Source: Eledone cirrhosa (Eukaryota). Taken from it: a stretch of DNA of 64,000 nt. Made by a program: the position numbers and the translations under genes. Of this stretch, positions 1-64,000 are shown piece by piece (the stretch's first letter is position 1; each line of letters starts with the position of its first letter). The notes under the pieces are model-generated. The model did not search any database, was not told the DNA's origin, and worked only from the letters and a program-made list of their open reading frames with translations. The stretch is taken from contig OZ024747.1 of assembly GCA_964016885.1 (NCBI GenBank), forward strand, positions 15,314,001 to 15,378,000, read 5' to 3'.

Positions 1-737
1 TATAGATCCATATATTCGTACTTACATAAATAAATATATATCTATATATCTACGTATGTATTTATTTACGTATATGTTTATTGATATATGAATAATTGAG
101 TAAATTCCCAACAGAATATGTTATTCAGAAGATCTTTTGTCCATACTTTAAGCTACCTTACGATATTTTCCTCCTTATATCAACTTGAAAAGATGATCTA
201 GGGCCAATATTTTTGAATACAAATCAAGAAATAGCTTGTCCATTATTTCTCTCTAGTCGTTCGTTAGAATATTACGATTGGCGGTATAACGATTGGACGG
301 TTGTAGAAAAATGACCGTAGATAGCTCATTCACCAATATTATCAAATATAAGTGTGTTTGGGGAAAGGAAAAAAAAAAATATATGTATTTCAGAAGATGT
401 CGAGTGTCTTGATCAGTTGCATTAGTACCAATTCTGAAGAATAACAACTTCTAAAGAAGAAATATAGAAAGTATAGTAAGAAGGAGAAAAAAATTGTTTA
501 TTGGTTTAAAAGTAAATGATGTAAATGTAATTGGTTTTACCAATAATGCATATATAATCTGCACAAAGACACACGTATATACATAAACACCAACTCGGTC
601 AACTTAGATCTGACATGGACATACGGTCGCTATGCATATTTATATCAATGTTTTAAAGAATCGGACTTCTGGATTTATGTATGTATGTATGTATGTATGT
701 ATGTATGTATGTGCGTGTGTAAGAATGTATGTATGTT

Positions 738-793
<56 letters not shown>

Positions 794-1122
794 CGTGTGT
801 CTGTGTGAAGTGTCTGTGTGTAGTTTCACAGGAAGAGAGAGAGTGGAAGAGTAGGGAAGGGGGAGGGTGATGTGTAGATGGGGAGTAGGTGACAAAAGTG
901 ATGAGGAGCTTCATACAGAAGAAAAAGAAAATAAGACAGTGAAAATGGAATAGTGGAAGGGCTGGTGACCAATACAATACATTTTATAGGATCTGATTAC
1001 AGGAGAAAGAGAATGAAAGGAGACAAGGAGAGAATGAGAGATAGAGAGAGGGAGAAAGGTGTAGTAGAGAGAGAGAGAGAGAGAGAAATACATACATATA
1101 TATGTTGTAGATAGAGAGAGAG

Positions 1123-1170
<48 letters not shown>

Positions 1171-1393
1171 GTAGTAGAGGCAGAGAGAGAGAGAGAGAGT
1201 GGGGGAGGGGGGTCATATTGCTATAAGTAGCTTTCGAAGTTACAAATTGCTCTCATAATTGCTGGAGGTAAATAAAATTGATTAAAATGTTTGTTTTAAT
1301 GATAAACAGGACCTAGAAAATAAAGATATGTTTACCTGGCTTTAGAACAAGAGAAGCTTGAAATGAAGAAAAATTAACAAGAACAAAATAAAA

Positions 1394-2283
1394 ATTGTTT
1401 CTACTTTTGGCACAAGGCCAGCAATTATCCAGTACATTACTGGTACTTTATTTTATCGACCTCGTAAGGATGAAAGGCAAAGATAACCTCGACGAGATGT
1501 GAACTCAGACCGTAAAGGGGCGTAACTATGCTAGAAAGCATGGCGTCGAATACTCGACCGATACTGCCAATTCAACAATGATTGTTTCTACTTTTCACAC
1601 AAGACAGCAATTCACCCGGTGCATTACTGGTACTTAATTCTATCGATCCTGTAAAGATGAAAGGCAAGCTAACCTGGGCGGGATTTGAACTCAGAACGCT
1701 ATGGGCCATAACTCTATGTTGCAAAGCATGGCTTCCGGCCCTCTACTGATACTGCCAATCCACCGAACAAAACAACAACAATGATTTCTACTATAGGCAC
1801 AAGGCCAATCATTTGAAGGGGAGGGGAAAGCCGATTAAATTTACCCCAGTGTATTACTGATACTTTATTTTATCCACCCCGTAAGGATGAAAGGAAAAGT
1901 TATCCTCGGCGGGATTTGAACTGAGATCATAAAGGGCCGTAACACTATGCTGCAATGCATGGCGTCCGACCCTCTACCGATAGTGCCAATCCGAACCAAA
2001 CAATAATAATTATTTCTACTTTTGGCACAAGGCCAGCAATTAAACCAGTGTATAACTGGTACTTTATTTTATCGATCCCGTAAGGATGAAAGGCAAAGTT
2101 AACGTCGGCGGGATTTAAATTCAGATCATAAAGGGACGTAACTCTATGTTGCAAAGCATAATAATAGTTTCTACTTTTGGCACAAGGTCAGCAATTATCC
2201 CAGTGTATAACTGGTTTCTATTGTATCGACCCTATAAGGATGAAAGGCAAAGTTAAGCTCGGCGGGATTTGAACTCAGAACGT
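1394..2283 (-). mobile_element. Tandem array of five copies (three near-complete, two truncated) of the ~185-bp tRNA-derived SINE
   Basis: Copies at about 1394-1573, 1581-1765, 1783-1993, 2010-2158 and 2161-2283. Each is the reverse complement of TGGCAGTATCGGTAGAG..GAGTTCAAATCCCGCCGAGGTTAACTTTGCCTTTCATCCTTACGGGGTCGATAAAATAAAGTACCAG..GGCCTTGTGCC..AGAAAC, with A/B-box-like motifs in the head. Confidence 0.9.
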
Positions 2284-2289
2284 ATTGTT

Positions 2290-2401
2290 ATCCCGCCGAG
2301 GTTAACTTTGCCTTTCATCCTTACGGGGTCGATAAAATAAAGTACCAGTAATACACTGGGTAATTGCTGGCCTTGTGCCTAACGTAGAAACAATTATTGT
2401 T
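2290..2401 (+). mobile_element. 5'-truncated SINE copy, inverted relative to the preceding copy
   Basis: ATCCCGCCGAGGTTAACTTTGCC...GGCCTTGTGCCTAACGTAGAAACAATTATT; forms a foldback with 2161-2268. Confidence 0.9.
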
Positions 2402-2419
2402 ATTATTATTGCTGCAAAG

Positions 2420-3662
2420 GCTCGGCACCTGGAGAGGCAGGTCCATGCCGTCCAACAGCGTCGTCGGACGCTGGACGGAGGGACCGGTTAAATTGCTAGT
2501 TGTCTGGTTCGGTCCGGTCCTCCAGACGGACAAAAACTGGCACGAGGTGACGAGCAGGGTGGCTTCTCTCACCCAGAAATGGGCGGAGAGGAAGCTATCC
2601 CTGAAAGGTCGAGCGGAGGTGGCTAACGCGTACATCGCGTCTGTCATCTGCTACCGCCTGACCGTCGTACCTTGTCCTAAGCCTCGCCTGACTGCGCTGG
2701 AGCGTTTGCTCTTTCGCTTTTTGTGGAAGGGACGTGCTCCGATGGTCAGGCGGTCCATCTGTTGTCAACACCCGCTACGTGGAGGGCTGGGCATGCCGTG
2801 GCTGATGATGCGCAGGCACGCGCTCAGGCTACGACATCTCCACCTCTTCCACGACGGTGATCAGGTGTGGTCGCCGTTTGCTAGGCGCGTATTTCCCCAG
2901 CTCGTTTCCTTGCCGGAGCTGCAGTCCTGGGTCAAGCGAAGACCGAGAGGGAGCGCCTGGAGACTGGAATGTCTTCAGGCGCTCACAGCCCTCGACCAAT
3001 CGGGCAATGTGATCGGTGGAAACTCCACCTCGGCGTTCTATAGAGGATTAGTGGAGGGGAAGAGCGACGACGTACTTGGGGAAACTCTAGGCGTCGACGA
3101 AAATCAACTAGCCAATCTCTTCGGAAGAACTTTCGGGCCAGGGCCTATGGACAACTTCCAGAAATCTCTGGCCTGGCAGTGCTACCGAGGAGCCTTGCCA
3201 GTTCGGGATAAACTCTACAGGCATGGAGGTGCCGTCAGCCGGGCATGTCCGAGATGCGCGCAGGGCGATGAAACCGTCCTGCACGCACTCGTCCAGTGTC
3301 CGAAAATTGCTGACTTGTGGGTTTATGTCGAACACCTGCTGTCGCGTTTAGGACGGATCCGGCTATCATCTGAGTCCATCGTGAGGATTGCCCCGCCCTC
3401 CTCCTTTAGCCGGGAAGGGCAGGCAGTTTTTATCTGCCTGGTGGCCATGGCGAAAGAGATAGTATGGTGGACACGTTTGAAAGGGCTGAAGACGAGCACT
3501 TACCTCTTCGGTGATGCTCTGATTGACTTTTTCAAATTTCATTTGAAAAGGAAAATCAGAGTAGAGAGGGAAGTGCTCTCTTCCCAGCATTTTGTTGAAA
3601 GATGGGTGAGAGAAGCAAGAATGGCCCGAGTGAATGGGCCTACTCTGAGTATATATCTGTAA
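2420..3662 (+). pseudogene. Uninterrupted C-terminal part of Tx1 ORF2 (post-RT region and zf-RVT-type CCHC)
   Basis: ORF 2397-3662 contains LSLKGRAEVAN, GGLGMP and CPRCAQGDETVLHALVQC. The first residues of the ORF come from flanking DNA. Confidence 0.85.
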
Positions 3663-3912
3663 ACTAAAGGTGGAAAACTGGGAGAGGGCACTTGCCTTGG
3701 TGGTCAGGGTCATTGTGGCTTTTTACTGGGCTTTCTCCACAAATGTCCCTCCGAAGTCTCCCCCCTATTGGGGAATTTTTCATTGTTATTTTTTGTTACA
3801 TCCTCTGTTTTTGTTTTTTACACGCAGAAATGCCCATTTGTACCGTCCTGCATTGTCCTGCACTGTCCTTAATGTCTACTTTATGTAAACCCTTGTGGTT
3901 AATAAAGAAATC
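2420..3912 (+). mobile_element. 5'-truncated Tx1/L1-clade LINE (copy A, divergent subfamily) with 18-bp TSD
   Basis: ATTATTATTGCTGCAAAG occurs at 2402-2419 and 3913-3930. The ORF2 C-terminus is homologous to 39437-41287. The 3' end is ACCCTTGTGGTTAATAAAGAAATC. Confidence 0.92.
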
Positions 3913-5624
3913 ATTATTATTGCTGCAAAGCAATAATAATAACAATAATAACAATACGACAGGTAAAAACAAAATGTGTGTAATGGAGGCAATCCGGCTA
4001 GAAATATGTTTTATGTAAAATAATTAATTGTTGGGAAGATAAAAAGTTCAGCTAATAAGAACACGTCCAGTTATGAACAAGATAAAACTTTGAAGGAGAT
4101 AATAAACATTAGACAGGAATTATATGATTCAATTCTGTTTGAAAGTTTCGAGTAGTCTAATGACTACTCGAAATATTTATCATCTTAGTTATTTTGCAAA
4201 TCATGGCGCCCGGGAATTCTTTGCTTTCAATATTTTTCCGTAAAAATGTTTGTTTCTCTGCTAGAACTCGCGTTTGTGCACGATTTTCATTTGAATATGT
4301 CTTCCACTAGGTTTGCCCTTGGTACACTTTTGTAGTAGAATGGGTAGAGTTGTTGGATTTAATATCTTAAATTATTTAGTTTTTTTCTTTTTCTCAGATA
4401 CTCTGCCATCAAACCTATTCAGTGTTAATTTTGATACTCATTGTACCTGAATCGAAAGCAAAAATACCATTTAAGCATTTCGATTGATGCAGTTGCACAA
4501 TACTCACTCCTGTAATCATAATTGCTTCATATCGGTACTTGTAGCTTAAAAAGAGTAAGGGTGTCCAGATACAGCTGAAAAATGAAGAAGTTTGGGGAAT
4601 GGGCATAATCGTGTGGATTGCCATCGAACCTGGGAGGTTAATTGTTTAAAGTAACTCGATGGCATTAGGAATAAGGAGATGAAGAAAGCTGAGTACGTAT
4701 GTAGAAAGTGGTATAGGTGAAAGCTTATTGAGTGTTTAACACATCATACTGCAAACATATTCAAATACTGGGTAAAAGGAAAACAATAATAGCCAGCAAA
4801 GAAGTGATATAGAGAAACATTATCCTTGGTTGTGGAAAACACTCGTTACTTTACTAGATGTGTATTTATAATTGTGGATTAAGAGATATGCTAAAATATA
4901 AATCTCTGGGACACCATTGCTAATTGGTTAGCTATGTCACTGACATTTTATTTAATGTTTTCAATAACAAAATAGTAAACAGCTAAATTTTGTTAGATAG
5001 TTTTAATTTGCGACTAAATATTTTTTCGTATAAAGTCAAGTTTTTCTGCTATATCTGCTATTTCACTGAAGTGTATAATAATGATGATAGTTTCTGAAGC
5101 ACATTTATCACAAATCATGCATATACATTGAAACATTGTATTAGGCAATCAAATACTGATATTAGATAATGCGTTATTATGATGAAATTAATTAGAAATT
5201 CCATGAAAATCGAAATATGGCTTCCGGCTGTGTTATCGGGACTGAGATATAAGATTTCATATTTGCGATTTACAATATAAGAAACCGTTTAATTTCGTGC
5301 GTTTGGCATAGAATAAAACAGTGTGACGAGGAATATCTTTAACGATAGAACATTTACGAGAATACAAATATCTGGCTTCTGATATTGACAAAACAACAAA
5401 TGAATCAATATTAAGCAGTACGTTGCATGATAAAGAAATATATATATTTATATATAAAGTATCATATATATGTACTTGTTATTTTGTTGCTTTTTTGTCA
5501 CAATGTGTGTATTTGCTTTTCTTTTGGGGGAGTTTTTTCTCTGTGATAAATAAGACGCCGTCATCTCACGTGCAATGACGTCATATTCAGGTTGAAAATA
5601 CAGTATATATAAAAAAATATTAAT

Positions 5625-5780
5625 GATTTCTAGTATAAATCGACCCCAGTACGTTACTGGTGCTTTATTTTATCGACCCCGTAAGGATGAAAGGCAAAGT
5701 TAACTTCGGCGGGATTTGAACTCAAAATGTAAAGGACCGTAACTCTATGCTGCAAAGCATGGTGTCCGACTCTACCGATA
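5625..5780 (-). mobile_element. tRNA-derived SINE copy (partial)
   Basis: TTTATCGACCCCGTAAGGATGAAAGGCAAAGTTAACTTCGGCGGGATTTGAACTC matches the family core. Confidence 0.85.
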
Positions 5781-5814
5781 ATATATATAAAAAATAATAA
5801 TAACTTTAGTATAT

Positions 5815-5980
5815 ACGCAGGCAAGGCAGTGTAGTTACGACACTCAATTTGCGAGCACGTATTTTCAGGTTCGAGCCCAATTCAAGGCACCATAATTAAA
5901 TATATTTTACTTCAAACACCGGCTGACTGATGCTTTGTCTATGAAATTTGCTTAAGTCGAACTACGTGGGAGCACATATA
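5815..5980 (+). mobile_element. Degenerate tRNA-derived SINE of a second family
   Basis: A-box-like GGCAGTGTAGTTA and B-box-like GGTTCGAGCCC followed by a degenerate body. Confidence 0.45.
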
Positions 5981-6254
5981 AAATAGCTGAGAAGTTACCA
6001 GTCGTTTCTTTTTTTTTTTTAATTATCTTGTTTTTGTATTTTCTTCTGTATTATCTACCTGTAAAATCTCTCTGGACAATCTTCTCTTCTTTCTTGATTT
6101 TTATTTCCATTGAAGTAACGCCAAGGCACGTTTATTACCTCTTTTAAGCGTTAAACTATAAAGGATCGATCGACTTTCGTCAAATCGGACCGACGAAAGA
6201 ATGTTTCCGTTAGTCTTTCCAGTTGCTAATACTATCTATCGGTCGCAACTCCAG

Positions 6255-6380
6255 GTAGAAGGAGCAACGTGAAATAAAGTGTCTTGCTCAAGGACATAAC
6301 GCTTCGCCCAGTCCAGGAAACGAAGTCACAACCTCAAGATTGTGAATCCAATTCTCTAACCACTCAGCCACACGCCTTCA
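6255..6380 (-). mobile_element. tRNA-derived SINE head with CORE/V-like segment (third family)
   Basis: Minus strand reads TGAAGGCGTGTGGCTGAGTGGTTAGAG...TGTCCTTGAGCAAGACACTTTATTTCACGTTGCTCC; related to 60187-60499. Confidence 0.7.
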
Positions 6381-6893
6381 CGCTAAACTATTACACTAGA
6401 TATCTGTAGCCAATTTTGTTATTAATCATCTGTGACGCGACGCACCTTATACCTTTTCCTCATTTTCCTCTTTACTCTTTACTATTTTACTGCGACACCT
6501 TATCCGAAACATCTTCCTCTGTCACGTGACACCATCAATTTTTGGATGTTTTCTTCTCTTGTCACATGACACAATAAATTTTTCTATTTGACTCCATGAG
6601 TGTAATTGACCATTAAAACTATCCAGCACACTGTTTAACTATCCCGTTAGACACTGTGACACCGAATGAAGTAGTAGTGCTGAAGGTAGGGGCTGAAACT
6701 GTTCATTTCAGCAACTGATGACTATTGAGAAGTTTGTTCCATTTATGTTACCAAGTTTGTGTCTCCTACGTACCAATCCTCTCCATTGTTCGTCTGTCCC
6801 TACAATACTGTCCGGTTTATACTGCATTTCTTGCCATTTTCCTTACATTACCTCGTTGAATTTTATAATGTACTCACTCAGTCACACACACAC

Positions 6894-6966
<73 letters not shown>

Positions 6967-6967
<1 letters not shown>

Positions 6968-7131
6968 CGAGGGAAAAGTGGTAAGGAACCAGGTGGACCA
7001 TAACGCACCAAAGTACTCAATACTTAGGGTAGTAGAGTGGGTAATAGGAGTAAGTAAGACCCCGACGGCTAATTCTGTACAGAATTAGCCGTCGAAACGG
7101 CTTGAGCTCAGCCGTCGGGGTCTTACTTACT

Positions 7132-7133
<2 letters not shown>
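6967..7133 (-). mobile_element. (TA)n-flanked palindromic mini-element, copy 1
   Basis: Arms GGAGTAAGTAAGACCCCGACGGCT / AGCCGTCGGGGTCTTACTTACTCC; shared body GGACCATAACGCACCAAAGTACTCAATACTTAGGGTAGTAGAGTGGGTAATAGG; (TA)n on both sides. Confidence 0.8.
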
Positions 7134-7190
<57 letters not shown>

Positions 7191-7194
<4 letters not shown>

Positions 7195-7388
7195 ATGGGT
7201 GTGGTAAAATACCAGGTGGACCATAACCCTCCAGAGTATTCGATACTTGGGGTAGTAGAGTGAGTGGTTTGAAAAGATTCAGGACCCCGACGGCTAAACT
7301 CCGGCAGTTTCGACTGTTAGATCCGAACTGTTCGGATCTCACTGTCGAAACGGCCGGAGCTTAGCCGTCGGGGTCCTGAATCTTTTCA
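7191..7388 (-). mobile_element. Palindromic mini-element, copy 2
   Basis: Same body, diverged. About 120-nt imperfect hairpin TGAAAAGATTCAGGACCCCGACGGCT...AGCCGTCGGGGTCCTGAATCTTTTCA; (TA)n on the left, Helitron-like start on the right. Confidence 0.8.
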
Positions 7389-9409
7389 TCTCTCTATATA
7401 TATAGAACAGAGGATGTCTGTATGTATGTCTGTGTAAATCCCTAAAACTCGAGAAGTACCCGACCGATTTTTTTCAAACTTTACACATGCGTTACGTATA
7501 TTTCTTGAAGTCAATGGACTAAAAAAATTTAACTTTTTGTGTCCGAGTGCCCGCATTAGGCGAAAACCGCATTTTAAGGCATTTTTAGGCTTTTCTTATG
7601 CGTAACTTAAAGATAATCCAGCCGATTTCCACGAAATTTGCAGCACGCATTAAATAGTCCCCTCGCATTGCTGTGGACTAAAATAATTTCCGATTCTATT
7701 AATGGTTTCTACGAAATTTACGAATTAGCAATGGGCATTACCTGCCATTTTCATTTTCAATATAAACGTTACTTAAACATCGTAAGTAGCGTATATTTCG
7801 TTAACAATTTGGTTTATTTATCAGAGGACACAACATTTACTTATTTTTAAGCAGGGCCATTTTCGGGGGATTGAAGAAATGAGGAGGACTTTAAAATTTT
7901 TGTCGGCGCCCTGTTGACGCTTCGTGCTTTCATCACGCGCAAAACCGGGCACTGTGTACGTTGCCGTGTTATTGACACCGTAAAACTCACGTCTGGGCTA
8001 CTTCTACTAAGACCCCTTTTGGCGCACCTACACCGCAGTATGAACGCCCTGCGTAAGTACGCCGAAGAGCGGTTGTTCTAATTCCGCGGTGACCCCTTTT
8101 GTCGCACCTTTTTTACTGTGTAAAAGCAGTGCAACCAGTGCTGCCAACGTTTGTGCTAATTGCACTATGACCCCCCGCCCCTTCTGCTGACGCTCCGTTG
8201 CCACGCTGATTTCGTCATCGCAATATCATTACTTGAAAGTACATCCCTATTTGGTGTTCCCATAATTGACTACGTCGTTCCTTCTGACTGACGCTAGTTG
8301 CCCATCCGTGACGTAATTCGTGAACAGACTTACGACCTACATCGCCCCACAACACTTACTTACTCCTTACGCATACAAGATTTCCGCAATCACGCCACTG
8401 ACACTGCTACTACTGGAATCGGCATGCTGGTGTTCTGCGTTTCCAGTAGATGAACAATCATTCCCTGAGAATAAGGGAATTCAAAAAGTACACAGCTACA
8501 TTCCTTGTAGATTGTACTTTCTTGTATATTGCTCTGATTGTTGATTATTTAATTAATTGAGCCGCATAGTGAATGGTTGCCAAAAACACATATATATATC
8601 TATGGCTCTGTCTAGTTTATGTATATGTAAATCTATATATTTTATAATATCCCATATGGTTGAGAAACTATGTAGGCAGTATTCGGCTGCGCTTTCTAGC
8701 AACCAGCCCACTCGCAGTAAGGCACCAATCACACGCTTTCTGACTTGACCACTAGCCACGTCACAGTTCTTAGCCATTTTGAATTCGTTTCAGGCGGGGA
8801 TCATTTAAGAAGAATCTTTGTCCAATTGAGTTTCTTTCCTGATGATTTCGAAACTCGTGTATTTATCCTTGATCGGATATTTCCAAAAAGCGAATGAAAC
8901 CTCATGGGATAGAGACATAATTTTGGTATGCTTATATACATTTTTCCTTCTAATTTTGATTTTGTACCTAATTGTGTATGGTTGGCTATATATCTAATCG
9001 ATTTCCATGGGCTATTAGAAATACTGGGTAAATATTCTGTGGCTGTTGATCGCGGATAAAATAGCTATCGTTTATTTACCTATTCTTCGTAGGTGCATTT
9101 TAATCTTATAGCCTTGTTTAATTGATTTTTTGTGTGGTTGATTATGCTGATTGGGAAGGGAAATACTGTATATATTTTATCAAATGATTCTATGGACGTA
9201 CTTTCTTGTATATTACTCTGATTGTTGATTATTAATTAATTAATTCGTCATTGAGCCACACTGTGAATGGTTGCCAAAAACACACATATATATATCTATG
9301 GCTCTGTCTAGTTTATTATATGTAAATCTCTCTCTATATATATATACATATGAAAATATTATTTGCCCACAGACATTCTATACGGCCTTCACTGTGGGTA
9401 GTAATCTAG
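7389..9409 (+). mobile_element. Non-autonomous Helitron with a nested insertion
   Basis: 5' A|TC followed by TCTATATATATAGAA..GTCTGTATGTATGTCTG..AACTCGAGAA..CCGATTT, a typical non-autonomous Helitron start. 3' hairpin TGCCCACAG/CTGTGGGTA (9364-9400), then CTAG|T at 9406-9410. Confidence 0.6.
8514..9335 (+). mobile_element. Unit bounded by ~125-bp direct repeats, each with a degenerate hammerhead (Penelope-like pLTR or retrozyme-like)
   Basis: Direct repeats at about 8514-8640 and 9198-9335. The second copy reads GAGCCACA CTG-TGA ATGG TTG CCA AAAAC ...ATC TATGGCTC, with stem I and II retained and the core decayed. Confidence 0.5.
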
Positions 9410-9589
9410 TCAAAGCATATGAGGCTAGTTATCTAGTTAAAGCATTAGTGTCATTTAATTAATGACTGTTAAACGTTTAATAGCAATCTATTTATTTCTA
9501 TCAAACATTAAGTCGTACGTTATTGTTTCAAAAATACATTATACTAATGTATAATAAAAAATCTTTTTCAATGACATATAGTGAATGCT

Positions 9590-9678
<89 letters not shown>

Positions 9679-10226
9679 TTTATGTGCATTAATTGTTTAT
9701 GAACCTTTCGTACATAGATTGTAATTTTATGGTCTCTTAGAAAGCAATATTTGCATATGGGTCAGAAGATAAGTTGTCTACGAGGAGATAGTAAAATATA
9801 ATCTAGATTATTGTTCAACTTTTGATAATATGTATAAAAACAGTCTTTGTCAATATAAATGTATAACCTTAAGTGGCTGTATATTATATTACATTATTTC
9901 ATTATATTATAGTTGAGAAGAAAGGCGTAAAAGTATTTCTATTTACAGTGCAACCAGACAGTTAAAAAAAGTCAGTCAGTCTACATATCTAAATAGTTAA
10001 GCTTCAAATGTCCAGTCTATAATCAGTTAAACACACGCACAGACGTACATCTTACACACACACACACACAAACACGGCCCTCTGTTTCTGTTTTCATTAA
10101 AGTATTTATATATATTCTTTCATTATAATTTTTTTACCCTCTACCCCCCCAAAAAACACACACACTTTAATGTCTTTCCCCACTCCCCCTCGCACCCTCG
10201 CAACTCTTTTCCTCCCCCCTTTTCTC

Positions 10227-10342
10227 CCGATGAAGAGCTTATGCCCGAAACGTCGTTCCCCACACCCACTCTCAAGCGTGAACCTAATATTAACACTTTG
10301 TACTGCCTCTTCGCTTTGATTTTGTTTTTGTTTTCTGTTTTA

Positions 10343-10350
<8 letters not shown>
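10227..10350 (+). mobile_element. Penelope-like element 3' end with degenerate hammerhead, ending in (TA)n
   Basis: CCGATGA AGAGC TTAT GCCC GAAAC GTC (core U-to-C change), then a T-rich tail and (TA)n. Confidence 0.5.
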
Positions 10351-10391
<41 letters not shown>

Positions 10392-10479
10392 AATATATGT
10401 ATATGTATATATATATATACATATATATATGTGTGTTGTGTGCACGAGGATGAGTCTCCAAGTTAAATCAACTGAATAT

Positions 10480-10615
10480 CTTGGTGATGCGGGAGTTTAA
10501 ATCACGCCGAAGTTGACTTCACCTTTCATCCTTACGGAGATCACGCACTGGTGTCGATTTAATTGACTTTTCCCTCCCCCAAAATTGCTGGCCTTGTGCC
10601 TATATAAGAAACCTT
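10480..10615 (+). mobile_element. Diverged SINE copy (long variant)
   Basis: GAGTTTAAATCACGCCGAAGTTGACTT..CTTTCATCCTTACGG...TTGCTGGCCTTGTGCCTATATAAGAAAC. Confidence 0.75.
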
Positions 10616-10917
10616 TATATACAGTATTATGAATCATACATTCGAAACATTATAACGCTACCTACTAATAGAAGGCATTTGTAAGTCTTTTAATAGCTAC
10701 CTTTCTTCATGCGTGAGAATGAAAATATCTGAAAGAGATTTCGGAATGAAATCCCGTGTGAGGATAAGGCGTAAGGAGGATACTTTTTTTTTGTTTTCTC
10801 TTAGCTAGTCAAGGGGTGGTGGTGGTGGTTTTTTAAAGGTCAATGTTCGTTATTATATTAGTGGAAAATTAATGTGAATATCATATGATTGGTTATAAGT
10901 GTACGTAGCAGTCTTCA

Positions 10918-11168
10918 TCTCATCATTATCTATAAAAGCGGTGAATTGGCAGTATCGAGGGCGGTGAATTGGCAGTATCGCCAGAGGGTCGGACATGCTT
11001 TCCAGCATAGTTACGTCCCTTTACGATCTGAGTTCAAATCCGGCCGAGGTTAAATTTGCCTTTCATCCTTACGGGGTCGATAAAATAAAGTACCAGTAAT
11101 ATACTGATTAATTGTTGGCCTTGTGCCTAACATAGAAACAATTATCTATAAAAGGCAGATTGTTGTTG

Positions 11169-11208
<40 letters not shown>

Positions 11209-11971
11209 ATGTTCCATGTTTATACATTTGCACAATTTCAAAACAATTCGACTCAAAGTCTGTAAGAATGTTGTAAATGGTCTGAACTTAGGTCAACTAC
11301 TATTTATTTATTTCAAAGTCACCCACAATTACGGAAATAATGGATAAAACTAAATACATTACGCTTTACCCCTCTACTACAATCTGAAATCCTCACTCTA
11401 CTCCCCTTAAAATTCGATAAAACTACATACATGCTGCAACTTTCTCTTATATACGCTACAACTTACAAGCTTCGAAGAAAGAAGAGAGAAAGAAATGAAG
11501 GAGAGAGAGAAAGAGTGTGAGAGAGAGAGAGAACGTTTGTTTTTGAGTGTGGAACGGTCAAACATTTATTTACTTCAATGACAACGAAGAGTACTTATTA
11601 CATTTCATACGAAACAACAATTATTCAAAAGCAACAGATAAATTTATTCAACAACAACAACAAATAGTGATAAATCTTTTTTAACACATCTCTCAACGAA
11701 CGCGGAAGAAAGAAGTATCAGTTTATTTACTACACACAAGAATATCCTCTATGAGGTCAGTAAACCTGCTAGAAACAGCAGCTAACTCTCCCCCATATCA
11801 CACCCCTCCCTACTGTCTTAAATTTAGAAAACACACAGACAACCACGCAGTCCAGGTCTACAATTCATTCACCCAGTGCCTGGCAGACAAAAAAGTGCTA
11901 CCATAAAATGGGTGGTGCAACCTAATTTTGGTAACTTACTGACCCCGAGCAACGCCGGGCTTTAATGCTAG
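10918..11971 (+). mobile_element. Non-autonomous Helitron carrying a SINE near its 5' end
   Basis: A|TC at 10917/10918; internal (GT)n; 3' CCCCGAGCAACGCCGGG hairpin followed by CTAG|T (11968-11972). Confidence 0.7.
10939..11140 (+). mobile_element. Full-length SINE with 14-bp TSD and duplicated 5' head
   Basis: TSD ATTATCTATAAAAG at 10925-10938 and 11141-11154; GCGGTGAATTGGCAGTATCG is present twice. Confidence 0.92.
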
Positions 11972-12080
11972 TCGTAACTAAATCTGAAGATAATCAATGA
12001 GAAAAGTTGAAAAAATCTGTCTTGCACTCTATCCACATATTTTCACTACTCACAGTTACATTGGTGTTAACAGGGTTAAG

Positions 12081-12179
12081 TATGGCTTCATATATTATGG
12101 CTTCATATATTATGGCTTCATATATTATGGCTTCATATATTATGGCTTCATATATTATGGCTTCATATATTTTGGCTTC
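12081..12179. repeat. 15-bp minisatellite (TATGGCTTCATATAT) x6 plus a partial unit
   Basis: Perfect tandem units read directly. Confidence 0.95.
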
Positions 12180-12267
12180 CTTTTAGCAGTTATAAACGAT
12201 GTCCTGGAGGAGACGCATGCATAACTGATCTTCAAGGAGTGCCTACTAAATATTTTGCTATACATTT

Positions 12268-14057
12268 CATCATCATCATCATTCGTCGACTACTGTCGAG
12301 ATGATGGATCTCACTCTCCTGCCCCAGAATTCCCTGTCCCCCATCGCTGCCCCCAGGTCCTGTCTACTGATCCCGTATCCCTAGAGATAACGTCAGGGAA
12401 TGACAGCTTCCTACTCCTAGTCAGGCTGGAGTCAGGGTTCCAGAGCAAGAGAGCGGATATGATTTCATTGCTGGCACGGTGACAGTGGCCAGCAAATTGA
12501 GCTCTCCGGGATTTTAGAAGGGCAGAGGCTCGAGGGAGTTTGCCATACAATTTAGACAAAAGGTGGGATGTCGTTTCCAGGATAGGTTTTGCACTCTTAT
12601 TAAGAGGCGGGTATATGTGCGATCCAATCTCCTCTCAAGTTGTGATGTTAGTGTCCAAGTTTCGGATCCATAAAGTAATATGGGCTTAATGGTTGCTTGG
12701 AATATTTCCAGTTTTAGCTTGTTGGTAAGTTGAGATGTCCATATGGCGTGCATGTCATTGCACGCTGACCATGCCATACCCTTCCTGGTTAGAAAATCTT
12801 TTTTGGAGGAGGAGATATATGAGCCAAGATACTTGTAATCTTCCACCTGCTTAAGGGTGGTACCATTAAGGGTTCTGATGGGGTAGTTTGGGCTGTTTGC
12901 GCATCTGTTCACATACTCAGTCTTGGATTCGTTGAGGTACAGTCCAACACAGTTGGACGCTTGCTCTAATGACTTCAAAAGACTCTCAGCATTTTCCAGT
13001 GACCGACTGATCAATGCGATGTCGTCAGCAAAGTTGGTGTTGGTCAAGTATTGTTCTGGGTAGCGTGAGCTTCTCCTAGGCTGTAGTTGGTATCCCCTAT
13101 CCTGAATCCCATCCACAGACATGCACAAAACATAATCCACAACAATGATAAATAGATACGGTGCAAGGGTATCGCCCTGTAAAATTCCAGCGAGGATTGA
13201 GAAAGGTGGTGTTTCCCCATCTGGGGTCAGGACAGTTGATTTGGTATCTGTATACATTACACGTATGGCCGCGATGATTTTATCAGGAATCCCATAGAGT
13301 TGTAGAATTTCAAACATCCCCGACCTGTCAACTGAGTCGAAGGCTTTTGAAAAATCAACAAAGATGAGTGCAATGTCTAGATTGCTGTTTTGGGACTCCT
13401 TTATAAGTCGGCGAAGGCAGAGAATCTGGCTAAGTGTTGATCTACCTCTCCTAAATCCATTCTGGTTGTTACGAAGGATTGGCTCAAGAAATGGGATTAA
13501 GCGATTACGAAGAAGCTTGTTGTATATTTTTGCAGCAATTGCCATGAGAGAAATTCCTCTATAGTTGGTGGCTAAAGAAAGATCTCCTTTTTGGGGCATG
13601 GGGATAATTTGAGCTGCATGCCAGACGCTAGGTGGTTTATTGGTCTCGAAAGTATGGTTACATAAGTTGAGCAAAAGGATGTGGAAATGCTCATCCTTCC
13701 AAATCAGGGTAGGTATATTATCCGGCCCAAAGGCTTTTGAGGCTTTGAGCTGTTTGGTGGCTTCTTTGAGATCAGGCATGGTGAAAGGAGAGGTGTTGAT
13801 TCCTAAAGGCTCTGAAACCTGAACGGATGGCAGTTGATAGTTATCAGGGAGTCTGGCCTTTTTCCCTAGAAGGTTTTTAAAATGAGCACACCAATTTTCA
13901 AGACGTTTTTTGGCAGAGCCTCCTTTGATTCTAACTGCAGAGTTTGAGATTTTGCCTGAAAGATCTTTGACAACCTTCCAAGCAAGATGATGGTGTTTGC
14001 TGATGTGATGTTGCGATAGCTGATCAATCCTACTTGATATATAGTCGGCTTCAGCAT
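12268..14057 (-). mobile_element. 5'-truncated RTE-like LINE (RT domain to 3' end) with (TGA)n tail
   Basis: ORFs 12514-14094 and 12311-12559 contain NYRGISL, QNGFRRGRS, FVDFSKAFDSV, GILQGDTLAP, FADD, KYLG and LLYGSETW, with one frameshift near 12560. Possible TSD TACATTT at 12261-12267 and 14058-14064. Confidence 0.92.
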
Positions 14058-15147
14058 TACATTTACTGGGAAGGGAAATGTTTGTCAGATACAAGAATGT
14101 TAATATTTACATTGAACTAAAGGGCTTCTGACAACTATTTCCGTCTAAATTAGAAGCTTCATCAATATCGTTAGAGCACTCATTCAGAATTTGAGAGGTA
14201 TAGAATGAGATACTTCGCTGCATCTGCAGCCAATACTTTTCGTCTATAGTGGTATTTTACTCATTCTCCTGAGCTATTGTTTATAGCAAACAACTGAAGC
14301 TACATTTACTTTCTGCGTTTAGGATTCTTACATATAAGAATTTCAAATCTAACCAAACGCAACGACACTTCACATTTACAATGTTGTTTACACACAGAAC
14401 AGTTTATTAAGCTTCTAAGTTAGACGAGATTAGTAACCAGAGAACGTTTAGCTCAATGACTAGAGCACTCAGTCGGAATTCGAGTGGTATGAAGTTAGCT
14501 AGCCAGATTTTCCTTCTATAGGTTTACTCTACCCGGCTTTAAAAGCGATTGTTTATAACAATCGACTGTGGCTAAAGTTACGCCTGCGTATGGGATTATA
14601 ATATCTAACAATTTCAAATCTAAGGAAAAGCTTCGACACTTATTCTCCCCCCTCTCATTCTCTCTCTCTTGGGGAAAGGAATTTATTCCTTTGTTCAAAA
14701 TTTGAATTTCGACCGCCAAAAACCGGGGCTTACCTCCCTTTGGGAAAACCACGTGACCGGCAGCAGTCTTACTGCTATAATTGACACCCGGCAGCGGCAT
14801 ACAGCGGAAACCTGTTGAGAAAGTGAACCCTCTGTTCGATCTTCCAAAACCAGTAACTTGCATACCCCGAAAGTGGATTTTGTTGATTTCGATTTCACAG
14901 AAACCTACCGGAGCTATTGCTTAATATCGATGCGATGGTCCAGGTTTGTCAAATTATCCTGAGTCGGTTTTCTCGTTGCTTTGGTCCTTGCGGCTGGCTT
15001 ACCGGTCGCAATCTTCAATTTGCCAAGCTGTCTAAATGTAATGTTATTACTATAAGGTAAAATACCTTATTGAGTGCTTAGCTGCACATTCTGATTTCAT
15101 TCGTTAGCTTAGCTGCAGCCAGAGCTTCGATTTTGCTGAACTTCCAT

Positions 15148-15624
<477 letters not shown>

Positions 15625-16112
15625 GTATATATATACATGTTTGGGAATTGGCGAAATCATTAAAGCGCCGGAGAATATCATTATTTCTGGAGAATGTCCT
15701 TCAAACTTAATTTTTAGTGGGATGAATCAAGTTGTCACCCGTTTAACACCCGTTGCTAGACAAGATAGCAAGAGTATCTATGAAACAAGCAAGTAGGGAG
15801 ATATTGTAATCTATCTCTCTCTCTCTCTCTCTCTCTCACTCTCACTCTCTCTCTCTCTGTATATATATATAAATATACGTACGTATCTCTCTGTCTGTCT
15901 CTGTGTCTTTCTATCTAGCTGTCTGTCTGTCAATCTCTCTATATACCTATCTTTCTTTCTTCGTTTCAACAATATAGTGTTTACTTGTCCTTGGTCGAAC
16001 TATATTCAAGTATTTTTTTTCTTTTTTATCATAATGTTCTGTTGTATGAGATACTGCAAGCATGCGACCTTGAACATCCCTACTACACACAGAAAGAAAA
16101 ATCACCATCAAT

Positions 16113-16194
<82 letters not shown>

Positions 16195-16888
16195 TGTTTA
16201 ATAATTAGTGGAGGTGATACCTATATGAGTACACGGTGCCATTACTAGAACAGGGAGATCCTCAAAGATATTTGTAATTCCAGAGGCCACTTTTTTTTTT
16301 ATCATTTGATGCCTTCTGAGCCTACTCTGAGGTCTCGGAATACGCAATCATTGAATGTCTATCCAACAGCTACCAGGACATGTCGTAGGAGCATCGATAA
16401 TTCTTGCAGCATTAAACGGAGATTATGATATATATTTTGAACAGTCCCCTCTACCTAGCACCTGAATGCCTGAAGGACTATGTGGTATGTATGGATTAAT
16501 TGCTTTTGGCCATGTTGCATTGTTTCGGTGTTCTTATTCGTGCAGGCACCAATCTAGACAGAAGTGCAGGATCTGATACTATAAAATTGTTTCTCGTGGA
16601 ATGTTGTTTGGGGAGAAGAGGGGCGTAGAAACAAAGGGTTGGATTTTGTTAAAGGAAATAATCTAAAAGATATAAACATCAGTGATGCTTACTCAATCAT
16701 CATGACGTATAATTTTGTTGTTGTTTCCTGGTGTCAGCGGACATAATGTACATTACCCCAGAGAAGGTTCTCATTCTTATGAATGGACATCTCCAACCCC
16801 ATCACACTAAGTAAGGTGACTCAGGTACCCAGGATGCTACTATGAGCTCGACAGTAAATCTAGTGTAGAGCAATGGTTAATTTATCAG

Positions 16889-17086
16889 CTAGCGATCTCC
16901 AGCCTCTCGGGATTGTATCGTAGATATCAGATTATCGCTGGAAAAAAATGCTGTAAATTGCATCCCGCGTGATAGGGTGCCACTTCTGAGCGGGAAATTT
17001 ATGATGCTGTCCAAACATTTGCCATCCCTTCGGTTTAACTCCACTAGTTCCAGCTGCAATGGGAAGCCCCTCCCCGCAAGATACAA
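16889..17086 (-). pseudogene. Relic of a CRE-like non-LTR element restriction-like endonuclease region
   Basis: GFPLQLELVELNRRDGKCLDSIINFPLRSG resembles the recalled consensus EP.GL.R.DGKRPDG.T..P...G; homologous to 46451-46760. Confidence 0.55.
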
Positions 17087-17537
17087 GCTACGTTAACCGA
17101 TATAATTGTTTGGGAATTCACAATGTTCGTCACAAATATGAAAATACATTCTTGACAGGTGCCATATGTCCGAGCACGGAAGAGCCGAACAATTATTATA
17201 GTACATTACTGGTACTTTATTTTATCGACTTGGAAGACGGTAATACACAACTACGTTAAACACAACCACAAGGATATGGTCCGAACACGGAAGATCCGAA
17301 CTCCCACTGTCTTCGCCCCTATCTCTCTCGCCTTCCCCATCTTTCTGTATATAGAGCAAATGGGGTCCCACGTGCTGGCCGCCCCACAGCCCCGACGGAT
17401 AGAATGGAGAAGGCGTTTCGCCGGTGGATGGTAAGGGAGATGCGCTGGAAGAGCTTCGAAATTTGTTGAAGTTTAAGGAATTAGTATTTAATTTCACTTT
17501 TTAAATTCGCATTTGGAATTATTATTTTTGCCTTGTA

Positions 17538-17768
17538 GGGCGGTGTATTGGCAGTATCGGTAGAGGGTCGGACGCCATGCTAGGGCGGTGTATTGGCAGT
17601 ATCGGTAGAGGGTCGGACGCCATGCTTTCCAGCATAGTTACGTCCCTTTACGATCTGAGTTCAAATCCCGCCGAGGTTGACTTTGCCTTTCATCCTTACG
17701 GGGTCGATCAAATAAAGTACCAGTAATGCACTGGGTACTTGCTGGCCTTGTGCCTAAAAGTAGAAACA
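17538..17768 (+). mobile_element. Full-length SINE with 17-bp TSD and 45-bp duplicated head
   Basis: TSD ATTATTTTTGCCTTGTA at 17521-17537 and 17769-17785; TAGGGCGGTG...GACGCCATGC is repeated in tandem. Confidence 0.95.
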
Positions 17769-18261
17769 ATTATTTTTGCCTTGTATCTTAAAAGCGACAA
17801 GTCATCGTTGAAAAATTCAGTTTTCAGCAGGCGCCCTGGAGTATTTGTACAGCGGCGTTGACAATCAACGAGTGGGGTGTATTATTTACAGTAAAAGTCG
17901 TTGCTTACAGCGGTCTATTGTTGCTACCGGATGATACATATTTAGAAAGAGGTGGCTTATACCATTCAAGAGTTAAGCCTGTTGGTCAGCATCACAGAAT
18001 TTGTTCGTATCAACAGGACACGAAACAGCTGCGTTTTCCGATATTCTATCAACTTAGCCATCTCTGTAGTGTTGAAACATAAATGCATACAAATTTAGCA
18101 TACGTCCATTTTAATTTCCTTGGCATTCAGATAATAAATCTCATTCTTCCCGTTTATATTTGATTCATATTTGATCAATGACTTCTATTTTTTATATGTA
18201 TATATATATATATAAATATTTATATATATATATTCATATGTATATAAGTATGTATGCATAA

Positions 18262-18405
<144 letters not shown>

Positions 18406-19040
18406 GTGTATGTGTGTGTGTGTGTGTGTATGTGTGAGCATATATATATATTGCTATTATTACTCTTTTTTCCTTTTCTTTTCTTTTCCTTTTTCCGTAG
18501 CAGAATTGACAATTTATCAAGAATAATAAACAGATATATTCTAATTCCTTTGGAATCCTTACAACATATAAATTCATTGATTTCTAAGCAGTTCGGTGAC
18601 ACTATATTTAACAAGTAATTTGCCGAGTTTCACCAAGAATATAGTTATATTTAATTTCCCTTTGATTTTTACATTATGGTTAAATGTTAAACTCTATGAA
18701 AGTTTCTTAGAAACCTGAACTATATTTTCGTTAATCAAATTGACTGAAGACCAAATACTGTCGAACTTTTCTTTTAGAGTTCTGTTAATTGAAAAGATCA
18801 GATATGAACCCACAATTTCCATAATATTCTCAAAAGCAAAAGCTGCTTTGTTGATGGCATTATTGTGATTTCTTTTCAATATTTTATTATAACATGATTT
18901 CAAGACGATTCCTGCTTTCCGTTCTTCTTACAACCATCATGTTGTTCACATTACAATTTTAATAACATATCCATTTTCATAATGAAATATTCCGTACATA
19001 CTTATTTTATTTGTAAATTTAAACAGCTATTTTTATGCTG

Positions 19041-19256
19041 TCTTCTTCTTCTTCTTCTTCTTCTTCTTCTTCTTCTTCTTCTTCTTCTTCTTCTTCTTCT
19101 TCTTCTTCTTCTTCTTCTTCTTCTTCTTCTTCTTCTTCTTCTTCTTCTTCTTCTTCTTCTTCTTCTTCTTCTTCTTCTTCTTCTTCTTCTTCTTCTTCTT
19201 CTTCTTCTTCTTCTTCTTCTTCTTCTTCTTCTTCTTCTTCTTCTTCTTCTTCTTCT
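19041..19256. repeat. (CTT)n microsatellite, about 72 units
   Basis: Perfect trinucleotide run. Confidence 0.98.
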
Positions 19257-19796
19257 ATTATTATTATCACCATTATTATTATTACAGTTTCTGAAAAATT
19301 CTTTCTGCAATCATCTTTCTCTTATAATATTGAATCGAATTTATTTCCATGTTCTGTTGATTACGTGAAAATGTCCCTTTTTTTAAAATGAATATTCGGT
19401 TTAACATCTTATGGGAGAACTTAGATAAACTACTTCATTTCGTGTAGTTCAAAATTACGATCTCATTATGTATTTTAATATGGACCCGTCACGTTTGTAG
19501 AAAAGTAGATTTTCTCTAAATTACTTTCGATTCCGAAATGCTTCTCGAAATAAATGCGTTCCGTTTCTGTTCAAATACTGAACTGATTGTAAGATTTCTT
19601 TCACTTTTCATAGAAGACATCAAAGTTTCAAGGCTTTGTAATATAATCGATCAGCAGAGATAGAATATGTATGAGCTTTAGTAAGGGAGATAATTTGTAG
19701 GAAAATGTACCGAATGATTCACGTTCACTAATGTGGAGTAATATAACTGTTTCTAGTTTTGGAACAAGGCCAGCAATTATCCCAGTGCATATGCGG

Positions 19797-19838
<42 letters not shown>

Positions 19839-19975
19839 CAAACGCCTAATCATTAGATCACGCACCCCTCTACAGTATGTATATATATATATATATATTA
19901 TATATATATATATATATATTGGGCTTTGAAAGCTCAGATAACTCTTTGTTACGTGTGTGAACATGAATAAATAAT

Positions 19976-20161
19976 TGTCTCTACTTTAGGCACAATGGCA
20001 GCAGTTACCCAGTGCATTACTGGTACTTTATTTTATCGACCCCCGTAAGGATGAAAGGCAAAGTCAACCTCGGCGGGATTTGAACTCAGATCGTAAAGGG
20101 ACGTAATTATGCTGGAAAGCATGGCGTCCGATCTTCCACCGATACTGCCAATCTACCGCCC
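19976..20161 (-). mobile_element. Full-length SINE with 19-bp TSD
   Basis: GTGAACATGAATAAATAAT at 19957-19975 and 20162-20180. Confidence 0.95.
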
Positions 20162-20326
20162 GTGAACATGAATAAATAATATAATGTTTCAGCTCTCTTC
20201 CCGATTAAGCACTCTCTTCGTTGCTCCTTTTTTTACACATACGAATATTGGTACATTTTCATGTACACAGACACACACACACATGCACACACACACACAC
20301 ACAAACACGCACGCACACACACACAG

Positions 20327-20384
<58 letters not shown>

Positions 20385-20423
20385 GATATTAATAAATGGA
20401 AACTATATTTATAAAACCATATC

Positions 20424-20488
20424 TATTTCATTATACATATTTCAGGGATACCAAATTAAATTATGGTATGCCTTCATCAGACAAAATA
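20424..20488 (-). ncRNA. Minimal type I hammerhead ribozyme motif
   Basis: Minus strand: TATTTTGT CTGATGA AGGCATACCA-loop-TGGTATCCCT GAAA T ATGT ATA ATGAAATA. 8-bp stem I with GU pairs; (TA)n about 40 nt downstream. Confidence 0.75.
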
Positions 20489-20853
20489 CAATATATAACA
20501 GTTTTACAAATAAGCTTTGACGTACCCTTTTAAAATGCAACCATTATTTTTGGAAGCCATCCGGATAGTGAGTTGTTTATATTATTTTAATAAGTCATAG
20601 TGTTAAGGACAATTAGAAAAAGACGGAGAGAAAGAAAAAAGACGGAGAGAAAGAAAAAAGACGGAGAGAGAGCAAGAAAAAACGTGGAGAAGTATCTGAG
20701 AGAGAGAGATGCATGGAGAAAAAAAGAAAGAGATAAATAAAAACAGGAGGAAAGAAAGAAAAAAAGAAATAAGAAATAAGAAAAACAGAGGAAAGCAACA
20801 GAGAGATACTATATATATACTATATATATAGATACTATATATATATATATATA

Positions 20854-21026
20854 GGAAAATAGTCAGGACCCCGACGGCTGAGCTTCGGTCGTTTCGACAG
20901 CTAGAAACGACCGCGGCCCAGTCGTCGAGGTCCTGATTCTTTTCCTATTACCCACTCTACTACCCTAAGTATCGAGTACTCTTGTGCGTTATGGTCCTCC
21001 TGGTATCTTACCAACACCTTCTTTGT
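20854..21026 (+). mobile_element. (TA)n-associated palindromic mini-element, copy 4
   Basis: GGAAAATAGTCAGGACCCCGACGGCTG..GTTTC / GAAAC..CAGTCGTCGAGGTCCTGATTCTTTTCC plus the shared body. Confidence 0.8.
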
Positions 21027-21209
21027 TACATACATATATACTATACATACTATACATACATTCATGTAAACATCGCTATTTCAGAGCACCAATCCTAATA
21101 CCTAATTTTAGCTGGACAGGCTATCGCTCTGTATTATCAGCTCTTAATTATACTGGAATACTATAAGAATCCACCTTCTATAATTTTCGGCGAAAGCAGG
21201 AGAGTACGT

Positions 21210-21251
21210 GGCTCTGATGAACACCAACCAGGGTGAAACAGATTGTTAGCT
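21210..21251 (+). ncRNA. Minimal type I hammerhead ribozyme motif
   Basis: GGCT CTGATGA ACACC AACCAG GGT GAAAC AGATT GTT AGCT; (TA)n starts about 15 nt downstream. Confidence 0.6.
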
Positions 21252-21271
21252 TATCTCCCTTCTTTTATATA

Positions 21272-21314
<43 letters not shown>

Positions 21315-21316
<2 letters not shown>

Positions 21317-22675
21317 AAGGCGGGTAAAATTCCCGAGATCCATGGACGAGTTCTCTCCAGCGGTCCCTGTCCCTCATTATCGCTGCCATGCCCTGCGTCT
21401 CCAGCAGACCAGTGTCTGACCTTAGGGCATCAACATACGTCAACCTTGGTCTTCCTCTTCCAGTGTGTCCATGTAGGGACTCCCAAAGGAGCACTGAGTG
21501 CAGTGTCAACTCTGGATTTCGGTGAGCATGTCCAGCTAACCTCAGTCTCCTCTGTGTTACTTTTGAGCTGACATTTGAGAGGCTCCCATACAGCTCTGAG
21601 TTTTTCATCCTCAGTGTATACTGATTAATGTTCAGAGCCATCCTCAGCATTCTCGTGTAGCACACATCCACCATCTGAGTGAGTTTCTTGGTCAGTGTCC
21701 AAGTCTCAGACCCATACAGCAGCACAGACTCCACTACAGCAATGAAGAGGCGGATTTTCAGGACTCTACGAAGGTCCGACTTCCACACCCATCTCAAGCT
21801 GTGGCACGCCGCCCAGGCCTTGCCCTTCCTCTCAACCACATCATCTTCCGTATTCCCAATCTTTGCTCCCAAATACAAGAAGTCCTCAACCAATTCCAGT
21901 GGCTTCCCGCCTACATTAGTGATCCCCTCTGGCTTCTCAACATTCTCTACCAGATATTGTGTTTTAGTCTCATTCATTCTCAGCCCCACACTCATCGACA
22001 CAGTCTCAACCTCCCGCATCAAATCCTCTGCCTCCTTCACTGTATTTGTCACCAAAACTATGTCGTCGGCAAATTCAGCATCCGATACCTTTTTCGCCCT
22101 AAATCTCCTGCTCTGAGCCGGTGCTACAGTAAAGCCAGAGTCCTGGTGTTTCTCCAGTACAAGGCGCATACAATAGTCCACTACGATGATAAAAAGGTAG
22201 GGAGCCAATGTATCTCCCTGGAACACTCCAGCCAGTATCTCAAAGAACTCTGTCATCCCATCAGGTGTAATGACTTGGGCTTTGGTGTTGGTGTAGAGCA
22301 GTGATATCAGGTCCACTATCTTCTTGGGGATTCCATAAGCCTGTAAGATCTTCATCAGGCAGTAACGGTCCACAGAATCAAAGGCCCTCCTAAAGTCAAT
22401 GAAAACCATGACCGCAGGAAGGCACTTTGCTCTAGCTCCCTCTAATATCCTCCTCAGCATCAGGATGTGACTGGTGGTTGATCTACCCTCTCTGAAGCCG
22501 TTCTGGTTGTCCCTGAGCTTCTTCTCCATCTCAGGCTGGATCCTTTTAAGAATCATCCTGTTGAGGGTCTTTGCCACAAGTGACGTCAGTGAGATCCCCC
22601 GGTAGTTGTTGGTGTTAGAGAGATCTTCCTTCTTTGGTACTGGGACGATGTTACTGATCCTCCACTGATTCGGGG

Positions 22676-22677
<2 letters not shown>
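21315..22677 (-). mobile_element. 5'-truncated RTE-like LINE inserted in (TA)n, with an uninterrupted ~450-aa RT C-terminal ORF
   Basis: NYRGISL, QNGFREGRS, FIDFRRAFDSV, GVFQGDTLAP, FADD, LYLG, LLYGSETW and RRLRLAGH; the stop codon abuts (AT)n; (TA)n on both sides. Confidence 0.93.
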
Positions 22678-23090
<413 letters not shown>

Positions 23091-23222
23091 ATCTTGACTC
23101 TGTTTTCCTGTATTTTTCATCGGAAAAAAAATTTTGAATACATCTTCTCTTTTCATGATATTCGGATTACATTGAGTTCTTCATACGGATTGGACACTAC
23201 CGTACATTTTGGTAGATTTATC

Positions 23223-23289
<67 letters not shown>

Positions 23290-24106
23290 ATACTTTGGGA
23301 GGGTCATGTTGCCAATAAGAAACACACGCACCAGTTGCTTTCACTTCAATTTATTATAATAAATTTATTATAAATTTATAAATTTATAAATTTCTGGTTG
23401 GTTGGTTGGTTCCACAACCAGATAGTTGTTTATATATTGTCATAGTTCGTTCGTCACACACTCTGTGACCTCTTCAGTGACTGGGGATTCCTTTCTTTGT
23501 TTCTGTGCCTCTCCTTTGTTCTGTCCTACGCCATTTTGTAGAGGGGTGCGTGATTTAGTGATTAGGTGTTTGCTCTGGTCCACTCAGCTGGCAAAAACGT
23601 GTTATACCTTTAACTCAAAGTACTCCGGCTTGTGACAGGCTGTTATCCTGTATCTCTCTATGAATTACGTTAAGGGAACACGTATCTGTGAAAAGATTAG
23701 CACGCCAACGTACACCTTAACTTCACGAAGACATTATCGAATATTACCTTCCTTTATATTAAAATCAGTAGTAGTGTACGTTTAGAGAAAATTGCTTGTT
23801 TATTTTTTACAGATTTCGCGACGAACAAGAGGCAGTTACGTTGGCTAATTAATAAGTAAGTGATAGCTCCGGTCCTTTAAGTGTACTTTCGAGGTCATTC
23901 GCACAAACTTTCAATTGAATGATTTACGTTGAGATCATATAACAGCATTGGGTTTATTGCCTTTGTTTTATGATATCAATTTTCTTAATACAGCTGTCAA
24001 AGGTGGATTGGTATGACGCTACTTGTAGGACTGACAGTCGCCGATGCGACCTTCCTCTACTTCATTGTTGTTGTTTTAGAGGTGTTAGGATGGTGAATTA
24101 AACTAG

Positions 24107-24250
<144 letters not shown>

Positions 24251-24368
24251 CTATATACACATGTATTATAAATGTCTGCGTATATATGTGTGATGATCCT
24301 GCAAGTACCTAGGTGAATCTCCAGTGTACCAAGATTTATCAATTATCCATAATATAAAACCATATGTA

Positions 24369-24423
<55 letters not shown>

Positions 24424-24435
24424 TTATCTATATAT

Positions 24436-27092
24436 AAGAGGCACTTAGGAGTGGCAACGTAGGAAGCGTGCTAGCGACGAGCACGGCCTTGGACCAGTTG
24501 TTCGACGCAAAGCATGAAGGCTGCGTTGTCAGAGGCAAAATACGTGCTCTGGGAAACGAGGGAGCCAAAGCTGTTAGCTGGGCCCGAGTGACGGAGGCGA
24601 AAAGTGGCAACAACTCCATGATTCGGTCTTTGAAGGACCAAGACGGACGCGTGATACGTGAGCCGAAGCAGATGTGCGCGGCCTTTCAGCGGCACTTTGC
24701 TCAAATGTTGGGGCAGGGCGATGCGCCGGGAGGGGCTATGGATTTCGGTCCATACCTCGACGGCTTACCGCGAATCTCGGACAGCAAGGCGAAGTTCTGC
24801 GAAAGGCCGATTTCGGCCGCTGTTGTAGGGGACGCTCTGAGCCAATGCGGCAAACGCAAATCTCCAGGTCTCGACGGTCTACCACACGAATTTTACGTAG
24901 CAATGCGGGACTTGTTCTCCGTTCTCCTGGAAGCGGTCTACTGCAACTGGCAGCAGAACGTGAGAATTCACAGTTCTGTGACCAGGAGCGTAGTCACGTT
25001 AGTCAGGAAGGACGAGAATAAGATGAATGACATAGGCAACTTCCGGCCCATAACTCTGCTAAACACAGAGTTCCAGATTTTGGCCAAGGTGTTGGCAAAG
25101 AGGCTGGCGCTTGTCGTCGAAAACCTGGTGGGAGAAGCGCAAACATGCGCAATCCCGACCAGGTCCATACACGACAGCCTCCATCTCGGTGAGGCCCTGA
25201 TCAACTTGGATCAGTCTCAGGCTTTCGATAGGGTTGACCATCGTTACCTGGATGCGGTGCTCGAGGCGGCAGGCTTCGGACCCGTGTTTTTGGGCTGGAT
25301 TGCTGCAATGCACAGCAGCAACATCTGCTCACGGGTCAAGGTGAACGGCTATCTCTCGGAGCCGTTCCATATCACGCGATCCATCCGACAGGGATGCACT
25401 CTCTCCTCCCTTCTGTACGTACTGGCTCTCGAGCCACTACTGCGGAAGTTGGAGCTATTGCAGGGCATCCCTTTGGAACCGGGACTGCTAAAAGCGGCGT
25501 CGGCCTATGCCGACGACATGACAGTAATGGTGTCGAGCATCTCGCAAATCGGGGACGGCAGCACCTTACTGGAGGAATACAAAAGGTTCACAGGAGCGAA
25601 GCTGAACCGGGACAAATCCGTCGGTTTGCAACTTGGAACGCGGAGAGGCAAACCGATGGCTTCCGATGGCGTCGTCGGACGCTGGACGGAAGGACCGGTA
25701 AAGCTGCATGGGGTCTGATTTGGTCCGGACATCCAGGTGGAGAAAAACTGGAACGAGGTGGTGACCAAGGTGTTTGCGCTCACCCAGAAGTGGGCCGAGT
25801 GCAAACTATCCTTGAAAGCTCGAGCGGAGGTGGCGAACACTTTTATAGCGTCCGTCATCTACTACAGCTTGACCGTTGTGCCTTGTCCAGCCAAAACGCT
25901 CACCAAAATGGAGCGCGCGCTCTTCCAATTCCTTTGGAAGAGGTGGGCTCCTTTGGTGAGAAGGTCCATCTGCTGCCAACAACCTTCAAACGGAGGGCTG
26001 GGGATGCGCAAAGACACGCTCAGGTTGCGGCACCTCCACGTATTCCTCACCGGACAACCGGTGCGGGCCCAGTTTGTGTGGCGAGCCTTCCCACAAATCG
26101 TCTCGCTGACCGAGCTGTAGTCCTGGGTCAAGCAAAGACCGAGGAAAATGGGCGACTGGCACATCGAATGTGCTCAGGCGCTCACAGTCCTCTGGCAAAC
26201 GGATCCGGCGATCAGTGGAGACTCCACTTCGACATTCTATAGAGAGTTGGTCTGTAGCAAGTGCGACGACGTGCTCGGAGAAATTCTGGGCGTAGAGGAG
26301 GACGAACTGGCTAGTCTCTTCAGTAGGACCTTCCACCTGGGACCATGGGACAACTTCCAGAAGTCCCTGGCCTGGCAGTGCTACCGAGGATCTCTACCAG
26401 TTTGAGACAATCTCTCTACAGACACGGGCGCCCGGGTAGGGACCCTTCGAAAAAGATCTGTCCGAGATGCGTGCGCGACGAGGAAACCGTCGCGCACGTA
26501 TTTGTACACTTCCCGGGCGTTACCGACCGGTGGGGCTATCTAGAACGACTATTGTCGCGGGTGGTACCAATCCAGTTGACCACCGAGTCCATTGTCATGA
26601 TCAAACCGCCACCCTCCTTCAAAAACGAGGGAGAGGCGGTTTTCCTATGTGTTATGGCTATGGTGAAAGAGGTTATATGGTGGACGAGGTTAAAATGGCT
26701 GAGGTCAGACACCTTTCTCTCCGGCGAGCAATTGATTCGTTTTTTCAAATATCATTTTGGAAGAAGAATCAGGATGGAGACAGAGGTGCTGTACCCCAGC
26801 AAATTTTATAAAAGGTGGGTGAATGTGGCAAAGATGGCCCGAGTGGTTGGGCATTCTCACTATATAAACCTGTAGGTTGAGGAAAAAGAGTAAGAGATGA
26901 GGGGAGTACTCACTCTTGGTGCTCCTGGAGATGAGGGTTGTACATTTTTTCGGCGTGTGTAACGCCTCGCCCCTATTGGGGATTTCAATTGTATTTGTTA
27001 TTTTATTAATAGTTTTATTTTCATATACCTGTATGTAAACTCCCCATTTGTATTTGTCTCCTTCTTTTGTGCCCTTGTGGCTAATAAACAAA
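24436..27092 (+). mobile_element. 5'-truncated, decayed Tx1-clade LINE (copy B) within (TATC)n
   Basis: ORF pieces 24468-25718, 25737-26120, 26148-26405 and 26345-26875 (KSPGLDG, FRPITLLN, AFDRV, YADD). It has premature stops and 42-bp and 15-bp in-frame deletions relative to copy E. (TATC)n lies at 24370-24430 and after 27093. Confidence 0.95.
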
Positions 27093-27247
27093 TTTATCTA
27101 TCTATCTATCATCTATTTCTATCCTCCTCTCTCTCTCCTTCTCTCTCTCTCTCTATATATATAATTTAAATAACAGATTAAAGTTTAAGCAACGAATCGC
27201 TGCTTTCACCCTTAACGGATTTTAGTCTTCACATTTATTATTATTAC

Positions 27248-27306
<59 letters not shown>

Positions 27307-27307
<1 letters not shown>

Positions 27308-27417
27308 CGAATGAGGTGTGGTAAGGAACCAGATGAACCAAAACGCACCAGAGTACACAATACTCAGTGTACTAGAGTGGGTAATAGAACAAAGTTTAAC
27401 CCCGATTCGACGGCTAT
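27307..27417 (-). mobile_element. Truncated palindromic mini-element, copy 6
   Basis: GTGGTAAGGAACCAGATGAACCAAAACGCACCAGAGTAC...TAGAGTGGGTAATAG after (TA)n; ends at a SINE fragment. Confidence 0.75.
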
Positions 27418-27423
27418 TTCTAC

Positions 27424-27525
27424 TAAGGCAAAGTTAACCTCGGCGGGATTTGAACTCAGAATGGCAAGGGCCATAACTCAATGCGTCAAAGCATGGCGGC
27501 CGACCGTCCACCAATACTGCCAATC
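27424..27525 (-). mobile_element. SINE fragment (head half)
   Basis: AAGGCAAAGTTAACCTCGGCGGGATTTGAACTCAGAA...ATACTGCCAATC. Confidence 0.85.
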
Positions 27526-27673
27526 GACATATATATATATAGTAATAATAATAAATGTGAAGACTAATATCCGTTAAGGGTGAAAGCAGCGATTCTTTGC
27601 TTAAACTTTAATCTGTTATTTTAATTATATATATATAGAAGGGGAGAGAGGGGTATAGAGATAGAAAACTGCC

Positions 27674-27795
<122 letters not shown>

Positions 27796-28897
27796 TTAAA
27801 ATAATGAAATAAAAAATCAAGTCATTAGAGATATACTCACTGCTTTACGATCGTTTCTAGGTGATGATAATACATTGTCGCCATACACCGTTATTGATCT
27901 ATGTAAGGTTAGTCATCAAAATATCAGATAAAGAGAATATTTACTTACATGCTTATCACCAGCTGTTTTCAAAAGCAATAATAATTTTATTCAGAATTAG
28001 TAGTATGTTAGTATCATGTCCTTATGTGGAGGTGGTTGAAGAACTAACCAATCAAATTGTTTTTTTCATATGGTGTTAAGATGAAAAGTAATACACTTTA
28101 GTTGAGGTCATGACCCTTTGAAAGGAATGCTTGAATGGTGTTAATAGTAGAATTGGCATACAAATCTATTAGGAGGAAAGGGATTGTCAAACTGATAGTT
28201 TAATGTATCTGGTATAGTGAAGTTTAAAAGGAATGTGAAAATAAATGGTGATTAGTGTTGTATTGAGGTTTTAGGTGAATATAAATTAAGGTTATGGCTA
28301 GGAAAGATAGTATATTAAAAGATGAAAATTATAATAAGATAATGAAATACAGTAATGAGATAATATACAACATAACCAACACAATATAGTACGGTGTTGT
28401 AAATTGCACTTGGTATAATACAGCATATGATACGTTCTAAATTACTATCAAGTATGTTTATGTATAAATAATCAAACTCAGATAAATACATGTTGGCATA
28501 GTTAAAGCACATACATTTCATAGATTACAAAGTGCATATATCCACACCATATATAGAGAGGTACAGTTATATTGATATCCAACCAAAAATATACATACGC
28601 ACAAATAGATGCAAACCTAAATACACATTTACACATGTGCACATAATCATATACACACATATACATACTTACCCATATCTACACATACACACCTATACCC
28701 ACATATATTGTCGTGGTGCAGTCATATTATTTTTAAATTTATAAATGTTGTAGTTGCTTATTTTTTGCTGGAGATTGTTGGATGTAGAGTATGAGAATTT
28801 AACAGTATATTTGTTAAATATTTGGTGGTATCTGTAGTTTGGTAGAAAATGTTTATGTAGATAAAAGTATGTACACGTACATACATATATATATATA

Positions 28898-29426
28898 TAC
28901 ATACTACTGTACGTCTTTATACATATATGTATGTACGTGTACATACTTATATTTAAGTAACAGCCGTACTAAGAGTGGGAAATGAAATTTCGTTTCATTT
29001 TTTCCGTTTATCGTTTTCGGTGCACCCGGCCGGTTAATCCACTCGATATGCAAATTGGACTACTCACCGTTAATATGCATAAGGTAAGTATATACGTTCA
29101 ACAATCTGACAGGAAGGTATACGTTGCTGACGATAGCTAATAAGCTTGAAACTAGTACAGCGTTCCTTTGTCAGTGTTGAGCAAACGAGCAACGATGGTT
29201 GCTAGGCACTACGGCTTAATACGAGATGTTTGTTTACAAACACACCGGGTATTATAATAAATGTTCGGTGAATCCATACGTACATATATATATATTTGCA
29301 TGTATGTATATATATATACATACTACTGTACGTCTGTATACATATATGTATGTACGTATACTTATATTTAAGTAACAGCCGTACTAAGAGTGGGAAATGA
29401 AATTTCGTTTCATTTTTTCCGTTTAT
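28898..29426 (+). mobile_element. ~415-bp partial-tandem unit with ~110-bp direct repeats enclosing a hammerhead (retrozyme/PLE-like)
   Basis: Direct repeats at 28898-29011 and 29317-29426; HHR at 29121-29163. Confidence 0.6.
29121..29163 (+). ncRNA. Minimal type I hammerhead ribozyme motif
   Basis: ACGTTG CTGACGA T AGCT AATA AGCT T GAAAC TA GTA CAGCGT: 6-bp stem I, palindromic stem III (ACTAGT), GUA triplet. Confidence 0.8.
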
Positions 29427-29564
29427 GTAGAATTTCAAAGAATTTTTGGGAAATTTAACCAATAGTTTGCAGGTTGAAGGGAGCGCTGTACCATGTTATG
29501 TTTCTTTTGCGGTTTTTAGTTAAGTCCTTATTACCACTTATATATATATATATATATATGTAGA

Positions 29565-29752
29565 TTGGGAGTATTGGTAGAGGGTCGGACGCCATGCTTT
29601 GACGCATTGAGTTGCGGCCCTTGCCATTCTGAGTTCAAATCCCGCCGATGTTAACTTTGCCTTTCATCCTTACGGGTCGATAAAATAGAGAACCAGTAAT
29701 ACAATGGGTATTTGCTGGCCTTGTGCCAAAAGTAGAAACAATTATTATTATT
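29565..29752 (+). mobile_element. Full-length SINE copy
   Basis: Family consensus through GGCCTTGTGCCAAAAGTAGAAACAATTATTATT. Confidence 0.92.
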
Positions 29753-30198
29753 ACTATATATATATATATATATTATTTCTATATATATATATATACACTA
29801 TAACATGCTAACCATCCAAACAGACATATAACACCTATTTTAGAAAATAAAAACCAGAACTAAATAACCCTTAACATACGTTAATACTCTAACAGCTTAA
29901 CATGCTAAACGCCCCCCCCCCCAAACACATAACTTCCTCACCCATTTCTACTAACGGAATCATTTCCACCCCCACACAAAATATATATATTCTCTCCATC
30001 TTAACATGCTAACCATACCCCCCCCCACACACACACATAACACCCATACACACACACATACAACTCCGTCCCCCATTGCTACTAATAGAATCATTTTCCT
30101 ATACACACACACACACACACTAGTACACAAATAAACATACATATCTCTACTTTCTTTATTTCAATAGAAAGTCTGAATTCTGACACCCCAGCGCACCA

Positions 30199-30575
30199 GC
30201 CATTTTCACCGAACCAGATCAATTCTCCCCATCCCGCTTTTCTTGATCATTATCTTTTGTTTGGCACAAAATTCTCTAAAAGGCTACAAAACAAATTCCC
30301 AAATACGGGCTCGTAATTTAATGTACTTGTTCACGCGACAGTCATAATTTCATTTATAACCAATCAAATTACATTTTAAAAAAAAGCATTCGTGAGGCAC
30401 CCTTTTTTTTAAGTAAAAAGAAATCCAAACACAAACTGGTGCGAAAGCTGATTTGCTTATTCACGTGACTGCATCAACCAACCAAACTTCACTCATATAT
30501 GAAAAAGGAACCTGAGCCCCCTGTTTTTTTAAGGCAATTATGATAAGAACTTTGTAACGCGGATTGGCGCGAAAT
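30199..30575. promoter_or_regulatory. Candidate promoter-like motif cluster (CCAAT x2, E2F-like, E-box, YY1/start-like)
   Basis: CCAAT 30361, TCACGTGA 30461, ATTGG overlapping TTGGCGCGAAA 30563-30574, GCCATTTT 30199. Motif match only. Confidence 0.3.
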
Positions 30576-31008
30576 TTATTATACTTAGTCACCAACCAAC
30601 CAAATTACTCCTCTAAAAACCTAGCATTTCGATCCACTTTTTTCCATATAATACAGAAGTAACATTCAAACACCAACCAGATGTGAGAAAAACCACAAAA
30701 TCTCCATCTCAATTCTACTTTTGAAAGGCAGAAGAACTGCAAAACCGATAAAGGATCCAAATAAATATATATTTTTATAAAAAAAGACTCTATTATATGT
30801 ATAAAAAGGCCATTATTATATGTATATATATACATATACAACTCTTATCAAGTCATCTCAGAATGTTGGTCTTTGTATATATTATTACTACTATATATAT
30901 ATATACATCTATATACATGTATATATTGAATCAATGTTTACCCTAAGTGTATATATATATATATATGAAAAAGAACACAAGAGCGTCTACAACATCAAAA
31001 GATTTTTT

Positions 31009-31051
<43 letters not shown>

Positions 31052-31149
31052 TTAAAGTAAAAAACCAAACCAAAACGAAGAGTGCAGTACAAATTGTTAG
31101 TATTAGGTTCACGCTTGAGAGTGGGGTGTGTATATATATATATACATTT

Positions 31150-32305
31150 TATGTCCCAAATACAAAGGATGGGTACATAAAAGATGTAGTGGGATCACAT
31201 GTAAACTATTTAAGAATGTAGACTTTATATGTGGCCGATGCTCAGTAGAAAGTGTCCACAGGATACTAGCTCCTTCTATTGCCCAGATGGTTCTATAGAA
31301 ATAGTGGACACTTTCCGTTACCTGGGTGACGAAATCAGCAGTGGTGGAGGGTGTTCTGAAATTACAGTAGCCAGAGTCAGAACGGGATGGAAAATTTCAG
31401 AGAGCTTATACCACTGTTGGCCACAAAAGGTTTCTATCTAAAAATGAAAGGCAGATTGTATGATGCCTGTATACGAACAACAATGCTACATGGCAGTGAG
31501 ACATGTGCATTACGTTCAGAGGACCTGCGCAGACTGGGAAGTAACGAAACATGCTTGCTCCGTTGGATGTGTAATAGTAATATACGTGAATGGCATAGCA
31601 TAAATGAACTAAGTGAGAAATTAGGAATAAGAGGGATCAGATGCTGTTTACTTGATGAAGACTGCGTTGGTATGGCCACGTGATGCGCATGAAAGACGAC
31701 AGCTGTATAAAAAAGTGTAGGGCGATCAAAATTGATGGTAGTTACGGAGTAGGTAGACCCAGAAAAACCTGGGACGATCTGATAAATTCCGACCTTACAC
31801 ACTTGCACCTCTCTAAGACAATGTCACTGGACCGAGATCATTGGCGCTGCGCATTAATACTGAAGATCCGCTTTGCCTATGTACAAAGCGAAACCTACAG
31901 TCAGTAGGCACCTCTTAACCAAATATACACCCCAATCAACTACCCCTATCCTATCCTCCAACTCCCACCAACACAAACCTCTCTGTGTAAAGCTCGTACC
32001 ACAACATCCAGTCCAAATATATGAGCTAATGAGATGGAGATCGTGTAGGTGTCACGACAAAAAAACACAGCCCACGCTGTAATGTGGTCGTGTAGGTAAC
32101 ACGGTAAAAAGTTCCCAGTTCCGCACTGTAAATGTGGTTGGTGTTAGGAAGGGCATCCAGCCGTAGAAAACCTGCCAGATAGTCCTATATGAGCGAGACA
32201 CGGTCACCCGACCAACCTTGCCTCAAGTGGGACAACTCCCGTCAAACCCAAGCTAGCGTGGAAGATGGACGTTAAACGAAGATGATGATGATGATGATGA
32301 TGATG
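31150..32305 (+). mobile_element. Decayed 5'-truncated RTE-like LINE 3' part with 3' UTR and (GAT)n tail
   Basis: Frameshifted pieces IEIVDTFRYLGDEISSGGGCS, KGRLYDACIRTTMLHGSET and GRPRKTW; 3' AGGAAGGGCATCCAGCCGTAGAAA...GGACGTTAAACGAA(GAT)n. Confidence 0.85.
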
Positions 32306-32394
<89 letters not shown>

Positions 32395-32976
32395 ATACAT
32401 ACATATACATTTATGGGTCTGAGGCGTCTGTGTGTTTGAACTAGAGAGTGAATGAGAGAGAGAGGAAGAAAGAGAGAGAAAGAGCGAGGGTGAGACAGGG
32501 AGGCTAGTGAGCGTTTCTCGGCGCTCACGCATATAGTGGGTGGTGGGGGGGATGGCGCACATTTTACTCACATATATATTAAAAACACTATAATAAATTC
32601 CAAGATCAAACTGTCAATTTCTTATAATCTATGTCCTTTGTGCCACGTTTGTTACTTAAGATCTTGTGTGAGATATATTATTTTCTCTATTACCTCCCCT
32701 GAATACATTATATTCTCAACATTGAAATGCTTTTTTTTTTCTACTTCTTTCTCTTCTATAATTTCTCTCTAGTGATATTCAGCATACCACTGCTTGTACT
32801 TTATGTTAACTTATTTCTCCTGTTCTCAAACGTTATGCAAATAGATAACTAAATCACCCTCTAACAGTATATTAATCACTTTATACAACACCAACAACGC
32901 AGTGACTCAGAGCAATATCTTAATGGAACTGCCCACATTTGACTGCCCTATACATCTACCCACCTATTAATCTATA

Positions 32977-33010
<34 letters not shown>

Positions 33011-33071
33011 CCTATCAACCTATCTATCTATCTACCTACCTAACTACCTATCTATCTATATATGTATGTAT

Positions 33072-33110
<39 letters not shown>

Positions 33111-33120
33111 AATATATATT

Positions 33121-33231
33121 GACTAATTTTTTAAATTACATTTGTGATAACATTTTACACGTTTTTATTATATGTAAACTTCCCCTTTGTATTTGTCCCC
33201 TTCTTTTGTGCCCCTTTGGCTAATAAAGAAA
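33121..33231 (+). mobile_element. Tx1 3'-UTR-only fragment (copy C) next to (TATC)n
   Basis: Near-identical to 41413-41525; preceded by (TATC)n and followed by ATATCTATCT. Confidence 0.9.
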
Positions 33232-33241
33232 CATATCTATC

Positions 33242-33319
<78 letters not shown>

Positions 33320-33611
33320 ATATATATATACCTATATATATATATTTATCTACCTATATTTATATTTATCTACCTATATATATATTTATCTACCTATATA
33401 TATATATATATTTATTTATTTATTTATCTACCTATGTATCTATCTCTCTATCTAACCTCTTTATATATCAATATACACGTATCCCTCCCTTTCTCACTCT
33501 TTCTCTCCTTATCCCCCCCATCCTTTCTCTATCGATATAACTTCTCCATATATCTATATACATATATACCTCCATTTCCCTCTGTGTCACTTCTTAACTA
33601 TCTATCTATCT

Positions 33612-35577
33612 ACCTCATGCGATACATCATAGAGAGAGTGGGTTGTAAACCAGCCTTCGGTGGGGATCTGGTCAATTTAGATCAGTCTAAGGCATTCGAT
33701 AGGGTTGACCATCGATACCTGGAGCAATTCTCAAGGCGGCCGGTTTAGGTCCCGTTTTCAGAGGCTGGATCAAGGCGATGCACACCAGCATCTGCTCAAG
33801 GGTCAATGTGAATGGCTACCTATCGGAGCCGTTTGCAATCACGCGTTCCATCCGACAGGGACGCCCCTTCTCCTCCACTCTGTACGTATTGTTTCTAGAG
33901 CCACTACTGCGGAAGTTGAAGTTTTTGAAGGGCATCCTTTAGAACCGGGACTGCGAAAAGCGGCGTCGGCTTATGCCGACGACATGACGGTAATGGTGTC
34001 GAAAACCTCGGAAATAAGGTAATCGGCAACCTACTACAGGAATACAAAAGGTTCACACGAGCCAAACTGAATCCGGACAAGGCTGTCGGTTTGAAACTCG
34101 GAACATGGAGAGACAAACCGATACCGTCCGACAGAGCCGTCGGATGCAGGAAGGAAGGACTGGTGAAATTGCTCGGGGTCTGGTTCGGTCCAGACCTCTA
34201 GGTAGAGAAAAGCGGGAACGAGGTCATGGCCAAGGTATTTGCATGTGGGCATAGTGCAAACTGTCTTTGAAAGGTCGAGCGGAGGTGGCGAACACTTTCA
34301 TAGCGTCCGTCATCTACTAGCGCTTGACTGTCGTGCCTTATCCCCGTGAATACCTCGCTAAGATGGAACGCATTCTCTTCCAGTTCCTGTGGAAGAAGCA
34401 GGCTCCACTGGTAAGGAGATCCGTCTGCTGTCAACACCCTTCCAACGGAGGGCTGGGCATGCCCTGGCTAATGATGCGCAAACATGCGCTGAGGCTACGG
34501 CATCTCCAGGTATTCCTCACCGACGAACCGGTGTGAGCACCGTTTGTGAGACAGGCCTTCCCAAAACTTGTCTCGCTGACGGAGCTGCAGTCCTGGGTGA
34601 AACGAAGACCGAAGAAGATGGGCGCCTGGCATATTGAATGTGCCCAGGCACTCACAGTCCTCTGTCAAGCAGGCACAGCAATCAGTGGAGACTCCACTTC
34701 GACATTCTATAGAGGGTTAGTACTTCACAAGTGCGACGACGTGCTCGGGGAGACTGTAGGCGTCGAAGACGACGAGCTCACCAGTCTGTTCGGTAGGACT
34801 TTCCGCCCGGGACCTATGGACAACTTCCAGAGGTTCCTGGCCTGGCAGTGCTACCGAGGATCTCTACCCGTTCGAGATAAAATCTACAGGTACGGACGCC
34901 CCGGCAGGGACCCTTCCAAGAGGACGTGTCCAAGATACGAGCAGGACATTGAAACCGTCTTGCAAGCAATTGTACACTGTCCTGGCGTAACCGACCTGTG
35001 GAACTATGCAGAACAACTGCTGTCGCGTATGGGACTAATCCAGTTGACTGCCCAGTCCATAGTAAGGATCAAACCGCCAGCCTCTTTCAAAAACGAAAGA
35101 GAGGCGGTGTTCCTTTGTACAGTGGCTATGGTGAAAGAGGTTATATGGCGGACGAGATTGAGAGGACTGAGGACAGATGCCTTTCTTTCCGGACAACAAT
35201 TGATTCTCTTCTTTAAGTATCTCTTTAGAAAGAGAATCAGAGTGGATAGAGAGGCACTGCACCCAGTAAATTTACTGAAAGGTGGGTGTATGAAGCGAAA
35301 ATGCCCGAGTGATTGGGCCTTCTCTGTTTATAAGCCTGTAAGGTTAAAGAAGAGAGCAAAAAGAAAAAGGGAACACTTGCACAACACGCTCCTGAAGTTG
35401 AGGGTTGTTCGATTGACGGGGTATTAAACAACCCATTTGTAGTGCCCCCCCCCCCCCCCTATTGGGGATTTCGATTGTTATAATTGTTTGTTTCAATATT
35501 TTTACACGACTGTATGTAAAATCTCCGGCATGTGTCTTCGTCCCCTTTTCTTGTGCGCCCTTGTGGCAAATAAAGAA

Positions 35578-35578
<1 letters not shown>
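33612..35578 (+). mobile_element. 5'-truncated, decayed Tx1-clade LINE (copy D)
   Basis: RYIIERVGCKP, DQSKAFDRVDH, YADD and ORF 34546-35427; many frameshifts. Preceded by TATCTATCTATCT and followed by (TATC)n. Confidence 0.93.

Positions 35579-35672
<94 letters not shown>
35579..35672. repeat. (TATC)n microsatellite separating two head-to-tail Tx1 copies
   Basis: Read directly. Confidence 0.97.
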
Positions 35673-35673
<1 letters not shown>

Positions 35674-35896
35674 CACTATCAGACGCGTGTCACTTCGCGG
35701 AGAAGTTTCCGTTAATTTATGTAAGAAAAAAACGTGAGTTTTTAGTTAAATTTTATATCATTGTGTAACTTGACCACCCCTCTGGACCTTCAGCTGGTGG
35801 GTCAACTCATTTTCGCCCCTTCAGGGGCGGAATATCCATTTAAAAAATTTTTCTCCATCGAATCTTGGAAAAATATTGTAAAATTTTGATTACGTT

Positions 35897-37813
35897 ATGA
35901 ACGCTGCGTCCAACGATAATGGTGGTGGAGAGGCGGTAAGACTACAAAGCTCGCAGTCAACAACGTCTTCTTCACTAGATACTATAGAGATGGAAAGACA
36001 AAATGAAAATAAAAAAACGAATTCACATCCAAACAACACAAATGACACCAAACAGTTCAATGACAACAAAAATAACAGCAAAACCAATAATGATGATAAA
36101 AGCAACAATGATAACAACAACAAAGAAAAAAATAAAGACAACGCCAATAACACCAGCATCAAAGACAACAACAACACCAAGGAAAATACAGATGATACCA
36201 ACATCGGTGACAACAAGAATAACAACAACAATAACAACAATAATGACAACACCACCAATACGGATTCCACAAAGAAACCAAAAATCTCCTTTGCGGAGAA
36301 AGTTCAAAAGAAAGAACAATTGATATATCTCGACATAACAAATGCTGAACACCTTTTAAAGGACGCTAAGAGATATGTCACCTTCGAAAAAAATGGTGCT
36401 TTCAGCATCAATTCTCCGGTAGAAATTCGCAAGGAAACTGCTCTCAAAACGATAGTTTTTAGGACAGTTTCCAATTCTACCCGAAAACCAGTCCAATTGT
36501 CACAGAAAGATATTGAACTGGTTTTCAAAGATTCAATGAATGATATTGCATTCATTCAAAGAAGCAAACTTTTTGGGAGTATTTCGGTACTCATGAAGGA
36601 TCAATTGACGGCCCAAAATTACTCTGTGTCGTCAATTGTATCCAACCTGTACACCTTTTTCCCTACATACATGGGAAAAAGGACACAAAAGATCAGAATC
36701 ACAAGTGTCACACCAAAGGTGAACATATGGTGGATACTGTGCGGCTTCATCAATTTTGATGAAGACAGAATACTGTCAGTAGGAAAGTCCCCCAGAGATG
36801 TATTCAATGGGACTAGCATTGAAGTTCTGGTGCAACTGAGCCCAGAGCGAATAGCTATGATCCCACAGCGTGTACTCCTGGACGGACTCACCTACATAAA
36901 CCTTTCGGTTGAGGGTAGGCGGCCTTCATGTTACCATTGCTTTAGCAGGGGTCACCTGAGGGCTTCCTGTCCTAAACTAATGAACAAAAAAAAGGCTCTT
37001 CTGCCGACACCCATCAAAACAACACGACCACCAACACCACCACAACAACAACAACACCAACACACAAAAATAACCACAACAAACACAGTCCCACCCAACC
37101 CCACTCCACCTAAAACCACTGCAAAATCACATACAGACACAACAGCTCCCCAAGACATACCCCTTCCCAATCACACAGACGATACAACAGATGAGGCTAT
37201 CTCGCCATCACCCAGTGAAGACGAGGGAGAACCCCATCGCTCGAAAAGAAAGAAAAGACATCACAAAAACAAAAAACCAGCAAACACTACCACAAACATA
37301 CAACCACCAACACAAACAACAAAAATATCACAAACAAAACCCCCACCTCCTGAAAACAAAATACCTACAACAAAACGAAAGCACACACAAGAACTACAGA
37401 CAAAAACAAACACAACACAAGAAAATTACACTTACACTTACATAAACACTGAAAACAAAACACTAATGGAGACCATCACGAACGACCCTTCGGTTTTCAC
37501 CGAAGGGAAAACTTTCGCCCACTCTATAAAAAATAGCAAAAAACTGAACCTAAAACTGATTAGGGTCCCTATACAAACTTATAGGTCCCTAAAAGAAACA
37601 TTTGAGAAGGATGTGGGGAATTCCTGCGTGAAACCACTCAACCGCGTCCTTCTCAAATGCCTCCCCACCCCAGACACCCCCATCCCACCAGACCCCACCC
37701 CACCAAACATCTGCGTCCCCACCCCGCCGGAAACCACCACCCATCCAGACAGCCCCTCCAACACCCCCATGGAGATCGTGCGGCCTGGTCCCCAGGAGGC
37801 GAAGGGTGAGTGA
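35897..37813 (+). CDS. Tx1 ORF1 (gag-like nucleic-acid-binding protein, 638 aa)
   Basis: Intact ORF upstream of ORF2. It has a CCHC knuckle CYHCFSRGHLRASC preceded by VEGRRPS, an SFAEKV motif, an Asn-rich N-terminus and a Pro/Thr/Lys-rich C-terminus. Confidence 0.88.
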   Translation: MNAASNDNGGGEAVRLQSSQSTTSSSLDTIEMERQNENKKTNSHPNNTNDTKQFNDNKNNSKTNNDDKSNNDNNNKEKNKDNANNTSIKDNNNTKENTDDTNIGDNKNNNNNNNNNDNTTNTDSTKKPKISFAEKVQKKEQLIYLDITNAEHLLKDAKRYVTFEKNGAFSINSPVEIRKETALKTIVFRTVSNSTRKPVQLSQKDIELVFKDSMNDIAFIQRSKLFGSISVLMKDQLTAQNYSVSSIVSNLYTFFPTYMGKRTQKIRITSVTPKVNIWWILCGFINFDEDRILSVGKSPRDVFNGTSIEVLVQLSPERIAMIPQRVLLDGLTYINLSVEGRRPSCYHCFSRGHLRASCPKLMNKKKALLPTPIKTTRPPTPPQQQQHQHTKITTTNTVPPNPTPPKTTAKSHTDTTAPQDIPLPNHTDDTTDEAISPSPSEDEGEPHRSKRKKRHHKNKKPANTTTNIQPPTQTTKISQTKPPPPENKIPTTKRKHTQELQTKTNTTQENYTYTYINTENKTLMETITNDPSVFTEGKTFAHSIKNSKKLNLKLIRVPIQTYRSLKETFEKDVGNSCVKPLNRVLLKCLPTPDTPIPPDPTPPNICVPTPPETTTHPDSPSNTPMEIVRPGPQEAKGE

Positions 37814-37846
37814 TCTCTTTTCCTCTTTTAACTTTTCAGCACCAAC

Positions 37847-40800
37847 ATGGCCAATATAAGAGTTCGATGTGTGAACGTACGCTGCCTGGGGATGCCCTGG
37901 AAACAGGGCAAACTCTTAAACGACCTCAAGTCGCACAGTTTGGATGTGGTAGCCATTTGCGGGTCCAGGATCCACGGCGAGCGACAGCTGGCCCCCATCT
38001 TCGATGACTTTGAGATCTACGCATCTCTCTGTCAACCGGGGGATGGGGGCGGAGTTGCCGTTTTGCTGCGGAAACACCTGGGCCTCGTAACACAGACGGT
38101 ACATCTGGACCCGGAGGGTCGACTGGTGGTCCTAGACGTTGACGGTAGTGAAGGTGGTGAAGCGTTCAGGCTGGTGGCCGCATATGCCCCATCCGGGACA
38201 CCGCGGCCAGACTTCTTCAAACGTCTAGAGACTTTTCTGGGAACGTCCCGCTCCTTGCTTTTAGTGGGGGACTGGAATGGAATCCTATATGCACGTTGGG
38301 ACTATGTGGGAGCATGTCCCGATAAAGGGGGGGGTGTAACAGCCTCAAACAGTTAATCGACCGATTTGACCTGGCCGATAGATATCGACTAGATTTTCCG
38401 ACTGCGCCACTGTGGACGTGGAGTAATCGTAGCGGAACATCTAGATCGTACCTAGATAGGGTTCTAGTTAGAAATAAGGATAGGGACATGTTAAGCTGTC
38501 CACAAATGTTCATGGTTGCCTATTCAGATCACAAACTAGTGACCGGCATGGCCAACCTTGATAGAACCCATAGACAAGGACCCGGCTACTGGAAGCTGAA
38601 CTTGTCGTTACCGACAAGCAAAGCCTACAGTAGACGGATTAGCACTTTAGTTAAACAGCACTTGACAGGGGCCATTGTCAACAACAGATGGTGGTACTCT
38701 CTCAAGAGGGCAGTTAGATTAGACTCGATAGTTTTTAGTAAAGAATTAGCGTTAGATAGAAATAGAACCGAGAAGGAACTGTTAGATAAAGTAGAAGAGG
38801 CAATTAGAAGTGGCAACGTAGCCAGCGTGCTAGCAACGAGAACGGCCTTGGACCAGTTCTTCGACGCAAAGCACGAAGGCTGGGTTGTCAGAAGCAAAAT
38901 ACGTGCTCTGGGAAACGAGGGAGCCAAAGCTGTTAGCTGGGCCCGAGTGACGGAGGCAAAAAGTGGCAATAAGTCCACGATTCGGTCTTTGGAGGACCAA
39001 AACGGACGCGTGAACGTGAGCCGAAGCAGATGTGTGCGACTTTTCAGCGGCACTTTGCTCGGCTGTTCGGGGGGAGCGGCGCGCCGGGAGAGGCTATGGA
39101 TTTCGGTCCATACCTCGACGGCCTACCGCGACTCTCGGACAGCGAGGCGAAGTTCTGCGAAAAGCCGATTTCAGCCACTGAGATAGGGGACGCGCTGAGC
39201 CAATGCGGCAAACGCAAATCTCCAGGTCTCGACGGTCTACCCTACGAATTTTACGTAGCAATGCCGGACTTATTCTCCGGTCTCCTGGAAGCGGTCTGCT
39301 GCAACTGGCAACAGAACGGGAGATTTCCCAGTTCTGTGACCGGGGGCGTGGTCACACTAATCAGGAAGGACGAGAATAGGGGGATGACATAGGCAACTTC
39401 CGGCCCATAACTCTGCTAAACACAGAGTTACAGATTTTGGCCAAGGTGTTGGCAAAGAGGCTGGCGCTTGTCGTCGAGAACCTGGTGGGAGAAGCGCAGA
39501 CATGCGCGATCCCGACCAGGTCCATACACGACAACCTCCACCTCATACGATACATCATAGAGAGGGTAGGGTGTAAACCCGGCTTCGGTGGGGCCCTGAT
39601 CAACTTGGATCAGTCTAAGGCTTTCGATAGGGTTGACCATCGTTACCTGGATGCGGTGCTCGAGGCGGCAGGCTTCGGACCCGTGTTCAGGGGCTGGATT
39701 GCTGCAATGCACAACAGCAACATCTGCTCAAGGGTCAAGGTGAACGGTTACCTCTCGGAGCCGTTCCATATTACGCGATCCATTCGACAGGGATGCCCTC
39801 TCTCCTCCCTTCTGTACGTACTGACTCTCGAGCCATTACTGCTGAAGCTGGAGCTATTGCAGGGCATCCCTCTGGAACCGGGACTGCGGAAAGCGCCGTC
39901 GGCCTACGCCGACGACGTGACAGTAATGGTGTCGAGCGCCTCGCAAATCGAGGAAGTCGGCACCTTACTAAAGGAATACGAAAGTCTCACAGGAGCGAAG
40001 CTGAACCGGGACAAGTCCATCGGTTTGCAACTCGGATCGTGGAGAGGCAGACCGATGCCTTCCGATGGCGTCGTCGGACGCTGGACGGAAGGACCGGTAA
40101 AGCTGCTCGGGGTTTGGTTTGGTCCGGACCTCCAGGGGGAGCAGAACTGGAACGAAGTGACGGCGAAGGTGTTTGCACTCACCCAGAAGTGGGCCGAGTG
40201 CAAACTATCCTTGAAAGCTCGAGCGGAGGTGGCGAACACTTTTATAGCGTCCGCCATCTACTACCGCTTGACCGTCGTGCCTTGTCCAGCCAAAACGCCC
40301 GCCAAAATGGAGCGCGCGCTCTTCCGATTCCTTTGGAAGAGGCGGGCTCCTTTGGTGAGAAGATCCATCTGCTGCCAACACCCTTCTAACGGAGGGCTGG
40401 GGATGCCGTGGTTGACGATGCGCAAACACGCGCTCAGGCTGCGGCATCTCTACGTATCCCTCACCGGACAACCGGTGTGGCCCCCGTTCGTGAGGCGAGC
40501 CTTCCCACGACTCGTCTCGTTGACCGAACTGCAATCCTGGGTCAAGCAAAGACCGAGGAAAATGTGCGACTGGCACATCGAATGTGCTCAGGCGCTCACA
40601 GCCCTCTGGCAGGCGGACCCGGCGATCAGTGGAGACTCCACTTCGTCATTCTATAGAGGGTTAGTCCGCAGCAAGTGCGACGACGCGCTCGGTGAAACTC
40701 TAGGCGTAGAGGAAGATGAACTGGCCAGTCTGTTCGGTAGGACCTTCCGCCCGGGACCGATGGACAACTTCCAAAAGTCCCTGGCCTGGCAGTGCTGCCG

Positions 40801-41287
40801 AGGAGCTCTACCAGTTCGAGACAAGCTCTACAGACATGTGCGCCCGGGCAGGGACTCTGCAAAAAAGATCTGTCCGAGGTGCGTGCGAGACGAAGAAACC
40901 GTCGCGCACGCATTCATACACTTCCCGGGCGTCACTGACCTGTGGGGCTATGTAGAACGACTATTGTCGCGGGCGGGACCAGTCCAGTTGACCACCGAGT
41001 CCATTGTCATTATCAAACCACCACCCTCCTTCAAAAACGAAGGAGAGGCGGTTTTCCTTTGTGTGATAGCTATGGCGAAAGAGGTTGTATGGTGGACAAG
41101 GTTGAAAGGGCTGAGGTCAGACACCTTTCTCTCCGGCCAACAACTGATTCTTTTTTTCAAATACCACTTTGGAAGAAGAATCAGGATGGAGAGAGAGGTG
41201 CTGTACCCCAGCAAGTTTTATGAAAGGTGGGTGAAAGTGGCGAGAATGGCCCGAGTGAATGGGCCTTCTCTCTATATCAGCCTGTAG
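37847..41287 (+). pseudogene. Tx1 ORF2 (APE endonuclease, reverse transcriptase, C-terminal Zn motif), split by three frameshifts
   Basis: APE motifs NVR, YAP, GDWN, SYLDRV and SDH; GPGYWKLN; RT motifs KSPGLDG, DQSKAFDRV, QGCPLS and YADD. Frameshifts near 38330, 39010 and 39380. Confidence 0.92.
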
Positions 41288-41536
41288 GCTGAGGAAAAGG
41301 AGGAGGAGAGGAAGGGAGTACAAACTCTTCGTACTCTTGGAGATGAGGGTTGCACATTTTTTTCGGGGGTATGTGTTACCCATATAAACTGTCTCCCTCT
41401 ATTGGGGAAAATCGACTAACTTTTTAAATTCCATCTGTGATAACATTTTACACGTTTTTATTGTATGTAAACTTCCCCCTTTGTATTTGTCCCCTTCTTT
41501 TGTGCACCTGTGGCTAATAAAGAAATATATCTATCC

Positions 41537-41571
<35 letters not shown>

Positions 41572-41871
41572 CATCTATCTATTTCACTTTTGATATATCA
41601 GCGTGTATGCTTGCATATAGGTATATTTATATACTTTTACAACAATTGGTATATTTCAACATTATATGCACCTCAATCTCACAAGAAGTATTCGCCTTTG
41701 GCGAAATAAAGTGGATAAGCTTGATAGCAGAGATTTACATATACATACACAAGAGTGGGTTTATGTCAATGCACGTTTGTATATTCATATACGTATATAT
41801 AAGTAGGCATATATTTAAATTTATATATACATGTATATATATATATATACATACATATATATTTTTAAGTA

Positions 41872-41976
<105 letters not shown>

Positions 41977-42511
41977 ATATATATACATATATGCGTGTGT
42001 GTGTGTGGGAGTGTACAAAGATAGGTGTATGCGTATATAGGCACATACTCGTTCACGTACCAACCATTACAAAATAGCTCATTTCGAATAACTGGCATAT
42101 TTCTTTCTAACATACAATGGTTTATGCTTATTTAGTTTAATCTCTTATTCTATAGATAAAGCTGACTGTGTCCATTTAGAGGAAGACGTGTTTAGTCTTT
42201 ATGGTTGCTTCGTTTTAATTTTCCGTACATAATCTTAATTGTCTATTAGAGCAAGTAACTATTAACTGATCGCAGTGTAATCTAAAGAAGGTGTCTCTAG
42301 TTGATTGATTGGCCTGCTAGAAACAGCAGCTAAATATCCCTGAATTCACATCAACCCTCTTATATACTGGGTGGACATATCAAATCATTCGATCCTAGTC
42401 ATTGACCTGCATTGTATTTCATCACAGTTATGTGCTGTCTACCTGAGGTGGTGTTAAACTACAACAACTGAACAGAATATGAAAGAGTAGATTTGATTAT
42501 ATTCAAAGAAA

Positions 42512-42735
42512 AGGGGTGGTGGATTGGCACTATCGGTAGAGTGTCGGACACCATACTTTACGACAGAGAGTTCCGTCCCTTTATGTACCGATTTCAAATA
42601 CAGCTGAGGTTAGCTTTGCCTTTCAGGCTTACGGGGTAGATAAAATAAAGTACCGGTAACGCACTGGAGTTGATTTTATCGACCTTACCCTCCCTCCAAA
42701 TTGTTATCATCGTACCTAAATCAGAAAGGATTATA
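42512..42735 (+). mobile_element. Diverged SINE copy (long variant)
   Basis: GGATTGGCACTATCGGTAGAG...GCTTTGCCTTTCAGGCTTACGGGGTAGATAAAATAAAGTACC. Confidence 0.8.
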
Positions 42736-43282
42736 GACAAAGAAGAACTATTATTAACATGTAAGCGTATTGGCTGAGTATTTAAGCGGCTAACCTCACA
42801 GCAAGTTTATGGAGATTTGGTTTCAATTTCTTGGACGGAGATCGACAACGTCGTTGCTCCCTCGTTAGCAGTGAGGACTGGAAATCTTTGTTTCTGCAAA
42901 GATATAATAGCTTATGGTATATCATTCCGTCTTTGGGAGGTCAAAACCTTGTAGTTATATATTCTCAACCAGATTCCTTTTAGGCTACACCCAACAAACC
43001 GATTCTAGTACCTTTTTACCTCAAAGTAGATTGTATTCAGTGAAAGCTACGTCTATAGATAAAACAACGTTGGAAATAAAATACAAATTCCTGGCCATTT
43101 AACTGGTTGTCTGATAATTAATTTACTCTGAAATCAGAAGCTATGCTTGAAAACTCAATAAACATTCGCAATACACCGTAATTTTATTTACAATTGGCAT
43201 AGCGCCTTCATCACGAAAAGCCATATTCTTACATATGATGCCTTTTTATTTACAATTATATATTCATTAATAATAAAAAATA

Positions 43283-43480
43283 ATTGTTTCTACTTTAGGC
43301 ACAAGGCCAGTGCATTTCTGGTACTTTATTTTATCGACCCCGTAAGGATGAAAGGCAAAGTCAACCTCGGCGGGATTTGAACTCAGATCGTAAAGGGACG
43401 TAACTATGCTGGAAAGCATGGCGTCCGACCCTCTACCGATACTGCCAATCCACCGCCCTTAAGAATACCAATCCACCGCC
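43283..43480 (-). mobile_element. SINE copy with internal deletion and duplicated 5' end
   Basis: CCAATCCACCGCC(C/A)TTAAGAATA is repeated; TSD-like AATAAAAAATAAT on both sides. Confidence 0.9.
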
Positions 43481-46149
43481 ATTAAGAATAAAAAATAATG
43501 TTCTCTCTCAGGTGAAATATAAATCTCGAAACTTATGTATCCTCTTCTCTTCACAACACACAAGCTTCATTATTTTCAGATAAGCGAGGTATTTAAGTGG
43601 ACCGGATGCCAATCAATCCGTCCCTGATTCTATCTTGTCACCAACGATAAGCTACGTCTAAGACACTTCAGATTTCTAAGAATCATGTCCATTTAGTCGT
43701 AAATAATTCCATGCTTTATGTACGATAAATATTGTATACTTAACAACTGTTTCACTGACTTTAAATATAGCACAAATGTTCCATATATTTTATGGATTGT
43801 ATGTTCAGTAAATATACCTGCTTATATCTTAATAAACAATTAACGTTTCACAGACTATCTCCACGTCAAGTTTTAATACGTTTAATGATAAAAAGATTTC
43901 TCACAGTAGACAGTTAAAACAGAGTATAATTGACTAATGTTTTGTTACTTTATAATGCTTGATTCAAATCCTTTTCCCAAATTCATGATTGTTGAAGTGA
44001 AATTGTCTCATGCTTGGAAAGATCTAAGTGCTTCTGGGTTGACTCGCACCTGATAGACTATCCGAGGACAAAAGCATTCAAGTGGTGCCACAAGTGCTCG
44101 ATGGTTTCTAGTACGCTATGCAGCCCCCACCATCACCCTGCACCAACATCACCACCAGCAATACTAACACCACCACCGCCAACACAATTACGTCCATCAT
44201 CGACACCAGCCCTAACAACAATATGAAGAACAGTAAGATTCTTGTGTTATAATCCAGCTTTAACTTTAGAGGGGTCTTCGAACATATTACAGTATTAAGT
44301 TACTAAGCAACGATCTTCGATTTACATGTAAGCATAACGCCGAAGAGGATTAACTTTAGAGATAGTACTTCAAGTACATTGACTTCATAAGTTTTATGGT
44401 TGTCAATGAGGACAATACAGATTACTTTACAACGGTTTATATTATCAGTATTAAACAATGATTTAATAGTTTAGAACTTATAGTTTAGAAACGAATCAGC
44501 AATGTTATTAATTCTCGTTTATACTCGCATATATCTGCAGTTTCAGTTTATTAAATTCTACTCACAAGGCTTTTGCTTAATCCGTGACTTTAGAAGAATG
44601 CGTTTTCACAAAATGCCACGAAATATAATGGAACCTGAATCCACTTCGAAGGATGAAAACAGTCACGTGATACAACAGGGGAGATCTGTGTTTGATTGAA
44701 CGTCTAGTAATAGTAACCAACATTTTGTTTTACCATCTTAAATCATATCCTCTGTGTCACTTTCAATTTAACATTTGGGAGGCTCCCGTACAGCTCCGAG
44801 TTCTTCATCTTCAATACGTACTTGTTAATGTTCAGAGCCATCCACACCATCCCCGTGATGCACCCATCCACCATTCATATACGGATATGTGCATTAATTT
44901 GATGATACTTCTGTAGTAGATACTCATCGTAATAAATGCGATGGATATATTCACATCTCGCGATATAAACGATATGTGAAGATCATAAGCTCTTGTTTAA
45001 GTTTCAGCACACTGTCTCTCATCAAGTCACTTGCCAAACAAGTACAACTTCGAAACTTTATTAAATATTCCTGTGTTTGTTTTTTGCCTTTGATATTTAT
45101 CTTTATATATTTGTTTTATTTGTTCTATTCACTTGATATTTCGCAGGTGCAAAACTTATTGTTTATATTTTATTTCATTATTTTAATTGTTTTTGTAATT
45201 GGGGGTGTAGCCTTAATGAGGTTTTGCTTTTGTTCTAAAGAAAAATAGAAAAAAATAACATTTATAACTGGGTGAACTGGGTGACTTTTGTTATGACTGC
45301 ACAACATTGTATGATCTTCTGCCTTTAGCTTCAAGAACTAGCATATAAAATCCAGAAGGAAATATGTTTAAGTCACGGTGAAAATGTCTTGACAGATAAA
45401 AATTAGGAGAGTAGAAACGACCACCACATGTAATAATATACTTTGAATCAAATCGACCTGCAATCTGTACTCTCTGGGATTATTTTACGAACAACCACTA
45501 TAATATTTGACATAAATGTCAACATACCTTTACAATTGCTTTCCAGCGCAATAAAGGAGCCTATATGTGGTCTCAGACCTTCCTGGAAATAGTTGCTAAA
45601 TTCCTTTCACGTCGCACTTTAATTTCTTACTGTAGCCATATATACACTATATCTGATGTACAAACATGGTACTTACGTGACCCTTAAGAATTAGACCACG
45701 TTTTTAAGGCTAATAAATATATAATTCTTCTGCTGAGTGGCCGCAGAAATCTAGCTGCCATTAATGCCCCACTAGAATATCTAAAATGATATAAATAATA
45801 ATAGCTTGATGTGTTATTTAAATATAAATAAACTGGTTAACCTTCAGAATGTTGGAAACTATACATTCATTCGTGGGAAATATTTGACTGTATTGAGTTA
45901 TATTAACAATAGCTGTTTTACTATTTTCGGTAACAGATTTGTACGCAGAAAAAATTGTTTTCATCATAATTTTCTGTAAAAGTAATTAACATTAAATGAA
46001 AACAAATAAAAGAGAAGCAACAATAACGAGAATGAAAAGTAATACAATAAATATTGTACAATGATATGCGGACAAATTGAGAATATTTATTTTATGGAGG
46101 TATTTTTTATCAAATATGTCATTGCTATTGTTGTTTTTACAAACGTCCT

Positions 46150-46310
46150 TTGCATTCTGTGTTCAAATCCCGCCGAGGTCAAATTGTCTTTCATTCCTCT
46201 TGGATCTGTAAAATATAATATATAATATATAACAATTATTGTCATTGATATACGTCACTGTGCAACTTCTCCAAATTGCTGGCCTTGTACATAAATTATA
46301 AACCCATTAT
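46150..46310 (+). mobile_element. Old SINE copy
   Basis: GTTCAAATCCCGCCGAGGTCAA...AATTGCTGGCCTTGTAC..AAACCCATTATT. Confidence 0.7.
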
Positions 46311-46450
46311 TGTTGTTGGTACTACTTTTGATGTTACTGTTTTGTTATTGTTTATAATATACAGTGTATTGATATTACTTCCAATGTAGAAGTACTGCTT
46401 ATATTACCAATCTGTTTTAAAATCTGTTACTGTTTATAAGTTGAGATATA

Positions 46451-46760
46451 TTGTGTCAATTATATGGTATTACTTCTACATTCGAAGGAGGTAAATCTCT
46501 CATACGGGACGCGACATGCTGTTACATGTTCTCAGCCTCCAACTTAGTCAGCAAATACTGGTCGCTTCCTCTTTGCAGTGGTCACCGTCGAGACTTCACA
46601 ACCGAGCTCTTCCACAAAACCAGAACGTCAGCAGCCTGTCTGAGGGATAAGTACCACGTATTTGGCTGGCTGTTGCAGCCAGTGTCGCTGGCCATTATCT
46701 GTAGAAACGCCTTTGCTGTTTCGTCTGCGGGACGCAGCCTAAACACCACCTTGACCAAGG
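46451..46760 (+). pseudogene. Relic 3' end of a CRE-like non-LTR element (restriction-like endonuclease region)
   Basis: GITSTFEGGKSLIRDATC..FSASNL and LLQPVSLAIICRNAFAV resemble the recalled consensus GK.L.WDAT..DT and LFQR.S.A.QRGNA. Confidence 0.6.
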
Positions 46761-48602
46761 CACCGTGTCTGTCAACCTGGCCCCTTCTCCATCTCTTTCT
46801 TTCGTTTCCTATTAGTCCTTGCTCTTTCCTTCCTTATATCATTTACAGTCATTTCCTTTACTTCCTTATACAGCCAGATCGCTACTTCTGTACGTCTACC
46901 CCTTTTTTTCATTACTTAATTTGGTCTTTATCTTTTATATATATTTCTACCACTGTATAACATCTTTTTTTGTAAAATATAGTTGATATAAGTTTATGCA
47001 ATGAATAAATGAGAATCCCCCTAAAAAAATAAAATTGTTAATTCTAAATACTGTTATCAACATTACTTGATTTTCTCGTATAATACTTATTTGGGCCGAT
47101 ATCCTCAGCAGCGTGTACCTGATATAGCCTGTCACTTGTAAAGTGGTATTCTAAATGCTCTTTAATGAGAGCACTTAAAATATTGCAGCTAAAACAGAAA
47201 GCCTCCCTCGGTTTCTGGTGTGTTTCGTTTTTCAACTGAAACCTCAAAAATCCTTCACACCAAGTAGCTTTGTTGGCGTTAGTAGTTTCGTCACTAACGA
47301 CCTAGCCACGCAGCTATTTCTATTGGCTTATATAATACATTATATGGCTATGTGAGGTGAGAGACCTGGCATATTAATAGAACGTCAAGTGCAAGTAATT
47401 CATCCAGTTGCAATTTCGTTGAACTGTGTATATTGACAATTAAATCTTAGGTTTACTGCATTATTAAATCATATACTTATATGATATTAAAAACACACCT
47501 ACAATTATTATAATCATATATTTATTTTTTCGTTCCGTCTCTTGCGCTTATCTAATATTCTCAATGTTTGGGAAATCTTCCTTTTACTGTGTCATTAGTA
47601 GACAATTGTTCTGCATAGACTGTGGGAAATTTATAATTCATCTGATGATTATAAGTTAAAGATTTCTAGTTTTTAGCGAAACAGAAAGTTGGACTTTTGA
47701 TTACGAAGATTACACTATTTATGGTTATTTATGGCACTGCAAATGTATTTTGGTATAAAGTGCGTTGCTGTATGTGAAGTTCATCAGATATTTTCTATTT
47801 TTCTTTTTAGAGTGTCGTTTCTTTATTTAAGGAAATATGATGCAGTTTAAGGAAGATTCGGATATTATTTGAAGCAGACGTCATGACTATAAATACTTTA
47901 GCAACTACAAAATAATTGGTCCATTGCTTGCTAATTGTTTTGTTGTGACAATTTCTATAACCATTCATATCAGCTTAGTTTTTTTTTATTTCTTATTTAC
48001 CTCAAAACATTGTTTGCTAAAACCTCCTAATGAAAAAGAAATACAACAAAGGAATTGTGTACCCAGTCTTACCTATGCATTTACACAACGAATTTAGATA
48101 CCAAAAGAATATTTAAAGAAGCTATTATAAAAATAAGGTTTGACAGAGTTCATTCATCTCAGTAAATAAAATAACTGTCATTCAGTGACACAGAAAGTTC
48201 ACACTGACTTTTAATATTCTCCTCATCAGATTAAACGTAGGGTGGGATTTCATGGAACATAAATATTTTTCGTACATCAGCACATAACTAAAGCTTTATT
48301 TCGATGCCTTGTGTACAATGGATTGAATATAAATAAGCATATTACTGGTACTATTCATGGGCTAATGAAGGGGTTAATCAGTTTTCCTGCAGCTCTTTGG
48401 CCTAGATCAGCCGTAATTGGATTGTGGGCAATGTGATTTTAACCATGACCATGTTTCAATCGAAAGAATCATCGGGGCTTTCTTTTGAATGAAACAGTTC
48501 CGGTCCTGTAGAAACCATCTCTATATTAAACATGATGTTTACACTCTACTAATGTATTGAGTACCTTACTAACTGTGGTTATCCCCGATGGAAAACGGGG
48601 CT

Positions 48603-48691
<89 letters not shown>

Positions 48692-49228
48692 AATGAAAAA
48701 ACGGAGTTAAAGACTTGCGTTGATCCCATGTAATTTAATGAACTCAAGGAATAAGTACCGGCCTTTTCATAATAGAGTATATATAGAAGGAAACACAAAA
48801 AGGGGTATATTTTCAATTACAAGAGGTAGAGAACGACTAGAATGAAGAATATAAAGTCTATATACTCTATATACTGTATCATATATATATATATATATAT
48901 ATATAATAGAGTATATATATATTAACATTTTACTCTCCTTCGTTTTTAACATTAACATTATTCTTTAATAACATCAAATGTTGTGTACCCTTCACCGACT
49001 TGACCTCTTTTCAGCCCCAAAGTATTCTTTTCATTCAAAGTATTCTTTCCATTCAAAACATAAGTCTGCATTCCTCTACCCCTAAATTAAATTTCTCCTA
49101 CTACTATTCTATCAACTTGACCTCTTACTACTTTTCTATTGGTCAATTCAAAACCGGTTCCCAAACAGACCTAATATATTAAATCTTTGTTGTTTTTTTT
49201 TCAATAAACAAATCTCATTATTTCTGAA

Positions 49229-49406
49229 TTGGCAGTATCGGTAGAGGGTCGGACGCCATGCTTTGACGCATAGAGTTACGGCCCTTGCTATTCTGAGTTC
49301 AAATCCCGCCGAGGTTAACTTTGCCTTTCATCCTTACGGGGTCGATGACATAAAGTACCAATAATGCACTGGGTAATTTGCTGGACTTGTGCCAAAAGAA
49401 GAAACA
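49229..49406 (+). mobile_element. SINE with 12-bp TSD inserted into a hammerhead stem I/core
   Basis: ATTATTTCTGAA at 49217-49228 and 49407-49418. Confidence 0.92.
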
Positions 49407-49600
49407 ATTATTTCTGAAGACATCATATATAGGTGAAGGTATGTATATTTCCTCTGATAGTTTGTAATATTTTTACATAGATCTATATGATATACATACC
49501 AACACACATTTATATCCTAGAAACGATCTTAAAATGATGAATTTTTTAATATAAGGAACCTGTTCTTTGTTATTATTCATTGTTTTTATTAATTTAATAT
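49407..49600 (+). mobile_element. Penelope-like 3' end with degenerate long-stem-II hammerhead, ending in (TA)n
   Basis: (TC)ATTATTT CTGAAGA ...~100 nt with GGTATGTATAT/ATATACATACC... GAAAC GATC TTA AAATGATGA; T-rich tail into (TA)n. Confidence 0.55.
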
Positions 49601-50137
49601 ATATATATATATTTTACTGCTCTCCTTATTAATTTTAACTGCTCCTAGTTTGAGCTGCAAGCCGCCTCATATATACGACTGTTATTTCTAGCAGTACGGT
49701 TATGAGGCTAGTTAGATACTGTAAAACCATGTGCGTCACGCAGTCTTTTAAATTATTTAGAAGTGAAGCATATCAATTTGTCCCTGGATGTTTACTGAGG
49801 AGAGCAGGACATGATATTCCTACACTTATTTAACTCGAAACATATTTGGATCTTAAAGTTTAAACTTATCTACGGAACAGGTTTGATTTTGAAATTTAAA
49901 TGTGTCTAAACATCACAGCCTCTTGGCAATACAGTTCGTCTTCGTTGATTTATTATTTTAAATCGATATGGACAAACTGTAGTATAATAATTAGTATACT
50001 TCAATCTGGCTAAATTTTTCTTTTGCAATATATATACAGATGTGTTGGTATCTGTGTTTCATCACATACATATTAATTTATATATATATATATATATATA
50101 TAATATAATATCAAAAGATGGTTAAAAGAGTTCCAAG

Positions 50138-50208
50138 TATTTTATTATGCGCATTTCAAAAACAAATATCATCATGGGATGATATCTGCGTTCTCATCAG
50201 ATAAAATA
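50138..50208 (-). ncRNA. Minimal type I hammerhead ribozyme motif
   Basis: Minus strand: TATTTTAT CTGATGA GAAC GCAGATATCATC CCAT GATGATATTTGT TTTT GAAA T GCGC ATA ATAAAATA. Perfect 8-bp stem I, palindromic loop III, (TA)n about 35 nt downstream. Confidence 0.85.
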
Positions 50209-50300
50209 GAGCGACATGATATGAAACTTAAAAAAACACTTGTGAGCAGTGAAGCTTTAAATCAACATATATTGATTTAAAACTTCACTGCTCACAAGTG

Positions 50301-50412
<112 letters not shown>

Positions 50413-50877
50413 TATATTTATATATGTGTGTAGTACAAGTTCATTTGCTTTGGGTACGAATTTTATATAGGCAGTTCGTGTCTAACTAAAAGTAGGACAA
50501 TTCGTCCTATTTTATCTCAGTTCACTTAGCGGTCGAGAATTTTCTTTTTTTCAGCTAGGCAACTCATCCATTAATGGAATTCAATGTGGTTACAAAAGGT
50601 AGAAGCCTCAGCTGTGCATATTCCAAAGAGAAGGTCATCGTGTTGCTGCGTGGGGTGAATAATTATGTATAGGCTTTTGTCATTTCATGCAAATGTATAA
50701 ACTTGTAAGTATACGTACGTATGTATGATATATATTTATGTAATGTGTTTATGTATACACACATACACATCAACATATATAGTTTTATATATGAGTGTGC
50801 GTATGTGTGTGTGTGTTTATGTGTTTGTCTGTTTGTGTGGGATTATTTGTGTAAGTAAGTGTTAGCGTGTATTAATA

Positions 50878-51053
50878 ATTGTTTCTACTTTAGGCACAAG
50901 GCCAGCAATTACCCAGTGCATTACTGGTACTTTATTTTATCGACCCCGTAAGGATGAAAGGCAAAGTCAACCTCGGCGGGATTTGAACTCAGATCGTAAA
51001 GGGACGTAACTATGCTGGAAAGCATGGTGTCTGACTCTCTACCGATACTGCCA
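50878..51053 (-). mobile_element. SINE copy
   Basis: Family consensus, reverse complement. Confidence 0.92.
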
Positions 51054-51105
51054 AAATGAGAGAGATTTCGTGAATATGTGTATGTTTATATACGTACATA
51101 CATAA

Positions 51106-51141
<36 letters not shown>

Positions 51142-51143
51142 TA

Positions 51144-51219
<76 letters not shown>

Positions 51220-51249
51220 TAGTATATGTGTATATATACACATATACTA

Positions 51250-51297
<48 letters not shown>

Positions 51298-51299
51298 TA

Positions 51300-51375
<76 letters not shown>

Positions 51376-53460
51376 CTTTATACAAACACACACAGACGCA
51401 CGAATACACACACATACATACATAGGTATTTCCCTTACATATTCTCACTGTATGTGTATATGTACTGCCTCACATAACCACGGGCATCTAATTAGTATGC
51501 ATGAGTATGCTATGAACACTGATGTGTGACTTATGTATTCAAGTAAATAAAATGGAAATAGCGAAAATAATGGAATGGGGCACGTGTTAGGTGTGAGGAA
51601 TTGGGAACAATTCGATATTAATCGGAAGAAATCAATGTAAATATGCCGAAATTAGTGAAGAAGAAAAGGGGTGTATTGTACTTCTATAAGACGATTTTTT
51701 CGTCTTTAGAATGACGGTGATCCAGAAAGGAAGCGGCACACCGGTTATCGCTCGATTTGCTAAAAGTAATAGCCTAAGATTTATCAAATTACTCTCTACT
51801 ATCGTTAAAGTAGAACGACACCGAACTATGTGCCTTTCAATGCACAATGCCCTTAAAATGCTCCCAAATAATAGCAGGCCAGCTATATGAATTTAATCGT
51901 GGGTTATCTCTGTCAGGGTTGATCTGGTGCAAAACTACATTAACATATATTTCCACGTGAAGTCGATGCTGGTCTCAGAGTATGTTACAAATAGAAGTTA
52001 AATATCTCTTAAACTACACATTACCATATTTAAAGGCGAGGGAAACTTAGATAATGTATAATTTGATAGAGTATGTTTGAAGAAAGGGAGATAATTAGGT
52101 TTGGAATGCCATTGATCCGGAGTCCTCTCGCTTAGATTTGGGGCTAATTATATACCAAATTTATTTATTTAGTTTTTGAGAACATCTTTACCAAGAACTC
52201 TGTTTAATATAAATGAGTTTTGCTACAGAGTCTATGTTTGAATGAATTTAGAGAGTTTACGGATCCAAAATATTACTATGTGAAACCCAGGAGATGTGCG
52301 CAAAGTTGAAACCGCTATCTAACACCTGTCTCAAACATTCACCAAATATTACTCCTAAATCAAATCTGGCTATATCTCTAAAGGATACATTGAGTAATTT
52401 ATTCACGTCTACACCAGTCCGAAAAATATAAATTGTCGAGGAAGCATTTTCTTTCATCACATGCTAGCTCATGTTTGGTTTGAATTAAATATTTGCAACA
52501 TACCTCGGACGTTTTTTGCATATTACATTCAAACACATTATCGTCTAACATTTGTATTGTAGTTAATGAAAAAAATCTTCGATGAACTCAGACTACCCAA
52601 GGAATTAATAGACGAAAACTATTTATAATTGTTTAAAATAAAAAGATTGAGGGAAATAACACCAAGAAGAACAGTCGACCGAAATATTTGGACAATATAA
52701 TCTTCATAGAATTGTATGGGATTAGTCTCCTTTAAAGCCAACTTGTCAAAGTAACGAACATGTTTGGGAGTTATTAAATCTCCCCAGCATAAGTTAATAG
52801 AACATATTAGAGGCGTACATTGTCTACACGCCGATTAGTATACCCATTTCTATGACCTTGTTGTTGTAGTTGTTTTTCTAGTTGCAATTTCCCTGATTTA
52901 ACTTAATTGAATAAAACTATAATCATATTCTTTCTGGCTAAGTCCTTCCAATCGTAAAGTGTATACTACCTCCTAACGCCATGAAAATAAGAATAGTTAT
53001 TATTAATCTTGTTCTTTTTTTGTTGCTTTTCTCGTTATTTATTGTAATTTCATCCGTGACGAATTAAGCCAATGATTAAAAGCACCCTAGCCTTTACCAA
53101 ACCCTGTTTTTTTTCTCAAACACTTTATATGTAGAAGTAGGCTGTATGTTGTCAGAATCATTAGGATGTCGGATATGAAGGGATGCGATATTTGTACCGG
53201 TTCTTCCTGCATTTTTAGCTCAAATTCTGCAAAGTCATCTTTTCATTTGATCCTTTCAGGTACTATAAACGTTGGACCAGTCTAGAACTATAGTTAGTTC
53301 TATTATTTGTTTCATTCTTTCTAGACACAGAGTAAGGAGAAGTTTTGTGACAATTAATGTATTCTAACACTGACTAGATCTGAGATAATTAAGAATATAA
53401 TGCTGACGATATTGACACCATTTCTTAATTGACAATTGTCTTATTGTACCATTAATTAAT

Positions 53461-53858
53461 AGGGCAGTGGATTGGCAGTATCGGTAGAGGGACGGACGCC
53501 ATGCTTTTCAACAAAGAGTTACGGCCCCTTATGGTCTGATTTCAAATCCCGTCGAGGTTAACTTTGCGTTTCATCCTTACGCGGTCGATAAAATAAAGTA
53601 CCAGTAATACACTGAGATAATTGCTGGCCTTGTGCCAAAAGTAGAAACAATTATTATCCCATTAATTATACGGTGGATTGACAGTATCGGTAGAGGGTCG
53701 GACGCCATGCTTTGACGTATAGAGTTACGGCCCTTGCCATTCTGAGTTCAAATCCCGCCGAGGTTAACTTTGTCTTTCATCCTTACGGGGTCGATAAAAT
53801 AAAGTACCAGTAATACACTGGTTAATTGCTGGCCTTGTGCCAAAAGTAGAAACAATTA
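53461..53858 (+). mobile_element. Two head-to-tail SINE copies (53461-53655, 53672-53858)
   Basis: Two consensus matches; CCATTAATTA precedes both heads. Confidence 0.92.
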
Positions 53859-55061
53859 TCACTAGAAGAAATTGTCAGTAGACTAACCTGGAGAAGTATG
53901 TCCACCACTAAGTTATAACATGCTAACGGTATGCCACATGACACGGCAGTGTCCTTACAATTGCACTAGAGATTAAAAGTGGAATGCGAAGTGATATCTA
54001 TGACAACGTTATCTAACATATACTTTCTCTTTTTTAAGAGGTTTTTATGAGATTTTGTGATTTGAGGTATTTTGGCAGCTTTCTCTAGCAAGTTGAATAT
54101 ACACACAGAGTTTACCACGTGATGTTATTGCTGCTACTGTTGTTGTCACCGTCGTCGTGATGTTTTTCTTTTTCTTTTTTAAATCCAGTTTTGGCTGCAG
54201 GTGGGCGAGGTTATTAAGTACTTTTGGTCAGGTGTTTCTTACAGTAATAAATAATAATAAAAAAGAAACCACGAAAATTGCAAACTAATAAAGAAAACAA
54301 TAAGGAACAAAAGGCAAATAAAAACACAAAAGAATGCCTTTATCTTTAGGGCTAGTGACCACGGGGACAAAAAGCTTAGTTATTTTTGTTGTTTTCATTG
54401 TTTATTTATTGTTGTCTTGTTTTATGTTGTTTGTTTTACTTTTTAGAAAAAAATTAATGAAATAAAAGATTTTTCACCCCCAAATCCCTCATTTACACAG
54501 GGTTTCCCATCCATGACTAGTTTGGCTTGGTTTTCACTTGTATATTTTGGTATTTGTATTTTTCTCACATTTTCTTGTTTTCTACTCCTCTCCCCTTCTA
54601 CGATGTTTACCCCTTCCCTTTCTTTCACGCCCACCAACACCACTCATCCCACCACCAGTTCATGTTTTTCTATTCTTCTATCTCACACCTCCCTTTATAC
54701 TTGCACATCCCCTAAACTTTCTCGTTTTCACAATCACAAATAGATAAAGCGAGTCAGAGATCATAGTCGGTGTGGCTCATCTTCCTAGAAATAGCAACCC
54801 AAACTGGTTCAAATCACACCATACCGATATACATAAAGAATGCTTGATATACAAACATACAGGATATTATCTCTAGAAGGTTTTAATTCATAAATCTGTA
54901 GATGGATGGAAATGAAGGTTACGCTGGGAGACTACATACCACACTTCAGTTTCCGGGTTGGGGATGTATAACGTTGAGTCCCTTCCTTCACATTCTCAGC
55001 CTCACAAATCTTAATGGACCCTTAGTTCCTAAAACACATTTCCATCACTGTATCTTTAAGT

Positions 55062-55250
55062 TAATTGTTTCTACTTTTTTGGCATAAGACCAGCAATTAT
55101 CCCAGTTCATTACTGGTGCTTTATTTCATCGACCCCGTAAGGATGAAAGGCAAAGTTAACCTCGGCGGGATTTGAACTCAGACCATAAAGGGGCGTAACT
55201 CTATGCTGCAAAGCATGGCGTCCGACCCTTTACCGATACTGCCAATCCGC
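55062..55250 (-). mobile_element. SINE copy
   Basis: Family consensus, reverse complement. Confidence 0.9.
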
Positions 55251-55594
55251 GATAATGGCTGACCAGAAGCTAAAACCCAATCAAGAGATCACTTCTTTTT
55301 TCCACTATCATACGGACCTTTCTCCATAGTTACAGAAGCCCTTCCCCTTATCATATTAAAATCTTCTGACTTAATTTTCTTCCTCATACTTTCCTATTTA
55401 CATCTTCCCAACTGTTGACCCCTCCCCACCACCACCACCACCACCACTACTATTGTCTCTAAAGCTTCACAATTTTTACCTCTTTCTCCCTTGATCCTCA
55501 TTATCACCATATCCCTCTGCGTCAGTAACATTACCATCTATCTCTCTCTCTCACCCTCACTCTCTCTCTATATCTATCTATCTCTATATCTCTA

Positions 55595-55662
<68 letters not shown>

Positions 55663-55934
55663 GGAATATAGGTGAGGAAGATGAAAGACCAAGGGAGCAC
55701 CCCTTCTCTGTGCTCCTGAGGAGAAGGGTTGCACACTTTTTTCGGGGGTGTGTGCGACCCCCCAAGGCGCCTCCTCTCTATTGAGGATTTTGTTATAAAT
55801 TTTATTTTTTGTTATATCTTATTTTATTTTTATATTTTGTTATTGCCTCCTCCTTATTGAGGACCCCTTTTTGTGTAAACTCCCCCCATTGTACTTGTCC
55901 CACTTTTGATGCCCTAGTGGCAAATAAAAGAAAC
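55663..55934 (+). mobile_element. Tx1 3'-UTR fragment (copy F) within (TATC)n
   Basis: GTGCTCCTGAGGAGAAGGGTTGCACACTTTTTTCGGGG..TGTAAACTCCCC..GCCCTAGTGGCAAATAAAAGAAAC; (TATC)n on both sides. Confidence 0.85.
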
Positions 55935-55935
55935 A

Positions 55936-56000
<65 letters not shown>

Positions 56001-56004
56001 CTAT

Positions 56005-56258
56005 CTTTCTTTGTATATAAATCTGTTGGTTGAAGAAGAGAGCGAAAAGAAGAAAGGACCGCTTGCATGCCCCCGGAGTTGAAGGTTGTTCTATCTACGC
56101 GGTATAAAACAATCGATTTGTAACGACTACCACCCTATTGGGGATTTTGATTGTTATATTTTCATGTTAAAACCTTTTTAAGACGATTGTATGTAAAATA
56201 CCCGGCATATGTCTTTGTATTGCCCCATTTCTTGTGCGCCCTTGTGGCAAATAATAAA
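56005..56258 (+). mobile_element. Tx1 3'-end fragment (copy G, D-like) within (TATC)n
   Basis: Homologous to 35318-35578; ends GCCCTTGTGGCAAATAATAAAA then TCTATATATCTATCT. Confidence 0.85.
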
Positions 56259-56506
56259 ATCTATATATCTATCTAGTGATCTACTAAATTAACTATCACT
56301 AACTAGGTCCAAGTGACCGAATAAAGAATAAACCCTTGAAGCCAGTGCCAAAACCTGGCCGCAGTCCACTAAGGTGGAAAACAAAAAATAAACAAGAAAG
56401 TAAACCCCCAAATAAATAAATGCATATATGTGCACACATATGCACCCACATGTACACATGGTTACATATATATATTTTAAATATATATATATATATATAT
56501 ATATAC

Positions 56507-56577
<71 letters not shown>

Positions 56578-56897
56578 CCCCTGTTCGATCATGGAATACC
56601 ACGACTGTGCGTGTTACGTAAGTTGGATAAATGATTTCGGATTCATAGAAACACTTTAGACGAATATCGTTTGATTTGTCCAGGTGTATCTTTTAACCTG
56701 TTAGTTCTTTCGTTACTTTGATATTGTGTGGTTGGGTTTTGCCTACCGCAATGTTCAATTTGTCAAGCTATTTAAACGTATGTTGTTACTCTAAGGACCT
56801 TCTCTTATTGAGTGCTTTTTTTGACTCATTCCTATTGTAGGTCGACTTTGCTTGCCTACAGCCAAAGCTTCGATTTTACTAAGCTTCCACGTGTGTG

Positions 56898-56950
<53 letters not shown>

Positions 56951-57745
56951 ATGTGTTTGTGTGTGCGTGCGTGTGTGTGTATGTGTGTATACACACGCAC
57001 ACACACATGTACATACATATATATATATATATCTGTAGAAAGACACCATCTTTACATATCGAATCTTTTTAACATTACACTGCAGCTTTGTTTAAATGTG
57101 ACGAGAATTTCTCCTTTGAAAAGAATCCGTGAGTAATTGGTTTGTGCCACATTTATTTTTCATTCGCCGTGAAAAAGGCATTTTTACGTTATTTTTCATA
57201 TTACCAATCCTTTTCATCGGCTTTGTTTTCTTTTGCACTCCGTTCGTGTTTATTTGGTTTTTAAGTGATCACCAATCATGTATTTCTTCTTTTCCTTTTA
57301 ATAAATCCACAAGCAAATTTTCATTTTCCTTTTATATTTCTTTATTATGCTTTCACCCTCTTTCTCACAACCTCTACATTAGAATGTTTATTTTTTCTCT
57401 CACTCTCTCAATTTCTCTCGTTCCTTGTCTCTCAATTTCTCTCGCTCCCTGTCTCTCATACTCTCTCACACACACGACCTTACCTACACACATGACTTTT
57501 ACTTAGATTCTCTCCACTTCTATTCAACTCTCTCTTTCTCTCTCTTTCTCTATATATCTCTTTCTCTCTCTCTCTCTCTCCCCTCTCTCCCTCTCTTGCA
57601 CACGCGCACACGTTCTCTCCTTTACAGGCTTTCGACGTTTATATCTTTCTTCTTTTACATTTTACGCACACACAAACAAACACATACGCACACAAGCACA
57701 GTCTACTCACACATAGACACGCACACACATATAAACGTGTGTGTC

Positions 57746-57785
<40 letters not shown>

Positions 57786-59423
57786 TGTGTGCATGTATGT
57801 TTGTGTGTGTATGTGTGTGCGTGTCCATGTTAGTTTTTCTCTATCTTTATCTCATCTCGCTATTTTCTTTTCTATTTGTAGTTGTAGATTAATGTAATAG
57901 ATTAGATCGTTAAACGAAAGCCAATCCCATGACTTCCCCACTGTAGGGTCACCACCAACAAGCACAACAACACAACAGTAATTTTCTAAATGCATTCCAC
58001 TTTTCAATCCGACACTATTGACTTTGTATGGTGTCAAGGAATGGCTTTTTATTATTTGACCACTGATTTCAATGGCCCGTACGTCCGTTAACAAACCCTA
58101 TAGTGCTGAATACAATGGACATAGATGAATACAAAGAAGACAGAAAAGGCAAATAGAAACAAAAATAAACAAAAAACCAAGCCATTTTGAATGACACGAC
58201 GAAAAGAAGAAAAGACGACGAGAATTAGAACTGAAGGGAAAGAGACAAAAAAGGCAAATAAGAAAGGAAGAAAAGAATAGATGATTTCAATGAATGCATG
58301 AATAAAAGAGTGAAAAATACATTCTATCCATTTTGTTGGCTAGTATTTCAGTTTTAATAAAGTTAAGGGAGTGTTTTTATAGCAGAAATGAAAACCGTAG
58401 AGGGTGACGCTGTTAGACATGTAGAAAAACAATCAACTGGGATAAAGCTGGCATGAATACCAATTATTTCAACGGGATTATTTATTCTATGAAAGCGGAA
58501 ACAACCCGAGCATTTGTTGTGTTTCAAACGTGGTATAAATGATGGAATCAATAGCCGATATTCTTCTTCTTCTGCGGGTTTGGTTGGGAAAGGATGGAGT
58601 TAACTGTATAGATAAGAGTTAGTGGTAAGTGCGGACGGAAGGAGTGAAGGATTATATTTATCATGGGTAGGGTGATGTTAGGATTTGATGGATTTAAGGA
58701 CAAAAGAATGTTTGGTAATATTTCTCTCATGTTCATGTCATAGGTCATTTGCGATATAAGGAACTATCTGACCACAGTGGAAATATCTGATCATAGTAGA
58801 TTCTGGACGTGAGCGCAGAAAATAAGAAAATTTGAAATAATCATTGAATTCTACTTCTTTCAACAGAAAAACAGATACACGGCTCGGTTTCAACTCCTAT
58901 TTCAAGTACATCACTCCATTTACTTCGTTAATAACTCAAGAAGGAAAAGTTTCAGTGACAGAGACAGCAACAAGCTTTGTAGTTCAGTCCAATTCACTTT
59001 GCTTGAATTCAATACCATTTGCTCTAATTGTATTTCTATACAAATAAGACAGATATGTAATTGTATCTAGGTTGTTAGTGTGTGGTTTGTAAACAACAGT
59101 GTCTTGGCCATGAACACTCCACAACTTCATTCATTGGCTACACACTACTAAACTTTCGTCTGATTCGGAATACTATATCAACTCGGCTATCTACGGTCAT
59201 CTTTCCATCTTTCTCCAAGTCTGGTCTAGTCTCTAGATGTGTATCAAGTGTCAGTATATATCTGCCCCTCTCGCTTTCTCTTTATTGTTGTCGCCTGCCG
59301 CTAACTCTCTGCCCCCCCCCCCCCGAGTCAGCAGAAAAGCCTCTACCTTATCACTTGACCTACTAGAAATAGCAAATAAATGTAATTCAAATCACAATAA
59401 AATATGGGCATATGAAATACACA

Positions 59424-59715
59424 CTGGCAGTATCGGTAGAGGGTTGGACGCCATGTTTCCAGCATAGTTACGTCCCTTTACAGTCTGAGTTCAAATCCCG
59501 CCGAGGTTAACTTTGCCTTTCATCCTTACAGGGTCGATAAAATAAAGTACCAGTAATGTACTGGGTATTTGCTGGCCTTGTGCCTAAAGTAGAAACAGTT
59601 ATTATAGATAAGCTATAAAATAATAGATAAGCTATAAAATAAAGTACCAGTAATGTACTGGGTATTTGCTGGCCTTGTGCCAAAAATAGAAACAGTTATT
59701 ATAGATAAGCTATAT
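59424..59715 (+). mobile_element. SINE copy followed by a duplicated 3' segment
   Basis: Copy at 59424-59602; ATAGATAAGCTATA occurs three times and the 3' ~60 nt recur at 59640-59700. Confidence 0.9.
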
Positions 59716-59926
59716 ATAATTGAAAAAAAAAATCAAAATAGATGTCCTCCTGGTAAAGAAAAAAACACAATTAAACATTGGGAGCTCACCTTATGGAATT
59801 CATTTGTTCGAGATGGAAAAATGTCTAATATGATTAAAATTTATATTATAAATATGTTTAATAGAGTACGGTAAATTTCTAGGTGCCATTTGCCCCCCCC
59901 CCCTTTATTTTCTTTTATTATATATA

Positions 59927-59977
59927 TTGGATCATCAAGTATGAAATTTCTAGAAATTTCATACTTGACGAGCCAAG
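59927..59977. repeat. Palindrome (perfect 34-bp core 59935-59968) between TA runs
   Basis: TCAAGTATGAAATTTCT|AGAAATTTCATACTTGA, extendable with two mismatches. Confidence 0.9.
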
Positions 59978-60058
59978 ATTTTGTCTTTAATGTAATCCCG
60001 ACATCATTTCCAGTCTTTTGCTAGTTAAGTACCATGTTATGTATTATGTACGTATCAT

Positions 60059-60150
<92 letters not shown>

Positions 60151-60186
60151 TACGTGTGTGTGTGTGGTGTGTGTGTGTGTGTGTGT

Positions 60187-60499
60187 ATGGTAAAGACACC
60201 TTCGGTCACGAATGACTATGGGGTGTGTATCTAGAAGATTCCCTTCCGAGGTCAGAAGTCAAGCCAAGGTTGTTTCTGGAAGCAGTCACCTATGTATACC
60301 AGTTTCCCTTTTCCATCCGCTGATGTTAATGTCGTGGAAGGGAGAGGCAAAGGCAGACACAGCTTGTCACCAGTGACGTCGCAATTTAGTTCTGCAACTG
60401 AATAAAGTAAAATATCTGGTTCAATTACAGAACGCATTGTCCGGTTCGGGAATCGAACTTGCAACACCATGATTGTGAATCTAACGCCACGCACCTTCA
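60187..60499 (-). mobile_element. Degenerate tRNA-derived SINE (third family)
   Basis: Minus-strand head TGAAGGTGCGTGGCG..CAAGTTCGATTCCCG (B box); related to 6255-6380. Confidence 0.65.
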
Positions 60500-61082
60500 A
60501 ACACACACAGACACATATATTATCTTGATGATGGATTCTTCCTTTGAGAATAAAGTATCAGTGTCCTGTTGCTCGATCAAGTGTATTGCGTATTCAATGA
60601 ATTCACGAATAAATAGCTGAATGTTCTTCAGACATATGTAATCTTAACGTAATTCTCAATTAGAATCAACGTAACACAATATCACAAGGTTGAATCTGTT
60701 AATAAGTACATTCCATCTGACGGCCTTTCTCAGCCTTACCTCGAGGCTATGTCAAGATACATGATTAAGATGTCGAATCCAATCACTATCATATCATATG
60801 TTGTGGCTTTGGCGAACTAAGAGTTACCTCCCATGTTAATATATCAGATTCTATGGGAATTTTATGTCTATAATTAAAAAACTTCCTGGTGATGCGATTT
60901 AAAACCATTCAGATGACGTTTTTCCCATTTGGTTTTATATACTTTGATTATAAAATGAATGTGCTCTTTTTATTTCTTTTTAAAGTTTCTTAGGCAACTG
61001 AGATTCATCACCTCATTTACTCAGACGAGAAACTATATATTCTCGCCTGTTTTCAACGTCCAGCAGTTGCAAGAGCGGAAGT

Positions 61083-61128
61083 GATCGGCCTGATGAGAAC
61101 CACTTCAGTTCGAAATATATCGACGATT
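61083..61128 (+). ncRNA. Minimal type I hammerhead ribozyme motif
   Basis: GATCGGC CTGATGA GAAC CACTTCA GTTC GAAA TAT ATC GACGATT: 4-bp stem II, AUC triplet, stem I with one mismatch. Confidence 0.75.
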
Positions 61129-61275
61129 GTTCCCCTTGCTTCTACAGGACACCGCCAGGTGGCGATACTTGCCGGTGTTTTTGTATAGCTACAGCTTTCT
61201 AAATATTTATTTAGAAATATGCCGTATTTCTTTAGAAATACGAAATTCCTATACATACACACCCACCCACACACA

Positions 61276-61394
<119 letters not shown>

Positions 61395-61663
61395 TATTTT
61401 ATTATTTACTGCTTTATTTACTCATTTGAATATGAGACATCAGGATTTGACAATCAATCTTGAACCCTTACCATTCCCGTTGTCCATGTAATATAGGTTG
61501 AAATTTGTGTTATGAGCTGTAAAATGAAGGGGTATATTTGTTTATATATTTATGCACCATAATATATTAGAAAATCTAAGGCAAATTTAATGTAGGTAGA
61601 ACTATCGTTAACATGCTTGAAAATAGAAGAAAGAATGGGATAACACTGTTATTCCTTCTATAT

Positions 61664-61666
<3 letters not shown>

Positions 61667-61746
<80 letters not shown>

Positions 61747-61761
61747 AGAGAGAGAGAGAGA
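61667..61761. repeat. (GA)n microsatellite
   Basis: Read directly. Confidence 0.97.
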
Positions 61762-63137
61762 GGAGGGGATATATATATATGTGTGTATGTGTGTGAGTGT
61801 GTGTGTGTATATATATATATATGTAAACACACACACATATAAATATGTGTGTGTGTATATACATACATATATATATATATATATATAATATATATATATA
61901 TATAGAGAGAGAGATGGGGGAGGATGATAGAGGCTGAAAGAGAGAGAGATCTACGTATCTATCTTTTGATTTAACTTTTGATCGATTTTTCGATATATTT
62001 CGTGAGGTAAATTAATGACTATATAGATAAGTATGCATATAGATATACAGACCGGGAAAGGGGTAAAGACGAGCAATGAAAATATGCAAAAGTAAAAACT
62101 CTCAAATAGAAAAGAGAAAAAAATATGTGTACATCGTATAGTTACTGATATGACGTTAAGCAGTAAATATAGCACACACATAGATAAATACACAAACACA
62201 CACATACATAAATACACACACACACCCACATATACATAAATATACACACACAAACCTACACACAAAACACACAAATGTATGCACACTCGCGCCCATTCAT
62301 CCACACAAACACACACCCATGTATACACATATTAAAACGCCATCAGCATACTTTATCTTAATTTTGTAGGTGAATACAAAGAATTGAATGGCAATCTAGT
62401 GAATAAGCTCAGAAAAAAAGTAATGAAAAAATTATAAATAAACTAAAAGTAAATATGTAGACGTGTAAATATGTAAATAAATAAAGAAAACATATATATA
62501 TATATAGAGAAAATAGTGCTGTAGTGGGTAGGAAAAGATGTTCATCCATTCGTACACTTAGCAATCAACGAAGCACAAAGGCATTCTCTAAGTCGAAACG
62601 CTGTCAAGAATCTTACATTCATAAAGTTGATGAGGTCAAACTGAGAATGACAAGTACGATTAGTTTTTTTGTTGGCGGCTATTTTCAAAACCATGACACC
62701 AATTATAAGTCATGGAACTATTCTTTTCGTTTATAAAAGCGTGTTATCGTTTATCGCGAGTCTGCCTGTGCCACTTGCTTTTTCTCATATTTCCTTCCTT
62801 CTATTTGCTGAGTTACACCGAAAAACTCAAAGTCGAACATTGACCATCTTTTGTCTTCTGTAATATTGATTTTATGTATGACTGGGCACAGATATAAACA
62901 CCCCACCCCAGCAGAAACACAGAGGAGGAATAGTAAAAAAAAGAAGAAAGGAAAAAAATAGTAGATAAACTTTGACGTTGTGACGTTCATGGCTTTATCA
63001 AAATAACTAACGACAGAAATTATCTTGTCTAAGAGAGACACAGAGATGGCTGTGGATTAGATGTCCACTTCTGGACCACGTAAGCTTGTGACTGACCCAC
63101 CAGGGGAAGTTTGCTGTGTATGTAAGAATATGTATAA

Positions 63138-63326
63138 TTGTTTCTACTTTTGGCACAAGGTCAGCAATTACACCAGTGCATCACTGGTACTTTATTTTAT
63201 CGACCCCCGTAAGGATTAAAGGCAAAGTTAACCTCGGAGGGAGTTGAACTCAGAACGTAAAGGACCATAACTCTTTGCTGCAAAGCACGTTGTCTGACGC
63301 TCTACCGATACTGCCAATCAACCGCC
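63138..63326 (-). mobile_element. SINE copy with ~10-bp TSD
   Basis: TATGTATAAT on both sides. Confidence 0.9.
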
Positions 63327-64000
63327 TATGTATAATATATATGAGATCTACGGTGAAATTTACCAGATTCTCTTTCATTTAGATATCATACACAGACAAT
63401 CAGTGCCTCGCAATATGAATACATCGGGTGGGAAAATAAAAGTAGTCAGCTGAGTGTATCGTCACAAATTTCAAAATCTCACATGCTTTTCAGTACTATG
63501 AGAACCCTAATGGCTTGAGCAAACCTACGTCTTTGTGAATAATTTAAGATAATGCAGTGGAAGCGGGTATGGTAAGATATAAATAGATCTCCTCAGCGAA
63601 GCATATCCACTTAGCAAGCGGGCTAAGGAAGGAATGTCAGCTAAAGATATAGTTGTATAAGGGAAGTAAATTATGCACTGATTATGTGTGTCAACGCAGG
63701 GAAAAGGCAAAACACAATTTACTTCAGGCAAATACTCTCCGCAGACACATTCTTCTCTAACGTTTGGAAAAATCAGACACACACACACATGCATACATGC
63801 AACCAATAACACGTACATCTGCATACATATATACACATATATAGAAGTGTATGTGTATGTATGCATTTTCTTTTAAATACTTTTGTTTTATGCGTAAAAT
63901 CTATATATAAATTGTTATATATCAACGTCAGCACCAAGTCATAAAACGTCACTGACGATGGATAAAGACCATGAAATGACAGTATTTAGCGTTCTCATAC

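Follow-up and report, generated by a model that had tools for sequence, protein, structure and literature searches.

Introduction

Pairs of a SINE and a LINE with a 3′ stem-loop in common are well known for the L2, CR1, RTE and Nimb clades, and mammalian L1 reads poly(A) only. Members of the Tx1 clade have an ORF1 with a CCHC zinc knuckle and insert target-specifically, often into microsatellites or tandem arrays. We analysed a 64,000-nucleotide stretch of contig OZ024747.1 of Eledone cirrhosa (hereafter referred to as the window), and describe an abundant SINE and an ATT-targeting lineage of Tx1-like LINEs that have in common a 3′ motif, its spacing, the insertion target, the polarity and the duplication size.

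In the zebrafish L2 elements ZfL2-1 and ZfL2-2, experiments proved that the stems can be swapped and the loops cannot (PMC4176376). The pair described here resembles ZfL2-1/ZfL2-2 and UnaL2/UnaSINE in its 3′ stem-loop, with an apparently exchangeable stem sequence and a specific loop, but differs from those L2-clade pairs in that the LINE is an L1-group, Tx1-like element, the stem comprises 3–4 bp and insertion is target-specific. In the L1 group stem-loop pairs are rare, three being given in the accessible text of one survey (PMC3472496). Stringent L1-clade pairs are described from maize, sorghum and Chlamydomonas, with three SINEs in all (PMC3472496, PMC3747384). Like the present pair, these combine an L1-group LINE with SINEs that have its hairpin 3′ end, and their compensatory stem changes have a suggestive counterpart here; unlike it, they are found in plants and algae and have ~50–80 nt in common, and the algal pair ends in poly(A).

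In crocodilians, SINEU has been tied to the Tx1-Mar group by target, polarity and age (PMC4494074). The likeness to our case lies in a Tx1 partner identified by common target and in tandem re-insertion at one site. However, SINEU combines snRNA heads with a poly(A) tail, and for the 3′ half of SINEU-1 the authors found no similar LINE (PMC4494074), whereas the SINE described here has a putatively tRNA-like head, no poly(A), a structured 3′ end in common with the LINE and a microsatellite-type target. SINEU is the only Tx1–SINE case that we found in the literature, and the link drawn in the text available is one of common target alone. Microsatellite-specific Tx1 elements include Kibi on (TC)n, Koshi on (TTC)n and crocodilian elements on (TTCC)n/(TTTC)n (PMC4494074, PMC3812793); the elements described here instead target (ATT)n and (ATCT)n, and the accessible parts of these articles name no SINE partner for the earlier elements. 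For bivalve SINEs, the partners given are CR1, CR1-Zenon, L2 and Nimb, with Tx1 not mentioned in the text available (PMC11481361), and the Octopus vulgaris annotation reports active L1-Tx1 and SINE families, their partners not being named in the accessible part (PMC13282606). In the literature searched (Repbase, subscription journals and supplements lie outside this scope), we found no report of a 3′ hairpin common to a SINE and a Tx1 element and no partner reported for an octopus SINE; relevant entries may exist in the supplementary SINE–LINE table of PMC3472496 and in the repeat library accompanying PMC13282606. The pair would be a form of the known stringent SINE–LINE partnership.

Results

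A Tx1-like LINE family inserted before ATTAT

The features of the window are collected in Table 1. Near its start lies a LINE copy, copy A, whose end ACC-CTTGT-GGT TAATAA AGAAA TC (positions 3889–3912) and 18-bp duplication beginning ATTAT were found just as an earlier annotation made from the letters of the window (hereafter the sequence-only reading) had described them. The ORF2 part of copy A is 98% identical in amino acid sequence to an intact 1204-aa frame at another locus (L045) and contains the zf-RVT domain. Its host site is the ATT tail of a SINE, which itself ends GGC-CTTGT-GCC TAACGT AGAAA CA (2369–2392).

Table 1. Features of the window (positions are those of the whole stretch)
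Feature	Position	Strand	Remarks
5′-truncated SINE, host of copy A in its ATT tail	2290–2392	+	hairpin GGC-CTTGT-GCC at 2369–2379
Copy A target-site duplication, 18 bp, starts ATTAT	2402–2419 (5′ copy), 3913–3930 (3′ copy)	+	
Copy A, 5′-truncated Tx1-like LINE	2420–3912	+	ORF2 C-terminal 412 aa at 2424–3659, then 3′ UTR
Copy A 3′ hairpin ACC-CTTGT-GGT	3889–3899	+	stem pair probabilities 0.86–0.90 (folding)
Copy A 13-nt spacer, hairpin to junction	3900–3912	+	holds AATAAA (3901–3906) and AGAAA
SINE copy	10925–11154	+	14-bp duplication from ATTAT
SINE copy	17521–17785	+	17-bp duplication from ATTAT
SINE copy	19957–20180	-	19-bp duplication from ATTAT
Tx1 copy B, (ATCT)n-targeting	24438–27094	+	hairpin GCC-CTTGT-GGC at 27071–27081
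Tx1 copy C, (ATCT)n-targeting	33605–35580	+	hairpin GCC-CTTGT-GGC at 35557–35567
Tx1 copy D, near full length, (ATCT)n-targeting	35882–41527	+	variant hairpin with CCTGT loop, ~41504
SINE copy	49217–49418	+	12-bp duplication from ATTAT
Two short Tx1 3′ fragments in (ATCT)n	55700–56262	+	hairpins at 55911 and 56238
SINE copy	63129–63336	-	10-bp duplication from ATTAT

Element ends were counted by exact patterns in the 3.0-Gb genome. The last 33 nt of copy A had 3,358 exact matches, of which 3,191 were followed by ATTAT; a preference of copy-A-type ends for ATTAT, on which the sequence-only reading depended, is therefore seen in 95% of them. Among the first 30 of the 3,358 loci, ATT came next in all 30 and ATTAT in 27. 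Full-length copies of this family (Tx1-A) measure 6.0 kb, have open frames of ~700 and 1204 aa, and occur in head-to-tail arrays, which together with the position before ATTAT matches the target-specific insertion of the Tx1 clade. Pfam recognised Exo_endo_phos (AP endonuclease), RVT_1 and a C-terminal zf-RVT domain in ORF2, and the nearest solved protein was LINE-1 ORF2p (E 1e-51), with R2 at 1e-21. With two ORFs and an ORF2 comprising endonuclease, reverse transcriptase and C-terminal zinc domain, the LINE is an L1-group non-LTR retrotransposon. The label Tx1-like comes from the two-ORF layout, the target specificity and the putative ORF1 CCHC motif. The ORF1 translation shows C-x2-C-x4-H-x4-C, where Pfam gave no zinc-knuckle match, and protein searches with the LINE proteins returned no named Tx1 relatives. 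Copy A represents a young two-ORF, Tx1-like LINE family.

The other Tx1 copies of the window all lie in (ATCT)n rather than at ATTAT. The sequence-only reading gave GCC-CTTGT-GGC TAATAA AGAAA as the end of other Tx1 copies; the hairpin is indeed common, but the ends vary, with ACAAA in B and the loops CCTGT in D and CTAGT in E. Among 101 ends from fetched loci, partly chosen for ATT, ATTAT followed the end in 45 of 49 copies of subfamily A, 6 of 7 of A2 and both of A3, and TATCT in 11 of 16 of subfamily B, 9 of 10 of C, and both each of C2 and E. The distance from stem to junction was 13 nt in nearly all Tx1 ends (14 in A3 and one E copy). In a tree of ORF2 C-termini (36 rows; 32 near-identical A rows of 63 were left out and five outside proteins put in), the 17 ATT-type rows were separated from the remaining rows by a branch supported at 91/89, which is below the tool's mark for strong support; in two rows the protein comes from an upstream A3 copy although the row is labelled after an A end downstream. 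Diverged ATT-type copies are also present (L065 and L106).

A hairpin pattern that excluded copy A's stem matched 9,891 additional ends of Tx1 type; the control gave 11. Counted by eye, roughly 78 of the first 100 such ends listed carry GCC/GGC stems, on unrelated upstream sequences, so GCC/GGC is likely to be the ancestral stem. ACC/GGT of copy A and GGC/GCC of the SINE would then each be one compensatory step away from it.

An abundant SINE with the same insertion site

The SINE has the traits of its class: it is short (~190 nt) and non-coding, has a high copy number and target-site duplications, and is subject to 5′ truncation. Its 27-nt end was matched exactly 134,138 times in the genome; ATTAT followed in 110,142 cases, and ATTATTAT followed 30,106 of the same 134,138 ends. 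A slightly shorter end pattern, searched genome-wide, gave a single case of ATCTATCT after the SINE end. A- and B-box-like motifs were recognised by eye, and the tRNA-like head is putative; ARAGORN detected no tRNA and Rfam gave no tRNA match. The SINE may resemble the Deu/Nin-domain superfamily, which has a conserved central Deu/Nin domain. An immediate Pol III terminator was discarded as a general feature, since TTTT lay within 8 nt in only 7 of 85 ends. A longer form of the SINE ends in AGAAATC, as Tx1-A does, in 4 of 21 copies, and in AGAAACC in 5 of 21.

The five duplications named in the sequence-only reading proved exact, all of them starting with ATTAT (Table 1). More broadly, exact duplications of 8 bp or longer were present in 70 of 138 3′-complete SINEs, the other 68 having no clear one. 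After setting aside 12 tandem cases from the 70, the remaining 58 had a median of 13.5 bp, and 51 of them started with ATTAT. Because the duplications themselves start in this way, ATTAT was part of the target before the SINE was inserted. The base preceding the duplication was C in 29, T in 26, A in 3 and G in none of the 58.

The SINE and Tx1 elements end in the same hairpin and spacing

In 600 kb of random genome sequence (both strands), CTTGT followed after 9 nt by AGAAA occurred 65 times, and in 50 of these cases the stem could pair; block shuffles gave 2.45 and 0.1, respectively. The common loop, AGAAA and junction distance of ~13 nt proposed by the sequence-only reading are confirmed. 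We then aligned the last 24 nt of two SINE ends with those of 13 LINE ends at the junction, allowing a shift of at most 3. Against five Tx1 ends the SINE scored 14–17 matches of 24, as high as 0–132 of 20,000 shuffles; against eight ends of Dong/R4 or RTE type it scored 8–11, a level reached by 3,457 or more of 20,000. No LINE of another clade with a better match was thus found among these eight rival ends, which came from ~0.66 Mb and included no CR1, L2 or Hero end. The Dong/R4-type ends were putatively assigned to that clade by a protein motif. The 14–17 nt in register amount to less than the 35–61 bp shared in bivalve pairs (PMC11481361, accessible text). Within Tx1, the ATCT-type subfamilies B and C scored 16–17 and copy A 14–16, so that copy A is not singled out by its sequence alone.

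RNAalifold, applied to 13 family representatives, returned the 3-bp hairpin alone as consensus. Pairing was preserved in 37 of 39 stem cells (94.9%), compared with 5–56% in slid controls. Two of the three stem pairs were doubly changed, as was also reached in 41 of 500 shuffles; with two events among related sequences, the compensatory change is suggestive, not strong. Single-sequence folds gave stem probabilities of 0.74–1.0 in seven of eight ends and 0 in one SINE variant, where another fold prevailed. The stem has only 3–4 bp, contributing -2 to -6.6 kcal/mol locally. A longer lower stem, formed either by an upstream pyrimidine tract with AAAGAAA or by folding back onto the junction, was rejected, as it appeared in single-sequence folds and was absent from the alignment consensus. 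A search for a Tx1 family combining the SINE's GGC/GCC stem with AATAAA gave five matches, all of them SINE mutants.

Two loci at which both elements share a nick

The SINE duplications start at Y/ATTAT, in the same register and polarity as those of the LINE. We selected 30 Tx1-A loci in which the ATT run is short, and the 5′ junction was visible in 15; by eye, seven of these have a 9–18-bp duplication that starts with ATTAT after C or T, and in eight it is absent or ambiguous. When 20 of these loci were read over longer stretches, three copies proved to be full-length with (ATT)n on their flanks, a possible 8-bp duplication was seen at one copy, and four truncated copies had none. At one locus (L173) a single 16-bp duplication is present in three copies, which enclose first a Tx1-A fragment and next a SINE, and at another (L151) a 14-bp duplication is triplicated around the same two kinds of element. 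At both loci, therefore, nick and second-strand distance were identical for the two elements, regardless of which of them was inserted first. The LINE copies lie mostly in long (ATT)n tracts (median ~11 ATT units among the first 30 of the 3,358 Tx1-A loci) and the SINEs in short sites (mode 2); only 141 Tx1-A ends were followed by ATTATT and then a base other than A.

Most SINE copies look older than subfamily A

Identity of 45 random-set SINE copies to their majority sequence had a median of 93% (10th–90th percentile, 86–97%), and six of the 45 had a neighbour at least 98% identical at another locus. For the LINEs, picked by exact motifs and hence biased towards young copies, the medians were 98.7% for A (n=34), 98.4% for A2 (n=6), 93.4% for B (n=12) and 96.2% for C (n=7). 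Copy A's own subfamily as the source of most SINEs is not supported by these values (93% against 98.7%, the latter from the sample biased young), and most SINE copies may have been made by older ATT-type subfamilies.

Discussion

Judged by the sequences, the SINE–Tx1 association is real and well supported, the molecular recognition step being one that we infer. The sequence-only reading held that the SINE is moved by an ATTAT-targeting Tx1 subfamily recognising a CUUGU hairpin. An ATTAT-targeting lineage stands up genome-wide, but copy A's subfamily is not singled out, and the hairpin does not mark it, being common to all Tx1 subfamilies here, including the (ATCT)n-targeting ones that the SINE avoids. 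Very probably, the partner is a Tx1 element of the ATT lineage. The best explanation is that the lineage as a whole is concerned (A, A2, A3 and older members), copy A's subfamily being one of its present-day members, because the stem of the SINE is nearer to the GCC/GGC subfamilies than to copy A's.

It is most improbable that the SINE is moved by Dong/R4, by RTE or by a LINE clade outside our sample, its likeness to Tx1 then being coincidental. Dong/R4 elements are abundant on the same microsatellite, TAA targeting by this clade is described (PMC3812793, accessible text), and CR1, L2 and Hero ends fall outside our sample. However, Dong 3′ ends read into AATAAT, on the opposite strand of the repeat, and we rejected Dong/R4 on this polarity together with the end sequence; RTE families, whose ends run on into (TGA)n, (TA)n or GAA, are rejected for these different tails and for lacking the hairpin, which is absent from all eight Dong/RTE ends, where matches stay at chance level. 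A partner within Tx1 other than subfamily A is a more serious contender. The bulk of the SINEs could stem from an older, now degraded subfamily with a better end match and a short Y/ATTAT target, A sharing only ancestry and sites with the SINE. The lower identity of the SINEs relative to A and A2, their sites, shorter than those of Tx1-A, and the diverged ATT-type copies fit such a source; yet some SINEs have near-identical neighbours at other loci, the same-nick triplications involve subfamily A, and the A samples, chosen by exact match, are biased young. On balance we consider this account somewhat unlikely.

A different objection concerns the hairpin. The ATT-lineage Tx1 could be the partner while the hairpin is no more than a relic of descent or, lying beside AATAAA, a 3′-processing signal, RNAs being chosen only by pairing of AUUAU with the nicked target. 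The stem is weak, ATCT-type LINEs whose sites the SINE does not share have this hairpin too, and in the Tx1 LINEs it always lies directly upstream of AATAAA. The SINE, however, retains the loop, the closing pair and the 13-nt spacing although AATAAA has been lost, and its middle pair has changed on both sides; furthermore, even Tx1-A insertions of only 25–38 nt start shortly before the hairpin, although the search pattern itself demanded this. We regard an idle hairpin as unlikely, and a requirement of the hairpin for SINE copying as reasonably probable from the sequence comparisons.

We thus favour the view that the SINE is probably copied by the ORF2 protein of the ATT-targeting Tx1-like lineage, which would bind the shared hairpin. 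The process would involve the intact 6.0-kb two-ORF LINE copies, nearly all of which are inserted before ATTAT, and a SINE RNA presumably transcribed by Pol III from the A/B-box-like motifs. By likeness to zebrafish L2, ORF2 would bind the small, C-G-closed CUUGU hairpin, and the conservation and the two compensatory changes suggest that it reads the loop and the shape rather than the stem sequence. As the duplication boundaries suggest, the endonuclease would nick the strand opposite Y/ATTAT, reverse transcription would start 13 nt beyond the 3′ side of the stem, and the duplication would result from another nick ~10–20 bp away. A second filter is needed because ATCT-targeting Tx1 elements carry the same hairpin, and yet the SINE is absent from (ATCT)n. 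The simplest such filter, and the most likely second key to the partner, would be that AUUAU(U), read through at the end of the RNA, pairs with the nicked target; alternatively, the stem or spacer sequence may provide the discrimination, or the timing may differ.

Stated as a rule for animal Tx1 elements, the CUUGU hairpin would recruit ORF2 and set the start 13 nt further on, while the RNA tail would have to pair with the nicked microsatellite; we offer this two-key rule tentatively, as a possibility below even chances. Within one genome, sister lineages would then have the same hairpin and different targets, and the dominant SINE could use only the lineage whose target matches its tail.

If confirmed, the partnership would place a stringent-type L1-group element in an animal and name the engine of a SINE of more than 130,000 copies. 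The intact young LINEs, with the same 11-nt hairpin and two targets, would form a natural test set for RNA recognition versus target pairing, one that also bears on how mammalian L1 came to read poly(A).

Arrays and 5′ junctions of Tx1-A

The Tx1-A subfamily, the one subfamily of the (ATT)n-targeting Tx1-like LINEs to which the truncated copy A of the window belongs, also occurs as 6-kb copies in head-to-tail arrays (L031-L038; G000:C1 55.4-57.1 Mb). The frames of the array copies are open, and (ATT)n lies between successive copies. At two other loci (L047 and L048), (ATT)n was found at the 5′ junction of full-length Tx1-A, even though the 3′ flank was instead (CTT)n or other sequence. For this reason, the 5′ end of the Tx1-A transcript may include ATT repeats. 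At the opposite extreme of length, four Tx1-A inserts (L151, L154, L155 and L175) are just 25-38 nt long and comprise approximately the 3′ hairpin and spacer, with hardly anything more; three of them are flanked by duplications.

Surroundings of copy A and other LINEs in the window

Read from the sequence with the element removed, the target of copy A is an inverted repeat whose two 20-bp arms match perfectly and are separated by a loop of 6 nt. Five minus-strand SINE copies, arranged head to tail, stand back to back with the truncated plus-strand SINE that carries copy A. The window also contains RTE-like LINEs and a Tx1 lineage of several subfamilies that targets (ATCT)n; in the passages of literature consulted, (ATCT)n is not given as a Tx1 target.

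Features of the window, with positions, strand and terminal repeats
Feature	Position	Strand	Ends
Inverted-repeat target of copy A	2393-2419 + 3913-3950		
SINE cluster	1390-2392		
RTE-like LINEs (two copies)	12514-14106, 21315-22763	minus	(GAT)n and (TA)n
(ATCT)n-targeting Tx1	24438-27094, 33605-35580, 35882-41527		

Sharing of (ATT)n/(AAT)n tracts

Tx1-A copies are often found in a tail-to-tail arrangement with elements of the Dong/R4 type, another LINE clade, inside one (ATT)n/(AAT)n tract (L004, L021, L022, L026, L044 and L103); here, one microsatellite serves the two clades in opposite polarity. An unclassified repeat with an (AAT)n tract at its end (L101, L103, L041 and L044) is a frequent landing site of both Tx1-A and Dong.
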